Notes under the pieces: model-generated
Database searches by the model: none
What the model was told of the DNA's origin: nothing
The model's input: only the letters and a program-made list of their open reading frames with translations
Made by a program: the position numbers and the translations under genes
Part shown: positions 1 through 64,000 of the stretch, in pieces
Layout: each line of letters begins with the position of its first letter
Numbering within the stretch: position 1 is the stretch's first letter
Assembly (NCBI GenBank): GCA_963749075.1
Contig: CAVVLJ010000004.1
Location: 256,001 to 320,000, forward strand
Direction: 5' to 3'
Length of the DNA: 64,000 nucleotides
Source of the DNA: an uncultured Pseudomonadota bacterium
GTDB lineage: Bacteria > Pseudomonadota > Alphaproteobacteria > JACZXZ01

Positions 1-2
1 GG

Positions 3-653
3 CCCGAGGCGATCGCTCCCGGCTTGCGGCCGGACGCAGTCGTCTTCGCGGTCAAGCCCCAGGCCATGGATGCGGCGGCACCGCCCTATCGCCGCTACGC
101 GGGCGCCGGCACCGTCTTCCTCTCGATCGCCGCGGGCAAGACGATCGGCTATTTCCGCGCGCGTCTGGGGGATGCCGCCGCCATCGTGCGCGCCATGCCC
201 AACACGCCGGCGGCGGTCGGCCGCGGCATGAGCGTGTGCTGCGCGGGGCCGGGCGTCCCGCCGGCAGGGCGGCAGCGCTGCACGGCGCTCCTCGAGGCGG
301 TGGGCGAGGTCGCCTGGGTGGAGGACGAGGGGCTCATCGACGCGGTGACGGCGGTCTCGGGCGGGGGACCTGCCTACGTCTTCCTCCTCGTCGAATGCCT
401 GGCCTCGGCGGGTCATGCTGCCGGGCTGCCGGCCGAGCTCGCACTCAAGATCGCGCGCTCGACGGTCGCCGGCTCGGGCGAGCTCCTGCGCCAGTCGTCC
501 GAGCCACCCCAAGTGCTGCGCCAGAACGTGACCAGCCCCGGCGGCACCACCCTCGAGGCGCTCAAGATCCTCATGGCGCCGGACGGCATGGCAGCACTTT
601 TCGAGCGCGCGGTCGCGGCCGCCACCCGCCGCTCGCGCGAGCTTGCGAGCTGA
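3..653 (+). CDS. proC: Pyrroline-5-carboxylate reductase (5' truncated by window edge)
   Basis: AVKPQ, SIAAG, RAMPNTPA, TAVSGGGPAY and VTSPGGTT motifs; frame open to the window start. Confidence 0.95.
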   Translation, partial: PEAIAPGLRPDAVVFAVKPQAMDAAAPPYRRYAGAGTVFLSIAAGKTIGYFRARLGDAAAIVRAMPNTPAAVGRGMSVCCAGPGVPPAGRQRCTALLEAVGEVAWVEDEGLIDAVTAVSGGGPAYVFLLVECLASAGHAAGLPAELALKIARSTVAGSGELLRQSSEPPQVLRQNVTSPGGTTLEALKILMAPDGMAALFERAVAAATRRSRELAS

Positions 654-663
654 GTGGCGCGCC

Positions 664-1149
664 ATGGCGGCGCAGAAGACCCTCAGCGCGAGTGCCGCCA
701 AGGTGCAGCAGGCCTTGCTGGCACTCGGCTTCGCCAATGAGGTGATCGAGCACGCCCAATCGACGCGCAGCGCCGCCGAGGCGGCGGCGGCGGTCGGCTG
801 CAGCGTCGGCCAGATCGCCAAATCGATCGTCTTCCGTGCCAAGGGCTCGGGCCGCCCGATCCTCGTGGTGGCGAGCGGGCCCAACCGGGTGAGCGAGAAG
901 GCGATCGAGGCGCTCATCGGCGAGCGGCTCGGCAAGGCGGATGCCGGCTATGTGCGCGAGCGCACCGGCTATGCCATCGGCGGCGTGCCGCCCGTGGCCC
1001 ATGCCGGGCGGCTCGAGACCTTCATCGACGAGGATCTGACGCGCTTTCCCGAGATCTGGGCGGCGGCGGGCACCCCGAACGCCGTCTTCAAGCTGACGCC
1101 GGACGAGCTCTTGCGCATGACCGGCGGCCGCGTGGTGCGCTTGGCCTGA
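664..1149 (+). CDS. YbaK/EbsC family aminoacyl-tRNA deacylase
   Basis: QIAKSIVF, TGYAIGGVPP and WAAAGTPNAVF motifs; ATG at 664. Confidence 0.9.
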   Translation: MAAQKTLSASAAKVQQALLALGFANEVIEHAQSTRSAAEAAAAVGCSVGQIAKSIVFRAKGSGRPILVVASGPNRVSEKAIEALIGERLGKADAGYVRERTGYAIGGVPPVAHAGRLETFIDEDLTRFPEIWAAAGTPNAVFKLTPDELLRMTGGRVVRLA

Positions 1150-1259
1150 GGACGGTGGCGGCAGCGCGTTTGGATATGCCCGCTTGGATATAGTGCCGGG
1201 CGGTCCCACTTAATGAGGGAGAGAGATCCCGCGATCCTGAGCCATGGGAGGGGACGGCG

Positions 1260-1889
1260 ATGGCGAAGCGAACGAGGAAGCCGAGCGATCCGGCCCGCCA
1301 CGCGGTCGACTGCGCGCTCGCGCTCGCCGCCGAGCGCGGCTGGCGGCGCGTCAGCCTCGGCGACATCGCGGCCGCGGCCAAGCTGCCGCTCGCCGAGCTC
1401 TACGGCCTCTACCCCTCGCGGGCGGCAATCCTCGCCGCCTTCTTCCGTGGCATCGACGAGGCGGTGCTCGCCCAAGGCAAGCCGGAGGGCGAGACGCCGC
1501 GCGACCGGCTCTTCGACCTCTTGATGCGCCGCTTCGAGGCCATGAGGCCCCATAAGCCGGGCCTCGAGGCGATCCTCGGCGAGGCGGCCCGCGACCCGCT
1601 CGCCCTCCTCTGCGCGGCACCGCGGCTCAAGCGCTCGATGGCCTGGACGCTCGAGGCCGCCGGCATCGCCAGCCACGGGCTTCTCGGCTGCCTCAGCGCC
1701 AAGGCCCTGGCGGCCGTCTATCTCGCGAGCCTGCGCAGCTGGCTCGCCGACGACAGCGCCGACATGAGCCGCACCATGGCCGCCCTCGACCGGCACTTGC
1801 GCCGCGCCGAGAGCTTGGCCGGGCTCTGCCGCGGCGTCGTCCGCCGGGGCAAGCGCGGCGCCGGCGCGGCGGAGGCCGCCGCCTCCTGA
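1260..1889 (+). CDS. TetR/AcrR family transcriptional regulator
   Basis: N-terminal HTH (LAAERGWRRVSLGDIAAAA), PRDRLFDLLMRRFE, SRTMAALDR; GGGAGG SD upstream. Confidence 0.85.
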   Translation: MAKRTRKPSDPARHAVDCALALAAERGWRRVSLGDIAAAAKLPLAELYGLYPSRAAILAAFFRGIDEAVLAQGKPEGETPRDRLFDLLMRRFEAMRPHKPGLEAILGEAARDPLALLCAAPRLKRSMAWTLEAAGIASHGLLGCLSAKALAAVYLASLRSWLADDSADMSRTMAALDRHLRRAESLAGLCRGVVRRGKRGAGAAEAAAS

Positions 1890-1969
1890 ACCGCTCCCCG
1901 TGCTGGCGAAAGGCGCGCCCGCCGAGCGCGCAATAAAATTACGAAACGTCGGCCCAGAGACATTTTTGT

Positions 1970-2038
1970 TGCACTGCAAAATATCCTTGACGCGGCGCCT
2001 GGCAAGGCCCATATTGGCATCGATGCTGCACTGCAACA
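1970..2038 (+). promoter_or_regulatory. Phasin promoter with two PhaR-type boxes
   Basis: TGCACTGCAAAA (1970-1981) and TGCACTGCAACA (2027-2038) flank TTGACG-N17-CATATT (1987-2015). Confidence 0.7.
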
Positions 2039-2063
2039 TGAACCGTTGAGAGGAGGCTTCCCC

Positions 2064-2504
2064 ATGTCCAAGCCCTTCAGTCCCTTCGGTGAGCTCGATT
2101 TCAGCAAATACATGAGCGAGCTCAAGTTCCCCGGCGTCGACCTCGATCAGCTGGCGAACTCCTATCGCAAGAACATCGAGGCCTTCACCTCGGCGAGCCA
2201 GGTCGCCGTCGAGGGCGCCCAGTCGGTGGCGAAGCGCCAGGCCGAGATCCTGCGCGAGACGATGGAGGAGTACGGCAAGCTGCTGCGCGAATATTCGGCT
2301 CCCGCGAATGCCGAGGAAGCCGCCGCCAAGCAGGCCGAGACCGCCAAGCGCACCTTCGAGGCGACGCTTACCCACATGCGCGAGATCAGCGACATGATCG
2401 CCAAGACCAACAACCAGTCGCTGGAGCTCATCAACAAGCGCGTCTCCGAGCTCCTCGAGGAGGTCCGGGCGATGACCAAGCCGAAGACCAAGGCAGCCGC
2501 CTGA
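2064..2504 (+). CDS. phaP: Phasin (PHA granule protein)
   Basis: RKNIEAFT...EGAQSVAKRQAEILR...INKRVSELLEE pattern; AGGAGG SD; PhaR boxes upstream. Confidence 0.88.
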   Translation: MSKPFSPFGELDFSKYMSELKFPGVDLDQLANSYRKNIEAFTSASQVAVEGAQSVAKRQAEILRETMEEYGKLLREYSAPANAEEAAAKQAETAKRTFEATLTHMREISDMIAKTNNQSLELINKRVSELLEEVRAMTKPKTKAAA

Positions 2505-2685
2505 CCCGCACGGTCGCACGAAGCTAGCCGCGCGCCCCTCGAGGCGCGCGGAGCCGGCCAGGCGAAGGGTCGCCTCTCTGGGGCGGCCCTTTGCACGCGC
2601 CCAATCTTTGATGCGGCGATCTTGCCGGCCAGGCGGGCCGATGGTAGCGTGCGCGCCTCGCAAACGGGGAGCGTGCCGGGCGGCC

Positions 2686-3024
2686 ATGACGGAGATCAGC
2701 TACGCGGATTTCGAGCGCGTCGACATCCGGGTCGGCACCATCGTCGAGGCCGAGGCCTACCCCGAGGCGAGGAAGCCCGCCTTCAAGCTCAAGGTGGATT
2801 TCGGGCCGGCGCTCGGCATCAAGCGGACCTCGGCGCAGATCACCAAGCATTACGCGCTCGCCGGGCTGGTCGGCCGCCAGGTCGCCGCGGTGGTCAACTT
2901 CCCGCCCAAGCAGATCGGCAAGTTCATGAGCGAGGTGCTGGTGCTCGGCTTTCCCGACGCGGAGGGCGGCGTGGTGCTGGTCCAGCCAAGCCTCGGCGTG
3001 CCCAACGGCGGCAAGCTCTTCTGA
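2686..3024 (+). CDS. csaA: CsaA tRNA-binding protein / export chaperone
   Basis: DFERVDIRVGTI, SAQIT, VVNFPPKQIG, SEVLVLG, PNGGKLF. Confidence 0.92.
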   Translation: MTEISYADFERVDIRVGTIVEAEAYPEARKPAFKLKVDFGPALGIKRTSAQITKHYALAGLVGRQVAAVVNFPPKQIGKFMSEVLVLGFPDAEGGVVLVQPSLGVPNGGKLF

Positions 3025-3059
3025 GCGGCTCTGCGCTCGGCGTGGCATGCTCAGTGCGG

Positions 3060-3081
3060 AAGCCGAGCATTGAGCTTGGCC
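3060..3081 (+). repeat. Left imperfect inverted repeat of the methylase-nuclease cassette
   Basis: AAGCCGAGCATTGAGCTTGGCC; the reverse complement of 6381-6401 is AAGCCGAGCATAAGCTTGGCC. Confidence 0.75.
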
Positions 3082-3092
3082 ACAGGGTGGTC

Positions 3093-4127
3093 CTATCGGG
3101 TTCTGAAGTCCGCCAGACGGGTGCATTCGATCAGGCGGTCAAGGTTCTGCAGAGTGAAGACCTTGCCGCCTGTGGCAAGCAATAGCTTCTTCATGTCTTC
3201 ACGCCGTACACTGAAGCCCCGCCCAGCGATGCAAGCGATGACCTGAAAATGCGGCTCTTGGCCGGCGCTGCGTTCGCGCATGCTCAGCGAATGGAGGTGT
3301 TGCACTCGGGTGACCTTGTCACGAGCCGTGCCGTCGTCCTCGGTGACCTTCGCCTCGATGACGGCGAATGGATTGAACTCGTTCGGGATGATGAAGTCAG
3401 GCGCCTGATCAAACCCTTCCACCCGCTCGGCCCGTTTGGTCTTGCGATAGCTGACCCCTCCTGCTGTCAGGGCGTCCTCTATCGCGGCCTCGAGCACGTC
3501 CCCGATCAGTTCGCTCACAGAGTCGCGGTGCCCCGCAAAGGGTCGTCCGAGAAAACGATCGTAGAGCATCATCGCATAAGGGACACCGAGATCGGCCAAA
3601 GGCTGGAGACTGGCAAGGCCGCGCTTTGTGTCGACCTTATCTAGGCGGTGCAGGACGCCCGCTGCGGTAGCCGGCGCACCCTCATCGAGAAGATGACAGG
3701 CAGTGACGACGAGAGCACTAAGCCGGTCGTCGGTAAGGCCTGCGCTCAGCCTAAGCGGTACCAGAGGGGCCAAGCGAATTTTGCGATCAAGCGCCCGCGC
3801 GGCACTTTGACTCACCGTCACGCCAGTGTGCTCGCTTGCAACATATGCCCACTCAGGAGGGGTAAATCCGAGTATCGTTCGCAGCACGATGAGGGCGATC
3901 GGCATACGGTGCGTAATCGCCAGTACCGAATCGGGCTGAATGTCGCGGAAGCCGCCGGTGCCGCGCTTGAGTGCTTCGTACCCTTGCTCGAATACCGGAT
4001 ACTCGATAAAGCCCGGCCCCTTCGGGAGCCTCATGAATTCAGAGTGCAGGCAGGCGAAGACCGCATCGACATAGGACTCAATATCGGCTTTGACCTGCTC
4101 GAGGGTCGCCTCAAAAGGAAATGACAT
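3093..4127 (-). CDS. Putative restriction endonuclease, PD-(D/E)xK fold (DpnII-like C-terminus, possible N-terminal HTH)
   Basis: E..IE...APDFIIP...VIEAK...G..RDK...IAGRGF; overlaps the methylase stop; lower GC. Confidence 0.7.
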   Translation of the reverse strand: MSFPFEATLEQVKADIESYVDAVFACLHSEFMRLPKGPGFIEYPVFEQGYEALKRGTGGFRDIQPDSVLAITHRMPIALIVLRTILGFTPPEWAYVASEHTGVTVSQSAARALDRKIRLAPLVPLRLSAGLTDDRLSALVVTACHLLDEGAPATAAGVLHRLDKVDTKRGLASLQPLADLGVPYAMMLYDRFLGRPFAGHRDSVSELIGDVLEAAIEDALTAGGVSYRKTKRAERVEGFDQAPDFIIPNEFNPFAVIEAKVTEDDGTARDKVTRVQHLHSLSMRERSAGQEPHFQVIACIAGRGFSVRREDMKKLLLATGGKVFTLQNLDRLIECTRLADFRTR

Positions 4128-6321
4128 CGCGCTCTTCTTCGCCATGACCATCTTCTCGGGCAAAAAGCGGCGTGCGTTCAACCGGCTCAAAATCGACGGT
4201 TGACCCTCTCTGGACGAAGCTGCCGATCACTGCGCTAAGGTCGCCGTAGGTGTCGACGACCTGGGCGATCTTCTTGAGACGCTTCTCCGTGGGTAACGTT
4301 CGGTCCCATCCCGTACGCAAGCGCCAGATCGCCATGCGCGTGAGATGTCCATAGACGATGCAGCGTGTGTCGCCGGCGGTCGGCTTCATCCCGGCGCTCC
4401 GAAGCTGGGCGAGTTCGTCGCGTACACTATCCGACAGCTGGCGGAGCGTGTCGAAAATTTGGCTGCGCCGCGCGCGGCCGTGCATACGGCATACGAAGAC
4501 CGTATCCACGATCGATGATCCGGTCCCATGGATGTGGATTGATCCCCCCATTTCCGCGGGACAGGGGATTGTCGCCGAGCACGTAAGCCCAGCATCAAGG
4601 ATCGCAACCCCGACTGCATGGTAGGCTTTCAACCGGTTATGGTGGAAAGTGAAGGCCAGGGGCGCTTCAGGCTTTAGTGCCCCCGCCATAGCAAGGTAGA
4701 CGGATGCAAGGCCTTCGGTAAAATGTTCGATGCCACGCGCTTGCGTGACGTTGCCAGTCAACTCGTCAATCGAACGTGTCGATCCGCGGTCGAAGCCCTC
4801 GAAACTCTCGCCCACCAGCCGACGGAGCCAGACATAGCAAAAATCCATCAGCTCGCCGTACTGAACATTTCCGAAATATGGAGGATCGGTGAAGACTGCG
4901 TCCAGGCTGGCCGGTTCCAGCGTTAGCGCAGTCGAGCTGGTGCAACGTAAGGTGATTGACCGTGGTCGACGGCCGTTGAAGCGCTCGCCAATCCATTCGC
5001 CTTTTATCGGCACAAATACCTTGCGGCCATGATCTCGCCGAACCTCGAAGGGCTCATCGCAGTAGCGCTTTGCTTTGTAATATTTCTCGACAATGTTGGA
5101 CCAGCCGCCCGAACCTACGCTGGCGCCTTCGCCGTTCGCAATGCCAAGGAGATTCGACTCGCAATAGACAAGGCCTACTGGAAAGCCATGAATAGAAAAA
5201 ATGTCGAGCGACTTCAGCGCCATCGTGTCATAGCGACAAAGCATATTCTGATAGCGCAGTAAATCAGACAGGTTGGTCGCAAGGGCTCGGCGGATGCGCT
5301 CGCTGGGGATGGCAGCGATCAGGCGGCAGCTTAGCTCCAACCCAAGAAGTTGGCGCTCGTTAAACATTTCCCGGTAGCGCTGATATCCCCAACGATGCAG
5401 CCGGTCCGTCTCATCGCCGGGCAGAATTTCTTGATCAGGTACATATTTCGGTGCCACGTCCCGCCAAAGTTCCACCACAGCTTTGTAACGCTCCAAGTCG
5501 TGCGCGTCGGGCTTCTTAAAAAATCGGCCGCGGTGCTTGCCCCGTCGTCGGGGGTTGTAATATTCGATCGCGAACATCCGATGCCGATGCGGTCCTGCTT
5601 CTGGCCGTGGATATGCGTTTATATGCCCGCAACGTTGGCAGGAGCACCGATTGCGCTTGGCCGGGCCGGGATCTCTCAACTGCTCTGAGCACGTCCCACA
5701 GCTGCCAGGGTGCTTCGGGTCGTCGACCTCATTGAGTTCGCCACAGCCAGGGCACACAAGGACATAGAGCGGGTGCCGAGTGTCGTCGGCAACGAGGTAG
5801 CCAGGAAATAAATCGATGTCCCGACCACAGTGCCGACAATCGATCACCTTAACCCAAAGAAAATATTTAACGGAAACGTCGCAGTCGCCGTAACGCGGAC
5901 AATTCGTGCGATAGGCCTGTCCGATCTCGGTGCCGAGGGTAGCCATCAGCTCCGCCGCGGCCCGGCGATAAGCGGCGAGATCGATATGCTCAAGCTCCTC
6001 GCGAACGATCCACGCGGCCATCGGATTGATATCGAACCCGAGCACATCGCAGCCAATACGATTGGCTTCGATGAGCGGCGTGCCGCCGCCCATAAAGGGG
6101 TCGGCAACCCTTCGTTCCGGGAAATCGTGCGTACGAAAGAAGCTTTCACGAAGCGGCTCGTCACAGAATTCGGCCAAGGCCAATCCCCGGAAGAGAGTAC
6201 CGGGGCGCCGCGCGAACCATTTGTGGACGGCGATGATGGGCCGGTAGTTCTGCTGAATTTGTTTCTCCTTCAGCGCCATCGCCGCGATGAAGGCTGTATC
6301 GAACTGTCTTTCGATGGACAT
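4111..6321 (-). CDS. DUF1156-type amino (N6-adenine-type) DNA methyltransferase with Zn-ribbon insert
   Basis: HKWFARRP N-terminus, DPFMGGG motif I, TDPPY motif IV, four CxxC pairs. Confidence 0.88.
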   Translation of the reverse strand: MSIERQFDTAFIAAMALKEKQIQQNYRPIIAVHKWFARRPGTLFRGLALAEFCDEPLRESFFRTHDFPERRVADPFMGGGTPLIEANRIGCDVLGFDINPMAAWIVREELEHIDLAAYRRAAAELMATLGTEIGQAYRTNCPRYGDCDVSVKYFLWVKVIDCRHCGRDIDLFPGYLVADDTRHPLYVLVCPGCGELNEVDDPKHPGSCGTCSEQLRDPGPAKRNRCSCQRCGHINAYPRPEAGPHRHRMFAIEYYNPRRRGKHRGRFFKKPDAHDLERYKAVVELWRDVAPKYVPDQEILPGDETDRLHRWGYQRYREMFNERQLLGLELSCRLIAAIPSERIRRALATNLSDLLRYQNMLCRYDTMALKSLDIFSIHGFPVGLVYCESNLLGIANGEGASVGSGGWSNIVEKYYKAKRYCDEPFEVRRDHGRKVFVPIKGEWIGERFNGRRPRSITLRCTSSTALTLEPASLDAVFTDPPYFGNVQYGELMDFCYVWLRRLVGESFEGFDRGSTRSIDELTGNVTQARGIEHFTEGLASVYLAMAGALKPEAPLAFTFHHNRLKAYHAVGVAILDAGLTCSATIPCPAEMGGSIHIHGTGSSIVDTVFVCRMHGRARRSQIFDTLRQLSDSVRDELAQLRSAGMKPTAGDTRCIVYGHLTRMAIWRLRTGWDRTLPTEKRLKKIAQVVDTYGDLSAVIGSFVQRGSTVDFEPVERTPLFAREDGHGEEERDVISF

Positions 6322-6380
6322 TGGGGGCCGTTACGGTTTGGCGGCGGCGCTCTCGATTTAGTTGGCTAGCGCCTGGAGCA

Positions 6381-6401
6381 GGCCAAGCTTATGCTCGGCT
6401 T
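6381..6401 (-). repeat. Right imperfect inverted repeat of the methylase-nuclease cassette
   Basis: GGCCAAGCTTATGCTCGGCTT, inverted copy of 3060-3081 (20 matching bases). Confidence 0.75.
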
Positions 6402-6414
6402 GAGAACAATACAA
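6386..6414 (-). promoter_or_regulatory. Putative sigma70 promoter for the methylase
   Basis: Minus strand TTGTAT-N17-TAAGCT; -10 inside the right IR, -35 outside it. Confidence 0.45.
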
Positions 6415-6443
6415 GAACGAAAATCACGTGGAGTCGAGCGCCC

Positions 6444-7058
6444 TCACGCCGCGCGTTTCCACCAGGCCGAGAGGCGGTGGCGCAGCAGGTCCCAGACGAC
6501 GTGGCCGCTGCCGCTCACCCAGTTGAGCTGGACGACCTTGCGCGGGCCGACGAAGAGCTTGTGGCCGTGGTAGGAGCGGCTGCTCCTGCGGAAGGCGAGC
6601 ATGAGGCCCGCCTCGGGCGGCACCTCGAAGGCGTAGTCCTCGAGATCCTTGGGCGAGCGCAGCAGCCTCAAGCGTCCGCCCGAAGGCTCCCACGGCTCGT
6701 TCAGGTAGATGAGCACGGTGATGATCTTGCTCTTCGAGTCCGTATGGATGAAGCCGTCGCGCTCGCCCGAGCGGCCGCGCACCGTCACCATGGTGGGCCG
6801 GCCGGCAAGATCCAGGGCGAACTTGGCCTCGATCGCCGCGCGGAACTCCGGCCCTTCGAGCTCGGCCAAGAGCGCCGCGAAAGTCTCGCCGTAGCTGAGC
6901 TTGTCCAAGGGAAAGCTCCCCGGCTCGGCGATCGCGGGATAGCTCGCGCGCACCTCGGCGAGCGTCGCCTCCCGCACGAAGCCGGGAACGACGACGAACT
7001 CGTAGGGTTCGGCCGCAAGCGGCGTCTTGGCGAGGCGGTCGAGGTCGAGAAACTTCAT
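6444..7058 (-). CDS. 2OG-Fe(II) oxygenase
   Basis: IHTD...LIYLN...GGRL...SYHGH...RK facial triad and 2OG-binding Arg. Confidence 0.88.
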   Translation of the reverse strand: MKFLDLDRLAKTPLAAEPYEFVVVPGFVREATLAEVRASYPAIAEPGSFPLDKLSYGETFAALLAELEGPEFRAAIEAKFALDLAGRPTMVTVRGRSGERDGFIHTDSKSKIITVLIYLNEPWEPSGGRLRLLRSPKDLEDYAFEVPPEAGLMLAFRRSSRSYHGHKLFVGPRKVVQLNWVSGSGHVVWDLLRHRLSAWWKRAA

Positions 7059-7108
7059 GAGCTATTTTAACACGGGGCCGGGAGCGCGCGAAACCGCCTC
7101 TCCGCCTT

Positions 7109-8422
7109 TCACAACGGCAGCCTGAGGCGCGCGCGCAGGCCGCCCAAGGGCGAGTCGTCGAGCAGTATGTCGCCGCCATGGGCGCGCACCACGTCGCGCG
7201 CGATGGTGAGGCCGAGGCCGACGCCGCCCGTCTCGAGGTTGCGCGAGGGATCGAGGCGGAAGAAGGCGCGGAACACCGCCTCGCGCTGGTCCGCGGGGAT
7301 GCCCGGCCCGTCGTCGTCGACCAGGACCTCGACCGCGTCGGCGCGCCGCCCGGCGCGCACCTGGACGTGCTTGCCGTAGCGCACCGCGTTGAGCACGACG
7401 TTCATGAGGCAGCGCCGGATGGCGTCGAGCCTCAAGGGGAGCACGAGATGCTCCTCGGTGTGGAGGTCGATCTTGGCGCCCTCCTTGCGGGCGCTCGCCA
7501 CCACCTGCTCGAGCACGGCCGAGATGTCGGCGGGCTCGGGCGCCCCGCTGCCCTCGCCGCGGGCAAAGGCGAGGTAGCCGTCGACCATCTTCTCCATCTC
7601 CTCGACGTCGGCCTTGAGCTCCTCGATCTCGGCATCGTCGCCGAGCATGGCGAGCTGCAGCTTCATGCGCGTGAGCGGCGTGCGCAGATCGTGCGAGACG
7701 CCCGCGAGCATCTCGGTGCGCTGCTCGATCTGGCGCTTGATGCGGGCGCGCATCTCGATGAAGGCCTGCGCCGCCTGGCGCACCTCGGCGGCACCCGCCG
7801 GGCGGAAGTTGGGCACGTCGCGGCCCTTGCCGAAGCTGTTGGCGGCGGCGGCAAGCCGCCGGATCGGGCGCACCTGGTTGCGCATGAAGATGGTGGCGAT
7901 GGCGAGCAGCACCAAGGACGAGCCCACCATCCACAGGGTGAAGATGGTGGTGGTCGGGCTGAACAGGCGCTTGCGCGTGGTGGTGGTGACGAGGACGCCC
8001 TCGGGCAGCTGCACGCGGATCTCGATGTCGTGCTCGATCTCGGTCTCGCCCACGCGGTAGGGCTGGGTGAGGCTCTCCTCGAGGGCCGGCACGAGGACGT
8101 GGGCGAGCTCGGAGGAGTCGGCGTCCGGCTCGGGACCTGCCAGCTTGGCGCCGGCGTCGAGCGTCGCCCGGATGCCCATGCGGCCGTCCGCCATCTCGAA
8201 GATCCAGTGCCGGCTCTCGGCATCGGGATACTGCTCGAGATAGGCGACGATGAGTGCGATGTCGCCGGCCAGGTTGCTGGCGAGCCGGCGCGTCACCGTG
8301 TCCCAATGGCGCTCGTAGAACACCGTGGTGGCGACGACCTGCAGCAGCACGAGCGGCGTCACGATGATGAGGAGCGAGCGCGCGAGGAGCGTGCGCGGCA
8401 GGTATCGCTTGAGCCACGGCAT
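7109..8422 (-). CDS. envZ: EnvZ-like sensor histidine kinase
   Basis: Two TM segments, HAMP, SHDLRTPLTR H-box, N/G1/F/G2 boxes. Confidence 0.9.
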   Translation of the reverse strand: MPWLKRYLPRTLLARSLLIIVTPLVLLQVVATTVFYERHWDTVTRRLASNLAGDIALIVAYLEQYPDAESRHWIFEMADGRMGIRATLDAGAKLAGPEPDADSSELAHVLVPALEESLTQPYRVGETEIEHDIEIRVQLPEGVLVTTTTRKRLFSPTTTIFTLWMVGSSLVLLAIATIFMRNQVRPIRRLAAAANSFGKGRDVPNFRPAGAAEVRQAAQAFIEMRARIKRQIEQRTEMLAGVSHDLRTPLTRMKLQLAMLGDDAEIEELKADVEEMEKMVDGYLAFARGEGSGAPEPADISAVLEQVVASARKEGAKIDLHTEEHLVLPLRLDAIRRCLMNVVLNAVRYGKHVQVRAGRRADAVEVLVDDDGPGIPADQREAVFRAFFRLDPSRNLETGGVGLGLTIARDVVRAHGGDILLDDSPLGGLRARLRLPL

Positions 8423-8433
8423 GCCGGTCTCCC

Positions 8434-9123
8434 TCAGTCGGGGCGCAGCATATAGCCCTTGCCGCGCACCGTATGGAGGTAGCGCGGCACGCGCGGATCG
8501 GGCTCGATCTTGCGCCTGAGGCGCGTCACCTGCACGTCGATCGCCCGTGTGTTGCCCGAGACCTCGCTCTCGGCGGCGAGGCGCTCGCGCGAGAGCGGCT
8601 GGCCGGCGTGGCTAGCGAGGATGCGCAAGAGCCGCGCCTCGCTCTCGGTGAGCTTGAGGACGGCTCCCTCGCGGCTCAGCTCGTCGCGCTTGAGGTCGAA
8701 GGCGCAGGCGCCGAGGCGCACCCGGGTGATCGCCGCCACGGCCTCCGCCGCCGGCATGCGGGCGAGGATGCGCTGGATGCGTAAGACGAGCTCGCGCGGC
8801 TCGAAGGGCTTGGCGAGATAGTCGTCGGCGCCGCGCTCGAGGCCGCGGATGCGCTCGGCGGGCTCGCCCATGGCGGTGAGCATGAGGATCGGCACCTGGC
8901 TCTTGAGGCGCAGCGCCTCGGTGAACTCGAGGCCGTTCTGACCCGGCATCATCAGGTCCAGCACGATGAGGTCGAAGGCGAGGCTCTCGAGCCGCGCCCA
9001 GGCCTCGGCGGCATTGCCGGCCACCGTGACGCGGAAGCCCCGCTCGGCAAGATAGCGGCGCAAGAGCTCGCGCAGACGCTTGTCGTCGTCGACGACGAGG
9101 ATGTAGGGCGGCTCGCTGGACAT
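8434..9123 (-). CDS. ompR: OmpR-family response regulator (PetR-like)
   Basis: VVDDD, LDLMMPG, GADDYLAKPF, wHTH (IDVQVTRLRRKIE, TVRGKGY). Confidence 0.88.
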   Translation of the reverse strand: MSSEPPYILVVDDDKRLRELLRRYLAERGFRVTVAGNAAEAWARLESLAFDLIVLDLMMPGQNGLEFTEALRLKSQVPILMLTAMGEPAERIRGLERGADDYLAKPFEPRELVLRIQRILARMPAAEAVAAITRVRLGACAFDLKRDELSREGAVLKLTESEARLLRILASHAGQPLSRERLAAESEVSGNTRAIDVQVTRLRRKIEPDPRVPRYLHTVRGKGYMLRPD

Positions 9124-9312
9124 GGCCGATTATACCCCAGAGGCGCGCCAAAAAGGAGTTGCTTAGCGCAGAGGGCGCGGGGGAAGCGCCGAGGACGCAG
9201 GGATCGCGCGCCCTTCGAGGGCGGCCGCCGCGCGGGCGGCGTCACTCCAGATTCTCCTCCGCGCCCGCTGCGCAACCTCGGCGCCCTCCGCGCCGATGCG
9301 ACTCTTCTGCCG

Positions 9313-9795
9313 CTAGCGCTCGCGGAAGCGCGCCTGGTCGCGCTCGTTGATGAGCTGCAGCAGCACCTGGCGGAAGCCCTCGACGGCCTCGGCACCGGCC
9401 TCGCGGAAGGCGCGCGCGAAGCGCTCGCGCTGGCGCAGTGTTAAGGCCTGCTCGAGCTCGCAGCCGCGCTCGGTGAGCTCGAGGCGGCGCTGGCGCCGGT
9501 CGGTCGGGCCGGGCCGCTGCACCACCACGCCGTCGCGCACGAGCTGGCCGAGCACGCGCGACAGGCTCTGCTTGGTGATGCGCAGGATGGTCAGGAGCTC
9601 GGTCACGCTGATCCCCGGATAGCGCTTGACGAAATAGATGACGCGGTGATGCGCGCGGCCGTAATCGTGCTCGGCGAGCAGCCGGTCCGCCTCGACCGTG
9701 AAGTCGCGATAGGCGAAGAAGAGGAGCTCCATGCCGCGGCGGAGATCCTCCTCGCGCAGGAAGAGCTGATTGAAGCCCGACTTTAAGTCAGCCAT
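9313..9795 (-). CDS. MarR-family regulator (PetP-like)
   Basis: ELLFFAYRDFT, GRAHHRV, ITKQSLSRVL, DRRQRRL; divergent from ilvE. Confidence 0.88.
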   Translation of the reverse strand: MADLKSGFNQLFLREEDLRRGMELLFFAYRDFTVEADRLLAEHDYGRAHHRVIYFVKRYPGISVTELLTILRITKQSLSRVLGQLVRDGVVVQRPGPTDRRQRRLELTERGCELEQALTLRQRERFARAFREAGAEAVEGFRQVLLQLINERDQARFRER

Positions 9796-9892
9796 GTTGA
9801 CGTATATGCCGTGGAATGCTACCTGAGGCAAGGGGGCGCACGCCGACCGCGCGCGGGCGCTTGGAATCATTCAGCCACGGACGATGCCCGAG

Positions 9893-10786
9893 ATGTCACT
9901 CATCCCTTTCGACGACCGTGACGGCACCATCTGGTTCGACGGCCATCTCATCCCCTGGCGCGACGCGAAGCTGCATGTGCTGAGCCACGGGCTGCACTAC
10001 GCGAGCTGCGTGTTCGAGGGCGAGCGCGTCTACCACGGCAGCGTCTTCAAGCTGACCGACCACAGCGAGCGCCTCGTCACCTCGGCGCGCATCCTCGACT
10101 TCGAGATTCCCTGGTCGGTCGCCGAGATCGACAAGGCGTGCAACGAGGTGGTGGTCGCCAACGACATCACTGACGGCTACGTGCGTCCGCTCGCCTGGCG
10201 CGGCAGCGAGATGATGGGCGTCTCGGCGCAGTCGAGCAAGATCCACCTGGCGATCGCCGCCTGGCCCTGGCCCTCCTACTTCTCGCCCGAGGCGCGGCTC
10301 AAGGGCATCCGCATGTGCTGGGCCAAGTACGCGCGGCCCTCGCCCCACACGGCGCCGACCTCGAGCAAGGCGGCGGGCCTCTACATGATCTGCACGATCA
10401 GCAAGCACGCGGCCGAGCGCGCGGGCTACGCGGACGCGCTCATGCTCGACTGGCGCGGCCAGATCGCCGAGGCGACCGGCGCCAACGTCTTCCTCGTGCG
10501 CAACGGCGAGCTCCATACGCCCACCCCCGACTGCTTCTTGAACGGCATCACGCGGCGCACGGTGATAGCACTCGCCGAGGAGCACCAGATCAAGGTGCAC
10601 GAGCGCGCCATCATGCCGGCCGAGCTGGCGACGACCCAGGAGGTCTTCATCTGCGGCACCGCCGCCGAGGTGACGCCGGTGGCCGAGATCGGCGAGTACC
10701 AGTTCAAGGTCGGGCCGGTCACGCGCCTTCTCATGGAGAGCTACGACAAGCTGGTGCGCCGCGGCGGCAAGAGCAAGGCGGCCTGA
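9893..10786 (+). CDS. ilvE: Branched-chain amino acid aminotransferase
   Basis: HGLHYASCVFEG, KAAGLY PLP lysine, EATGANVF, GTAAEVTP. Confidence 0.95.
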   Translation: MSLIPFDDRDGTIWFDGHLIPWRDAKLHVLSHGLHYASCVFEGERVYHGSVFKLTDHSERLVTSARILDFEIPWSVAEIDKACNEVVVANDITDGYVRPLAWRGSEMMGVSAQSSKIHLAIAAWPWPSYFSPEARLKGIRMCWAKYARPSPHTAPTSSKAAGLYMICTISKHAAERAGYADALMLDWRGQIAEATGANVFLVRNGELHTPTPDCFLNGITRRTVIALAEEHQIKVHERAIMPAELATTQEVFICGTAAEVTPVAEIGEYQFKVGPVTRLLMESYDKLVRRGGKSKAA

Positions 10787-10867
10787 GCGTCGCGCCCTTG
10801 CTTTAGTCGCGCGGCATGACAGGGCCGCAATGTCCACGCCGCTCAAGCCCACCTCGGGAGCCCGGCC

Positions 10868-13837
10868 ATGGCGGTGAGCGCCGGTACAGCTGCGGCGCCT
10901 TGGGTCGGGCGCTCGCTGCCGCGCGTCGAGGATGCGGCACTCCTCACCGGGCGCGGACGCTTCATCGACGATCTCGGCGTCCCGCCGGGCACGCTCCATG
11001 CGGCGATCCTACGCTCGCCCCACGCGCATGCCGAGATCGCAGCGATCGATGCCGCGCGCGCCCGGGGCCTGCCCGGCGTCGCCGCCGTGCTGACCGGCAA
11101 GGACGTGCAAGCGAGGAGCGCCGGCCTCGTCGTCGGTATCAAGGCGCCCATCGAGTGCTGGCCGATCGCCACCGATCGCGTGCGCTACGTGGGCGAGCCG
11201 ATAGCCGTGGTCGTGGCGCGCGACCGCTACGTCGCGGAGGACGCGCTCGACCTTATCGAGGTCCGCTACGCGCCGCTTGGAGCCGTCGTCGATCCGCGCG
11301 CAGCACTCGAGCCCGATGCGCCGGTGCTTCACCCGGGCCTCGGCGGCAACCTCGCGAGCGACCGCAGCTTCCGCTACGGCGACCCGGAGAGCGCCTTCGC
11401 CACAGCACCGCACAGGATCGCGATCGAGGTGAGCTATCCGCGCAACGCCTGCACGCCGATCGAGACCTATGGCGTGATCGCGGATTACGATCCGGCGCTC
11501 GACGCCTATGACGTGACGGCCAATTTCCAGGGGCCGTTCAGCATCCACGCGGTCATCGCCCGCGCGCTCAGGGTGCCGGGCAACCGCTTGCGCCTGCGCA
11601 CGCCGCCCGAATCCGGCGGCAGCTTCGGGGTCAAGCAGGGCGTCTTCCCCTACATCGTGCTCATAGCACTTGCCGCGCGCGCGGCCGGCCGGCCGGTCAA
11701 ATGGATCGAGGACCGCCTGGAGCATCTGGCGGCCTCGGCCTGCGCCACCAACCGCTTCACGCGGCTCGAGGCGGCGGTCGGCGGCGACGGCCGCATCCTG
11801 GCGCTCGCCTGGGACCAGATCGAGGATTGCGGCGCCCATCTCCGGGCGCCCGAGCCGGCGACGCTCTATCGCATGCACGGTAACATGAGCGGCGCCTACG
11901 ACGTCCGCCATCTCGCGATCCGCAACCGGGTCGTGCTCACCAACAAGATGCCGACCGGCCTCAACCGCGGCTTCGGCGGGCCGCAAGTCTATTACCCGCT
12001 GGAGCGGCTGGTGCAGCGCATCGCGCGCAAGTTGGGAGTCGACCCGCTCGAGGTGATCCGCCGCAATCTGGTGCGGCCCGAGGCGCTGCCCTACCGCACG
12101 GCCACCGGCGCCCTCCTCGATTCAGGCGACTATCCCGCGGCGATGGAGGCAGCGCTCGCCGAGGGCGGGCACGCGGAGCTCAGCCGCCGCCGCGACGCGG
12201 CGCGGGCGGAGGGGCGTCTCTACGGCATCGGCTATGCGGCGGTGGTGGAGCCGAGCGTCTCCAACATGGGCTACATCACGACCGTGCTGAGTGCCGCCGA
12301 GCGCCGCCGCGCCGGGCCCAAGGGAGGCGCCCAGGCGACCGCCACCATCGCCCTCGACCCGCTCGGCTCCGTGAGCGTCCACGTGGCCTCCGTGCCGCAG
12401 GGCCAGGGCCATCGCACGGTGTTAGCGCAAGTCGTGGCCGACGCTCTCGGCCTGCGGCCGCAGGACATCCGCGTCGTCACCGACATCGACACAGGGAAAG
12501 ACGCCTGGTCCATCGCGTCGGGCAATTATTCGAGCCGTTTCGCCCCCGCGGTCGCCGGTGCGGCACATCTCGCGGCCACGCGTCTGCGCGAGCGCCTGGC
12601 GCGCATCGCCGCCGCCCGGCTCAACGTGCCGGCCGCGGAGGTCGTCTTTGCAGGAGGTCGCGTCGAGGCGCGCGGCAATGCGGACAATGCCGTGCCCTTC
12701 GCCCGGCTCGCCGCCGCCTCCCATTGGGCGCCGGGCACGCTGCCCGCCGGAGCCGGCCAGGCGATCCGCGAGACCGTGTTCTGGACGCCGCCGGAGCTCG
12801 CGGCGCCGAACGAGGCCGACGAGGTCAACAGCTCGCTCTGCCACGGCTTCATCTTCGATCTGTGCGGCGTCGAGGTCGACCGCATGACCGGCGCCGTCAG
12901 GATCGAGCGCTACGTAAGCATGCATGATTGCGGCCGCATCCTCCATCCCGGCATGGTCGCCGGCCAGGTGCAGGGCGGCTTCGCCCACGGCCTGGGTGCC
13001 GCCTTGCTGGAGGAGCAGGCTTACGGCCCGGACGGCAGCCTGCTCTCCGGCACGCTCGCCGATTACCTGATCCCGACGGCGATGGAGGTGCCGGCGCCGC
13101 ACATCCTCCATCGCGAGACGCCGTCGCCCCTCACCCCGCTCGGCGCCAAGGGCGTGGGCGAGGGCAACTGCATGTCGACGCCCGTCTGCATCGCCAATGC
13201 CGTGGCCGACGCGCTCGACATGGACGACATCTCGCTCCCGCTCCTGCCGGCGCGGCTTGCGGCGCACCTCCACGGCCCGGAAGCGGCGGCGCCGAAGACG
13301 GCTCCCGCCAGCGCGCCCGCGGGGGCCGCCTCCGGCCGCAGGCTCTTCGGCGAGGGAGGGGCGGCCGTCGAGGCGCCCGCGGCGAAAGTCTGGGCGATGC
13401 TGCTCGACCCCGAGACGCTCCTCGCGGCGGTGCCGGGAGCGCATGCCATCGAGAAGCTTTCGGATACGCGTTTCCGCGCGGAGCTCACGCTCGGCGTGGG
13501 GCCGGTCAAGGGCCGCTACCGCGCGGAGATCGCACTCTCGGACGCGCTGCCGCCGCAATCCGTCACCTTGGCCGGCTCGGCCGAGGGCGCCCTCGGCTTC
13601 GGCCGCGGCACGGGCCATGTGAGCTTGCGCGAGGAGGCGGCGGGCCGCACGACCATAGCCTACCGCTACGAGGCGGCGATCGGCGGCAAGATCGCGTCGA
13701 TCGGCGGCCGGCTCCTCGACGGTGCCGCGCGCGTCATCATCGCGCAGTTCTTCGCGGCCTTGGCGCGGCAGGCGGGCCGCCGCCGGCCGGGCGGCCTCTT
13801 CGCCTGGCTGCGGCGCATCCTCCGGGGGCGGCCATGA
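10868..13837 (+). CDS. hmfA: 2-furoyl-CoA dehydrogenase large (molybdopterin) subunit with C-terminal CoxG/SRPBCC domain
   Basis: XDH-family motifs GGSFGVK, NRGFGGPQ, QGQGHRT, GQVQGG, GAKGVGE; CoxG tail; operon context. Confidence 0.85.
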   Translation: MAVSAGTAAAPWVGRSLPRVEDAALLTGRGRFIDDLGVPPGTLHAAILRSPHAHAEIAAIDAARARGLPGVAAVLTGKDVQARSAGLVVGIKAPIECWPIATDRVRYVGEPIAVVVARDRYVAEDALDLIEVRYAPLGAVVDPRAALEPDAPVLHPGLGGNLASDRSFRYGDPESAFATAPHRIAIEVSYPRNACTPIETYGVIADYDPALDAYDVTANFQGPFSIHAVIARALRVPGNRLRLRTPPESGGSFGVKQGVFPYIVLIALAARAAGRPVKWIEDRLEHLAASACATNRFTRLEAAVGGDGRILALAWDQIEDCGAHLRAPEPATLYRMHGNMSGAYDVRHLAIRNRVVLTNKMPTGLNRGFGGPQVYYPLERLVQRIARKLGVDPLEVIRRNLVRPEALPYRTATGALLDSGDYPAAMEAALAEGGHAELSRRRDAARAEGRLYGIGYAAVVEPSVSNMGYITTVLSAAERRRAGPKGGAQATATIALDPLGSVSVHVASVPQGQGHRTVLAQVVADALGLRPQDIRVVTDIDTGKDAWSIASGNYSSRFAPAVAGAAHLAATRLRERLARIAAARLNVPAAEVVFAGGRVEARGNADNAVPFARLAAASHWAPGTLPAGAGQAIRETVFWTPPELAAPNEADEVNSSLCHGFIFDLCGVEVDRMTGAVRIERYVSMHDCGRILHPGMVAGQVQGGFAHGLGAALLEEQAYGPDGSLLSGTLADYLIPTAMEVPAPHILHRETPSPLTPLGAKGVGEGNCMSTPVCIANAVADALDMDDISLPLLPARLAAHLHGPEAAAPKTAPASAPAGAASGRRLFGEGGAAVEAPAAKVWAMLLDPETLLAAVPGAHAIEKLSDTRFRAELTLGVGPVKGRYRAEIALSDALPPQSVTLAGSAEGALGFGRGTGHVSLREEAAGRTTIAYRYEAAIGGKIASIGGRLLDGAARVIIAQFFAALARQAGRRRPGGLFAWLRRILRGRP

Positions 13838-14661
13838 AGCCGGCGCGCTTCGATTACATCGCGGCAGCGAGCAGCGAGGAGGCGTTGGCGGCGCTCGCCG
13901 AGGAGGGCTCGAGCGCGCGCGTGCTTGCCGGCGGCCAGTCGCTCCTGCCGATGCTGAACATGCGGCTGGCGCGGCCGGGGGTGCTGGTCGACATCATGGG
14001 CATCGCCGACTGGCGCCGCGTCGAGGACGACGGCAAAGCACTCCGCATCGGCGCTGCCGTGCGCCAGGCGGCACTCGAGCGGCTGCCGGACTTGGCACGG
14101 CGCCAGCCCCTGCTCGCGGCAGCACTGCCCTGGGTCGGCCATCCCCAGACGCGCAGCCGCGGCACGGTGTGCGGCTCGGTCGCCCACGCCGACCCCAGCG
14201 CAGAGCTGCCGCTCGTGCTGGTCGCCCTCGGCGGGCACGTGCATCTGCGCTCGGCCAAGCGTGCGCGCAAGCTGCCGGCCGAGGCGTTCTTCACCGGCAT
14301 GATGGCGACCGCGTGCGCCGACGATGAGCTGGTCGAGGCCGTGTCGCTGCCGAAAGCACGGCCGGGAACGGGCTACGCCTTCCGCGAGGTGGCGCGGCGC
14401 CACGGCGATTTTGCCATCATCGGCTGTGCCGCCGTGGTGGAGGGCGATGGCGCCCGCCTCGCGATCGGCGGCGTCGCCGACCGGCCGATCGCGCGCCAAG
14501 TGCCCAAGCCGGACGCCAAGGAGCTCGACGAGGCGCTCGACGCTTTTGCCTGGTCGCTCGAGGCGCGCGACGATCTCCATGCCACGGCGCGCTACCGGCG
14601 CGAGCTGGTGCGAAGGCTCGGCCGTGCCACCCTCGAGGAGGCAGCAACATGCCGCGGCTGA
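13834..14661 (+). CDS. hmfB: 2-furoyl-CoA dehydrogenase FAD subunit
   Basis: MKPARFDY, LAGGQSLLP, RGTVCGSVAHADP, RRHGDFA; ATGA overlap with hmfA. Confidence 0.85.
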   Translation: MKPARFDYIAAASSEEALAALAEEGSSARVLAGGQSLLPMLNMRLARPGVLVDIMGIADWRRVEDDGKALRIGAAVRQAALERLPDLARRQPLLAAALPWVGHPQTRSRGTVCGSVAHADPSAELPLVLVALGGHVHLRSAKRARKLPAEAFFTGMMATACADDELVEAVSLPKARPGTGYAFREVARRHGDFAIIGCAAVVEGDGARLAIGGVADRPIARQVPKPDAKELDEALDAFAWSLEARDDLHATARYRRELVRRLGRATLEEAATCRG

Positions 14662-15155
14662 CGGGCGAGCGCCGCCATCTCGTGAGCTTCACGCTCAACG
14701 GCGAGAGCGTCGCGGGCGAGGCCGAGCCGCGCATGCTGCTGAGCGATTTCCTCCGCCACGTACTCGGCTGGACCGGCACCCACGTCGGCTGCGAGCACGG
14801 CGTCTGCGGCGCCTGCACGGTCGAGATCGACGGGGCTCCGGCGCGCGCCTGCCTCGCCCTCGCCGTGCAAGTGCGGGGCGCCGATATCCGCACCGTCGAG
14901 GGACTGGCGCCAGCACCGGACCGGCTCTCGGTCCTCCAGGAGTGCTTCCGCACCCATCACGGCCTGCAATGCGGCTTCTGCACGGCCGGCATCCTCGTCT
15001 CGCTCGCGGCCCTGCTGCGTGAGCGGCCGGCGGCCTCGGAGGCGGAGATCCGCGAGACGCTTGCCGGCCATCTCTGCCGCTGCACCGGCTATGTTTCCAT
15101 CATGGAGGCGGCACTCGCCGCGCAAAGGCACCTGGGGAAGACGACGGATGCTTGA
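14649..15155 (+). CDS. hmfC: 2-furoyl-CoA dehydrogenase 2Fe-2S subunit
   Basis: [24 protein letters not shown]. Confidence 0.87.
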
Positions 15156-16713
15156 TCTCGGCACCAGCTTTCTCGCGAGCGTCGCGCGCGATCCCGAGGC
15201 GGTCGCGATCGTCGACGGCGAGCTGCGCCTCACCTACGCGGCGTGGTTCGGGAGGATCTCCGCCGTGGTTGCGGGACTGGATGCGCTCGGCCTCGGCATC
15301 GGCGACCATCTCGCGAGCGTGCTGCAGAACCGCTGGGAGGCGGCGACGCTCCACTGGGCCTGCCAGTTCGCCGGCATCATCCTGACGCCGCTCAACTGGC
15401 GGGTCAAAAGCGGCGAGCTCGACTTTTGCCTGGGCGATGCCGACGCGGCACTCCTCCTCTACGAGGGCGTCGCGGCCGAGGCCGTGGCGCGCTCGGCGAG
15501 AGCCCGGCAGCTGCCGCGCGTCCGCGTGGGCGAGCCTGCTGCGGGAGAGACCGCCTTCTCGGCACTGCTGGCGGCGCCAAGCCCCGGGGCCGCACCCCGC
15601 GTCGACGCCGAGGCCTGGTCGCTCATGCTCTATACCTCGGGCACCACCTCGCGGCCCAAGGGCGTGCCGCGGCGCCATCGCGCCGAGCGCGCAGCCGCCC
15701 TCGCCCATGTGGCGCAGAACCTCTACGGCCGCGGCGAGCGCACGCTCGGCGTCATGCCGCTCTATCACACCATGGGCGTGCGCTCGCTCCTCGCCATGTC
15801 GCTCCTCGGCGGCACCTTCGTCTGCCTGCCGCGGTTCGACGCCAAGGCGGCGCTCGAGCTCATCGCGCGCGAGCGCATCACCAACCTCTATCTGGTGCCG
15901 ACGCTCTACCACGATCTCGTCCATCATGCCGATTTTGCCGCCTCCGAGGTCGGCTCGGTGCGCAAGCTCGGCTTCGCCGGCGCGCCGATGACCGAGGCGC
16001 TTTTGCAGAAGCTCGACGCGGCGTTCAAGCCGGCGCTCTTCGTGAACCACTACGGGAGCTCCGAGGTCTACACCTGCACGGTCGACCAGCGGGCGGCGGC
16101 AAAGCCGGGCTCGGCCGGCCGCGCCGGGTTGAACCAGCTGATCCGCGTGGTGAAGCTGGGTGCGGCTCGGCCCGATGCGCTGGCGGCTCCCGGCGAGGAG
16201 GGCGAGATCGTCGCCCTCCTTAGCGGCGACGAGGCCTTCGAGGGCTATTGGCGGCGCGCGGAAGCCGACGCCAAGGCGCTCCGCGGCGGCTGGTACTTCA
16301 CCGGCGACACCGGCTATTTCGATGCCGCGGGCGACCTCTACGTCACCGGGCGCGTCGACGACATGATCATCACCGGCGGCGAGAACGTCTCGCCCGTCGA
16401 GGTCGAGAGCTGCCTCTCGCTGCATCCGGCGGTCTCGGAGGTCGCGGTCGTGGGCCTGGCCGACGAGCGCCTGGGCCAGGCGGTCGTCGCTTTCGTCAAG
16501 TGCTCAGCCCCGCTCGAGAGCGCCGAGCTCGACGCCTTCTGCCGCCACTCCGGCCTGGCGAACTTCAAGCGCCCGCGCCGCTTCCTTTTCGTCAACGAAA
16601 TCCCGAAATCGCCGGTCGGCAAGCTCTTGCGGCGCAAGCTGGTCGAGGGCGACTATCGGCTCGCCGATGCCGTCCCGCGCCAAGGAGAGGAGCCGAGACA
16701 TGAGCGAGACTGA
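15148..16713 (+). CDS. hmfD: 2-furoate-CoA ligase
   Basis: YTSGTTSRPKG, YGSSE, TGD, GRVDDMIITGGEN, PKSPVGK. Confidence 0.85.
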   Translation: MLDLGTSFLASVARDPEAVAIVDGELRLTYAAWFGRISAVVAGLDALGLGIGDHLASVLQNRWEAATLHWACQFAGIILTPLNWRVKSGELDFCLGDADAALLLYEGVAAEAVARSARARQLPRVRVGEPAAGETAFSALLAAPSPGAAPRVDAEAWSLMLYTSGTTSRPKGVPRRHRAERAAALAHVAQNLYGRGERTLGVMPLYHTMGVRSLLAMSLLGGTFVCLPRFDAKAALELIARERITNLYLVPTLYHDLVHHADFAASEVGSVRKLGFAGAPMTEALLQKLDAAFKPALFVNHYGSSEVYTCTVDQRAAAKPGSAGRAGLNQLIRVVKLGAARPDALAAPGEEGEIVALLSGDEAFEGYWRRAEADAKALRGGWYFTGDTGYFDAAGDLYVTGRVDDMIITGGENVSPVEVESCLSLHPAVSEVAVVGLADERLGQAVVAFVKCSAPLESAELDAFCRHSGLANFKRPRRFLFVNEIPKSPVGKLLRRKLVEGDYRLADAVPRQGEEPRHERD

Positions 16714-17494
16714 CGCGCGCCTTCTGGGCCTGGACGGCTTCCGTGTCGAGCTGCGGCCTGAGCGCGCGTGCGCCTCTGTGATCCTCGACCGCCCGCCCCT
16801 CAACGTCATCACCATGCCGCAGCGCGACCAGATCCGCCGGGCGTTCGAGGCGCTCGACGAGGACGCGCGCGTGCGCGTGATCGTGCTGCGCGCCGCCGGC
16901 GAGCACTTCTCCTCGGGCGGCTACATCAAGGGCTTCGTCGAGGCCTCGCCCGAAGAGGTCTCCAGGCTTGCCTGGAACATCGCGGCCCCGGCGCGCTGCT
17001 CGAAGCCGGTCATCGCCGCCAACCGCGGCTTCTGCTTCGGCGTCGGCTTCGAGCTCTCGCTCGCCTGCGATTTCCGCCTCGTCTCGGAGACCTGCCAATA
17101 CGCGCTGCCGGAGCAGAAGCTCGGCCAGATCCCGGGCTCGGGCGGCTCGGCGCGGCTGCAGAAGATCGTCGGCATCACGCGCACCAAGGACATCGTCATG
17201 CGCTCCAAGCGCATTCCGGCGAAGCAGGCCTACGAGTGGGGCATCGCCACCGAGGTCGTGCCGGACGACAAGCTGGAGGCGGCGGCCGAAGCGCTCGCCG
17301 AGGAACTGAGCGCATTCGCGCCGCTCGCCCAGCGCACGGCGAAGAAGCTCCTCAACGATACCGAGGACGCCTCGCTGTCGCTTGCCATCGAGCTCGAGGG
17401 CCATTGCTACAGCCGGCTGCGCTCGTCCGAGGATTTCCGCGAGGGCGTGGCCGCCTTCCACGAGAAGCGCGCGCCCAAGTTCCGCGGGCTGTGA
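16700..17494 (+). CDS. hmfE: 2-oxoglutaroyl-CoA hydrolase (crotonase fold)
   Basis: EHFSSGG, LAWNIAAPARCSKPVIAANRG, LPEQKLGQIPGSGGSARLQK resemble HmfE as recalled. Confidence 0.87.
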   Translation: MSETDARLLGLDGFRVELRPERACASVILDRPPLNVITMPQRDQIRRAFEALDEDARVRVIVLRAAGEHFSSGGYIKGFVEASPEEVSRLAWNIAAPARCSKPVIAANRGFCFGVGFELSLACDFRLVSETCQYALPEQKLGQIPGSGGSARLQKIVGITRTKDIVMRSKRIPAKQAYEWGIATEVVPDDKLEAAAEALAEELSAFAPLAQRTAKKLLNDTEDASLSLAIELEGHCYSRLRSSEDFREGVAAFHEKRAPKFRGL

Positions 17495-17515
17495 GGAGAC
17501 GGGGAGGGCCAAACC

Positions 17516-18931
17516 ATGTCCGATGCTCTTCGCGCCAACGCGCCGGCGGCGGTGCCGGTCGCCACGCTGCGCGGCTGGCTCGACCACCTGGCGGAGCACG
17601 GCCGCTTGGCCGTCATCCGCCCGGGTGCTGCGCTGCGCTTCGAGCTCGCGGCGATCGCCAAGCGGCTCGACGGAGAGAAAGCGACCTTCTTCCCGCGCCC
17701 CGGCGGCCACGCGATCCCGGTGGTCTCGGGCCTGCTCGGCGCGCGCGCCTGGATCGCCGATGCCATGGGCGTGCCGGCGGACGCCATCCTCGCGCGCTTC
17801 AGCGAAGCAGCAGCCAATCCGCTGCCGTGGCGCGAGGTCGCCTCGGCGCCGGTGCAGGAGGTGGTGCACGACGAGGTGGACCTGGAGCGCCTCTTGCCGA
17901 TCCCCACCCACAACGAGCTCGACAGCGGCCCCTACATCAGCGCCGGGCTGATGATCGCGCGCAACCCGCTGACGGGCGTGCAGAACGTCGCCATCCACCG
18001 CTGCCAATTGAGTGGACCCGACAGGCTCGGCGTGCTGCTGCTGCCGCGCCACACTCTCGCCTTCTACCAGGCGGCCGAGCAGGCGGGCGAGGCACTCGAG
18101 ATCGCCATCGTCATCGGCGTCGATCCCTTGACTGCACTCGCCTCCCAGGCGATCGTGCCGATCGACCACGACGAGCTGGAGATCGCCGGCGCCTTGCACG
18201 GCGAGCCGCTCGAGGTGGTGAAATGCCTGAGCAATGCGGTGCGCGTGCCCGCCGGCGCCGAGATCGTGCTCGAGGGCCGGCTCCTGCCGCGGACACGCGA
18301 GCCCGAGGGGCCCTTCGGCGAATTCCCGCAATATTACGGCGAGCGCGCCGAGCGGCACGTGGCGAAGATCGAGCGCATCACGCATCGGCGCGATGCCATC
18401 TTCCACACCATCGTCGGCGGCGCCAACGAGCATCTCTTGCTCGGCGCCATCCCGCGCGAGGCGACGCTCCTCGGCCATCTTAAGCGCAATTTCCCGGGCG
18501 TGCTCGACGTGCACCTCTCGATGGGCGGCGTCGGGCGCTACGTGCTCTACGTCAAGCTGCGCAAACGCGAGGAAGGCGAGGCCAAGAACGTGATCATGGG
18601 CGCCTTCGCCGGGCACTACGACGTGAAGCAGGTGGTGGTGGTCGACGAGGACATCGACATCGCAAGCGCGCGCGAGGTCGAATGGGCGGTGGCCACGCGC
18701 GCCCAGGCCGACCGCGACCTGGTCGTCGTCGCCAACAGCCAGGGCTCGAAGCTCGACCCCTCGTCGGAGAACGGCGTCGGCGCCAAGATGGGGATCGACG
18801 CCACCGTCCCCTTGGCAGCACCACCGGGGAAGTTCAAGCGCATCCACGTGCCAGGCGAGGAGAGCGTCGACCCCGCGGCGGTCATCGACAGCGCCGCTGG
18901 CGGCGATTGGCGGCGCGGACTCGGAGGGTAG
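17516..18931 (+). CDS. hmfF: 2,5-furandicarboxylate decarboxylase (UbiD family)
   Basis: NVAIHR, EGPFGEFPQYY, VVVDEDID, KMGIDAT; context. Confidence 0.85.
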   Translation: MSDALRANAPAAVPVATLRGWLDHLAEHGRLAVIRPGAALRFELAAIAKRLDGEKATFFPRPGGHAIPVVSGLLGARAWIADAMGVPADAILARFSEAAANPLPWREVASAPVQEVVHDEVDLERLLPIPTHNELDSGPYISAGLMIARNPLTGVQNVAIHRCQLSGPDRLGVLLLPRHTLAFYQAAEQAGEALEIAIVIGVDPLTALASQAIVPIDHDELEIAGALHGEPLEVVKCLSNAVRVPAGAEIVLEGRLLPRTREPEGPFGEFPQYYGERAERHVAKIERITHRRDAIFHTIVGGANEHLLLGAIPREATLLGHLKRNFPGVLDVHLSMGGVGRYVLYVKLRKREEGEAKNVIMGAFAGHYDVKQVVVVDEDIDIASAREVEWAVATRAQADRDLVVVANSQGSKLDPSSENGVGAKMGIDATVPLAAPPGKFKRIHVPGEESVDPAAVIDSAAGGDWRRGLGG

Positions 18932-18993
18932 CGTTTGGAATCATTGCGGCGCAGGACCGCCTTCCCATCGACCACTCCTCAACGGGCGGTCGA

Positions 18994-19027
18994 TCCCCCT
19001 CGAGGGGGAGGGTTGGGGTGGGGGGTG
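18994..19027. repeat. Partial palindromic repeat, family A
   Basis: TCCCCCTCGAGGGGGAGGGTTGGGGTGGGGGG, close to 61445-61478. Confidence 0.7.
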
Positions 19028-19071
19028 GCACTGTCTCACAACAAAATCATCGCACCCGGAGGGGGATTGAC

Positions 19072-20394
19072 ATGACGACAGCAGCCGGAGGTACGAGCGA
19101 GGCCTGGCCGATCGGGAAGCGGCAGATGGTGACCGCGATCATCGCCTCGTCGCTCGGATGGGCGCTCGATCTCTTCGACCTTTTCATCCTGCTCTACGTG
19201 GCGCCGGTCATCGGCAAGCTTTTCTTTCCCTCGCAGTTTCCCACGGTCTCGCTCGCCGCGGTCTATGCCTCCTTTGCGGTGACGCTTCTGATGCGCCCGT
19301 TCGGCTCGGCGCTCTTCGGCTCCTACGCCGACCGCTTCGGGCGGCGCGGCACCATGATCGTGGCGGTCATCGGCGTCGGCATCAGCACGGCGCTCTTCGG
19401 AGCACTCCCGACCATCGCCCAGGTCGGCCTGCTGGCGCCGGCCATCTTCCTGGCACTGCGCCTGGTGCAGGGCGTCTTCGTCGGCGGCGTGGTGGCCTCC
19501 ACCCACACCATCGGCACCGAGTCCGTGCCGCCTTACTGGCGCGGCGCCATGTCGGGCCTCGTCGGCGGCGGCGGCGCCGGCATCGGAGCGCTCCTCGCCT
19601 CGATCGCCTATTTCGCCACCACCGAGGTCTTTCCCGGCGACGCCTATGCGGTGTGGGGCTGGCGCTTCATGTTCTTCTCCGGGATCATCAGCTCGGTCCT
19701 CGGCTTCTTCATCTTCAACCGTCTCGAGGAGTCGCCGGTCTGGTCGGCGCTCAAGACGGGCCGCGGCGCTGGCGCGGTCGTGCGCGCGCCGGTGCGCACG
19801 CTCTTCTCCCGCGCCTATCTGCCGATCCTCCTCGTCAACCTGATGATGACCACAGGCGGCGGCGCCGGCTATTACCTGACCTCGGGCTATCTGCCGACCT
19901 TCCTCAAGGTGGTGAGCAAGCTGCCCAGCCAAGCCACCTCCTTCATCCTCATCGCCGGCAGCATCGTCGCCATCTTCGCCTCGGTCGCCGCCGGGCACTG
20001 CAGCACCATCTGGGGGAGGAAGCGCGTGCTGCTGGCGCTGGCGCTGATCCGCATCGTCGTGCTGCCGCTCTGCTTTCTCGGCATGGCGGGGACGGCTGAG
20101 ACGGGCGTCATCGCCGCCTATGGGCTGGTGCTGACCTTCTTCGGGAATGCCGGCTACGCGCCGCTGCTGATCTTCCTCAACGAGCGCTTCCCCACGGCGC
20201 TGCGCTCGACCGGCACCGGCCTTTCGTGGAACATCGGCTTCGCCATCGGCGGCCTGATGCCGACCTTCGTCTCGCTCGCCTCGCCGACGCCCCAGGATCT
20301 GCCCGCCATGCTGGCGATCTTCGTCTTCGCCATCTCGGTGCTCTTCCTCGCCGGCGCGCTCATCATCCCGGAGACGCGGGGCAATTTCAAATAG
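19072..20394 (+). CDS. hmfT: MFS furan transporter
   Basis: GWALDLFDLFILL, VASTHTIGTESVP, GGGGAGIGALLAS resemble HmfT as recalled; multiple TM segments. Confidence 0.82.
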   Translation: MTTAAGGTSEAWPIGKRQMVTAIIASSLGWALDLFDLFILLYVAPVIGKLFFPSQFPTVSLAAVYASFAVTLLMRPFGSALFGSYADRFGRRGTMIVAVIGVGISTALFGALPTIAQVGLLAPAIFLALRLVQGVFVGGVVASTHTIGTESVPPYWRGAMSGLVGGGGAGIGALLASIAYFATTEVFPGDAYAVWGWRFMFFSGIISSVLGFFIFNRLEESPVWSALKTGRGAGAVVRAPVRTLFSRAYLPILLVNLMMTTGGGAGYYLTSGYLPTFLKVVSKLPSQATSFILIAGSIVAIFASVAAGHCSTIWGRKRVLLALALIRIVVLPLCFLGMAGTAETGVIAAYGLVLTFFGNAGYAPLLIFLNERFPTALRSTGTGLSWNIGFAIGGLMPTFVSLASPTPQDLPAMLAIFVFAISVLFLAGALIIPETRGNFK

Positions 20395-21409
20395 GCCGGC
20401 GCCGGTGGTGCGCCGCAGCGCGCGGCTGGCGCCCGCGTCGCCTGGCGATCCAGCCGGGTTGGTCGCAGATGTGCCCGAGGAACTCGACGACGGTATGGGC
20501 TCCGAGATAGGAGGTGATGCCGGTGCCCACGTCGAGCTGGGGATTGACCTCGACGAGGTCGCAGCCGACGACGTTCGTGCGCTCCGCCAGCGCCTTGAGC
20601 GTGCCGCTGAGCTCCGCATAGCTCATGCCGTTGGGCTCCGCCGAGACGCAGCCGGGCACGAGCGGGAGGTCGAGCACGTCGATGTCGATGCTCACGTAGC
20701 ATGCGGCACCTTGGGGGACCACCTCGGCGAGGCCGCGCGGCGCGAGGCGGCGGAACTCCGTCATGGTGATCACTCGGTTGCCGTCGCGGACGGAGTCCTC
20801 GACCATGTCCGGCGAATGGCGCAGGCTGCGGATGCCGACCTGCGTCAAGCTCTCGACGTGCGGCATCGGGCTGATGTGCCGGAAGGCGTGCATGTTGGTG
20901 AAGCGGAGATCGTGGATGAAGGGCGCATAGTCGGTGTGGGCGTCGAAATGGACGACGTGGAGCGGCTGGCTGTAGGCGCGGACGATCGGATAGGTGATCG
21001 AATGGTCGCCGCCCAGCACCACGACCAGGACCTTCCGCGCGAGGAGTGCGCGGACCATGGCGGTCACGTTGTCGAAGGTGCCCTCGACGTTGGTCGGCAG
21101 GATATCGGCGTCGCCGGCATCGACGATCAGCCGGTGGCGGAGCTCGTAGTCGAGATATTGCTTCCGCGTCTCCGGGTTATAGAAGCCGCCGCCGCCCGAG
21201 ACGAAGCGCAGCGAGTGCTCGCGCAGCGCGCGCGGCCCCATGCGCGAGCCGGGAAGGAAGGGCACGCCCTCGTCGAACGGCACGCCCATCACGGCGACGG
21301 CGCCCTCCAGGCGATCGAGGTCGGTTGAGATGGGGCCGCGCAGAAAGCTCGGTATGCCGACGAAGGGCTCGTCGAGCCGGCCCGCCGGCGCGCGTCGTGT
21401 TGCCGTCAT
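20387..21409 (-). CDS. Agmatinase/ureohydrolase family protein
   Basis: GVPFD, GGDHSIT, HFDAHTD, SIDIDVLD, EVNP. Confidence 0.9.
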   Translation of the reverse strand: MTATRRAPAGRLDEPFVGIPSFLRGPISTDLDRLEGAVAVMGVPFDEGVPFLPGSRMGPRALREHSLRFVSGGGGFYNPETRKQYLDYELRHRLIVDAGDADILPTNVEGTFDNVTAMVRALLARKVLVVVLGGDHSITYPIVRAYSQPLHVVHFDAHTDYAPFIHDLRFTNMHAFRHISPMPHVESLTQVGIRSLRHSPDMVEDSVRDGNRVITMTEFRRLAPRGLAEVVPQGAACYVSIDIDVLDLPLVPGCVSAEPNGMSYAELSGTLKALAERTNVVGCDLVEVNPQLDVGTGITSYLGAHTVVEFLGHICDQPGWIARRRGRQPRAAAHHRRRPI

Positions 21410-21430
21410 GAAGACCCCGCGATAGTGAGA

Positions 21431-21907
21431 CTATTCCGCCGCCTCGGGCTTGCCCGTGGGCTGCGTCCAGGTGCGGGCGGCTTCATCGTCCTCGGCGCGG
21501 GCGGCGACCCAGCGCTCGCCCTGCGGCGTCTCCTCGAGCTTCCAGAAAGGCGCCTTGGTCTTGAGCCAGTCGACGATGAAGCGGCAGGCCTCGAAGGCGG
21601 CATCTCTGTGGGCGGAGGCGACCGCCACCAGAACGATGCGCTCGCCGGGCTCGAGGCGGCCGTAGCGGTGGACGATCAGGCTCGCGGCGAGCGGCCAGCG
21701 CGCTCTCGCCTCGGCCTCGATCTCGGCGAGCTTGCGCTCGGTCATGCCGGGATAATGCTCGAGCGTCATGGCGCCGACGGCACCCGCGGGTGCCACGTCG
21801 CGCACAAGACCTACGAACGTGACGACGCCGCCGATCTTGTGGTCCCCCTCGACGAGTGCCGCTACCTCGGCGGCCGCATCGAAGTCCTCACGCTGCACGC
21901 GGATCAT
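21431..21907 (-). CDS. moaE: Molybdopterin synthase catalytic subunit
   Basis: FVGLVR, LEHYPGM, HRYG, SAHR, LKTKAPFWK. Confidence 0.95.
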   Translation of the reverse strand: MIRVQREDFDAAAEVAALVEGDHKIGGVVTFVGLVRDVAPAGAVGAMTLEHYPGMTERKLAEIEAEARARWPLAASLIVHRYGRLEPGERIVLVAVASAHRDAAFEACRFIVDWLKTKAPFWKLEETPQGERWVAARAEDDEAARTWTQPTGKPEAAE

Positions 21908-21909
21908 GC

Positions 21910-22161
21910 TCAGCCTCCCGTGAGCGGCGGGAAGAGCGCCACCTCGTCGCCGGCGGCGAGCGGGTGATGGGGCTGCGCGAATTCCTGGTTGACCGCGACG
22001 CGCACCACCGAGAGATCGCGCAAGGCCGCGGCATAGCCGGGCCCCCGCGACTTTAGCCATTCGAGGAGCGAGGCCACGTCCGCCACCTCCGCGGGCGGCG
22101 TCACCTCCTCCTCGGCCAGGCCCGTGCGCTGCTTGAGCCAGGCGAAGTACATCAGCCTCAT
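21910..22161 (-). CDS. moaD: Molybdopterin synthase sulfur carrier
   Basis: YFAWL, VAVNQ, C-terminal FPPLTGG. Confidence 0.95.
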   Translation of the reverse strand: MRLMYFAWLKQRTGLAEEEVTPPAEVADVASLLEWLKSRGPGYAAALRDLSVVRVAVNQEFAQPHHPLAAGDEVALFPPLTGG

Positions 22162-23414
22162 CAGCTCACCTCGCTGAAGGGGAGGAAATCGACCATGCTC
22201 CCGCGCTCGAGGTGGGTCAAGCTCTCCGGCAGCTCGGCCAGGCCGTCCGCCTCGACCATCGAGGAGAGGATTCCCGCCCCCTCGCGCGGGAACTTGCGCG
22301 CGACGATGCCGCCCATGCCGTCGGGCACCAGGCGCGCGCGCACCCATTCGCGCCGGCCGTCCTTCTTCTTGTGCTCGAAATCGGCGCGCACGCGGTAGAG
22401 CACCGGCTCGGTCTCGGAGCCGCCCATGAGGCGCAAGAGGAGCGGGCGGGCGAAGCGCAGGAAGGTCACCATCATGGCGACCGGATTGCCGGGCAGGCCG
22501 AGAAAGGCGGTGCTGCCGATCTGGCCGAAGGCGAGCGGCCGGCCCGGCCGCATGGCGAGGCGCCAGAAATGCAGGCGGCCGAGCGCCTCGAGTGCTGAGC
22601 GCACGTGATCCTCCTCGCCGGTCGAGACGCCGCCCGAGGTAATGATGGCGTCATGGCCGGAGGCCGCCTTGCCGAGCGCCCGCTCGATCGCCGCCCGCCG
22701 GTCGGGGAGGATGCCGAGATCGGCGACGAGGCAGCCGAGGCGCTTCAGGAGGGCCGCGAGGGTGAAGCGGTTGGCGTCGTAGACGGCGCCTGGCGGTGCG
22801 GTGCTGCCGGGCTCGGCGAGCTCGTCGCCGGTCGAGAACACGGCGACGCTGAGCGCGCGGCGGAGTGCCAAGGACGTGCGCCCGATCGAGGCGGCGAGGC
22901 CGATATCCTGGGGCCGCAGGCGCCGCCCGGCCTGGAGGATGACGGCGCCCGCCTTCACGTCCTCGCCCGACTTGCGCCGGTTGGCGCCGCGCTTGATGCC
23001 GGGGCTGACGATCACCGCAGCGCCCTCGCTGCGGCAATCCTCCTGCATCATCACGGTGTCGGCACCCGCCGGCATCACGGCGCCGGTGAAGATGCGCACG
23101 GCCTGGCCGCGCTCGAGCGGCCGGCCGAGAGGATGGCCGGCGGCGGCGCGCCCGGCGATGGCGAGCCGCGTCTCGCCGGCCGCGGCGAGATCGTCGAAGG
23201 CGAGGGCATAGCCGTCGACCGCCGAATTGTCGTGGGGCGGCACGTCGCGCCCGGCCACCACGTCCTCGGCGAGGACGCGGTCGAGCGCAGCGCCGAGCGG
23301 CACGGTCTCGGCGTCGGCCACGCAGGCGACGCGCGCGGCCAAGAGCGCCAAGGCCTCGTCGACGCTCATCAGGCGGCCGCCATGGGCGAAGCAGTCGTCG
23401 CTCAGCTGGGCCAT
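22161..23414 (-). CDS. moeA: Molybdopterin molybdenumtransferase
   Basis: NSAVDGYA, IFTGA, STGDEL, SGGVSTG, PGRP, GLPGNP. Confidence 0.95.
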   Translation of the reverse strand: MAQLSDDCFAHGGRLMSVDEALALLAARVACVADAETVPLGAALDRVLAEDVVAGRDVPPHDNSAVDGYALAFDDLAAAGETRLAIAGRAAAGHPLGRPLERGQAVRIFTGAVMPAGADTVMMQEDCRSEGAAVIVSPGIKRGANRRKSGEDVKAGAVILQAGRRLRPQDIGLAASIGRTSLALRRALSVAVFSTGDELAEPGSTAPPGAVYDANRFTLAALLKRLGCLVADLGILPDRRAAIERALGKAASGHDAIITSGGVSTGEEDHVRSALEALGRLHFWRLAMRPGRPLAFGQIGSTAFLGLPGNPVAMMVTFLRFARPLLLRLMGGSETEPVLYRVRADFEHKKKDGRREWVRARLVPDGMGGIVARKFPREGAGILSSMVEADGLAELPESLTHLERGSMVDFLPFSEVS

Positions 23415-23421
23415 GGCCGCC

Positions 23422-23940
23422 TCACGCCACGCCGCGCTCGCGCGCCGCGAGCCCGGCATGAGACACGATGAAGCCGGCGATGGCTGCGGTGTCGTCGATG
23501 TCGAACCGCGGGATGCGCAAGTTCGCCACCGGCCCGTCGCTCGCCAGCGCCACCACGTACGGATCGTCCAGGCAGAGGAGCGGCTTGCCGAGCGCCACGC
23601 GGTGGACCTCGAGCTTGTCGTGGGCGTGCGTCCTGAAGCCCTCGATGAGGAGGAGGTCGACCGGCGTCATGTAGCGGACGAGCTCCTCGACCGTCGGCTC
23701 TCGAGCGCCGCGCAGCTCGTGTTGGAGGGCGAAGCGCTTGGCCGAGCATACCATCACCTCGGTGGCGCCCGCCTGCCGGTGGCGGTAGCTGTCCTTGCCC
23801 GGCTGGTCGATGTCGAATTCGTGGTGGGCGTGCTTGATGGTCGAGACCCTGAGGCCGCGGCGCACGAGCTCGGGCAGCAGCCTGACCATGAGGGTGGTCT
23901 TGCCGCTGTCGCTCCATCCTGCAAGGCCGAATATCTTCAT
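23422..23940 (-). CDS. mobB: Molybdopterin-guanine dinucleotide biosynthesis protein B
   Basis: GWSDSGKTTL, IKHAHH, GKDSYRH, LLIEGF. Confidence 0.93.
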   Translation of the reverse strand: MKIFGLAGWSDSGKTTLMVRLLPELVRRGLRVSTIKHAHHEFDIDQPGKDSYRHRQAGATEVMVCSAKRFALQHELRGAREPTVEELVRYMTPVDLLLIEGFRTHAHDKLEVHRVALGKPLLCLDDPYVVALASDGPVANLRIPRFDIDDTAAIAGFIVSHAGLAARERGVA

Positions 23941-24021
23941 GCTCCGCTCGCGTCTGCCAAGCTATAGGCTATTGGCGGCGGGAATCGGCAAAGTCAAGTG
24001 AGAGGGACGGCGCCGGGCCGC

Positions 24022-24642
24022 TCAGGGGCTCGCCGGCGTGGCGCCCTTGACCGCACCCTTGGCCGGCGGCCGGGCCGGCGTGCGCTGCCGGTCGATGTGG
24101 CGCAGGCCCTCGCGCAGATAGTCGTAGCCCGTGATGAGGGTGAGCACGGCCGCGGCCCACAGGCCGACCACGCCGATCTCGCGCGTGTAGGGCACCACCC
24201 AGTCCCCGGCGTCGCCCACGATGAGGAAGCCGATCGCCACCATCTGGATGCCGGTCTTCCACTTGGCGAGCCTCGTCACCGGCATGCCGACGCTCAAGCT
24301 GGCGAGGAACTCGCGCAAGCCCGAGACCAGGATCTCGCGGCAGAGGATGAGGATGGCGGGAAGCAGCGTCAGGCCTCCGATGCGATCGAAAGCGGCGAGG
24401 AGGAGAAGCGTGGTGGCGACGATGAGCTTGTCGGCGATGGGGTCGAGGAGCTCGCCCAAGAGCGACTGCTCGCGCCAGGTGCGCGCGAGATAGCCGTCGA
24501 GGTAATCGGTGATGCCGGCGAGCGTGAAGAGGCCGCAGGCCGTCCAGCGCGCGCCGTTGCCCTCGACCCAGAAGAGGCCGACGAGGATCGGGATCACCGC
24601 GATGCGCGAGATGGTGAGCAGATTCGGGATGCTGGTGATCAT
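24022..24642 (-). CDS. pgsA: CDP-diacylglycerol--glycerol-3-phosphate 3-phosphatidyltransferase
   Basis: PNLLT..R, TDYLDGYLAR, LDPIADK, REILVSGLRE; follows uvrC. Confidence 0.95.
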   Translation of the reverse strand: MITSIPNLLTISRIAVIPILVGLFWVEGNGARWTACGLFTLAGITDYLDGYLARTWREQSLLGELLDPIADKLIVATTLLLLAAFDRIGGLTLLPAILILCREILVSGLREFLASLSVGMPVTRLAKWKTGIQMVAIGFLIVGDAGDWVVPYTREIGVVGLWAAAVLTLITGYDYLREGLRHIDRQRTPARPPAKGAVKGATPASP

Positions 24643-24681
24643 CGGGCAAGCCTTGCGTGCCGGGGCTGCGATATTAGGCCG

Positions 24682-26748
24682 CTAGCCCTCGGGATGGAAG
24701 TGATCATAGATCTTCCGGGCGACGGCGCCGCGGATGCCGGCAACGGCCTCGAGATCGGCGAGGCCGGCGCGCGCCACGCGTTCGGCCGAGCCGAAGTGGT
24801 GGAGGAGGGCCTTCTTGCGCTTGGCGCCGATGCCCGGCACCTCGTCGAGGCGCGAGCGCAGCGCCGACTTGGCGCGGCGCACGCGATGGCTGCCGATGGC
24901 GAAGCGGTGCGCCTCGTCGCGCAGGCGTTGGAGGAAATAGAGCACGGGATCGCGCGGCTCGAGGAGCAACGGCGGGCGCTCGGGGAGGAAGATGCGCTCC
25001 CGCCCGGCGTTGCGCTCGGGCCCCTTGGCGATGGCCGCCACCGCCACGTCGCCTATGCCGAGATCGGCGAGCACGCCGAGTGCGGCATTGAGTTGGCCCA
25101 GGCCGCCGTCGATCAGGATGAGCTCGGGCCAGTGTCCGCGCGTCCGCTCGGGGTCCTCCTTGAGCGCGCGCGCGAAGCGCCGCGTCAGCACCTCGCGCAT
25201 CATGCCGTAGTCGTCGCCCGGCACGATCTGCGGCGGTGCTAGCTCCTCATCCTTCGAGACGCGGCTTCGCCGCTCCTCAGGATGAGGAGCGAGGGGCGAG
25301 CCCTCATCCTGAGGAGGCCGCGCAGCGGCCGTCTCGCAGGATGAGGCGGGCGCCGCCGCCGTCTTGATGTTGAACTTGCGGTAGGCGCCCTTCACGAAGC
25401 CCTCGGGCCCGGCCACGATCATGGCGCCGACCGCGTTCGTGCCCATGATGTGGCTGTTGTCGTAGACCTCGATGCGCTGGGGCGGGCCCTCGAGGCCGAG
25501 CGTGGCGGCGAGCGACTCGAGGAGCTTGCGCTGGCTCGAGCTTTCCGCGAGGCGGCGGCCCAGTGCCGCCTGGGCATTGGCGAGGGCATGCTCGACCATG
25601 TTGCGCTTGGCGCCGCGCTTGGGCACCGAGAGCTCGACGTGGCGGCCGGCGCGCAAGGAGAGCGCCTCGGCGATGAGCGCGCGCTCGGGCACCGCGTGGC
25701 TCAGCAGCACGAGGGGCGGCGGCGGCTTGTTCTCGTAGAACTGCCCGATGAAGGCGCCGAGCACCTCTTCCGTGCCAAGCGTCTTCTCGTGGCGCGGATA
25801 ATAGGCGCGGTTGCCGTAGTTGCGCCCGGCGCGGAAGAAGAAGACCTGGACGCAGGTCACCCCGCCCGCCTGGTGGGCGGCGATCACGTCGGCCTGGTCG
25901 ACGCCCGCCACGTTGATGTCCTGCTTCGCCTGGATCTGGGTGAGCGCCTTGATGCGGTCGCGGTAGATCGCGGCACTCTCGAAATCGAGGCCGCCTGCCG
26001 CCTCCTGCATGAGGGCGGCGAGGCGGCGCTGGATGTCCTGGCTGCGCCCGGCGAGGAAGGCGCGCGCCTCGCGCACCAGCTCGTCGTAGGCCTCCCGCCC
26101 GACCTTGCCCACGCAAGGCCCGCTGCAGCGCTTGATCTGGAAGAGGAGGCAGGGCCGCGTGCGGCTGGCGAACACGCCGTCCGAGCAGGAGCGCAGGAGG
26201 AAGGCGCGCTCGAGCGCCGCCAGCGTCTGGCTGACGGCGCCCGCCGAGGCGAAGGGCCCGAAATATTCGCCCGGCCGGCTGCGCGCGCCGCGGTACTTGG
26301 CGATCTGCGGCCATTCGTGGTCGCCGGTGATGAGGATGTAGGGGAAGCTCTTGTCGTCGCGCAGCAGCACGTTGTAGCGCGGCGCATGGCGCTTGATGAG
26401 GTTGCTCTCGAGCAGCAGCGCCTCGACCTCGGTGTGGGTCGTCACCACCTCGACCGCCGCGGTCTCGGCGACCATGCGCTGGATGCGGTAGGAGAGGCGC
26501 TGCGGCTGCGTGTAGCTCGCGACCCGCTTGCGCAGCTCCTTGGCCTTGCCGACGTAGAGCACGTCGCCCCGCGCATCGAGCATGCGATAGACGCCCGGAG
26601 CCTCGGGCATGGTCTTGAGGGCCGTCGCGATCGCCGCGCTGCCGCGCGCGAGCCTGCCCGCCGGAAGAGCCGTGTCCGGCGTCTCGGCGTCCGCGCTCTC
26701 TTGCTCCGCTCGAAGTGCGGCGCGCTCCATTTCGCCCATGGCCGTCAT
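24682..26748 (-). CDS. uvrC: Excinuclease ABC subunit C (with in-frame repeat insertion)
   Basis: [43 protein letters not shown], HhH. Confidence 0.96.
25242..25346. repeat. Palindromic repeat family B (two inverted hairpin units) inside uvrC
   Basis: GCTCCTCATCCTTCGAGACG...CTCCTCAGGATGAGGAGC plus CCTCATCCTGAGGAG...GTCTCGCAGGATGAGG; same family at 58338-58458. Confidence 0.88.
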
Positions 26749-26872
26749 TGTCGTCCGCTCTCTCGGCCGGTCAACCGTGCGCCGCAGCGAATTCTGGCGC
26801 CCGTCAATTTTTCACCACGATCTCCAAGCAATTCCAAGGGGATCGCTTTTGAGGCTCGGCGCCTCGAGTCGG

Positions 26873-26993
26873 ATATCCACGATTCCTGTGGGTAACTCTG
26901 TCGAAAATCGCCGCCGACGATAGCCCCTATCAAATGCCGCAAGGAATTCACGTAAATGCCTAAATTAGAGGCAATTATTATAACCCATTGAAT
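26873..26993. promoter_or_regulatory. DARS-like DnaA-box cluster with Fis/NtrC-like palindrome and IHF-like site
   Basis: ATATCCACG-ATTCC-TGTGGGTAA-CTC-TGTCGAAAA; TGCCT-N7-AGGCA (26957-26973); TAACCCATTGAAT (26981-26993). Confidence 0.6.
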
Positions 26994-27118
26994 TTCAATG
27001 CTTATTATGAAGTCAAGTGTAAAGAAACTGCCAAAGAAGCGATTTTGTGCGCAGCAGGCGCATGGCTAGCCGGGGCTGATTTTCGCTGTGCAAAACCTCG
27101 CCGGCGGCAGCGCGGCAA

Positions 27119-27556
27119 TTAACTTAACTTCGAAAGATTCGTGCGCGAATGCGGCTGAAACCGTTCGATTTCCACCCCGACTCCGGCGGCATCGGCATAG
27201 ACGTCGAGCTTCTCGAGACGCACCCTGGCCGCCTCCACGCGCGGGTCGGCGAGGCATAGCGCCGCAATGCGTTCGGCAAGGGTCTCGACCAGGTTGACGT
27301 GGCCTTTGGCAACCAGCCGCCGCACCGCCGAGATCACCTCGTCGTAGCAGACGACCGTCTCGTAGCGGTCCGCGAGGACGTTGGCCTCGTCGCGCACGGT
27401 GAGCGCCAGATTGAGGCGCACCCGCTGGCTGCGCCCGCGCTCATGGGCATGCACGCCGAGCTCGGCGGCGAGCTCGAGGTCGCGCACGAAGAGGCGGTGG
27501 GTGCCGCGCGGTGCCGTTGCGTCCTGCCGCACGCGCGGCTGCTCGGTCTCGCTCAT
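27119..27556 (-). CDS. folB: Dihydroneopterin aldolase
   Basis: LGVHAHE...Q.V.LNL, VCYD, NLVETLAERIA, EKLD, VGVEIER. Confidence 0.9.
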   Translation of the reverse strand: MSETEQPRVRQDATAPRGTHRLFVRDLELAAELGVHAHERGRSQRVRLNLALTVRDEANVLADRYETVVCYDEVISAVRRLVAKGHVNLVETLAERIAALCLADPRVEAARVRLEKLDVYADAAGVGVEIERFQPHSRTNLSKLS

Positions 27557-27739
27557 GGCAGCCTCAGCACCCTGAGAGCGACCGGAGGCCCGCACTCTGG
27601 GGGCCCGCTCCAGATCGTACGCCGTGGAAAGCCTTCCTCGCGGAGCCCGCACCCTGGGGACGCCATGGCGAAGCCGGCAGGAGAACCCTAACCGCAAGCG
27701 CCGTCCCCGTCCAGCATTGCCTCGCGCTGCCCTGCCGCG

Positions 27740-28510
27740 TCAGGCGGAAGCGGGGGCGCCCGGCGGGCTCGGCGGACCGCCGAGATGGTAGCCGCCGTCG
27801 AGCACGACGAGCTGACCGGTCATCGATTTCGCCGCCAGGATGAAGCGCAGCGCCGCGGCGACCTCTCCCACCGTGGCGCCGCGCCCGAGAAGGGTGGCGC
27901 GCCATTGGCGCTCGAACTGCGCCGCCGTCTGGCCGGGTCCCGGCAGCACCGGGCCGGGCCCGATCGCGTTCACCCGGATGCGCGGCGCCAGTGCCAGCGC
28001 CAGCGTCTGGGTCAGCGTCATCAGGCCGGTCTTGCTCACCGTATAGGACACATAGTGCGGCGTGAGCCGCAGCACGCGGCGATCGAGGAGGTTGACGACG
28101 GCGCCCTCGGCCGCGGCCGGAAGCTGGCGCGCGAAGGCCTGGCTCAGCACGAAGGGCGCTCTGAGGTTCGCCTCCATGTGGAGGTCCCACGAGCGGCGGC
28201 TGGCGTCGAGCGCCTCGTCGCGCTCGAAGCGCGCGGCGTTGTTGACGAGGAGGCCGAGGGGCCCCAGGGCGGCTGAGGCGCGCGCCACGAGAGGTGCGGT
28301 CTCCTCCTCGCGCGCGAGGTCGGCCGCGAGGGCAACCGCACGGCCGCCGAGTGCGGCGATCTCCGCGACGACGGCCTCCGCCGCGTCGGCGTGGCTGCGG
28401 TAATGCACGGCCACCGCGAAGCCTTGGCGGGCAAGATCGAGGGCGAGCGCGCGGCCGATGCGCTGGGCAGCACCCGTGACCAGGGCCGTCTTGGGGATGC
28501 TCTCGCTCAT
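27740..28510 (-). CDS. SDR oxidoreductase (pteridine reductase-like)
   Basis: TGAAQRIG, NNAA, YTVSK, RVNAIGPG; upstream of folB. Confidence 0.88.
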   Translation of the reverse strand: MSESIPKTALVTGAAQRIGRALALDLARQGFAVAVHYRSHADAAEAVVAEIAALGGRAVALAADLAREEETAPLVARASAALGPLGLLVNNAARFERDEALDASRRSWDLHMEANLRAPFVLSQAFARQLPAAAEGAVVNLLDRRVLRLTPHYVSYTVSKTGLMTLTQTLALALAPRIRVNAIGPGPVLPGPGQTAAQFERQWRATLLGRGATVGEVAAALRFILAAKSMTGQLVVLDGGYHLGGPPSPPGAPASA

Positions 28511-28536
28511 CCCTGTGCCATGGCCGCGGCGGCGGC

Positions 28537-29644
28537 TCAGCCGGCAGCGAGGCCGGCGATGGCCTGGCGCAGGACCTGCCGGCTGCGGAACAGCACCATC
28601 TCCTGCCAGTCGGGCACCTCGGGGTAGAAATGGCGGCGGATCTGCGCCTTGATGCGGCGCGTCTCGGGGGCGGCCCAGTCCGCGTTGCTGTGATTGTGCA
28701 GCCAGTGGTCCTCGCGCAGCGCGCGCTGGCCGGAGGTGTGCGAGGGGTAGGTGCCGTACTCGAGGGCGACGTAGCTCACGCTCTCGCCGAGCTTGCGGTG
28801 CCATTCCTCGCCGGCGAGACCTTGCTTGGGCACCGAGGAGGAGGTGCCGAGGGTGGGCTCGGTGAGCGACTGGCCGTACCACGCCCTGGCGCGCGCGTGG
28901 GCGGCGCCGCCCGGCTCGTCGCCCGAGATCGGCTCGCCGTAGCCGAAGGGGCCGAGCCCGGTGTGGTAGTCGACGACGGCCACGAGCGCGCGCTCGGCCA
29001 GGCGGTGCTCGGCAATGATGCGCTCGAGGGTGCGGCGCGCCCAGGTGGGGGCGGTGCCGCCGTAGAAGGTGCCGCCCGGATGGCGGTACTGGCCGCCGCT
29101 CCTCGCGATGTTGAACTGCCGCTCGCCGTGCCGCGCGCGGTAGTCCTCCAGGCGCTTCATCGCCGCGTCGAAGAGGGGGCCGGAGAGCGCTCTCGGCACG
29201 ACGGCCTCGGCCAGCTCGTCATAGCCCGGGTTCTCCGGCAGGGGCTTGGCGAAATCGACGAAATTGCGGTTGAGGTCGCAGCCCTCCTCGGTCACGCGGC
29301 GCAGCCAGGCGAAACCGTGGGGATTGATGGCGTGGACGAAGAGCATCGCCGTGTCGCGGCCGAGGGGTGCGGCGGCCGGCCCGAGCAGCCAGTCGAGCTG
29401 GGCGCCCGAGCCGCAGAAGCCCTCGACCCCGTGGGTCGCCGAGACGGTGACCAGCACCTTGGCCGCGTCCTGTGGGCCGAACCAGGCGGCATCCGTCGCG
29501 AGCTCCTCGCCCTCCGGCCCGGAAAGCGGATTGCGATAGCTCGTGAGGGTGCCGCCGGCAAGCGCCGCCGCGGCGAGGAACTTTCCGCGCGCGCCGCGGT
29601 AATCGGCCGAGAAACGGGTGGCGAGGCTCGTCTCGAGGCTGCAT
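28537..29644 (-). CDS. M14-like metallopeptidase (DUF2817); start codon out of frame by 1 nt
   Basis: FSADY..AR.KFL, SATHGVEG, INPHGFAWLRR, DLNRNF, DYHTGLG, LEYGT; ATG at 29642-29644 is one base out of frame. Confidence 0.8.
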
Positions 29645-29899
29645 GGCCGGGGTCATCGGGGCCTCTCGTCATGGCGGGTCGGCCGCCATCCTGCCGCCTC
29701 GCGCGGCAAAAGTGAACGGGCGTTTCCCCGGCGCCGGCGGCCGCGGGCACCGCTCGAAGGAGGGGTGCCGCACCGGGGGCTGGCCGCCATCTGGCGGGGG
29801 TGCCGCAATATCCATAGCGGGAACCTGGGCTCCATCGCTATAAGGTAACAGTCCCGGGTTAGTTAATTTGGGATTTAGCCGCTATGTTGGAGGATGGTC

Positions 29900-30109
29900 A
29901 TGCCAGTCGGCACCGTTAAGTGGTTCAATAGCACGAAGGGTTACGGGTTCATTCAGCCGGACAGCGGCGGTGCGGACGTCTTCGTCCACATCTCCGCCGT
30001 CGAGCGCGCCGGAATGAGCGGCTTAGCTGAGGGCCAGAAGGTCTCCTATGAGGAGCAACGCGACCCCAAGCGCGGCAAGACGTCGGCGGAAAACCTGAAG
30101 GCGGTCTGA
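29900..30109 (+). CDS. cspA: Cold-shock protein
   Basis: GTVKWFN, KGYGFI (RNP1), VFVHIS (RNP2); GGAGG SD. Confidence 0.95.
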
Positions 30110-30208
30110 CCCGCCGGATCCGGCATTGCCGGAAGGGCGCCGGCTCAGCGGTGCCCTTCCGGCATCGGCTCCCGGCCATGGCGGACCGCTTTCAAGAGGA
30201 GAGCTTCA

Positions 30209-30370
30209 ATGGCCTTCAAGCCCAACTACAACCAGCAGCGCGCGGAGCGCACGCGGGCGCGCGAGCAGAAGAAGCAAGCCAAGCTGCAGCGCCGGCAGGA
30301 AGAGGCCGCCAAGCGCGCGGACGAGCGCCAAGCGCAGCAGAGCTCGAACGACGGCGCCGAGAACAGCTGA
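30209..30370 (+). CDS. Small charged protein, 53 aa (MAFKPNYNQQRAERTRAREQKKQAKLQRRQEE...)
   Basis: Not in the ORF track; GAGGAG SD, host-like codons, co-oriented with csp. Confidence 0.75.
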   Translation: MAFKPNYNQQRAERTRAREQKKQAKLQRRQEEAAKRADERQAQQSSNDGAENS

Positions 30371-30395
30371 ACCCGGCGACAATCGGAGAACGCCC

Positions 30396-30623
30396 GTGGC
30401 CCGCAAGAAGCAACAGGTCGGCAGCGCCTTCGTGCTCTTCAACGTCGTCTACGAGGACGGCGCGCGCACCTCGAACCGCAAGGTGCCCGGCACCGAAGTC
30501 GGCGGGCTCGACGGCGACGGCCCGGCGCGCGGCTTCATCGAGGCGCAGGACCGCAAGATCGCCGAGATGTCGGGCACTCTGCGCGGCCCGATCAAGTCGA
30601 TCACCCGCTCGCCCGCATCGTGA
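30396..30623 (+). CDS. Small hypothetical protein, 75 aa (LFNVVYEDGARTSNRKVP)
   Basis: GTG start with GGAG SD; globular-looking sequence. Confidence 0.78.
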   Translation: MARKKQQVGSAFVLFNVVYEDGARTSNRKVPGTEVGGLDGDGPARGFIEAQDRKIAEMSGTLRGPIKSITRSPAS

Positions 30624-30812
30624 GCGCCAAGGCCGCGAGGCGGCCCTCGCTTTGAGAGAGCTTCCGCCGGGCTGAGCCGCGTCCGGCCTGCAGCGTCCGC
30701 CGTCTCGTCCCGCTTCAGCCATGGCGGTCTCCGCTTGCACCGGCTCGAGCGCCGAAGCGGGCACACGCGAAATATGCACCGCCTCGCGCCCGGCCACGAC
30801 CATGATGCAAGC

Positions 30813-31100
30813 TCAGTCGAGCGCAATTGGAGACCAGCTCACTGCGGCGTTGAACAGGGCGGCGCGGACCTTGGAAACGTCATAGGACGCCCCAAAGAGG
30901 CTGAGGGTCTCCGGCGTCGTTCCCTGGACAACGACGATATCGGCGACTTGCTCGCCGTGTTTCGATAATATGCGCTGGCGCAGCTTGTTAGCGATATCGT
31001 CGATCTCAGCGAGATCGAGAATTTCTCCGACGACGCGCACGATGTGAATAACCTTGCGAGGCCGATCGAGCACCGTCCCATAGATCAGCTGATGTGCCAT
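30813..31100 (-). CDS. Hypothetical protein, 95 aa
   Basis: Balanced, protein-like composition; somewhat lower GC. Confidence 0.65.
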   Translation of the reverse strand: MAHQLIYGTVLDRPRKVIHIVRVVGEILDLAEIDDIANKLRQRILSKHGEQVADIVVVQGTTPETLSLFGASYDVSKVRAALFNAAVSWSPIALD

Positions 31101-31458
31101 GGCAGCTCATGCGTTCCGAAGATTGCGCTCGGCGAATTGATAACGGCGCCGCCGAAGGTGATCTCGATCGCGGTGGAGAGTACGTACGGCGCCTCGCCAA
31201 CTCAATGCATTTTTACTAGCGCGCAAACGAACGAGACTGTCTCGGAGGAGCGAAAGGCGACGCGATTATTATTATCGCGGAAATTGGCAAAAACATTTTG
31301 TCATAGCCAAAGGCTATATATTCGCCTTCTGCCCCTTGCGGGGAACATCCGGCTTCACGTCGAAAGACGACCCGAGGACGCCGCTCCGGCCGGAGGCCGG
31401 CCGGTGGAAAGGCGACGGGCCGTTTCCAAGCGGGTGCCTCGGCCGCTAGAATGCGGCC

Positions 31459-31818
31459 ATGGCCAAGCTCACGCTCCGCGTCGAGTTCGGGCCGGAGCAG
31501 GCACTCGGGCCCGGCAAGATCCGCCTCCTCGAGCTGGTGCGCGACACCGGCTCGATCTCCGCCGCCGGGCGGGCGATGAACATGTCCTACCGCCGCGCCT
31601 GGCTGCTCATCGACAGCATGAACCGCTGCTTTAGCGAGCCGGTGGTGGCGACCCAGCTCGGCGGCCGCGCGGGCGGCGGTGCGGCGCTCACCGCCCTCGG
31701 CGCCGCGGTGGTCGAGCACTACCGCGCCATCGAGCGCGCGGCGGCGCGGGCGGCGGCACGGCACCTGGCTCTCCTCAGCGGCAAGCTCGCCGGCGGCGCG
31801 CGCCGCCGCAGCACCTGA
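31459..31818 (+). CDS. modE: ModE-family winged-helix regulator (no TOBE domain)
   Basis: LGPGKIRLL, GSISAAGRAMNMSYRRAW, GGRAGGGAALT. Confidence 0.9.
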   Translation: MAKLTLRVEFGPEQALGPGKIRLLELVRDTGSISAAGRAMNMSYRRAWLLIDSMNRCFSEPVVATQLGGRAGGGAALTALGAAVVEHYRAIERAAARAAARHLALLSGKLAGGARRRST

Positions 31819-31831
31819 GCGGTGCGCGCGC

Positions 31832-32656
31832 CTATTTGAGGACGGTGAAGCCCTGCTTCTCGAAGAGCGGCCGGGCCTTCGCCCCCTCGAGATAGTCGAG
31901 GAAGGCGGCGGCGGCCGGGCTCTTCGAGCTCGCGGTGAGTGCCGCCGGGTAGATGATCGGCGGGTGCGTCTCCTCCGGGAAGACGCCGACGACCGCGACG
32001 TCGGGCTCGGCCGCCGCGTCGGTCCGGTAGACGATGCCGAAGGGCGCCTCGCTGCGCGCCACCAGGGCGAGCGCCACGCGCACGTTCTCGGCTTGCGCGA
32101 TCTTGCCCTCGACGGCACTCCACACGCCGAGCTTCTCGAGCGCCGCCTTGCCGTACTTGCCCGCCGGCACGGCGCTCGTGTCGGCCATGGCGAGCTTGCC
32201 GTCGCCGAGAAGGGCCGCGAGCGGGAACCCCGGCTTGATCTCCACCTTGCGGCCCGCAGCCGACTTCGGCGCCACCAGGACGAGCTCGTTGCCGAGGAGG
32301 TTCTTGCGGCTCGCGGGTACGATGAGGTTGCGCTTGGCGAGGTAATCCATCCAGTCGAGGTCGGCCGAGATGAAGATGTCGGCGGGGGCGCCGGCCTCGA
32401 TCTGCTTGGCCAGCGCCGAGCTCGCGGCATAGGAGATGGCGGTCTCCTTGCCGGTCTCGCGCCGGTACTGCGCGGCAACGTCGTCGAGCGCGTTCTTCAG
32501 GCTGGCGGCGGCGAAGACGAGGGTCGGCTTCTCCTGCGCTGCCGCGGGTGTTCCGAGTGTCGCTGCGAGTGCCGCGAGGACGGAAAGCGCCATTGCCGCC
32601 AGGACCCAATTCCGCAATGCCGCCAGCGGCCGCCAATTTGCGCGCGGTGCCCGCAT
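31832..32656 (-). CDS. modA: Molybdate ABC transporter substrate-binding protein
   Basis: VFAAASL, AASSALAKQIE.GAPAD, VPAGKY, ENVR, GIVY.TD, PIIYP. Confidence 0.93.
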   Translation of the reverse strand: MRAPRANWRPLAALRNWVLAAMALSVLAALAATLGTPAAAQEKPTLVFAAASLKNALDDVAAQYRRETGKETAISYAASSALAKQIEAGAPADIFISADLDWMDYLAKRNLIVPASRKNLLGNELVLVAPKSAAGRKVEIKPGFPLAALLGDGKLAMADTSAVPAGKYGKAALEKLGVWSAVEGKIAQAENVRVALALVARSEAPFGIVYRTDAAAEPDVAVVGVFPEETHPPIIYPAALTASSKSPAAAAFLDYLEGAKARPLFEKQGFTVLK

Positions 32657-32679
32657 GTCGATCCTCCTCGATCTTGCCA

Positions 32680-32703
32680 CGCTGTATTCGACAAAATATA
32701 TCG
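32680..32703. promoter_or_regulatory. ModE box
   Basis: CGCTGTAT-N8-ATATATCG between divergent modA and the binding-protein gene; resembles CGyTATAT-N8-ATATArCG. Confidence 0.7.
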
Positions 32704-32762
32704 CCCGCGCCGTAAAGAAAAGCGATACTGTGGTCCTCCGCGGTGGAGACGGGGGCGTGGCG

Positions 32763-33842
32763 ATGACGGGAAAGGGCAAGCGCCTCGCGGCAGCGCTCGC
32801 GGTCGCCGTGCTGGCCGCTGTCCTGGCAGCGCCCGCGCATCCTGCGCGCGCGCAAACGCCCTCGGGTGGCGATCGCGCGGTGACGGACGCCGCCGGGCGG
32901 CAGGTGCGGCTGCCTCGGCACATCGCGCGCGTCTTCGCCGCCGGCCTGCCGGCGGCGGTGGCACTCTATGCCGTGGCGCCCGAGAAGCTCGTCGGCTGGC
33001 CGCGCGCGTTGAGCGACGAAGAGAAGCGCCTGCTGCCCGGGCGCTACGCGGGCTTGCCCGTCACAGGGCGGCTGACCGGGCGGAACGGCGAGGGGGCGCT
33101 CGACGCGGTCAAGGCGCAGCACCCGGACCTCATTCTCGACATCGGCACCGTCAACGGCAGGTACGCGGCGCTGGCGGATCGGGTGCAGGAGCGCACGGGC
33201 GTGCCCTATCTCCTCCTCGACGGCAGCCTCGCGGGCAGCGGCGCGCTCTATCGCCGGCTCGGCGATGTCCTCGGCGTGCCGGAGCAGGCGGCCGCTCTTG
33301 CGCGCGACGCCGACGCGACGCTCGCCGAGGCAGCACGGCGGCTCGCGGCGGTGCCGCCGGAGCGGCGGCCGCGCATCTACTACGGCCGCGGCGCCGACGG
33401 CCTGGAGACCGCACCCCAGGGCTCGATCGTCGCCGAGATCCTGGAGGCGGTGGGTGCCGTCAATGTCGCGGGCAATGTCGCCGGCGCCGGCAAGGGCACG
33501 TTCGTCAAAGTGACGGCGGATCAGCTCCGCGGCTGGGACCCGGACGCGATCCTCACGAGCGACACCGCCTTCGGCCGCGCGCTCGGGAGCGACCCGCAGT
33601 GGCAGACTTTGCGCGCCGTGCGCGGCAAGCGCATCTATGTGGCGCCCCGGTTTCCCTTCGCCTGGATCGACGAGCCGCCGGGCGTCAACCGCCTCGTCGG
33701 CGTCAAGTGGCTGCTGGCGCTGCTCTATCCCGACCCGGCGCTGGACGACGTGAAGGAGGCCGCGGCCGATTTCTACGAGCGCGTCTATCATCGGCGGCCA
33801 AGCGCGGAAGAGCTCGCCGGGCTGCTCGCCCCGTCACCCTAG
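32763..33842 (+). CDS. Class III (iron/B12-type) periplasmic binding protein, possibly MolA-like
   Basis: Signal peptide, VTDAAGRQV, PDLI, WDPD.I, PFAWIDEPP..NRL.G. Confidence 0.8.
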   Translation: MTGKGKRLAAALAVAVLAAVLAAPAHPARAQTPSGGDRAVTDAAGRQVRLPRHIARVFAAGLPAAVALYAVAPEKLVGWPRALSDEEKRLLPGRYAGLPVTGRLTGRNGEGALDAVKAQHPDLILDIGTVNGRYAALADRVQERTGVPYLLLDGSLAGSGALYRRLGDVLGVPEQAAALARDADATLAEAARRLAAVPPERRPRIYYGRGADGLETAPQGSIVAEILEAVGAVNVAGNVAGAGKGTFVKVTADQLRGWDPDAILTSDTAFGRALGSDPQWQTLRAVRGKRIYVAPRFPFAWIDEPPGVNRLVGVKWLLALLYPDPALDDVKEAAADFYERVYHRRPSAEELAGLLAPSP

Positions 33843-33882
33843 GACAGCGCGCCCGCGGCGCGCCGCAAGGAGGCACCAGCTC

Positions 33883-34092
33883 ATGCGGATCAGTGCGCGC
33901 AACGCCCTCAAGGGCAGGATCACCGGCATCAAGCGCGGCGCGGTCATGGCGCAAGTGAGCGTCGACATCGGCGGCGGCAACCGCGTGCTCTCCGCGATCT
34001 TCGTCGATTCGGTCGACGATCTCGGGCTCAAGGAGGGCGACGAGGTGCTGGCCGTCGTCAAATCGACCGACGTGATGATCGCCAAAGCATGA
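33883..34092 (+). CDS. mop: Molbindin/TOBE protein
   Basis: ISARNALKG...LGLKEGD...VKSTDV. Confidence 0.88.
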   Translation: MRISARNALKGRITGIKRGAVMAQVSVDIGGGNRVLSAIFVDSVDDLGLKEGDEVLAVVKSTDVMIAKA

Positions 34093-34907
34093 GCCGGGCG
34101 CCGGCCGCCGTCTCCTCGACCTACCAGGCGAGCGACGGCGCCGCTTACGAGCGCTTCATGGGCCGCTGGACGGCCCGCCTCGGCGAGCCCTTCGCCGAGT
34201 TTGCCCGGTTGCCCGACGGCGACCGGCTCGACGTGGGTTGCGGCACCGGCAGCCTCGCGGCCGTGCTCGCGCGGACGATGCTGCGCGGGCAAGTCGTCGG
34301 CATCGACCTCTCGGCACCCTACGTCGCCTATGCGCGTGCGCACAACACGGCCGAGCGCCTCAGCTTCGAGACGGCCGACGCCTGCTCCTTGCGCTTCGCC
34401 GAGGGCTGCTTCGCCGCAGCGCTCGCCCAGCTCGTGCTGAATTTCGTGCCCGATGCCGAGGCGGCCGCCGCCGAGATGCGGCGGGTGACGCGGCCGGGAG
34501 GTGTGGTGGCCGCCGCCGTCTGGGACTTCCGCGGCGGCCTCGTCTACCAGCGCCTCTTCTGGGATACGGCCGCCGGCCTCGACCCCACGGCCGGCGCCGC
34601 GCGCGACCGGCTCTTCTCGCATGCCCTGGCGCTGCCGGACGGTCTGCCTCAGCTGTGGCGCCGCATCGGCCTCGCCGGCATCGAGCGGGCCTCGCTCACG
34701 GTCCGCATGGACTACGCGAGCTTCGCCGATTATTGGCAGCCGCTCCTCGGCGGCCAGGGACCGCTCGGGAGCTACGTGCAAGGGCTGCCGCCGGACATGC
34801 GCAAGACGCTCGAGGCGCGCGTCAAGGCCGCCTATCTCTCGGGTGCCCCCGACGGCCCGCGCTCGCTCGCGGCCAGCGCCTGGGCCGTGCGCGGCGTCGT
34901 GGTGTAG
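34089..34907 (+). CDS. Class I SAM-dependent methyltransferase
   Basis: YERFMGRW, LDVGCGTG, LVLNFVPD, RPGG; ATGA overlap with mop. Confidence 0.9.
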   Translation: MSRAPAAVSSTYQASDGAAYERFMGRWTARLGEPFAEFARLPDGDRLDVGCGTGSLAAVLARTMLRGQVVGIDLSAPYVAYARAHNTAERLSFETADACSLRFAEGCFAAALAQLVLNFVPDAEAAAAEMRRVTRPGGVVAAAVWDFRGGLVYQRLFWDTAAGLDPTAGAARDRLFSHALALPDGLPQLWRRIGLAGIERASLTVRMDYASFADYWQPLLGGQGPLGSYVQGLPPDMRKTLEARVKAAYLSGAPDGPRSLAASAWAVRGVVV

Positions 34908-34938
34908 CGCCGATCCGCCGCCGCGGCGCTGCTCCGCT

Positions 34939-35361
34939 CTATTTGCCGAACATCTTCTGCAGGTTCTTGAACCCGGCCTCGTAGATGCCGCGGATCGCCT
35001 TGACCGCCTCGCTCTCCGGAGCGCCAGTGGCCGTGAACTCGCTCGACCACTCGACGCTGCAGCTCGCCGCATCCTTGCCCGGGCGCACCTTGATCCGGGA
35101 GCGGTAGGCGCTCACCGGCAGCGGGCTCTCGACGATGGAGTAGCTGTAGCTGTGCCCCTTGTCGTCGCTGCTCTCGAGCCGCTCGAGGATGGTCCCTCCG
35201 CCGCGCAGCGAGAGCTTGCGCACGGTGGCGCCGCCCTCCTTCAGCTCCTCGCTCTTCTCGACCGCGGGATGCCATCGCGCGAGCGCATTGAAGTTGCCGA
35301 TCACGGCCCACACCGCATCCGCCGGGACCGGAAGCTCGGTCGTCATGTTGACTTTCGCCAT
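34939..35361 (-). CDS. SRPBCC/polyketide cyclase family protein
   Basis: VWAVIGNF..L..WHP, ERL, YSYSI, IYEAG. Confidence 0.85.
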   Translation of the reverse strand: MAKVNMTTELPVPADAVWAVIGNFNALARWHPAVEKSEELKEGGATVRKLSLRGGGTILERLESSDDKGHSYSYSIVESPLPVSAYRSRIKVRPGKDAASCSVEWSSEFTATGAPESEAVKAIRGIYEAGFKNLQKMFGK

Positions 35362-35391
35362 TCTCTTCTCCCTTGCCGAGTGCTTTCGCGC

Positions 35392-37566
<2,175 letters not shown>

Positions 37567-37642
37567 GGCCCCATTATATGGGATGGCGCGGCGCCTAAGC
37601 GAGGGGCTGTGCCGGGGCGGCGGCTCTGCCATAATCGCGGGC

Positions 37643-38671
37643 GTGAGTGCCGATGACGCCATGGTGATCGAGACGGTCGAGATGCATACGGGCGGCGAGC
37701 CCGTGCGCATCGTGGCCGCCGGCTACCCGCCGGTCGAGGGCTCGACCATCCTCGAGAAGCGCCGCTACGCGCGCGAGCGGCTCGACGAGCTCAGGCGCAT
37801 GCTGATGTTCGAGCCGCGCGGACACGCCGACATGTACGGCGTCATCCCGGTCGAGCCCGACTTGCCCGAGGCCGACATGGCCGTGCTCTTCATGCACAAC
37901 GAGGGCTACTCGACCATGTGCGGCCACGCGGTGATCGCCCTCGGGCGCTACGCCGTCGACCGCGGCATCGTGACGGCGGCGGTGCCCGAGACCGAAGTCA
38001 GGATCCAGTGCCCCTGCGGCCTGGTGCGCGCCAGGGTCGAGGTCGAGGAGGGGCCCGCCGGGCCGCTCAGCGGCGCCGTCGCCTTCGAGAGCGTGCCGGC
38101 CTTCGCCTACGCCCTCGATGCCGAGGTCGAGGTGCCCGGCCACGGCCGTCTCAGGCTCGACATCGGTTACGGCGGCGCCTTCTACGCGGTGGTGCCGGCG
38201 GAGCGCCTCGGCCTCGATGTAAAGCGCTCGCCGGTCGCCGCCCTGGTCGAGGCGGCCGACCGGGTGACCCTTGCCGCCAAGGCGCAGATACCCATCGAGC
38301 ACCCGGGCGATGCGGACCTCGCCTTCCTCTACGGCACCATCCTCAGCGACGGGCGCGACGCCCTCGAGGAGGCCGCCACGGCGAACGTCTGCGTCTTCGC
38401 GGCGCGCGAGGTCGACCGCAGCCCGACGGGGAGCGGCGTGATCGCGCGCATCGCCTTGCAGGCCGCGCGCGGGCTGATCGAGCTCGGCGAGCGCCGCCGC
38501 TTCGAGAGCCTGACCGGCGCCATCTTCACCGGCAGGCCGCTCACGCGCACGCGTGCCGGGCGCTTCGAGGCGGTCACCGTCGAGGTCGCCGGCCGCGCCC
38601 ACTACACCGGCTCCGCCCGCTTCACCCGCGAGCCCGACGATCTCCTGGGCGGCGGCTTCCTGCTGCGCTAG
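37643..38671 (+). CDS. Proline racemase family, Cys/Thr type (trans-3-hydroxy-L-proline dehydratase-like)
   Basis: [23 protein letters not shown]. Confidence 0.85.
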
Positions 38672-38825
38672 CGGCCCGTTTCCAACGGGCGACTCGCATG
38701 TCCAACGAACGTCATGGCCGTCCCCCGGGTCGAAGAGCCCCGGGGCGCGCATGACGGCATAGATTGGCGACCAAATGTCAGAATCGCTGCTCGAGCGGCG
38801 GCAGACTGGCGGCCGCGCCGGACCC

Positions 38826-39077
38826 CTAATGGCCGGGTTCGGCATTGGCCTCCCACTCAACGTCGAGCGGCGCGATGATGTTGCCCTTTATGGTCACGCT
38901 GCCGGCCATCCAGCCGAACAAATCTACCGGCCGCTCGTCGGCCGGCACCAGTTTGGCAACTGGCTTGCCTCGCTTGGTGATGAGGATTGGCGTGCGGCGG
39001 CGTGCCACCTCGTCCATGAGGCGTAGGCAATCCGCCTTGAAGCGGGCGGCCGGGACTCGGCGGATGTGCTTGTCCAT
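38826..39077 (-). CDS. Phd/YefM family antitoxin (orphan)
   Basis: AARFKADCLRLMDEV...ITKRGKPVAKLVP; GGAG SD. Confidence 0.88.
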   Translation of the reverse strand: MDKHIRRVPAARFKADCLRLMDEVARRRTPILITKRGKPVAKLVPADERPVDLFGWMAGSVTIKGNIIAPLDVEWEANAEPGH

Positions 39078-39323
39078 AAGCAATCTCCTTGGTCCCTCTA
39101 ATGTCGCCATATAACACGCCCACGGCGTTGCAGCATGGAGACGCTTGGGGAGCCGGCGCCGAGTTCGCGCCCAGCGTCAAGGACGGCATCAAAAGACGGC
39201 ATCAAAAGACTTGGCTCGATCGGGGCGCGCGTTCATATTGCAGAGAGCGCAATCGGCCGCGGCATTCGGCCGGCCGATGCCGCCCATCGCGGTTCCGGCG
39301 GAGCGCGCCAGGGAGCAGCTCGC

Positions 39324-41514
<2,191 letters not shown>

Positions 41515-41529
41515 GCGCGTACACCGGCC

Positions 41530-42450
41530 ATGCGCATCGCGGTCATGGCGGCAGGCGGGGTGGGCGGCTATTTCGGGGCGCGCCTCGCGGCGGCGGGGGA
41601 GGAGGTGCATTTCCTCGCCCGCGGCGCCCATCTCGCGGCCTTGCGCGAGCATGGCCTGATCCTCGAGAGCGCCAACGGCAACCTCAAGCTCCAACCGGTC
41701 GATGCCACCGACGACGCGCGCGCGATCGGCCCGGTCGACACGGTGCTCTTTGCCGTCAAGCTGTGGGACACGGAGGCCGCCGGCGAGGCCGCGAAGCCCC
41801 TCATCGGCCGCGACACGGCGGTCGTGACGTTGCAGAACGGCGTCGACAGCAGCGCCCGCCTCGCCGCCATCCTGGGTGCCGCTCACGTCATGGGCGGTGC
41901 CGCCTATATCGCCACCACCATCGCGGCACCCGGCGTCATCAGGCAGACCGGCACCATGGCGCGGATCGTCTTCGGCGAGCTCGACGGCAAGAAGACCGCA
42001 CGCGGCGAGGCGCTCCTCGCCGCCTGCCGCAAGGCCGGCATCGACGCCGTGCTCTCCGACAACATCGTGCGGGACATCTGGGCGAAGTTTGCCCTGCTCG
42101 CCTCCTTCAGCGGCGTCACCGGCGTGACGCGCAAGCCCATGGGCGCCATCCGCGGCGAGCCCGCGACGCGCGAGCTCCTGCTCGGCGCGATCCGGGAAGT
42201 GGTGTCGCTCGCCACGGCCAAGGGGGTGGATCTCGGCGCCGATTTCATGGCGCGGCAGAGTGCCGCCATAGCCGCCATGCCGGCCGAGATGAAAGCCTCC
42301 ATGCTGGTCGACCTCGAGCGCGGCAACAGGCTCGAGCTCGAGTGGCTCTCGGGCGCTGTGGCGCGGCTCGGCCAAGAGGCGGGCGTTCCGACCCCGATCC
42401 ATCATTTCATCGTGGCGGCCTTGAAGCTCCATGCTGCGGGGGCGAAATAG
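41530..42450 (+). CDS. panE: 2-dehydropantoate 2-reductase
   Basis: AGGVGGYFG, AVK, LQNG, W.K, SM.VDL..G..LE. Confidence 0.88.
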   Translation: MRIAVMAAGGVGGYFGARLAAAGEEVHFLARGAHLAALREHGLILESANGNLKLQPVDATDDARAIGPVDTVLFAVKLWDTEAAGEAAKPLIGRDTAVVTLQNGVDSSARLAAILGAAHVMGGAAYIATTIAAPGVIRQTGTMARIVFGELDGKKTARGEALLAACRKAGIDAVLSDNIVRDIWAKFALLASFSGVTGVTRKPMGAIRGEPATRELLLGAIREVVSLATAKGVDLGADFMARQSAAIAAMPAEMKASMLVDLERGNRLELEWLSGAVARLGQEAGVPTPIHHFIVAALKLHAAGAK

Positions 42451-42613
42451 CGCCACCCGGGCACCCCCGCGATTCCCCTTGCATCGGGGCGGCCCTGTTG
42501 AAAACATAAGTGTCGCGAACGCCGCCGGCCGGCGGGTGAGGCGCGCCCATGGGCTCGTACCGCCGGCCGCAAGACGGCGGAGCCAGGGCTTGATCATTCA
42601 GGGAGTGGCACCC

Positions 42614-44644
42614 GTGAGCCAGAACGCGCCCCGCTCAGCCGCACTCGTCGGGCCTTACACGAGCGGCAAGACCACGCTGCTCGAGAGCCTGCTCTTCGTC
42701 ACCGGCGCCATTCACCGCAAGGGCTCGGTCAAGGACGGCAGCTCCGTGGGCGACAGCGCGCCCGAGGCGCGCGCGCACCAGATGTCGAGCGAGGTCAACG
42801 TGGCATCCACGAGCTTTCTCCGCGACAAATGGAGCTTCCTCGACTGCCCCGGCTCGATCGAGTTCTTCCAGGAGACCCAGAACGCCCTCCTCATAGCCGA
42901 CATGGCGGTGATCGTCGCCGAGGCGGTGGTCGAGCGCGCGATGGCGCTGGCACCTCTCTTCAAGTTCCTCGACGACCACAGCATTCCGCACATGGTGTTC
43001 ATCAACAAGATGGACACCGCGGCGGTGCGCGTGCGCGAGGTGCTGGCGGCCCTCCAGGCGGTCTCGGCGCGTCCGCTCGTGCTGCGCCAGGTGCCGATCC
43101 GCGACGGCGGCGAGGCGATCAGCGGCTACGTCGACCTGGTGAGCGAGCGCGCCTACAAGTACAAGCCCGGCGGCGCTTCGGACCTGGTGGCGCTGCCCGA
43201 GACGGAGGCGGAGCGCGAGAAGCAGAGCCGCCAGGAGCTTCTCGAGACGCTCGCCGACTTCGACGACAAGCTCTTGGAGCAGCTCCTCGAGGACACGGTG
43301 CCCGACAAGGCCAACGTCTACCGGCACCTCACGCGCAGCGTGCAGGAGGACAAGCTGGTGCCGGTCTTCCTGGGTGCTGCCGAGCGCGAGTACGGCGTGC
43401 GCCGCTTGCTCAAGGCGCTGCGCCACGAGACGCCGCAGCCCCAAGCGACGGCGGAGCGCCACGGTATTGCGCCCGCGGGCGAGCCCTGCGCGCGCATCTT
43501 CAAGACTTTCAACATGCCCCACTCGGGCAAGCTCTCGCTCGTGCGCGTGTGGCGCGGCGAGTTCTCCGACGGCGAGCAGCTCCACGGCGAGCGCGTGAGC
43601 GGCCTCTACACCATGCTCGGCCATCAGACGCTCAAGCAGCAGAAGGCGGGCATCGGCGAGGTCGTCGCCTTCGGCCGCATGGAGAAGGCGCACACGGGCG
43701 AGCTCCTGACCCCCTCGGGCAAGGAGGTTGCCGGCGCCGAGCCCTGGCTGCCGCCCATCCGGCCGCTCTTCTCGGCAGCCCTCCAGGCCGAGAACCGCCA
43801 GGACGAGGTCAAGCTCACCGCCGCCATCCAGAAGCTCGCCGAGGAGGACCCCTCGCTCTCCTTCGAGCAGCGCGCCGACACCCACGAGCTGCTGCTCTGG
43901 GGCCAGGGCGAGATGCACCTCAACATCGCGATCGACCGCCTCAAGGACCGCAACAAGCTGCAGCTCAAGGCGCGTCCGCCTCAGATCCCCTACAAGGAGA
44001 CCATCCGCAAGCCGGTCACCCAGCACGCGCGCCACAAGAAGCAGTCGGGCGGCCACGGCCAGTTCGGCGACGTGAAGGTCGAGATCAAGCCGCTCTCGCG
44101 CGGCGCTGGCTTCGAGTTCGTCAACAAGATCGTGGGCGGCACGGTGCCGCGCCAGTTCATCCCCTCGGTCGAGCACGGCGTACGCGATTTCCTGCCGCGC
44201 GGGCCGCTCGGCTTCGAGGTGGTCGATCTCTCCGTCACCCTCTTCGACGGCCAGTTCCACTCGGTCGACAGCTCGGACATGGCGTTCCGCACCGCGGCGC
44301 GCATGGCGATGAGCGAGGGGCTGCCGAAGTGCGATCCGGTGCTGCTCGAGCCCATCCTCGAGGTCAAGATCTCGGCGCCCAACGACTTCACCGCCAACGT
44401 GCAGCGCCTCATCACCGGCCGGCGCGGCCAGATCCTCGGCTTCAGCGCCAAGGAAGGCTGGAAGGGCTGGGACGAGACGGTGGCCAACATCCCGCAGTCG
44501 GAAATCCGCGACATGATCATCGAGCTGCGCTCGCTCACCTACGGCGTCGGCACCTTCGAGTGGCGCTTCCACCATCTCCAGGAGCTGAGCGGGCGCGAGG
44601 CGGACCACGTGATCCAGGAGCGCCAGGCCGCGGCGCAGGCGTGA
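42614..44644 (+). CDS. Elongation factor G-like protein (EF-G II paralogue)
   Basis: GPYTSGKTT, DCPG, NKMD, GQGEMHL, KKQSGGHGQF, HSVDSS. Confidence 0.9.
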   Translation: MSQNAPRSAALVGPYTSGKTTLLESLLFVTGAIHRKGSVKDGSSVGDSAPEARAHQMSSEVNVASTSFLRDKWSFLDCPGSIEFFQETQNALLIADMAVIVAEAVVERAMALAPLFKFLDDHSIPHMVFINKMDTAAVRVREVLAALQAVSARPLVLRQVPIRDGGEAISGYVDLVSERAYKYKPGGASDLVALPETEAEREKQSRQELLETLADFDDKLLEQLLEDTVPDKANVYRHLTRSVQEDKLVPVFLGAAEREYGVRRLLKALRHETPQPQATAERHGIAPAGEPCARIFKTFNMPHSGKLSLVRVWRGEFSDGEQLHGERVSGLYTMLGHQTLKQQKAGIGEVVAFGRMEKAHTGELLTPSGKEVAGAEPWLPPIRPLFSAALQAENRQDEVKLTAAIQKLAEEDPSLSFEQRADTHELLLWGQGEMHLNIAIDRLKDRNKLQLKARPPQIPYKETIRKPVTQHARHKKQSGGHGQFGDVKVEIKPLSRGAGFEFVNKIVGGTVPRQFIPSVEHGVRDFLPRGPLGFEVVDLSVTLFDGQFHSVDSSDMAFRTAARMAMSEGLPKCDPVLLEPILEVKISAPNDFTANVQRLITGRRGQILGFSAKEGWKGWDETVANIPQSEIRDMIIELRSLTYGVGTFEWRFHHLQELSGREADHVIQERQAAAQA

Positions 44645-44649
44645 GCGAC

Positions 44650-45459
44650 ATGATGTCAACCTCGGACACGCATGGGCCGGCAGAGCGCGCCGAGCGCGCG
44701 GCCCGGCTCCTCCTCGAGGCGCGGCGGGCGCACCGACCGCTCGAGCGGCTGCCCGATGATTGCCAGCCGCGCAGCGTCGAGGAGGGCTATGCCGTGCAGG
44801 ACGCGCTCGCGCGCCTGGACGGCCGGCCGGTAGGCGGCTGGAAGATCGGCTGCACCAGCAGCTTCGCCCAGCGCCTCATGGGCATCCCGCAGCCCTTCCC
44901 CGGCCGCGTCTTCGCCGCGACCATCCACGCGAGCCCCGCGGTCATCGACCCGCGCGACTTCATCGCCATCGGGCTCGAGCCCGAGTTCGCCTTCCGCCTC
45001 GCGCGCGACCTGCCGCCGCGCGCCGAGCCCTATGGGCGGCGGGACGTCGAGGCGGCGGTGGGCGCCTTCCACCCCTCGTGCGAGCTCGTCGAGATGCGCT
45101 TTCTCCATTGGCGCAACGTGGGCGGACCGAGCCTCATCGCGGACAATGGCTGCAACGGAGCGCTCGTGCTCGGCGCCGCCACCGAGGCGTGGCGCACGGT
45201 CGATCTCGCGGCGCACGAGCTCAGGCTCTCGATCAACGGCAAGCTCGCGGCCGAGGGCAAGGGTGCCGCCGCCCTCGGCCATCCGCTTGCGGCCCTCGCC
45301 TGGCTCGCCAACGACCGCAGCCGCCACGGCAGCGGGCTCAAGGCGGGCGAGGTCGTCACCACCGGCACCTGCGCCGGCGTCCACGACCTCAAGCGCGGCG
45401 ACGAAGCCGAGGCCGATTACGGCGAGCTCGGCCGCGTGGCGTTGAGCATCAAGGGCTGA
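44650..45459 (+). CDS. 2-keto-4-pentenoate hydratase-like (FAH family)
   Basis: GYAVQ, GWKIG, EPEFAF, IADN, LGHP...L.WLAN, VTTGT. Confidence 0.88.
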   Translation: MMSTSDTHGPAERAERAARLLLEARRAHRPLERLPDDCQPRSVEEGYAVQDALARLDGRPVGGWKIGCTSSFAQRLMGIPQPFPGRVFAATIHASPAVIDPRDFIAIGLEPEFAFRLARDLPPRAEPYGRRDVEAAVGAFHPSCELVEMRFLHWRNVGGPSLIADNGCNGALVLGAATEAWRTVDLAAHELRLSINGKLAAEGKGAAALGHPLAALAWLANDRSRHGSGLKAGEVVTTGTCAGVHDLKRGDEAEADYGELGRVALSIKG

Positions 45460-45486
45460 ACGCCGCGCCAAACCCGACGCCGCACA

Positions 45487-46512
45487 TCAGGCGCCCCCGA
45501 GCGCCGCGCGCGCCAGCGCCGTCCCCGCGGTGAGCGCCCTCAATTTCCCCCGCGCCACCTCGCGTTCGAGCGGCGCCATGCCGCAGTTGGTACAGGGGAG
45601 GATGCGCTCGGCCGGCACGAACTCGGCGGCAGCGAGGATGCTGTCCCGCACCTCCTCGGGCCGCTCGATGCGCACGCTCGCCACGTCGATCACGCCCACC
45701 AGCACGTCCTTGCCGGCAAGCAGCTTGAGGAGCGGCAGCGGCACGCGCGAGCCGGCGCACTCGAGCGAGACCTGGGCGATGCGGCTCGCGGCGAGGGCCG
45801 GGAAGAAGCGCTCGTACTGGCGCCACTCGCTGCCGAGCGTCTTCTTCCACTCGATGTTCTCCTTGATCCCGTAGCCGTAGCAGATGTGCACGGCCGTCGG
45901 AATCGAGAGCCCGTCCACCGCACGCTCGAGTGCCGCGATGCCCCAGGCGACCGCCTCCTCCGGATAGGCGTTGAAGGCGGGCTCGTCGAGCTGCAGCACG
46001 TCGACGCCGAGGGCTTCGAGCTCCTTCGCCTCCTCGTTGATGAGGCGCGCGAAGGCGTGGGCGAGCTTGGGGCGGTCGTTGTAATAGGCATCCGCCAGCG
46101 TATCGACGATCGTCATGGGTCCGGGGATGGTGACCTTGAGCTTGCGCCGCGTGTGGGCGCGCATGAAGCGGGCCTCCTCGCCGTGCACCGGGCGCTTGCG
46201 CGCGATGGGTCCCGTGACCGTCGGGCAGTTCGCCTCGTAGCGGTTGTCGCGGATGCCGATGCGCCTCTTGTGCGCGAAGTCGATGCCGTCGATGTGCTCG
46301 AGGAAGCCGTGCACGAAATGCTGGCGGAACTGCTCGCCGTCGGTGACGATGTCGATGCCGGCGTCCTCCTCCTCCTTGAGCCAGAGGAGGGCGGCATCGC
46401 GCTTGGCCTCCTCGAGCTCGGCGCCCTCAAATCGCCACGCCGGCCATAGCTTCTCCGTCTCCGCAAGCCAGAAGGGTTTCGGCAGGCTGCCGGCGATGGT
46501 GGTCTCGAGCAT
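45487..46512 (-). CDS. Cobalamin-independent core methionine synthase (MesD-like)
   Basis: AGSLPKP.WLAE.EKLW, TDGEQ.RQHFV, PGPMT..DT, HICYGY, SLEC, CTNCGM. Confidence 0.85.
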   Translation of the reverse strand: MLETTIAGSLPKPFWLAETEKLWPAWRFEGAELEEAKRDAALLWLKEEEDAGIDIVTDGEQFRQHFVHGFLEHIDGIDFAHKRRIGIRDNRYEANCPTVTGPIARKRPVHGEEARFMRAHTRRKLKVTIPGPMTIVDTLADAYYNDRPKLAHAFARLINEEAKELEALGVDVLQLDEPAFNAYPEEAVAWGIAALERAVDGLSIPTAVHICYGYGIKENIEWKKTLGSEWRQYERFFPALAASRIAQVSLECAGSRVPLPLLKLLAGKDVLVGVIDVASVRIERPEEVRDSILAAAEFVPAERILPCTNCGMAPLEREVARGKLRALTAGTALARAALGGA

Positions 46513-46634
46513 GGTCGCCTCCCGGGAATATTCTACGCAACGATGGCCTTGGGGCGGCAACATACAGGATATCGGAACGACACTCGATTGAGTTGTCCCG
46601 CGTTCGAGCTTCGCTCGTGGAGTCCGAGAGATTG

Positions 46635-46807
46635 CCCTCTCCTCCTTCAGGAGGAGAGGGAGGGACCCATCGCGAAGCGATGGGAGGGTGAGGAGGTCGT
46701 GCCGAGCGCGAGGAGTCGCGCGACAGCAGTTGCGCGCACTCAAGCTTGGTCTGCGTGCGGCCAGAGCCCTCCTCACCCCGACCCTCTCCTCCTGAAGGAG
46801 GAGAGGG
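46635..46807. repeat. Palindromic repeat family A (two units)
   Basis: CCCTCTCCTCCTTCAGGAGGAGAGGG...GGGAGGGTGAGG and CCTCACCCCGACCCTCTCCTCCTGAAGGAGGAGAGGG. Confidence 0.85.
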
Positions 46808-46818
46808 AGCTGCTGCCG

Positions 46819-48237
46819 CTAATCCGTCACCCAGGAGATGCGCAGGAGGTTGGTGGAGCCGGGCGTGCCGAAGGGGATGCCGGCGGTGGTGACGAGCCGC
46901 TCGCCCTTCGCGGCGAGCCCTTGATGGAAGGCATGATAGCCGGCGTGCTCGACCATCTCCTCGACGCTCGTCACGTCCTCGGTATGGACGCAATGGGTGC
47001 CCCAGGCGAGGGCCAGGCGCCGCGCGGTCTCGATCTTGGGCGTGAGACAGAGGATGGGCACGTCGGGGCGCTCGCGGGCGGCGCGCAGCGTGGTCGAGCC
47101 CGAGCTGGTGAAGGTCACGATGGCCGCCGCCGAGACCGTGCTCGCGACCTGGCGGGCCGCTGCCGTGATGGCGTCGGCCGGCGTCGCCTCCGGATCGGGA
47201 TGCTCGGCATCCATGATGCGGCGGTAGCGCGGGTCGCGCTCGACGCGGACGACGATGCGGTCCATCATCTCGACCGCCTCGACCGGATAGGCGCCGCTCG
47301 CGGTCTCGGCCGAGAGCATGACCGCATCCGCCCCCTCATAGACGGCGGTCGCCACGTCGGAGGCCTCGGCGCGCGTCGGCGTGGGCGTCAGGATCATCGA
47401 TTCGAGCATCTGGGTGGCGATCACCACCGGCCGGCCGGCGAAGCGGCAGACGCGCACGATCTGGCGCTGCAGCGGCGGCACGTCCTCGGGCGGCAGCTCG
47501 ACGCCGAGATCGCCGCGCGCCACCATCACCGCATCGACGAGATCGACGATCTCCTCGAGGTGCTCGATCGCCGCGGGCTTCTCGAGCTTGGCGAGCAAGC
47601 CGGCGCGCCCGGCGATGAGCTTGCGCGCCTCGGCGATGTCCTCGGGCCGCTGCACGAAGCTCAGGCCCACCCAATCGACGCCCATGTCGAGGCCGAACTG
47701 GAGATCGCTGCGGTCCTTCTCGGTGAGCGAGGAGATGGGCAGCACCACGCCGGGGACGTTGACGCCCTTGCGGTCGCTCAAGGTGCCGCCCACCGCCACC
47801 TCGCAGTCGGCGAAGCTGGGCCCGCAGTGGACGACCTTGAGGCGCAGCTTGCCGTCGTCGAGGAGGAGCTCGGCGCCCGGCTCGAGAGACGCGAAGATTT
47901 CGGGGTGGGGCAGCGGCGCCCGCGTCTCGTTCCCCTCTTCGGGCGAGAGGTCGAGGCGGAAGGGCCGGCCGGCCTCGAGAGTGACCTTGCCGCCGGCCAG
48001 GCATCCGACGCGCAGCTTGGGTCCTTGCAGATCCATGAGCACGCCGATCGGCCGCCCCGACGCGCGCTCGAGCGCGCGGATGGCGGCGAGGCGCTCCTTG
48101 TGGTCGGCCTGCTGGCCGTGGCTGAAATTGAGGCGGAAGACGTCGGCGCCGGCCTCGAAGAGCGCGCGGATGCGCTCGTAGCTCGAGCTCGAGGGCCCGA
48201 GGGTGGCAACGATCTTGGCCTTGCGCTTGCGCCGCAT
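46819..48237 (-). CDS. pyk: Pyruvate kinase
   Basis: KIVATLGP, RLNFSHG, DLQGPK, MVARGDLG, ATQMLESM, MLSAETA. Confidence 0.96.
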   Translation of the reverse strand: MRRKRKAKIVATLGPSSSSYERIRALFEAGADVFRLNFSHGQQADHKERLAAIRALERASGRPIGVLMDLQGPKLRVGCLAGGKVTLEAGRPFRLDLSPEEGNETRAPLPHPEIFASLEPGAELLLDDGKLRLKVVHCGPSFADCEVAVGGTLSDRKGVNVPGVVLPISSLTEKDRSDLQFGLDMGVDWVGLSFVQRPEDIAEARKLIAGRAGLLAKLEKPAAIEHLEEIVDLVDAVMVARGDLGVELPPEDVPPLQRQIVRVCRFAGRPVVIATQMLESMILTPTPTRAEASDVATAVYEGADAVMLSAETASGAYPVEAVEMMDRIVVRVERDPRYRRIMDAEHPDPEATPADAITAAARQVASTVSAAAIVTFTSSGSTTLRAARERPDVPILCLTPKIETARRLALAWGTHCVHTEDVTSVEEMVEHAGYHAFHQGLAAKGERLVTTAGIPFGTPGSTNLLRISWVTD

Positions 48238-48246
48238 GGCCGGAGC

Positions 48247-49527
48247 TTAGCCGCTGGCGCCGCCGCCGTCGATCAGGATTGCGCGGAAATCATTGACGTT
48301 CGTATGTGTCGGTCCCGTGACAAGAAGGTCGCCCGTGGCGGCGAAGAAGCTATAGGAGTCGTTGTCGTCGAGGAGTGCAAGCGGAGCGAGGCCGCCCGCC
48401 TGCGCGCGCGCGAGCGTGTCGGGGCCGATCAGCGCACCGGCATTGTCCTCGCTGCCGTCGATGCCGTCGGTGCCGGCGGCGAGGGCGTGGATGCGCGGCT
48501 CGCCGGCGAGCGCCAATGCCAGGGCGAGGAGGAGCTCGCTGTTGCGTCCGCCCTTGCCTTTGCCGCGCACGGTCACCGTCGCCTCGCCGCCCGAGAGGAG
48601 GACGCCGGGTGCTTCCACCGGCTGGCCGAAGCGCACCACCTGGCGCGCGATGGCCGCGAGCGCCCGCGCCACCTCGCGCGCCTCGCCTTCGAGCGAATCG
48701 CTGAGGATGAGCGGCCTAATGCCCGCCGCGCGCGCTTTCGCCGCCGCCGCCTCGAGCGACATCTGCGGCGTGGCGATGAGCCGGTAGCGCGCGTGGGCGA
48801 GCCGGGGGTCGCCCGGCTTGGGCGTCTCAGCGTCTGCACCCGAGGCGAGGCGGCGGGTCACGGCCGCCGGCGGTGCGATGCCGTATTTGGCGATGATGGC
48901 GCGCGCATCGGCGAAGCTCGTGGGATCGGCCACGGTGGGGCCCGAGCCGATGACGCTGGGGTCGTCGCCCGGCACGTCCGAGATGGCGAGGGTGACGAGC
49001 TGGGCCCGGCCGCAGGCGGCGGCGAGCCGCCCGCCCTTGATCGCCGAGAGGTGCTTCCTCACGCAGTTCATCTCGTGGATGGAGGCGCCCGAGCGCAGAA
49101 GGGCGCGGTTGACCTCCTGCTTGTCGGCGAGCGTCAAGCCTTCGGCGGGGAGGCTCAAGAGAGCGGAGGCGCCGCCCGACATCAGGCAGAGCACGAGATC
49201 GTCGGGCCCGAGGCCGGCCACGCGCGCGAGCATGCGGCGCGCCGCGGCCTCGCCCGCGGCGTCGGGCACCGGGTGCGAGGATTCGGCGATCTCGATGAAG
49301 CGGGTGGGGAGCTTCTGGCCGTAGCGCGTGACCGCGAGCCCCTCGAGCGGCGCCGGCCAATGAGCCTCGACCGCTTGCGCCATGGCGGCCGCCGCCTTGC
49401 CGGCGCCGACCACCACCGTGCGGCCCTTGGGCGGTGCGGGGAGGTGGGGCGGCAGCGCGTGCGCGGGCTCAGCCGCGGCGACCGCGGCGTCGAAGAGGCT
49501 GCGGAGGAAGGTGCGGGGGTCGTGCAT
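48247..49527 (-). CDS. ttuD: Glycerate 2-kinase (TtuD/MOFRL family)
   Basis: GAGKAA, SHPVPD, SGGASAL, KGGRL, SDVPGD, GGE.TV, TDGIDG, TNVND. Confidence 0.92.
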   Translation of the reverse strand: MHDPRTFLRSLFDAAVAAAEPAHALPPHLPAPPKGRTVVVGAGKAAAAMAQAVEAHWPAPLEGLAVTRYGQKLPTRFIEIAESSHPVPDAAGEAAARRMLARVAGLGPDDLVLCLMSGGASALLSLPAEGLTLADKQEVNRALLRSGASIHEMNCVRKHLSAIKGGRLAAACGRAQLVTLAISDVPGDDPSVIGSGPTVADPTSFADARAIIAKYGIAPPAAVTRRLASGADAETPKPGDPRLAHARYRLIATPQMSLEAAAAKARAAGIRPLILSDSLEGEAREVARALAAIARQVVRFGQPVEAPGVLLSGGEATVTVRGKGKGGRNSELLLALALALAGEPRIHALAAGTDGIDGSEDNAGALIGPDTLARAQAGGLAPLALLDDNDSYSFFAATGDLLVTGPTHTNVNDFRAILIDGGGASG

Positions 49528-49674
49528 TCCCTCACCCTCCCGCGGCCTTGCGGCCGCGGGTCCCTCCCTCTCCCGCTTGCGGGAGAGGGTGAAAGAGCCG
49601 CGCGTCCTCTAGTCCCTCTCCCGCTTGCGGGAGAGGGAAGGGGCCCGTTGCGAAGCAACGGGAAGGGTGAGGGA
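49528..49674. repeat. Palindromic repeat family A (complete inverted pair)
   Basis: TCCCTCACCCTCCC...CCCTCTCCCGCTTGCGGGAGAGGG twice...GGGAAGGGTGAGGGA. Confidence 0.88.
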
Positions 49675-49686
49675 TTTCACCCTCCC

Positions 49687-50583
49687 TCACTCTTTCTTCG
49701 CAACTTGGTGGTTGGCCAGACGCTCGAGCGCCTGCACCATGCCGGAGTGGTCCCAGTCTTTGCCGCCCATGGCGGCGCAGGCGTTGAAGAGCTCCTGGGC
49801 CGTCGCGGTATTGGGCAGGCTCACGCCGAGCTCGCGCGCGGCGGCGAGTGCCAAGCCGAGGTCCTTCTGGTGAAGCTCGATGCGGAAGCCGGGCTTGAAG
49901 GTGCGCTCGATCATGCGCTGGCCGTGCACCTCGAGGATGCGCGAGCCGGCGAAGCCGCCCATGAGGGCCTGGCGCACCTTGGCCGGGTCGGCGCCCGCCT
50001 TGGCCGCGAAGACGAGGGCCTCGCCCACCGCCTCGATGGTGAGCGCCACCACGATCTGGTTCGCCACCTTGCAGGTCTGGCCGTCGCCGTTGTTGGGGCC
50101 GACGTGGGTGATCGACTTGCCCATGAGCTCGAAGAGCGGCTTGGCGCGCTGAAACGCCGCCTCGGGCCCGCCCACCATGATGGTGAGTGCGGCTCCCTTG
50201 GCGCCGACCTCGCCGCCCGAGACGGGGGCATCGAGATAGTCGCAGCCCTTGTCGTTGACGCGCTTGGCAAAGCCGCGCGTGGCGGTCGGCGAGATCGAGC
50301 TCATGTCGATGACGAGCTTGCCCTTGGCGAGGCCGCCGGCGGTACCGTCCTTTGCGAACAGCACGGCCTCCACGTCCGGCGTATCCGGCACCATGACGAT
50401 GACGACCTCGCTCCGCTCGGCCACCTCCTTGGCGGAGGCGCAGGCGATCGCACCGCCGTCGAGGAGCTCCTGCGGCAGAGCGCTCCTGTGCTTGACGGTC
50501 GCGAGCTTGTGCCCCGCTTGCAAGAGATGGCCCGCCATGGGCCGCCCCATGATGCCGAGCCCGATGAAGCCCACTTGGGTCAT
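49687..50583 (-). CDS. glxR: 2-hydroxy-3-oxopropionate (tartronate semialdehyde) reductase
   Basis: GFIGLGIMG, DAPVSGGE, GQTCKVANQI, PGFRIELHQKDL. Confidence 0.93.
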   Translation of the reverse strand: MTQVGFIGLGIMGRPMAGHLLQAGHKLATVKHRSALPQELLDGGAIACASAKEVAERSEVVIVMVPDTPDVEAVLFAKDGTAGGLAKGKLVIDMSSISPTATRGFAKRVNDKGCDYLDAPVSGGEVGAKGAALTIMVGGPEAAFQRAKPLFELMGKSITHVGPNNGDGQTCKVANQIVVALTIEAVGEALVFAAKAGADPAKVRQALMGGFAGSRILEVHGQRMIERTFKPGFRIELHQKDLGLALAAARELGVSLPNTATAQELFNACAAMGGKDWDHSGMVQALERLANHQVAKKE

Positions 50584-50626
50584 GATGCCTCCTTGTTGTC
50601 CCTCTGGCCCGTCTCTCTGGTTGCCG

Positions 50627-51412
50627 TCAGTTGCGGCCGAGAAATTCCTTGGCCCAGCCGAGCCCGGGGAGCGTGCCCGCCGCCGGCCGGTACTCGCAGC
50701 CGACCCAGCCCTCGTAGCCCACCCTGTCCATGAACCCGAGGAGGAACCGGTAGTTGATCTCGCCGGTTCCCGGCTCGTGGCGTCCGGGCGTGTCGGCGAT
50801 CTGGATGTGGCCGATCACGGCGAGGTTGCGCTCGAGCGTGTGGGCGATGTCGCCCTCCATGATCTGGGCGTGATAGACGTCGTACTGCAGCTTGAGGTTC
50901 GCCGCCTTCACCGCCCCCATGACGGCGAGCGCCTGGGTCGAGGTGCAGAGGTAATAGCCCGGGATGTCGCGCGTGTTGATGGGCTCGATGAGCACCGTGA
51001 GGTTCTCCTTGGCCGCCGCCGCCGAGGCGAACTTGAGGTTCTCGACATAGGTCTCGCGCAAGCGGGCCGGATGCACGCCCGAGGGGGCGACGCCCGCCAT
51101 GACGTGGATGCGCGGGCAGCCGAGGGTCTTGGCGTACTCGATGGCGCGGCCGAGCCCGTCGCGGAACTCGTTCACGCGGTTGGGCAGGATGGCGATGCCG
51201 CGCTCGCCCGCCTCCCAGTCGCCGGGCGGCAGGTTGAAGAGCACCTGGGCGAGGCCGTGCTCGGCCAGGCGCTCGGCGATGGCTTCCTTGGCGTGGGCGT
51301 AGGGGAAGAGGTACTCGACGGCCTTGAAGCCCGCCTTGCTTGCCGCCTCGAAGCGCTCGAGGAACTCCACCTCGTTGAACATCATGCTGAGGTTGGCGGC
51401 GAGCTTGGGCAT
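50627..51412 (-). CDS. hyi: Hydroxypyruvate isomerase
   Basis: AANLSMMF, EYLFPY, IEPIN.RD.PGY, YD.YH, HIQIAD.PGRHEPG, GCEY. Confidence 0.94.
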   Translation of the reverse strand: MPKLAANLSMMFNEVEFLERFEAASKAGFKAVEYLFPYAHAKEAIAERLAEHGLAQVLFNLPPGDWEAGERGIAILPNRVNEFRDGLGRAIEYAKTLGCPRIHVMAGVAPSGVHPARLRETYVENLKFASAAAAKENLTVLIEPINTRDIPGYYLCTSTQALAVMGAVKAANLKLQYDVYHAQIMEGDIAHTLERNLAVIGHIQIADTPGRHEPGTGEINYRFLLGFMDRVGYEGWVGCEYRPAAGTLPGLGWAKEFLGRN

Positions 51413-51518
51413 GGCGGGGCCTTCTCGTGCTGTTGCGGCGTTGCCGACCGGTGGTACCGGTCCGGGCACCCCTTATAGTGAAAAAATCGCCGCTTGGGGA
51501 TGGAAACGCACGGAGGCG

Positions 51519-51686
51519 TTACCCCTTGCGCCGGCTTGCCGCAATGTCGTGTCCGAGCCCCAGAGAGAGATGCCTGCGAATAATCTCGAAGCCCCTCACG
51601 ATGGAGAAACGAGTCTGCTGGTCGGCGAGATAGGACTCGAGGGTCATGTCTCGGAGAAATTCGCGGTGGTCGCGCGGAGCCGTCAC
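51519..51686 (-). pseudogene. Remnant of HEPN/DUF86 (HepT) toxin
   Basis: GTGA overlap with MNT; reads MTAPRDHREFLRDM-TLESYLADQQTRFSIVRGFEII then unrelated sequence; no convincing Rx4H catalytic segment. Confidence 0.7.
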
Positions 51687-51976
51687 ACCCGGACCAACTC
51701 GCGCATCACGTTCCGCCCCATATGCGGCTTAAGCGCCTGTCGCGACACCAGATCGACTTCGCGGCCGGTCAGCGCCTTGAGCTCCTGCTCGAGTGCCAAG
51801 AATCTGGACAATGGCAATGGACCAGCAAACTCGACCAAGATGTCGAGATCGCTCGACTCGCCGGCGTCGCCGCGCGCGAACGAGCCGAAGAGCCCGAGCG
51901 ATCGGATCGGGTACTTTTCCTTGAGACCAGGCAAGGCGGCTTGCAGCCTCGTCAGCAGCGCTTCACGACCGCTCAT
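51683..51976 (-). CDS. Minimal nucleotidyltransferase (MntA-like antitoxin)
   Basis: LFGSFARG...SDLDILV...REVDLV. Confidence 0.9.
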   Translation of the reverse strand: MSGREALLTRLQAALPGLKEKYPIRSLGLFGSFARGDAGESSDLDILVEFAGPLPLSRFLALEQELKALTGREVDLVSRQALKPHMGRNVMRELVRV

Positions 51977-52078
51977 CGCACATCTCCGCGCGGATCAAAG
52001 GCCGTCTTTCCTCACAACCGATAGGATACAACGCCGAGGGCGCATTGGCGAATGGGCCGCGCACGCGGCGGTTTGGCG

Positions 52079-52807
52079 CTACCCCTTCCTCCGGCGCGCC
52101 GCATCGTAGTGCTCGAGCACCCAAGATAGGTGGCGGCGCATGGCCTGGGCGGCGGCCTCGGGGTTGCGGCCGCGGATGGCCTCGACGATGGCGCGGTGCT
52201 GGGCGTTGACCGTGAGGTCGTCCTCGGGCCGCGAGAAGAGCTCGTAGCGGTGGAACTCGAGCATTGCCGTCAGGATGTCGCGGATCACGGTCAGGAGGTG
52301 GATGTAGACGGCGCTGTGGCTCGCCTGGGCGACCGCCATGTGGAGGCGCACGTCGTCCTCCGCCTTGTAGCTCCGCGCGCGCTGGGCGTCGTCCATGGCG
52401 GCAACCAGCGCGTCGAGCCTTGCCAAGTCCTCGGCATTGGCATGCTCGCCCGCGCGCCGCGCCGCCCACACCTCGAGGATCGCGCGGATCTCGGCAAGGT
52501 CGTGCAGGTTCTCGCGGTTGCTGCGCAGGAGCTCGGCAAGCGGCCGGTCGAGCTCGACCGCCGAGGACTTGACCCGCGTGCCGCCGCCCTGGACGGCGCT
52601 CACCAGGCCCTGGGCCTTGAGCCGCTGGAGTGCCGCGCGCACCGAGACGCGGCTCACCCCCATGCGCAGCGCGAGCGCCCGCTCGCCCGGCAGCCGCTGG
52701 CCCGGCACCAGGGCGCCCGAGGCGATGAGGCGCATGACCTCCTCCGCCACACGGTCGGCCACCCGCTGGGGGGCTATGCGGCGGAAGGCGGGATCGGGCT
52801 CCGTCAT
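52079..52807 (-). CDS. FadR/GntR family regulator (GlcC-like)
   Basis: PGQRLPGERAL...VSRVSVR.AL, FCD domain (R..LE, D..LH, QH..I..AI). Confidence 0.9.
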   Translation of the reverse strand: MTEPDPAFRRIAPQRVADRVAEEVMRLIASGALVPGQRLPGERALALRMGVSRVSVRAALQRLKAQGLVSAVQGGGTRVKSSAVELDRPLAELLRSNRENLHDLAEIRAILEVWAARRAGEHANAEDLARLDALVAAMDDAQRARSYKAEDDVRLHMAVAQASHSAVYIHLLTVIRDILTAMLEFHRYELFSRPEDDLTVNAQHRAIVEAIRGRNPEAAAQAMRRHLSWVLEHYDAARRRKG

Positions 52808-52820
52808 GGCGCGGCCGTCA

Positions 52821-52843
52821 ACTGGTATGGGATTAAGACCACT
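52821..52843. promoter_or_regulatory. FadR-type operator
   Basis: TGGT-N11-ACCA palindrome just upstream of the GntR gene. Confidence 0.55.
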
Positions 52844-52975
52844 CGGCCCTATAGCGGCTGGCCCTGGCGGGCGTCAAGTGCTGCCGGTCACTTGCGCCGC
52901 CGCGGGCGCGCCAAAGTGCCGTTTGCGCCTGCCTCGCGTGCTCCAAAGGCGCTCGGATTCGGCTATAGTGCCGCG

Positions 52976-53788
52976 ATGAACGACACCGCCAACCCCGAGG
53001 CGGCGCCGCTCCTGGCGCCGGACGAGCCGCCCGCCTTCGAGCTGGTCAATGCCGCGGGCAAGGCGCGCTTTCTCCTCATCTGCGACCACGCGAGCCGGCG
53101 CGTGCCGCGGGCGCTCGACGGCCTGGGCCTCGAGGACTGGCAGCTCCTGCGCCACATCGGCTGGGACATCGGCGCCGCCGAGGTGGCGCGCGCCCTGGCG
53201 AGCCAGCTCTCGGCCCCCCTCGTGCTCGCCGGCTACTCGCGCCTCGTCATCGACGTGAACCGCCGCTTAGCCGATCCCTCCTCCATCCCGGAGGTGAGCG
53301 ACGGCGTGGCGGTGCCGGGAAACAAGGCGCTCTCCAGGGCGCAAGCGGAGAGGCGCGTCGCCGGGCTCTTCGAGCCCTATCATGCGGCGGTCGAGGCGGC
53401 TCTCGCGCGCTGGACGGCCCGGGCCCTGGTGCCGGGGCTCGTCTCCATCCACAGCTTCACGCCCGTCTTCGGCGGCTTCGAGCGGCCGTGGCACATCGGC
53501 GTGCTGTGGGACCGCGACCCGCGCATCGCGGTGCCGCTCTTAGCCGCACTCGGCCGCCTCGACGGCGTCGCGGTGGGCGACAACGAGCCCTATTCCGCGC
53601 GCGAGCCCAAGGGCTACAGCGTCACCGCCCACGCGGGCTCCCGAGGCTATCCCCATGTCGCCATCGAGATCCGCCAGGACCTCATCGACACCCGTCAGGG
53701 TGCGGCGCTTTGGGCCGGGCGGCTCGCCGCGGCCTTGGCGCCGGTCCTCGGCCAAGCGGCCATCTACCGGCAGGAGCGCTACGAGTGA
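52976..53788 (+). CDS. N-formylglutamate amidohydrolase family
   Basis: CDHAS, HIGWDIGA, YSRLVID.NR, PYH, IHSFTP, NEPY, IEIRQD. Confidence 0.92.
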   Translation: MNDTANPEAAPLLAPDEPPAFELVNAAGKARFLLICDHASRRVPRALDGLGLEDWQLLRHIGWDIGAAEVARALASQLSAPLVLAGYSRLVIDVNRRLADPSSIPEVSDGVAVPGNKALSRAQAERRVAGLFEPYHAAVEAALARWTARALVPGLVSIHSFTPVFGGFERPWHIGVLWDRDPRIAVPLLAALGRLDGVAVGDNEPYSAREPKGYSVTAHAGSRGYPHVAIEIRQDLIDTRQGAALWAGRLAAALAPVLGQAAIYRQERYE

Positions 53789-54948
53789 GCGCCGGAGAGC
53801 CGTCCTTCCCGCTCGGCATCGAGGAGGAGTACCTCCTCGTCGACCGCGGCACGGCCGACCTCATCAGCGAGGCGCCGCCGAGCATGCTCGCCGAATGCGA
53901 GGGGCTCCTCGAGGGCCAGGTGATGCCCGAGTTCCTGCAGTCGCAGATCGAGGTGGGCACGCGCATCTGCAGCACGCTCGCCGAGGCGCGGGACGAGCTC
54001 GCCCGCCTCCGCCGCACCGTGGCCGAGGTGGCCGGGCGTCACGGCATCGCCATCATCGCCGCCTCGACCCATCCCTTCGCCCATTGGGGCAGCCAGCGGC
54101 CGACCAGCAAGGCGCGCTACGAGAGCCTGGCGCGCGACCTCCAGGGCGTCGGCCGCCGCCTCATCATCTGCGGCATGCACGTGCACGTCGGCATACCGGA
54201 CGACGATCTGCGCATCGACCTCATGAGCCAGGTGAGCTACGTGCTGCCGCATCTCCTGGCGCTCTCGACCTCCTCGCCCTTCTGGCGCGGCACCAACACG
54301 GGCCTGATGTCGTACCGCCTCGCCGTGTTCGACGAGCTGCCGCGCACGGGGCTCCCCGAGCAGTTCGACAGCTGGGGCGAGTACCAGCGCCACGTGCGCG
54401 TGCTGGTCGACGCCGGCCTCATCGACGACGCGAGCAAGCTGTGGTGGGACGTGCGGCCATCTGCGCGCTTCCCCACCCTCGAGATGCGCATCACCGACAT
54501 GTGCACCAGGCTCGAGGACGCCCTCGCCATCGCCGCCCTCTATCGCTGCTGGCTGCGCATGTTGTGGCGCTTGAGGCGCGACAACCAGCGCTGGCGGCGC
54601 TATGCCGCCATGCTCATCAGCGAGAACCGCTGGCTCGCCCAGCGCTACGGCTATGCCAAGGGGCTCGTCGACTTCGGCAAGGGGCACGTCGTGGCCTACG
54701 CCGAGCTCCTCGAGGAGCTGCTCGCGATCATCGCCCCCGATGCCGACCACTTCGGCTGCCTCCCCGAGGTGGCGCACGCCCGCACCATCCTTAAGCGCGG
54801 CACCTCGGCCCATTGGCAGATCGCGGCCTTCGAGGAGGCGCGGCAAAAAGGCGCTAGCGAGGCGGAGGCGCTCAAGGCGGTCGTCGCCATGCTGATGCGC
54901 GAGACCCTCTCCGGTCTCGGCGCGGCGGCGCCCGCCGTCGCGGTTTGA
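53785..54948 (+). CDS. Carboxylate-amine ligase (YbdK/GCS2)
   Basis: GIEEEY, QIEVGT, CGMHVHVG, SSPFW, WWDVRP, TLEMR..D. Confidence 0.93.
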   Translation: MSAGEPSFPLGIEEEYLLVDRGTADLISEAPPSMLAECEGLLEGQVMPEFLQSQIEVGTRICSTLAEARDELARLRRTVAEVAGRHGIAIIAASTHPFAHWGSQRPTSKARYESLARDLQGVGRRLIICGMHVHVGIPDDDLRIDLMSQVSYVLPHLLALSTSSPFWRGTNTGLMSYRLAVFDELPRTGLPEQFDSWGEYQRHVRVLVDAGLIDDASKLWWDVRPSARFPTLEMRITDMCTRLEDALAIAALYRCWLRMLWRLRRDNQRWRRYAAMLISENRWLAQRYGYAKGLVDFGKGHVVAYAELLEELLAIIAPDADHFGCLPEVAHARTILKRGTSAHWQIAAFEEARQKGASEAEALKAVVAMLMRETLSGLGAAAPAVAV

Positions 54949-55004
54949 CGGAGCCGCGCGGCGCCCCACATATAGGCGTCAACGCCTGCAGCGAGGATGA
55001 TGCC

Positions 55005-55313
55005 ATGACAGAGCAAGAGAAGACCGAGACCGTGCTCGAGGCCGCCGCCTTCCGCCGGCTCCTCCAGCACCTCGGCGAGCGCACGGACGTGCAGAACATC
55101 GACCTCATGAACCTGGCCGGCTTCTGCCGCAACTGCCTCTCGCGCTGGTACCGCGAGGCGGCGGAGGAGCGCGGCGTGGCACTCTCGGACGACAAGGCGC
55201 GCGAGCGCGTCTACGGCATGCCTTTCGCGGAGTGGAAGAGTAAGTACCAGAAAGAAACCTCGGCCGAGCAGAAAGCGGCCTTCGCCAAGGCGAACCCGGG
55301 CCACAGTCACTGA
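55005..55313 (+). CDS. DUF1244 domain protein
   Basis: EAAAFRRL, DVQNIDLMNLAGFCRNCL, YGMP..EWK. Confidence 0.9.
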   Translation: MTEQEKTETVLEAAAFRRLLQHLGERTDVQNIDLMNLAGFCRNCLSRWYREAAEERGVALSDDKARERVYGMPFAEWKSKYQKETSAEQKAAFAKANPGHSH

Positions 55314-55331
55314 GGCGGGCGATCCTTCGGA

Positions 55332-56204
55332 GTGCGCCGCCTCTTCGCCCTCGTCGCCATGGTCGACTGGTCGGCCGCCAACCGCCCGGGACCGCAGCGG
55401 CCGCGCAAGGATCAGATCTGGATCGCCTGGGGCACGCCGCGTGAGCGGCCGGCGCCTCTCTATTGCCGCACGCGGCAGGAGGCGCTCGGGTTTCTCGAGG
55501 GCTTGCTCGCACGCTGCCGCGGCTCGGCTCTCGTCGGCTTCGATTTTCCCAACGCCTATCCCGCGGGCTCCGGCCTTGGCGGCGGACGCCGGGCCGCGGC
55601 GCGCCTGGCGGAGCTGATCGAGGACGGCGCCGACAACCGCAGCAATCGCTTCGCCGTGGCGCGCGCGCTCAATCGCGCGCTCGGCCGGCCACCCGGTCCC
55701 TTCTGGATGTGCCCGGCGAAGGAGGCGGACGCCGTGCTCACGATGAAGCGGCCGAAGCGGCCGCCCTTCGGCGAGCGCGGCTTCGCCGAGTTCCGCATCG
55801 TCGAGCGCCACTTGCGGGCGCGCGGCAAGTATCCCCATTCGGTGTGGCAGCTCTGCGGCGCGGGCTCGGTCGGCAGCCAGGCGCTCCTGGGTCTGCCGGT
55901 GCTCCACCGCCTGCTCAACGCCCCGGCGCTCGCCCGGCGCTCGCGTCTCTGGCCCTTCGAGACGCGCTGGGACAAGCGGCTCGACGGCATCGTGCTCGCC
56001 GAGAGCTGGCCGAGCCTCTTCTCCCTCGCGGGCCAGCGCCACAAGATCAAGGATGCGCGCCAGGTGGCGGCGGTGCGCGACGCGCTCCTTGCCGCCGACC
56101 GCGGCGGCCGCCTCGGGGAGTACCTCGCGCGCCCGGCGGGCCTGAGCGCTGCCGAGAACCGCATCTGCCTCGAGGAGGAGGGCTGGATCCTGGGCATCCT
56201 CTGA
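55332..56204 (+). CDS. Conserved hypothetical protein, DUF429-like (predicted RNase H-like fold)
   Basis: VDWSAA, VGFDFP..YP, SVGSQ, WPFET, E.WP, EEGWILG. Confidence 0.7.
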   Translation: MRRLFALVAMVDWSAANRPGPQRPRKDQIWIAWGTPRERPAPLYCRTRQEALGFLEGLLARCRGSALVGFDFPNAYPAGSGLGGGRRAAARLAELIEDGADNRSNRFAVARALNRALGRPPGPFWMCPAKEADAVLTMKRPKRPPFGERGFAEFRIVERHLRARGKYPHSVWQLCGAGSVGSQALLGLPVLHRLLNAPALARRSRLWPFETRWDKRLDGIVLAESWPSLFSLAGQRHKIKDARQVAAVRDALLAADRGGRLGEYLARPAGLSAAENRICLEEEGWILGIL

Positions 56205-56346
56205 GGCCGCCCTCGCGGCGGTCGGCGCCCTCGAACCTCCTTGTCGCTGGGGCCGAATCGGTACATCCTCGGGGCGAATCCCCCACGGTGAGGGGAATGC
56301 CGGGCCGCTGGAAAGCGGCAACTTGCGGCACGAGGAGGAAAGAGCG

Positions 56347-57582
56347 ATGCGAAACGGAAGAGCTATTTCCGAAGGGCTGACCCGCCGGCGCCTGCTGCGC
56401 CAAGCCGGGATCGCGGGATTGACGGCTTTGAGCGCCCCCGCCTGGGCGCAGACGATGGTGGACTTGCCGTTCCCCGGAGGTATCGGCGAGCGGTCGATCA
56501 CGACCGCCTTCCCGCAGAAGGGTGCCATGGTGCTGCAGCGCACGCGGCCGCCGCTGCTCGAGACGCCGTTCGAGGTCTTCGACAAGGGCGTCTTCACGCC
56601 CAACGACCGCTTCTTCGTGCGCTGGCATTGGTCGGTCATCCCGACGAGCATCGACGCCGACAAATTCCGGCTCAACGTCCGCGGCCATGTGAAGCAGCCG
56701 CTGTCGCTCGCGCTGAAGGAGCTCTTGGCGCTGCCGCGCTTCGAAATCGCGGCGGTGAACCAGTGCTCCGGCAATTCGCGCGGTTTCTTCCAGCCGCGCG
56801 TCCCCGGCGGCGAGTGGGGCAACGGCGCCATGGGCAATGCCAAGTGGACCGGCGTGCGCCTCAAGGACGTGCTCGACCGCGCCGGGGTGAAGCCGGGCGC
56901 GGTGCAGGCCCGCTTCAACGGCCTGGACACGCCGGTCGTGGCGGACGGTCCGGACTTCATCAAGTCGCTTGCCATCGATCACGCGCGCGACGGCGAGGTG
57001 ATGATCGCCTATGCCATGAACGGCGAGCCGCTGCCGCTCCTCAACGGCTTCCCGCTGCGGCTCGTCGTGCCGGGCTGGTATGCGACCTATTGGATGAAGA
57101 TGCTCAACGACATCGAAGTGCTGGACAGCCCGGACACCAACTTCTGGACGAAGACGGCGTACACGATACCGGACACGCCGCGCGCCGACATGAAGCCGGG
57201 CCAGAGCGGGCTCAAGATGGTGCCGATCAACCGGATGAACCCGCGCTCGTTCATCACCAATATCAAGTCGGGTGCCACCCTTCCGGCGGGCAAGCCGGCG
57301 CTGGTCCGCGGCATCGCGTTCGGCGGCGATGCCGGCGTGAAGCGGGTGGACTTCTCGGCCGACGGCGGCAAGACCTGGCACGCAGCGCATCTCGGCAGGG
57401 ACGACGGCAAATACGGCTTCCGGCGCTGGGAGAGGCGTTTCACGCCGACGGCAAAGGGCGACACCACGCTCATGGTCCGCTGCACGAACAGCATTGGCGA
57501 GGCGCAGCCGGCGGAGGCCAACTGGAATCCTTCCGGGTTCATGCGCAACATCATCGAAGCGACGCCCGTTTCGGCTGTGTGA
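56347..57582 (+). CDS. sorA: Sulfite dehydrogenase molybdoprotein (Tat-exported)
   Basis: TRRRLL Tat motif, RPPLLETP, FFVRWH, NQCSGNSR, NGAMGNA.W, GFPLRLVVPG, WNPSGFMRN. Confidence 0.88.
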   Translation: MRNGRAISEGLTRRRLLRQAGIAGLTALSAPAWAQTMVDLPFPGGIGERSITTAFPQKGAMVLQRTRPPLLETPFEVFDKGVFTPNDRFFVRWHWSVIPTSIDADKFRLNVRGHVKQPLSLALKELLALPRFEIAAVNQCSGNSRGFFQPRVPGGEWGNGAMGNAKWTGVRLKDVLDRAGVKPGAVQARFNGLDTPVVADGPDFIKSLAIDHARDGEVMIAYAMNGEPLPLLNGFPLRLVVPGWYATYWMKMLNDIEVLDSPDTNFWTKTAYTIPDTPRADMKPGQSGLKMVPINRMNPRSFITNIKSGATLPAGKPALVRGIAFGGDAGVKRVDFSADGGKTWHAAHLGRDDGKYGFRRWERRFTPTAKGDTTLMVRCTNSIGEAQPAEANWNPSGFMRNIIEATPVSAV

Positions 57583-57595
57583 GGGGGCTCCGCAC

Positions 57596-57928
57596 ATGAC
57601 GCGCAAAATTCTGCCGCTCGCACTCCTCGCCGGAGTCGCAGCACTCTCGCTCGCGGTGCAGGCGAAGGTCCCGGCCGCGTTGAAGTCGCTCGAGGTCACG
57701 CTGCCGGAGAGCAGCCGGACGCTGCCGGACGGCCCCGGCATGCAGGTCGTGAACGACAACTGCCTCGCCTGTCATTCGGCGGGCATGATCTTGAACCAGC
57801 CGACGATGCCGCAGGCCGCGTGGGAGGCCGAAGTCAACAAGATGCGCAACGTCTACAAGGCGCCGCTCGACGCCAAGGACGTGCCGGCGATCGTCGGTTA
57901 TCTGACGGCGGTCAAGGGCCCGAAATAG
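57596..57928 (+). CDS. sorB: Sulfite dehydrogenase cytochrome c subunit
   Basis: Signal peptide, NCLACHS, W..EV.KM...Y.AP. Confidence 0.85.
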   Translation: MTRKILPLALLAGVAALSLAVQAKVPAALKSLEVTLPESSRTLPDGPGMQVVNDNCLACHSAGMILNQPTMPQAAWEAEVNKMRNVYKAPLDAKDVPAIVGYLTAVKGPK

Positions 57929-58043
57929 CCGCCGCCGCCCGCGGCGGCCGATCCCGGTGCTGCGTCTTGCGCGCTGCCCAAGGCGCGGGGTATGACTCCC
58001 GCGTGCGAGCATGAGCACGCGAAGGAAACAGGAGCAGGGCAAG

Positions 58044-58286
58044 ATGCCGGACGTCGGCGGGATCGCTGCCGAGACGCTGCGCTCGTTCGTCGAGCGGATC
58101 GAGCGCCTCGAGGACGAGAAGAAGGCGCTCACGGACGACATCCGCGACGTCTACGCCCAGGCCAAGGGCAGCGGCTTCGACCTCAAGGTGCTGCGCCAGA
58201 TCGTCCGCCTGCGCAAGATGAACAGCGCCGAGCGCCAGGAGCAGGAGACGCTCCTCGACGTCTACAAGCGGGCGCTCGGCATGTAG
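58044..58286 (+). CDS. gapR: GapR/DUF2312 nucleoid-associated protein
   Basis: [16 protein letters not shown]...DVYA.AK..GFD.K.LR. Confidence 0.92.
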
Positions 58287-58337
58287 GCCGGGTGCGGGCG
58301 CGGGGTGCCCCCTCAGCGGTGGCATTTGGCGCCGATC

Positions 58338-58458
58338 GGATTTCCTCATCCTTCGAGACGGACCTGCGGCCCTCCTCAGGATGAGGAAATCCGCCAGACG
58401 CGGGGGCCGCCTCACCCTGAGGAGCGCGCAAAGCGCGCGTCTCGAAGGGCGAGGCGGC
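58338..58458. repeat. Palindromic repeat family B (intergenic copy)
   Basis: GGATTTCCTCATCCTTCGAGACG...CTCCTCAGGATGAGGAAATCC and CCTCACCCTGAGGAGCG...CGTCTCGAAGGGCGAGG. Confidence 0.88.
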
Positions 58459-58572
58459 GATAGGCGATAGTCCCGCCAGGCCCGCCCCGGGTTTGACAGG
58501 GGCCGGCCGGAAGCCCATCTTTTGCTGGGGGAAACCTGTTACGGGAGCCGTCCTCGCAGAGGCTCGCAGGCG

Positions 58573-60468
58573 ATGAAACGCATACCTCCATGGCTGAGCT
58601 GGGCGTTGATCGCGGCCTTCCTCGTGCTGGTCATGGTCATGGGCGGCCTGGGGAACGGCGGCGGCGTCCGCGTGGCCGACGTGTCCTACAGCCAGTTCAG
58701 GAAATTGCTCGAAGGGGGCGCGCTCAGCGCGGTGACGCTGCAGGGCGACGAGGCGCGCGCGCATCTCAAGACGGCCGAGCCGCTCGGGCCCAACGGCGTC
58801 CAGGTGGACGATATCGAGACGCGCCTGCCCTCGATCGGCGACCCCTCGCTCATGCCGGCGCTTCAAGCGAAGGGGGTCGAGCTCACCAACCTTCCGGCCG
58901 AGAGCGGCGGCGGCCGCTTCCTCTATGCGCTGGCCCCCTGGCTCGTGCTCATCGCCGTCTACTGGTTCTTCTGGGGCCGCATGTACCGCAACATGGCGGG
59001 CGGCCTCGGCGGCGGGCGCGACGTGAACGACTTCCTTTACGGCTCCGCCAAGCGCGAGGTGAAGAGCACGCAGAAGGTCACCTTCGCCGACGTGGCGGGC
59101 CAGGAAGGCGCCAAGCGCGAGGTCGCCGAGCTCGTGGATTTCCTCAAGAGTCCTGAGCAGTACCGCAAGCTCGGCGCCGAGCCGCCGCGCGGGGTGCTCA
59201 TGGTGGGCCCGCCGGGCACGGGCAAGACGCTTCTCGCCCGCGCGCTGGCCGGCGAGGCGGGCGTACCCTTCTTCTCGATCTCCGCCTCCGAGTTCATCGA
59301 GGTCTTCGTCGGCGTGGGTGCCAGCCGCGTGCGCAAGATGTTCGAGGAGGCGAAGAAGCGCGCCCCCAGCATCATCTTCATCGACGAGCTCAATTCGATC
59401 GGCCGCGTGCGCGGCACCGGGCTCGGCGGCGGACACGACGAGCGCGAGCAGACGCTCAACCAGATACTCGCCGAGATGGACGGCTTCGAGGGCCGCGAGG
59501 CGGTCATCGTGCTGGCGGCGACCAACCGCCCGGACGTGCTCGACCCGGCCCTCCTCAGGCCCGGCCGCTTCGACCGCCAGGTGACGCTCGAGCTGCCCGA
59601 CAAGGCGGCGCGCGCCGCCATCTTCAAGGTGCACGTGAAGAAGGTGCCGCTCGCCGGCGACGTCGATCTCTTAACGCTCGCGGCCGCCACGCCCGGCTTC
59701 TCCGGGGCCGACATCAAGAACCTGGTGAACGAGGCGGCGATGATGGCGGCGCGCGAGGGCAAGACCCAGGTCGCCATGCGCCACTTCGAGGAGATGCGCG
59801 ACAAGGTCACGATCGGCGCCGTGCGCAGCCTCGCGATCCAGCCCGAGGAGCACCACCGCCTCGCCGTGCACGAGAGCGGCCATACCGCGGTGGCCCATTT
59901 CCTGCCCAACGCCGATCCGCTTTACAGGGTCAGCATCATTCCACGCGGCCGCGCGCTCGGCGCCACCCAGTCGCTGCCCGAGCAGGAGCGCCACACGCTG
60001 CCCGAGGACTACTTGCGCGACCGCATCGCCGTCATGCTCGGCGGCCGCACCGCGGAGCGCGAGCTCCTCGGCAGCGTCTCGACCGGCGCCGACGACGACA
60101 TCCGCCAGGCCACGGCGCTGGCCCGCGCCATGGTCTCGCGCTGGGGCATGTCGAGCGAGATCGGCCCGATGGACGTGCGCGACAGCGAGGAGCATCCCTT
60201 CCTCGGGCGCGAGATCGCACAGCCTCGCCGCTTCAGCGACACCACGGCCCACACGGTCGACGAGGCGGTGCGCCGGCTGCTCCTCGAAGGCGAGGAGCGC
60301 GCCGCCCAGGTCATCCGCGAGCACAAGCCCGGCCTCATGAAGCTCATCGCCGCCCTCGAGGAGCGCGAGACCCTCGACCGCGGCGAGATCGAGGCCTGCC
60401 TCGGCGCGGCAGAGCGCCGCGCCGCCGACGCGCGCGCCGATCCCAAGCGCGGCCCGCGTGCGGCATAA
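58573..60468 (+). CDS. ftsH: ATP-dependent zinc metalloprotease FtsH (paralogue)
   Basis: Two TM segments, [38 protein letters not shown]. Confidence 0.93.
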
Positions 60469-60501
60469 AGGCACTCCGCGAGGAGGAGAGCGAGGCGTGC
60501 G

Positions 60502-60984
60502 TTGAGGGGGCGGCGAAAGCTCGTTGTTCTCGGCGCCGTGGCCGCCGCCGGGATCGCCGCGGCAGCGCTGGTCTGGCAGCGCGAGAGCCACGCCACCTAT
60601 GCAGACGGCGACGCCGGCGACCGGCAACAGGTGGCGCTCGGCGCCGAGGTCTATAAGGCCCATTGCGCCTCCTGCCACGGCGCCCACCTCGAGGGCCAGC
60701 CCAATTGGCGCCAGCGCAAGCCCGACGGGCGGCTTCCGGCACCGCCCCACGACTATCACGGCCACACCTGGCGCCATCCCGACAAGGACCTCTTCGGCAT
60801 GGTCAAGAAGGGCATCGCCGCTTACGCGCCGCCGGGCTATCAGAGCGACATGATGGGCTTCGCGGGCGTGCTGTCGGACAAGGAGATCTGGGCGGTCATC
60901 GCCTTCATCAAGAGCAGCTGGCCGCCTGAATTCCGCACCTATCAGCGGAAAATCACCGAGGGTGCCCGGCCGAGCGGCGAATGA
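60502..60984 (+). CDS. c-type cytochrome
   Basis: N-terminal hydrophobic segment, CASCHG, PAPPHD..GHTW.HPD, distal Met. Confidence 0.88.
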   Translation: MRGRRKLVVLGAVAAAGIAAAALVWQRESHATYADGDAGDRQQVALGAEVYKAHCASCHGAHLEGQPNWRQRKPDGRLPAPPHDYHGHTWRHPDKDLFGMVKKGIAAYAPPGYQSDMMGFAGVLSDKEIWAVIAFIKSSWPPEFRTYQRKITEGARPSGE

Positions 60985-61053
60985 CGGGTCTGCCGCGGTT
61001 GAAAACCGCCGCGGAATCGCCTATGTCTCGATGAACTCGCGAGGAAGGCTCGA

Positions 61054-61347
61054 ATGAAGCGCTCGCTCTTGATTGCCTCGGCGGTGGCGGCGGTGCTGGC
61101 CGGCCAGGCGCTGGCCGAATCCGGCAACGATCCCGCCATCGACGAGAAGTGCTACGGCGTCTCGCCGCACGACGTCTCGGAATGCGGCGGCGACCCGCAG
61201 ACCTGCGCGCGCAACGCGAGCGCAGAGGCGCCGGCCAAGGACGGCGGCGCGCAGGCCGCGAATTCCAAGGCGGACGAGTGGGCCTATGTGCCCCGCGGCA
61301 CCTGCACCAAGATCTACGGCGGCACCCTCACGCCCAAGACGTCCTGA
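61054..61347 (+). CDS. DUF2282/BufA1-like periplasmic four-cysteine protein
   Basis: Signal peptide, EKCYGV....C......C...W.YVP.GTC.KI.GG.L. Confidence 0.8.
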   Translation: MKRSLLIASAVAAVLAGQALAESGNDPAIDEKCYGVSPHDVSECGGDPQTCARNASAEAPAKDGGAQAANSKADEWAYVPRGTCTKIYGGTLTPKTS

Positions 61348-61377
61348 GCCGGTCTCTCGACTCATGTGCGCTTGGCG

Positions 61378-61478
61378 CACCCCCCTCCCTACCCTCCCCC
61401 TCAAGGGGGGAGGGGAATAGCGAGCGGGCTCGATGACTTCCCCCTCCCCCTTGAAGGGGGAGGGCTGGGGTGGGGGTG
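61378..61478. repeat. Palindromic repeat family A between convergent genes
   Basis: CACCCCCCTCCCTACCCTCCCCCTCAAGGGGGGAGGGG and CCCCTCCCCCTTGAAGGGGGAGGGCTGGGGTGGGGGTG. Confidence 0.85.
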
Positions 61479-61517
61479 ACGCTCAATTTCGCGAGAGCTG
61501 GCGCTACGACGCCCCCC

Positions 61518-62234
61518 TCAGAACTTCTCCACCCACGGTCTCAAGTCGAGCTCGAGCGTCCAGGCGCTCCTCGGCTGGCGGTGGAGCTGGTAATAGGCCT
61601 CGGCGATGGCGTCGGGCTCGAGCACGGCGTCCGCCCCGCGGTCCTCGCGGCGATAGCCGGGCCGCTCGCCGGCGATCTGCCCGTCGATGATCGCGTGCGC
61701 CACGTGGATGCCCTTGGGCTGGAGCTCGCGCGCGAGGCTTTGGGAAAGCGCGCGCAGGCCGAACTTGCCGACCGCGAAATTGTGGAAGAGGGCGCCGCCG
61801 CGCAAAGAGGCCGTGGCGCCCGTGAAGAGGAGCGTGCCGCCGGCCCCGCCGGCTGCAGCGCGCGGCAGCATCAGCCTGGCCGCGGCCCGCCCGACGAGGA
61901 AGCCGCCGAGACAGCTCACGCGCCAGGAGCGCTCGAAGTCCTCGAGCGTGGTCTCGAGGATGCCCTTGCGCACGAAGGAGCTCGCATTGTAGACGACGAC
62001 GTGGGGCATGCCGAGCTCCCCTGCCACCTTGTCGAAGAGGCCGTCGACCTCGCGCTCGCTCGTGGCGTCGCACGCATAGGCTACGCCGCCGATCTCCTTG
62101 CCGAGCGGCTCGAGCCTCTCGCGCTGGCGCGCCGCCACAGCTACCCGCATGCCCGCCTTGGCGAAGCGCCGCGCGAGTGCCGCCCCCAATCCCGGCCCCA
62201 CGCCGACGACGACCGCGACCTCCTGCTCAGCCAT
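61518..62234 (-). CDS. SDR family oxidoreductase
   Basis: GVGPGLG, YNA, FTGATASLRG, GKFGLRAL.QS.ARE, IHVAH..IDG. Confidence 0.9.
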   Translation of the reverse strand: MAEQEVAVVVGVGPGLGAALARRFAKAGMRVAVAARQRERLEPLGKEIGGVAYACDATSEREVDGLFDKVAGELGMPHVVVYNASSFVRKGILETTLEDFERSWRVSCLGGFLVGRAAARLMLPRAAAGGAGGTLLFTGATASLRGGALFHNFAVGKFGLRALSQSLARELQPKGIHVAHAIIDGQIAGERPGYRREDRGADAVLEPDAIAEAYYQLHRQPRSAWTLELDLRPWVEKF

Positions 62235-62264
62235 GGCAACGGCTCCCTCGATGAATGTCCGCTT

Positions 62265-62789
62265 CTACTTCGACACGAGATCCGCCACGACCGCCATGGG
62301 AATGATCATGCGCATCGTGTCCGTCAGGCGCAAAAAGCCGTGCGCCTCGTAGAAGCGCCGAGCATTCTCGTCGACCGCGTCGACCACGATCATGGACGAG
62401 CCGACGAGCGCCGAATTCTCATACGCCATGCGCATGGCGCGCGCGAGCAGCACGCCGCCGATGCCCTGCCCATGACGCTCCTTGGCGACGGCGAAGCGTC
62501 CGATCAAGGTGGCGCTGACGAGGGGATAACGGGGAATATGCCGGCGCGCCGCCTCGGGCACGGCACCTTGCGCCAAGGCGAAGGCACAAAGCGTAAAATA
62601 GCCTAGAATTTTCTCGGGGGCACCCGGCTCGATTAAGACGAAGACCGCATTGGCCTTGCGACGGATGTCCTGCGAAGCCTGGGACTTGAGATATCGATCG
62701 AGGCTTTCGACGCCGCAGGAAAATCCGCCCCGGTCGTGCTGCCTGCCGAGCGGCTCGACGCGGTAGGCAAAGCCGCCTGCTCGCCGCAT
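62265..62789 (-). CDS. GNAT acetyltransferase toxin (TacT/AtaT-like)
   Basis: HDR..FSCG..LD.YL, IGRFAV...HGQGIG, VDA, A..FY...GF. Confidence 0.9.
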   Translation of the reverse strand: MRRAGGFAYRVEPLGRQHDRGGFSCGVESLDRYLKSQASQDIRRKANAVFVLIEPGAPEKILGYFTLCAFALAQGAVPEAARRHIPRYPLVSATLIGRFAVAKERHGQGIGGVLLARAMRMAYENSALVGSSMIVVDAVDENARRFYEAHGFLRLTDTMRMIIPMAVVADLVSK

Positions 62790-63100
62790 CACGGTGCGAC
62801 ACGCTCGCGCTCGCTCTTGAAGGCGCGCTTGAGGCGCCGGTTCGGTTTCGGCGGACGCACGAGAGCCGCGAAGAACGCCCGGCGATCGCGCTCCGAAAGC
62901 ACCAGCGTGTCGTGGCGCGCGATCGTCTCCCGCGCCGCCGCGGCCAGCGCCGTCAGGCAATAGTCGGTGAGCTTGCGCCGCTCGACCGCCGCCGCGCGTT
63001 CCACCAGCCGCTTGGTGTCATGGTCCACGCGGAAGCCTAGCCGCTCGCCGCGCGCGCGGTGCTCCTCGCTGCGTGGAGCCTTCCGGCTACTTGGGGGCAT
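62789..63100 (-). CDS. DUF1778 RHH antitoxin (TacA/AtaR-like)
   Basis: RLGFRV...K.LVERAA, LSERD...F..AL..PP.PN..L; TGATG coupling to the toxin. Confidence 0.9.
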   Translation of the reverse strand: MPPSSRKAPRSEEHRARGERLGFRVDHDTKRLVERAAAVERRKLTDYCLTALAAAARETIARHDTLVLSERDRRAFFAALVRPPKPNRRLKRAFKSERERVAP

Positions 63101-63410
63101 GGCTTGATCTCCAGCGCGGTTGGAATCGCGCCGTTATGTACGTCCAATGGAATAACAAGTCAATACGGCGTCGGGTCGTCTCTCGCGCCTCGCTCCCCGA
63201 CCTTCCGTGCGGCGGGAGTCCGCTGCAAGGGACACAAGGCAGGATTAGTGCAGCGGGCGGCCGACGGTTCGTAAACCTCTCCCAAGCGCGTTTGGATTGA
63301 CCGGGCATGCCTCGGCGATCTAAAGTGGATAAAGGTCTATCGTAGGGGTATTTAGGGGAATCGCGATTGACCACAATCCAATTCACGCCGGGATAGCGGG
63401 AGGAAATCGG

Positions 63411-63797
63411 ATGCGTCTAATCGCTTTATTGATATCATTCGTCGTGCTCGTTGGACAGCCCCTAACGGGCCATGCCCAACAACTTTCCGCTGTCGGTGAT
63501 ATCCTCGACCACGGCGGTAAGAAGCTGACGAAGGAAGAACTCCAAAGAGTGTACTCTGGTGCCATCATTTCCGGGGTTTCGGCAGGTAAACCTAAAGTTA
63601 CGTTTAAAAACAACTATATGATAGATGGAACAGTGACAGGTGACTCATGGAATAACGGCAAACATTATTCGGTTACAGGCATTTGGTTTATGAACGACAG
63701 TGGTCAAGTTTGCAATACCCTGAATGGGGGAACCGTAAAGGTCTTGCATTTATTATTTCAGTCTCAACAATCGATTCTATGCAGCCCTAACGGATGA
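63411..63797 (+). CDS. Exported hypothetical protein at the start of a low-GC segment (likely frameshifted, true end 63837)
   Basis: GGGAGG SD, signal peptide, KLTKEEL, G.W....G.VC. Confidence 0.65.
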   Translation: MRLIALLISFVVLVGQPLTGHAQQLSAVGDILDHGGKKLTKEELQRVYSGAIISGVSAGKPKVTFKNNYMIDGTVTGDSWNNGKHYSVTGIWFMNDSGQVCNTLNGGTVKVLHLLFQSQQSILCSPNG

Positions 63798-64000
63798 CCG
63801 CTCGGCTTTGATTTACGAGCGCCAGATCATGCATTAAAATCGGGCACACTTGATTGCGCGCCACATCTTGTGCTTTTAGGTCTGAGTCGGATAAGCATTG
63901 CTGCACCTATCTTTCTTGCGACAGTCTTCGTGAATTGGCTGAAGATTACGCATTTATCTTATCTATCTGACGCGGTGCTCGAGGAATACGCGGAAGAGGC

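Follow-up and report, generated by a model that had tools for sequence, protein, structure and literature searches.

Are DnaA-reactivating sites (DARS) confined to E. coli and its relatives, or does such a site also lie upstream of the excision-repair gene uvrC in Alphaproteobacteria? The question is raised by a short non-coding stretch between uvrC and folB in 64 kb of DNA from an uncultured alphaproteobacterium (the whole of this stretch is called the window below), where a first-pass annotation had proposed a DARS-like element. A DARS is characterised in vitro by promoting the release of ADP from ADP-DnaA, whereby ATP-DnaA is regenerated, and in vivo by a fall in ATP-DnaA and initiation on its deletion and a rise with additional copies; the DARS2 subtype needs an IHF-binding site for activation. 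Alphaproteobacteria reportedly inactivate DnaA through HdaA, a finding ascribed to work of Collier and Shapiro in 2009. The definition of DARS and the rationale for a head-to-head box pair at 5 bp have been set out previously (PMC6868365), and the established examples all come from E. coli, candidates having been reported for related gammaproteobacteria and nearby betaproteobacteria (PMC5742627, PMC4245941, PMC6090056). We found no description of an alphaproteobacterial module of this kind in the searchable literature; Fujimitsu et al. (2009), with predicted DARS candidates in other species, lies outside that search.

The three-box core

The core follows, letter for letter, the layout that had been read at first pass, ATATCCACG-ATTCC-TGTGGGTAA-CTC-TGTCGAAAA at 26873-26907 (Table 1): boxes I and II are opposed across 5 bp, and box III, oriented as box II, lies 3 bp beyond it, which is the core geometry of a DARS. 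The boxes are degenerate, as had also been stated, with two, one and two mismatches in boxes I, II and III, respectively, against the 9-mer TTATCCACA. Under a chance model of independent bases that allows at most 2 mismatches per box and 5 overall, with the spacers set to 5 and 3 bp, 1.2e-6 such arrangements are expected per 64 kb and about 1e-4 per 5-Mb genome, and the triple is the sole one within the window, even when both spacers are left free over 0-11. Lone near-consensus DnaA boxes are unenriched in the window (4 versus 1.6 expected, with 9 of 100 shuffles reaching 4). The unusual feature is the arrangement of the boxes, rather than the number of single boxes.

Table 1. Features of the uvrC-folB region, with positions in the window
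Feature	Position	Strand	Remark
uvrC	24682-26748	-	Pfam GIY-YIG, UVR, UvrC RNase H, HHH; downstream of module
Promoter-like TTGACC-16-GACAAT	26747-26774	-	just before/overlapping first ATG of uvrC ORF
DnaA box I, ATATCCACG	26873-26881	+	nearest box to uvrC; opposed to box II
Box I/II spacer	26882-26886		5 bp, ATTCC on +; GANTC site formed with next base
DnaA box II, TGTGGGTAA on +, TTACCCACA on minus	26887-26895	-	
DnaA box III, TGTCGAAAA on +, TTTTCGACA on minus	26899-26907	-	same orientation as box II
Semi-conserved word CGTGAATTCC on minus	26943-26952	-	GTGAAAsCC-type in relatives (alignment consensus)
Palindrome TGCCTAAATTAGAGGCA	26957-26973	.	TGC-N11-GCA, A/T-rich centre, NtrC-type candidate site
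IHF-like site ATTCAATGGGTTA	26981-26993	-	one mismatch; 73 bp to box III
CTTGAC, -35-like hexamer	27012-27017	-	fixed 17 bp from IHF-like motif
Distal fourth DnaA box TTTTGCACA on minus	27087-27095	-	oriented as II and III; 179 bp to box III
folB	27119-27697	-	Pfam FolB, E 7e-25; upstream of module

Conservation among relatives was assessed in the 80 nearest uvrC loci of public genomes, of which four offer under 220 bp of upstream sequence, too little for a judgement, and the module alignment comprises 27 sequences, with that of Tistrella pTM3 counted besides the 80 loci. The alignment of related upstream regions, which had been proposed as a check on the first-pass annotation, bore out its box geometry and spacing: the full three-box core is present in intergenic DNA at 25 of the 80 loci and on Tistrella pTM3, and at the 25 loci it carries no indel, always lies just upstream of uvrC and takes one orientation. 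The strict box triple was found in 17 of the 80 loci, all directly upstream of uvrC and in a single orientation. A head-to-head pair with at most 3 mismatches occurs in 24 of the 80 and a pair with 4 in one more, and the best pairs of the remaining 55 have 5-9. Nine further loci (five of Ferrovibrio type, L046, L057, L068 and L072) carry boxes II and III without box I and retain much of the module; thus, its retention there is independent of the head-to-head pair.

The three boxes differ in how they are conserved across the 27 module sequences, none of which has an indel in the core. The inner GTGGA of box I is kept in 26-27 of them, and its position 9 is non-consensus in all 27, a deviation found likewise in E. 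coli DARS1 and DARS2. Each column of box II is conserved in 24-27 sequences, most relatives having the exact consensus TTATCCACA, and box III follows the pattern TTnnCnACA, with C in 20, A in 25, C in 27 and A in 27. The length of the box I/II spacer is invariant (27/27), and the sole conserved base within it adjoins box II (G, 22/27); GANTC occurs in the spacer of eight sequences. The ATTCC of E. coli recurs in just 4 of the 27, so the identity of the spacer is no evidence of homology.

A module of fixed spacing beyond the core

The core forms one end of a module of approximately 220 bp (26873-27095), within which the spacings are constant to 1-3 bp across relatives. The two accessory sites that the first-pass annotation had placed beyond the boxes, a TGCCT-N7-AGGCA palindrome and a one-mismatch IHF-like site on the minus strand, are both present in the window and conserved at fixed distances in relatives. 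The palindrome has the form TGC-N11-GCA, which 24 of the 27 sequences carry at an offset of -78 to -80 relative to box II, and its TGC and GCA arms are invariant in 24-26 of 26. It had been called Fis/NtrC-like, and the NtrC half of that label is upheld by the identity of TGC-N11-GCA with the published NtrC site motif (PMC10746234). The Fis half is less apt. The palindrome fits a degenerate Fis 15-mer in 15 of the 27 sequences; no Fis site of the DARS2 type was found next to the distal box, and Fis is reportedly confined to those gammaproteobacteria that are akin to E. coli (PMC4245941).

The IHF-like site keeps its position in the strict consensus in 9 of the 27 sequences and in a relaxed form in 16. 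Further out, TTGAC recurs at -121 to -123 in 14 sequences; no convincing -10 follows the CTTGAC of the window, the hexamer 17 bp downstream being the IHF-like word and a poor -10. The far end of the module is marked by a distal box TTnTnCAC(A/G), near -200 in 22 of the 27 sequences and at -188 in two more. By eye, no conserved GG-N10-GC of a sigma-54 promoter was seen near the NtrC-type and IHF sites, in the window or in the alignment. The palindrome had also been flagged as terminator-like on the plus strand, and this candidate was rejected because no plus-strand gene reads into it and because its conserved part is TGC/GCA, not a G+C-rich stem. As a separate observation, a word similar to CGTGAATTCC stands at the corresponding distance in E. 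coli DARS1 in the nhmmer alignment, which may be chance.

Gene context and phylogenetic distribution

All 27 full cases of the module adjoin uvrC, and the upstream neighbour differs between loci (folB, an SDR gene, a Na/Ca exchanger gene, a Usp gene or an inverted folB). The spacing between core and uvrC also varies, box II lying 65-321 bp from the start of the tblastn match in 24 loci and 577 bp from it in L012. The promoter-like site at the start of uvrC in the window is a single one, against 0.2 expected in shuffles, and a TTGAC word downstream of box I was noticed by eye in several relatives. The window also contains uvrB (35392-37722), near which no DnaA box with at most 1 mismatch was found.

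In a tree of UvrC, the 97*-supported side holds 37 rows, of which 24 have the full module, 8 a partial one and 5 none; on the other side, the module is present in basal branches and absent from the crown of 39 Hyphomicrobiales and Caulobacterales rows. This distribution is compatible with an ancestral module that was inherited vertically and may have been lost in Hyphomicrobiales and Caulobacterales. The module is absent from the Caulobacteraceae and Hyphomicrobiales rows among the 80 loci, the orders of the usual model species, which offers a reason for its having been missed.

Cultured carriers are Tistrella mobilis KA081020-065, Roseiterribacter gracilis TMPK1 and Albidovulum sediminis FT324. 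The Tistrella mobilis copy resides on pTM3, a 1.13-Mb replicon for which PLSDB types a plasmid replicon, a relaxase and mating genes. A blastn search of the module against the plasmid collection gave no match, and no module was found in the uvrC upstream regions of Azospirillum chromid copies (2 of 10 records), a Sphingomonas plasmid copy, Methylobacterium bullatum, Neisseria gonorrhoeae, Ralstonia solanacearum or Xanthomonas sacchari.

Comparison with DARS1 and DARS2 of E. coli

The DARS1 core against which the locus had originally been compared proved to be the exact MG1655 sequence upstream of uvrB (L001 1108-1142), and 26 of its 35 bases are identical to the window. DARS1 and the module share a strongest box II, a box I that is off-consensus at position 9 and a location upstream of a nucleotide-excision-repair gene (uvrB there, uvrC here). 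In addition, an nhmmer profile of the alphaproteobacterial module matches DARS1 with an E value of 6.6e-7 over 83 profile positions. In contrast, box III of DARS1 points towards its gene (uvrB), whereas the module has box I towards uvrC. DARS1 requires no protein activators (PMC11724364).

The overall build of the module is closer to that of DARS2, in the mutH region, although the profile match to DARS2 is weak (E 0.4). There, boxes I and II are likewise opposed across 5 bp with box III 3 bp beyond; an IHF-like 13-mer lies 74 bp from box III, compared with 73 bp in the module and in both cases on the box III side, at a position consistent with the PciI site named in PMC11724364; and box III is separated by 176 bp from a further, consensus box, compared with 179 bp to the distal box of the module. 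Both have a site for a third factor that suits a protein with a Fis-type DNA-binding domain, and their total lengths are similar, approximately 220-256 bp. The differences are equally clear. Relative to the core, the IHF motif and the distal box of the module are on the opposite strand from those of DARS2, and the palindrome of the module stands between the core and the IHF site rather than beyond the latter. The palindrome, moreover, suits NtrC (TGC-N11-GCA) rather than the mapped DARS2 Fis sites, and no Fis sites that overlap low-affinity DnaA boxes, as FBS2-3 do at DARS2, were found next to the distal box. Finally, DARS2 is near mutH, and the module stands before uvrC.

Alternative explanations

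The locus might be no more than a regulatory region of uvrC, where DnaA, jointly with IHF and an NtrC-type protein, turns transcription of the gene down or up, so that repair follows the replication cycle or nitrogen status and the nucleotide state of DnaA is unaffected. We consider this unlikely, yet several observations speak for it. The module is never found away from uvrC despite the changing upstream gene, which suggests a role in uvrC transcription, one that the first-pass annotation had left unweighed. Boxes II and III persist where box I is gone, the module contains a conserved CTTGAC, and there are promoter-like sites on the downstream side of box I, the end of which is just 33 bp from the uvrC ATG in Tistrella. 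In E. coli, DARS1 doubles as a DnaA operator, DnaA repressing the uvrB p3 promoter through its boxes (PMC6015884). However, a distance of 65-577 bp between core and uvrC, set against the rigid inner spacing, is atypical of simple operators or activator sites, and a simple operator requires neither the 5-bp head-to-head pair with its 3-bp tandem nor an IHF site nor a fourth box placed as in DARS2. A uvrC-directed role is, in addition, compatible with the DARS reading, both functions being combined in DARS1. Which way the module would act on DnaA has to be weighed as well, because its composition is shared with datA, for which the opposite biochemical outcome is expected. Minimal E. coli datA accommodates four DnaA boxes and one IHF site in approximately 200 bp (PMC11724364); it contains the same tandem of a weak box, 3 bp and a consensus box followed by G that makes up boxes III and II, has its IHF site 56 bp away and also has a head-to-head pair. 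In the module, similarly, one IHF-like site stands between the distal box and the core. The module profile matches the datA tandem boxes (E 1e-5), so the box-based similarity is not specific to DARS; with the tandem boxes and the single IHF site shared, composition does not fix the direction of the effect. A datA-like locus, at which ATP-DnaA and IHF would promote ATP hydrolysis, or a plain sink that titrates DnaA, either of which would lower the initiation potential, is nonetheless quite improbable in our judgement: the head-to-head spacer of datA is 3 bp and its pair is split from the tandem, on the far side of the IHF site, whereas the pair of the module has the DARS-defining 5 bp and abuts the tandem box, and the profile match to DARS1 is both stronger and longer than that to datA.

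A replication origin, either the oriC that these lineages use or one that serves a secondary replicon, would also present DnaA boxes in a fixed architecture. The Cori-type oriC of Caulobacter has DnaA boxes and an IHF site in an A/T-rich non-coding stretch, and the module is alike in this respect, with its four boxes, its IHF-like site and a visibly A/T-rich stretch of approximately 100 bp in a genome of 69% G+C. It differs from the Cori type in having neither a skew switch nor origin-linked genes. The GC-skew check that had been suggested for excluding oriC gave no origin-type switch, the bulk skew being +0.008 on the left and +0.003 on the right, a weak signal of limited power in 64 kb. Third-codon-position skew is dominated by coding-strand bias and too noisy for a replication-strand signal. 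Ten co-oriented genes cross the site (20387-29652) rather than diverging from it, upstream genes are co-directional with uvrC in most of the related loci with annotated upstream ORFs, and no dnaA, dnaN, hemE, parAB or gidAB occurs in the 64-kb window, which counts against an origin. In the alignment, the A/T-rich part is occupied by conserved protein-site motifs rather than by free unwinding sequence, and the module of Tistrella mobilis is carried by the plasmid-typed pTM3. We therefore regard an origin as very improbable. It is scarcely credible that the likeness to DnaA boxes is incidental and that another dimeric regulator binds the palindrome TATCCAC-N7-GTGGATA, or that the region encodes a structured RNA. 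Boxes I and II do form a near-perfect 21-bp palindrome, but two more boxes, III and the distal one, retain the orientation and the conserved columns that DnaA boxes should have. No Rfam match at E up to 1 was found in 26000-28000, which argues against a structured RNA, and no conserved fold was found from the IHF site to box III, the consensus energy being -0.03 kcal/mol and the pairs being those of the invariant TGC/GCA only.

A candidate DnaA-IHF assembly site of the DARS class

We assign the segment 26873-27095, with moderate confidence, to the DARS class as a conserved non-coding candidate site of DnaA-IHF assembly, built most like DARS2. What stands of the DARS-like element that was originally proposed is the core geometry, its conservation, and distances of the IHF-like site and distal box that are near those of DARS2; the Fis part is better recast as an NtrC-type site. 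The present comparisons agree best with a DnaA-remodelling locus of the DARS2 kind, which may control uvrC as well, with nucleotide exchange predicted from the geometry alone.

We propose that DnaA bound at the strong box II would recruit DnaA to box I in head-to-head and to box III in head-to-tail orientation. IHF would bend the DNA sharply and fold the distal box back onto the core; because the IHF site lies about midway between the distal box (approximately -196) and box III (approximately -8), such a bend would bring the distal box to the core. The head-to-head DnaA pair would then release ADP, after which DnaA could rebind ATP. NtrC or a relative, with its Fis-type DNA-binding domain, may at the palindrome take the part that Fis plays at DARS2. 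Since the module is embedded in the upstream region of uvrC, it probably makes uvrC transcription dependent on DnaA occupancy as well, in the way that DARS1 does for the uvrB p3 promoter.

A broader evolutionary scenario can be formulated, one that we offer as speculation and regard as decidedly unlikely to hold in full. A DnaA-recharging locus could already have existed in a proteobacterial ancestor before Alpha- and Gammaproteobacteria diverged, with the module as its alphaproteobacterial version, and could have remained next to excision-repair genes ever since, uvrC in the one case and uvrB of E. coli in the other. An NtrC-family protein would be the original cofactor at the palindrome and Fis at DARS2 a later substitute whose DNA-binding domain is of the same type. 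Nitrogen or growth status would then feed into replication licensing via NtrC and IHF at this single site, and Hyphomicrobiales and Caulobacterales, in losing the module, would have turned to other means of resetting DnaA.

The analysis delimits a defined module of approximately 220 bp, with four separately mutable DnaA boxes and candidate IHF and NtrC-type sites. As many distant alphaproteobacteria keep this module, DARS-type control is suggested outside the relatives of E. coli. If the predicted activity is true, DNA sites that recharge DnaA would be widespread among proteobacteria and no enteric peculiarity, and this strategy would be linked to excision repair and perhaps to nitrogen signalling.

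Results

The first-pass annotation had described three DnaA boxes upstream of uvrC, and the bases and positions that it gave match the sequence exactly at window 26873-26907. Also present are the palindrome TGCCT-N7-AGGCA (26957-26973) and the one-mismatch IHF-like word ATTCAATGGGTTA that it had placed nearby. The core lies in the spacer between uvrC and folB, before uvrC. The spacer comprises 370 bp with a G+C content of 52%, against 69% for the window. Under a model of independent bases at window composition, allowing at most two mismatches per box and five overall, with the spacers set to 5 and 3 bp, 1.2e-6 chance triples are expected per 64 kb and ~1e-4 per 5 Mb genome, and the triple was unique within the window even when both spacers were allowed to range from 0 to 11. 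Single DnaA boxes with at most one mismatch are not enriched in the window (4 observed versus 1.6 expected); the signal is the arrangement of the boxes, not single boxes.

Features of the module and flanking genes in the window; offsets are counted from the first base of box II in the uvrC-forward orientation, and conservation refers to the 27 full sequences
Feature	Position	Strand	Offset	Conservation	Remark
DnaA box I ATATCCACG	26873-26881	+			2 mismatches to the 9-mer TTATCCACA
Spacer box I/box II, ATTCC					5 bp between boxes I and II
DnaA box II TGTGGGTAA	26887-26895	-			1 mismatch to TTATCCACA
Spacer box II/box III, CTC					3 bp between boxes II and III
DnaA box III TGTCGAAAA	26899-26907	-			2 mismatches to TTATCCACA
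Palindrome TGC-N11-GCA, A/T-rich centre	26957-26973		-78 to -80	24/27	
IHF-like word	26981-26993	-	-97 to -100	9/27 strict consensus; 16/27 relaxed	
CTTGAC	27012-27017		-121 to -123	14/27	
Fourth DnaA box TTnTnCAC(A/G)	27087-27095		about -200	22/27, plus two at -188	
uvrC	24682-26748	-			flanks module
folB	27119-27697	-			flanks module
uvrB	35392-37722	-			8.6 kb from module

Genome contigs were scanned with the window UvrC, which confirmed 593 relatives, and the best 80 loci were used with uvrC set to the plus strand, so that the survey covers the 80 nearest UvrC relatives and a few plasmid-collection records. A strict triple (boxes I and II with ≤2 mismatches each, box III with ≤3) was found in 17 of these best 80 loci, always directly upstream of uvrC and, as in the window, with box I closest to the gene. 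The best head-to-head pair, sought between positions -900 and +150 relative to the start of the match, has ≤3 mismatches in 24 loci, four in L054 and 5-9 in the remaining 55; four of the 80 (L017, L051, L063 and L031) have <220 bp upstream and are too short to judge. The box geometry read in the window is thus kept before uvrC in 25 of the 80 loci (full), and nine more (partial) have lost box I but retain boxes II and III together with much of the module (the Ferrovibrio-type L019, L026, L030, L037 and L038, plus L046, L057, L068 and L072).

Together with the window and Tistrella mobilis, the 25 loci make up 27 full sequences, and column counts over these revealed no indel within the core. The columns of box II are conserved in 24-27 and the inner GTGGA of box I in 26-27 of the sequences, box III retains TTnnCnACA, and box I deviates from the consensus at position 9 in every case (consensus base in 0/27). 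The 5-bp spacer is unconstrained except for its first base (G in 22/27) and reads ATTCC, as in E. coli, in only four, so that the occurrence of ATTCC in both E. coli and the window does not argue for common descent. The CcrM methylation motif, GANTC, is located in this spacer at 26882-26887 and recurs there in the module sequences, eight of the 27 having it by a raw count that ignores kinship (the window, L002, L006, L008, L010, L029, L056 and L059); replication-dependent hemimethylation at this site could time DnaA binding.

The Ferrovibrio-type variant, at about 3660-3960 in L019, L030, L037 and L038 and 2950-3250 in L026, retains boxes II and III, the distal box and the IHF-like word. It also has an additional inverted box that is near-consensus and matches the consensus exactly in L026, L030 and L037, and a different conserved, promoter-looking stretch takes the place of box I. 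In L057 (Acetobacteraceae), the module at 931-1145 has a degenerate box I and lies ~1.6 kb upstream of uvrC, not adjoining it.

Quick maximum-likelihood inference on 81 UvrC rows (LG+G4, SH-aLRT support) gave an unrooted tree that divides in two at a support of 97. One side is Rhodospirillales-like (Stellaceae, Rhodovibrionaceae, Thalassospiraceae, Acetobacteraceae, Elioraeaceae and Roseiterribacteraceae), and its 37 rows comprise 24 full (the window counted), eight partial and five without the module. The other side, with 44 rows, has the module on basal branches (Rhodothalassiaceae and Albidovulum full, Parvibaculum partial), and its crown of 39 Hyphomicrobiales and Caulobacterales rows is without it. 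This distribution fits an old element that was later lost, gain and loss not being formally separated on an unrooted tree.

Printed in register, the upstream regions revealed a larger conserved module with the core at one end, in which ~50 variable bases lie between the palindrome and boxes III, II and I. Outside its build set, an nhmmer profile of the module (246 positions) matched Tistrella mobilis pTM3 at 3.9e-21, L057 at 6e-15 and the E. coli DARS1 (DnaA-reactivating sequence) locus at 6.6e-7 over 83 profile positions, and DARS2 at an E of 0.4 only. TGC-N11-GCA with an A/T-rich centre is described as the NtrC motif in PMC10746234, where gel shifts and footprinting verified it for Sinorhizobium meliloti. 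Rfam gave no match for the module region, and no conserved fold was found from the IHF site to box III (consensus energy -0.03 kcal/mol), the invariant TGC and GCA being the sole predicted pairs. A semi-conserved word of GTGAAAsCC type is present at offsets -59 to -50 (window 26943-26952), ~40 bp past box III; the nhmmer alignment places a similar word, possibly by chance, at the corresponding distance in DARS1 (L001 1143-1187), and the DARS1 flank holding it is required for full activity (PMC4585315).

The DARS1 core given in the first-pass annotation proved identical to that in the MG1655 bioD-uvrB spacer (L001 1108-1142), and the window core matches it at 26 of 35 positions. DARS2 (L082 5136-5170) has the same 9-5-9-3-9 layout as the window, and box I of both E. 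coli loci is non-consensus at position 9, as in all 27 module sequences. This layout defines the DARS core, and the 5-bp spacer has been linked to an ADP-releasing head-to-head DnaA dimer (PMC6868365). The distances are close as well: from box III it is 74 bp to the IHF-like 13-mer of DARS2, versus 73 bp in the window, and 176 bp to a further (consensus) DnaA box, versus 179 bp. The DARS2 13-mer adjoins a PciI site that is located at IBS1-2 according to PMC11724364. However, the IHF word and distal box of the module are on the opposite strand relative to the core, and its palindrome is placed between core and IHF site. In composition the two run parallel: DARS2 combines DnaA boxes, an IHF site and Fis sites, and the module combines DnaA boxes, an IHF-like site and the NtrC-motif palindrome; NtrC has a Fis-type DNA-binding domain. 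No DnaA box with ≤1 mismatch was found near the window uvrB, and the DARS-like core therefore accompanies uvrC in this genome, whereas in E. coli it accompanies uvrB.

Elsewhere in the window, G+C is reduced at 2001-6321 (0.58-0.64 versus about 0.70). A 736-aa ORF at 4111-6321 (minus) matched models of DNA methyltransferases associated with defence (DUF1156 MTase at 3e-24; also HmaB and PglX), and a 365-aa ORF beside it had no family match; this region may be what remains of an acquired restriction-modification or BREX-like system. A small ORF at 62789-63133 (minus) matched the TacA1-like antitoxin family (Pfam PF08681, E 5e-22).

Discussion

One competitor to a DARS is a locus like datA, the DnaA-ATP hydrolysis locus of E. 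coli. There, a weak box, 3 bp and a consensus box followed by G form a tandem identical in layout to boxes III and II, matched by the module profile at 1e-5, and an IHF site lies 56 bp away. However, the head-to-head pair of datA has a 3-bp spacer and lies beyond the IHF site, on its far side. The module therefore has parts in common with both E. coli loci, and only the 5-bp head-to-head pair abutting the tandem box points to DARS. A replication origin is very improbable. No skew switch marks the site (bulk GC skew +0.008 left and +0.003 right, a 64 kb window having little power for skew), ten same-strand genes span it, dnaA, dnaN, hemE, parAB and gidAB are absent from the window, and the upstream genes are co-oriented with uvrC in most related loci with annotated upstream ORFs. 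The A/T-rich part of the module is taken up by conserved motifs, and in Tistrella mobilis KA081020-065 uvrC and the full module are carried by the 1.13 Mb replicon pTM3, typed in PLSDB as having a plasmid replicon, relaxase and mating genes.

Control of uvrC transcription as the only role would account for the full module always adjoining uvrC while the upstream gene differs: among ORFs chosen by third-position G+C and named via Pfam, ten loci have folB in this place, inverted in one of them, seven have an SDR gene and the others have different genes. Box I ends 33 bp before the uvrC start in Tistrella, a promoter-like TTGACC-16-GACAAT occurs at window 26774-26747, and E. coli DnaA represses uvrB p3 via the DARS1 boxes (PMC6015884). 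Yet the core lies at no constant distance from uvrC (65-321 bp in 24 loci, 577 bp in L012), whereas distances within the module are constant within a few bases. By analogy with DARS1, both roles can coexist. The pTM3 uvrC ORF (L083 2491-4932) encodes 813 aa, with an N-terminal extension of ~170 residues in repetitive GAT/GAC/GCG-rich DNA ahead of the part matching the window UvrC.

In the literature searched, we found no alphaproteobacterial DARS-type element and no DnaA boxes before uvrC; the candidates of Fujimitsu et al. 2009 may include alphaproteobacterial ones. A paper using the term 'DARS-like' concerns Vibrio. Reviews citing Fujimitsu et al. 2009 attribute such sequences either to 'many proteobacterial species' or to gammaproteobacteria and nearby betaproteobacteria.

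We are highly confident that the module is a selected DnaA-binding regulatory module; that its function is nucleotide exchange, as its box geometry suggests, is an evenly balanced proposition. In such a mechanism, DnaA would occupy the consensus box II first and recruit further DnaA, in head-to-head orientation at box I and head-to-tail at box III. An IHF bend at about -100 would fold the distal box back onto the core, since its centre (about -196) and that of box III (about -8) are roughly equidistant from the bend. The head-to-head pair would then release ADP. Like Fis at DARS2, an NtrC-family protein bound to the palindrome may modulate this process, and occupancy of the core may also determine uvrC transcription.
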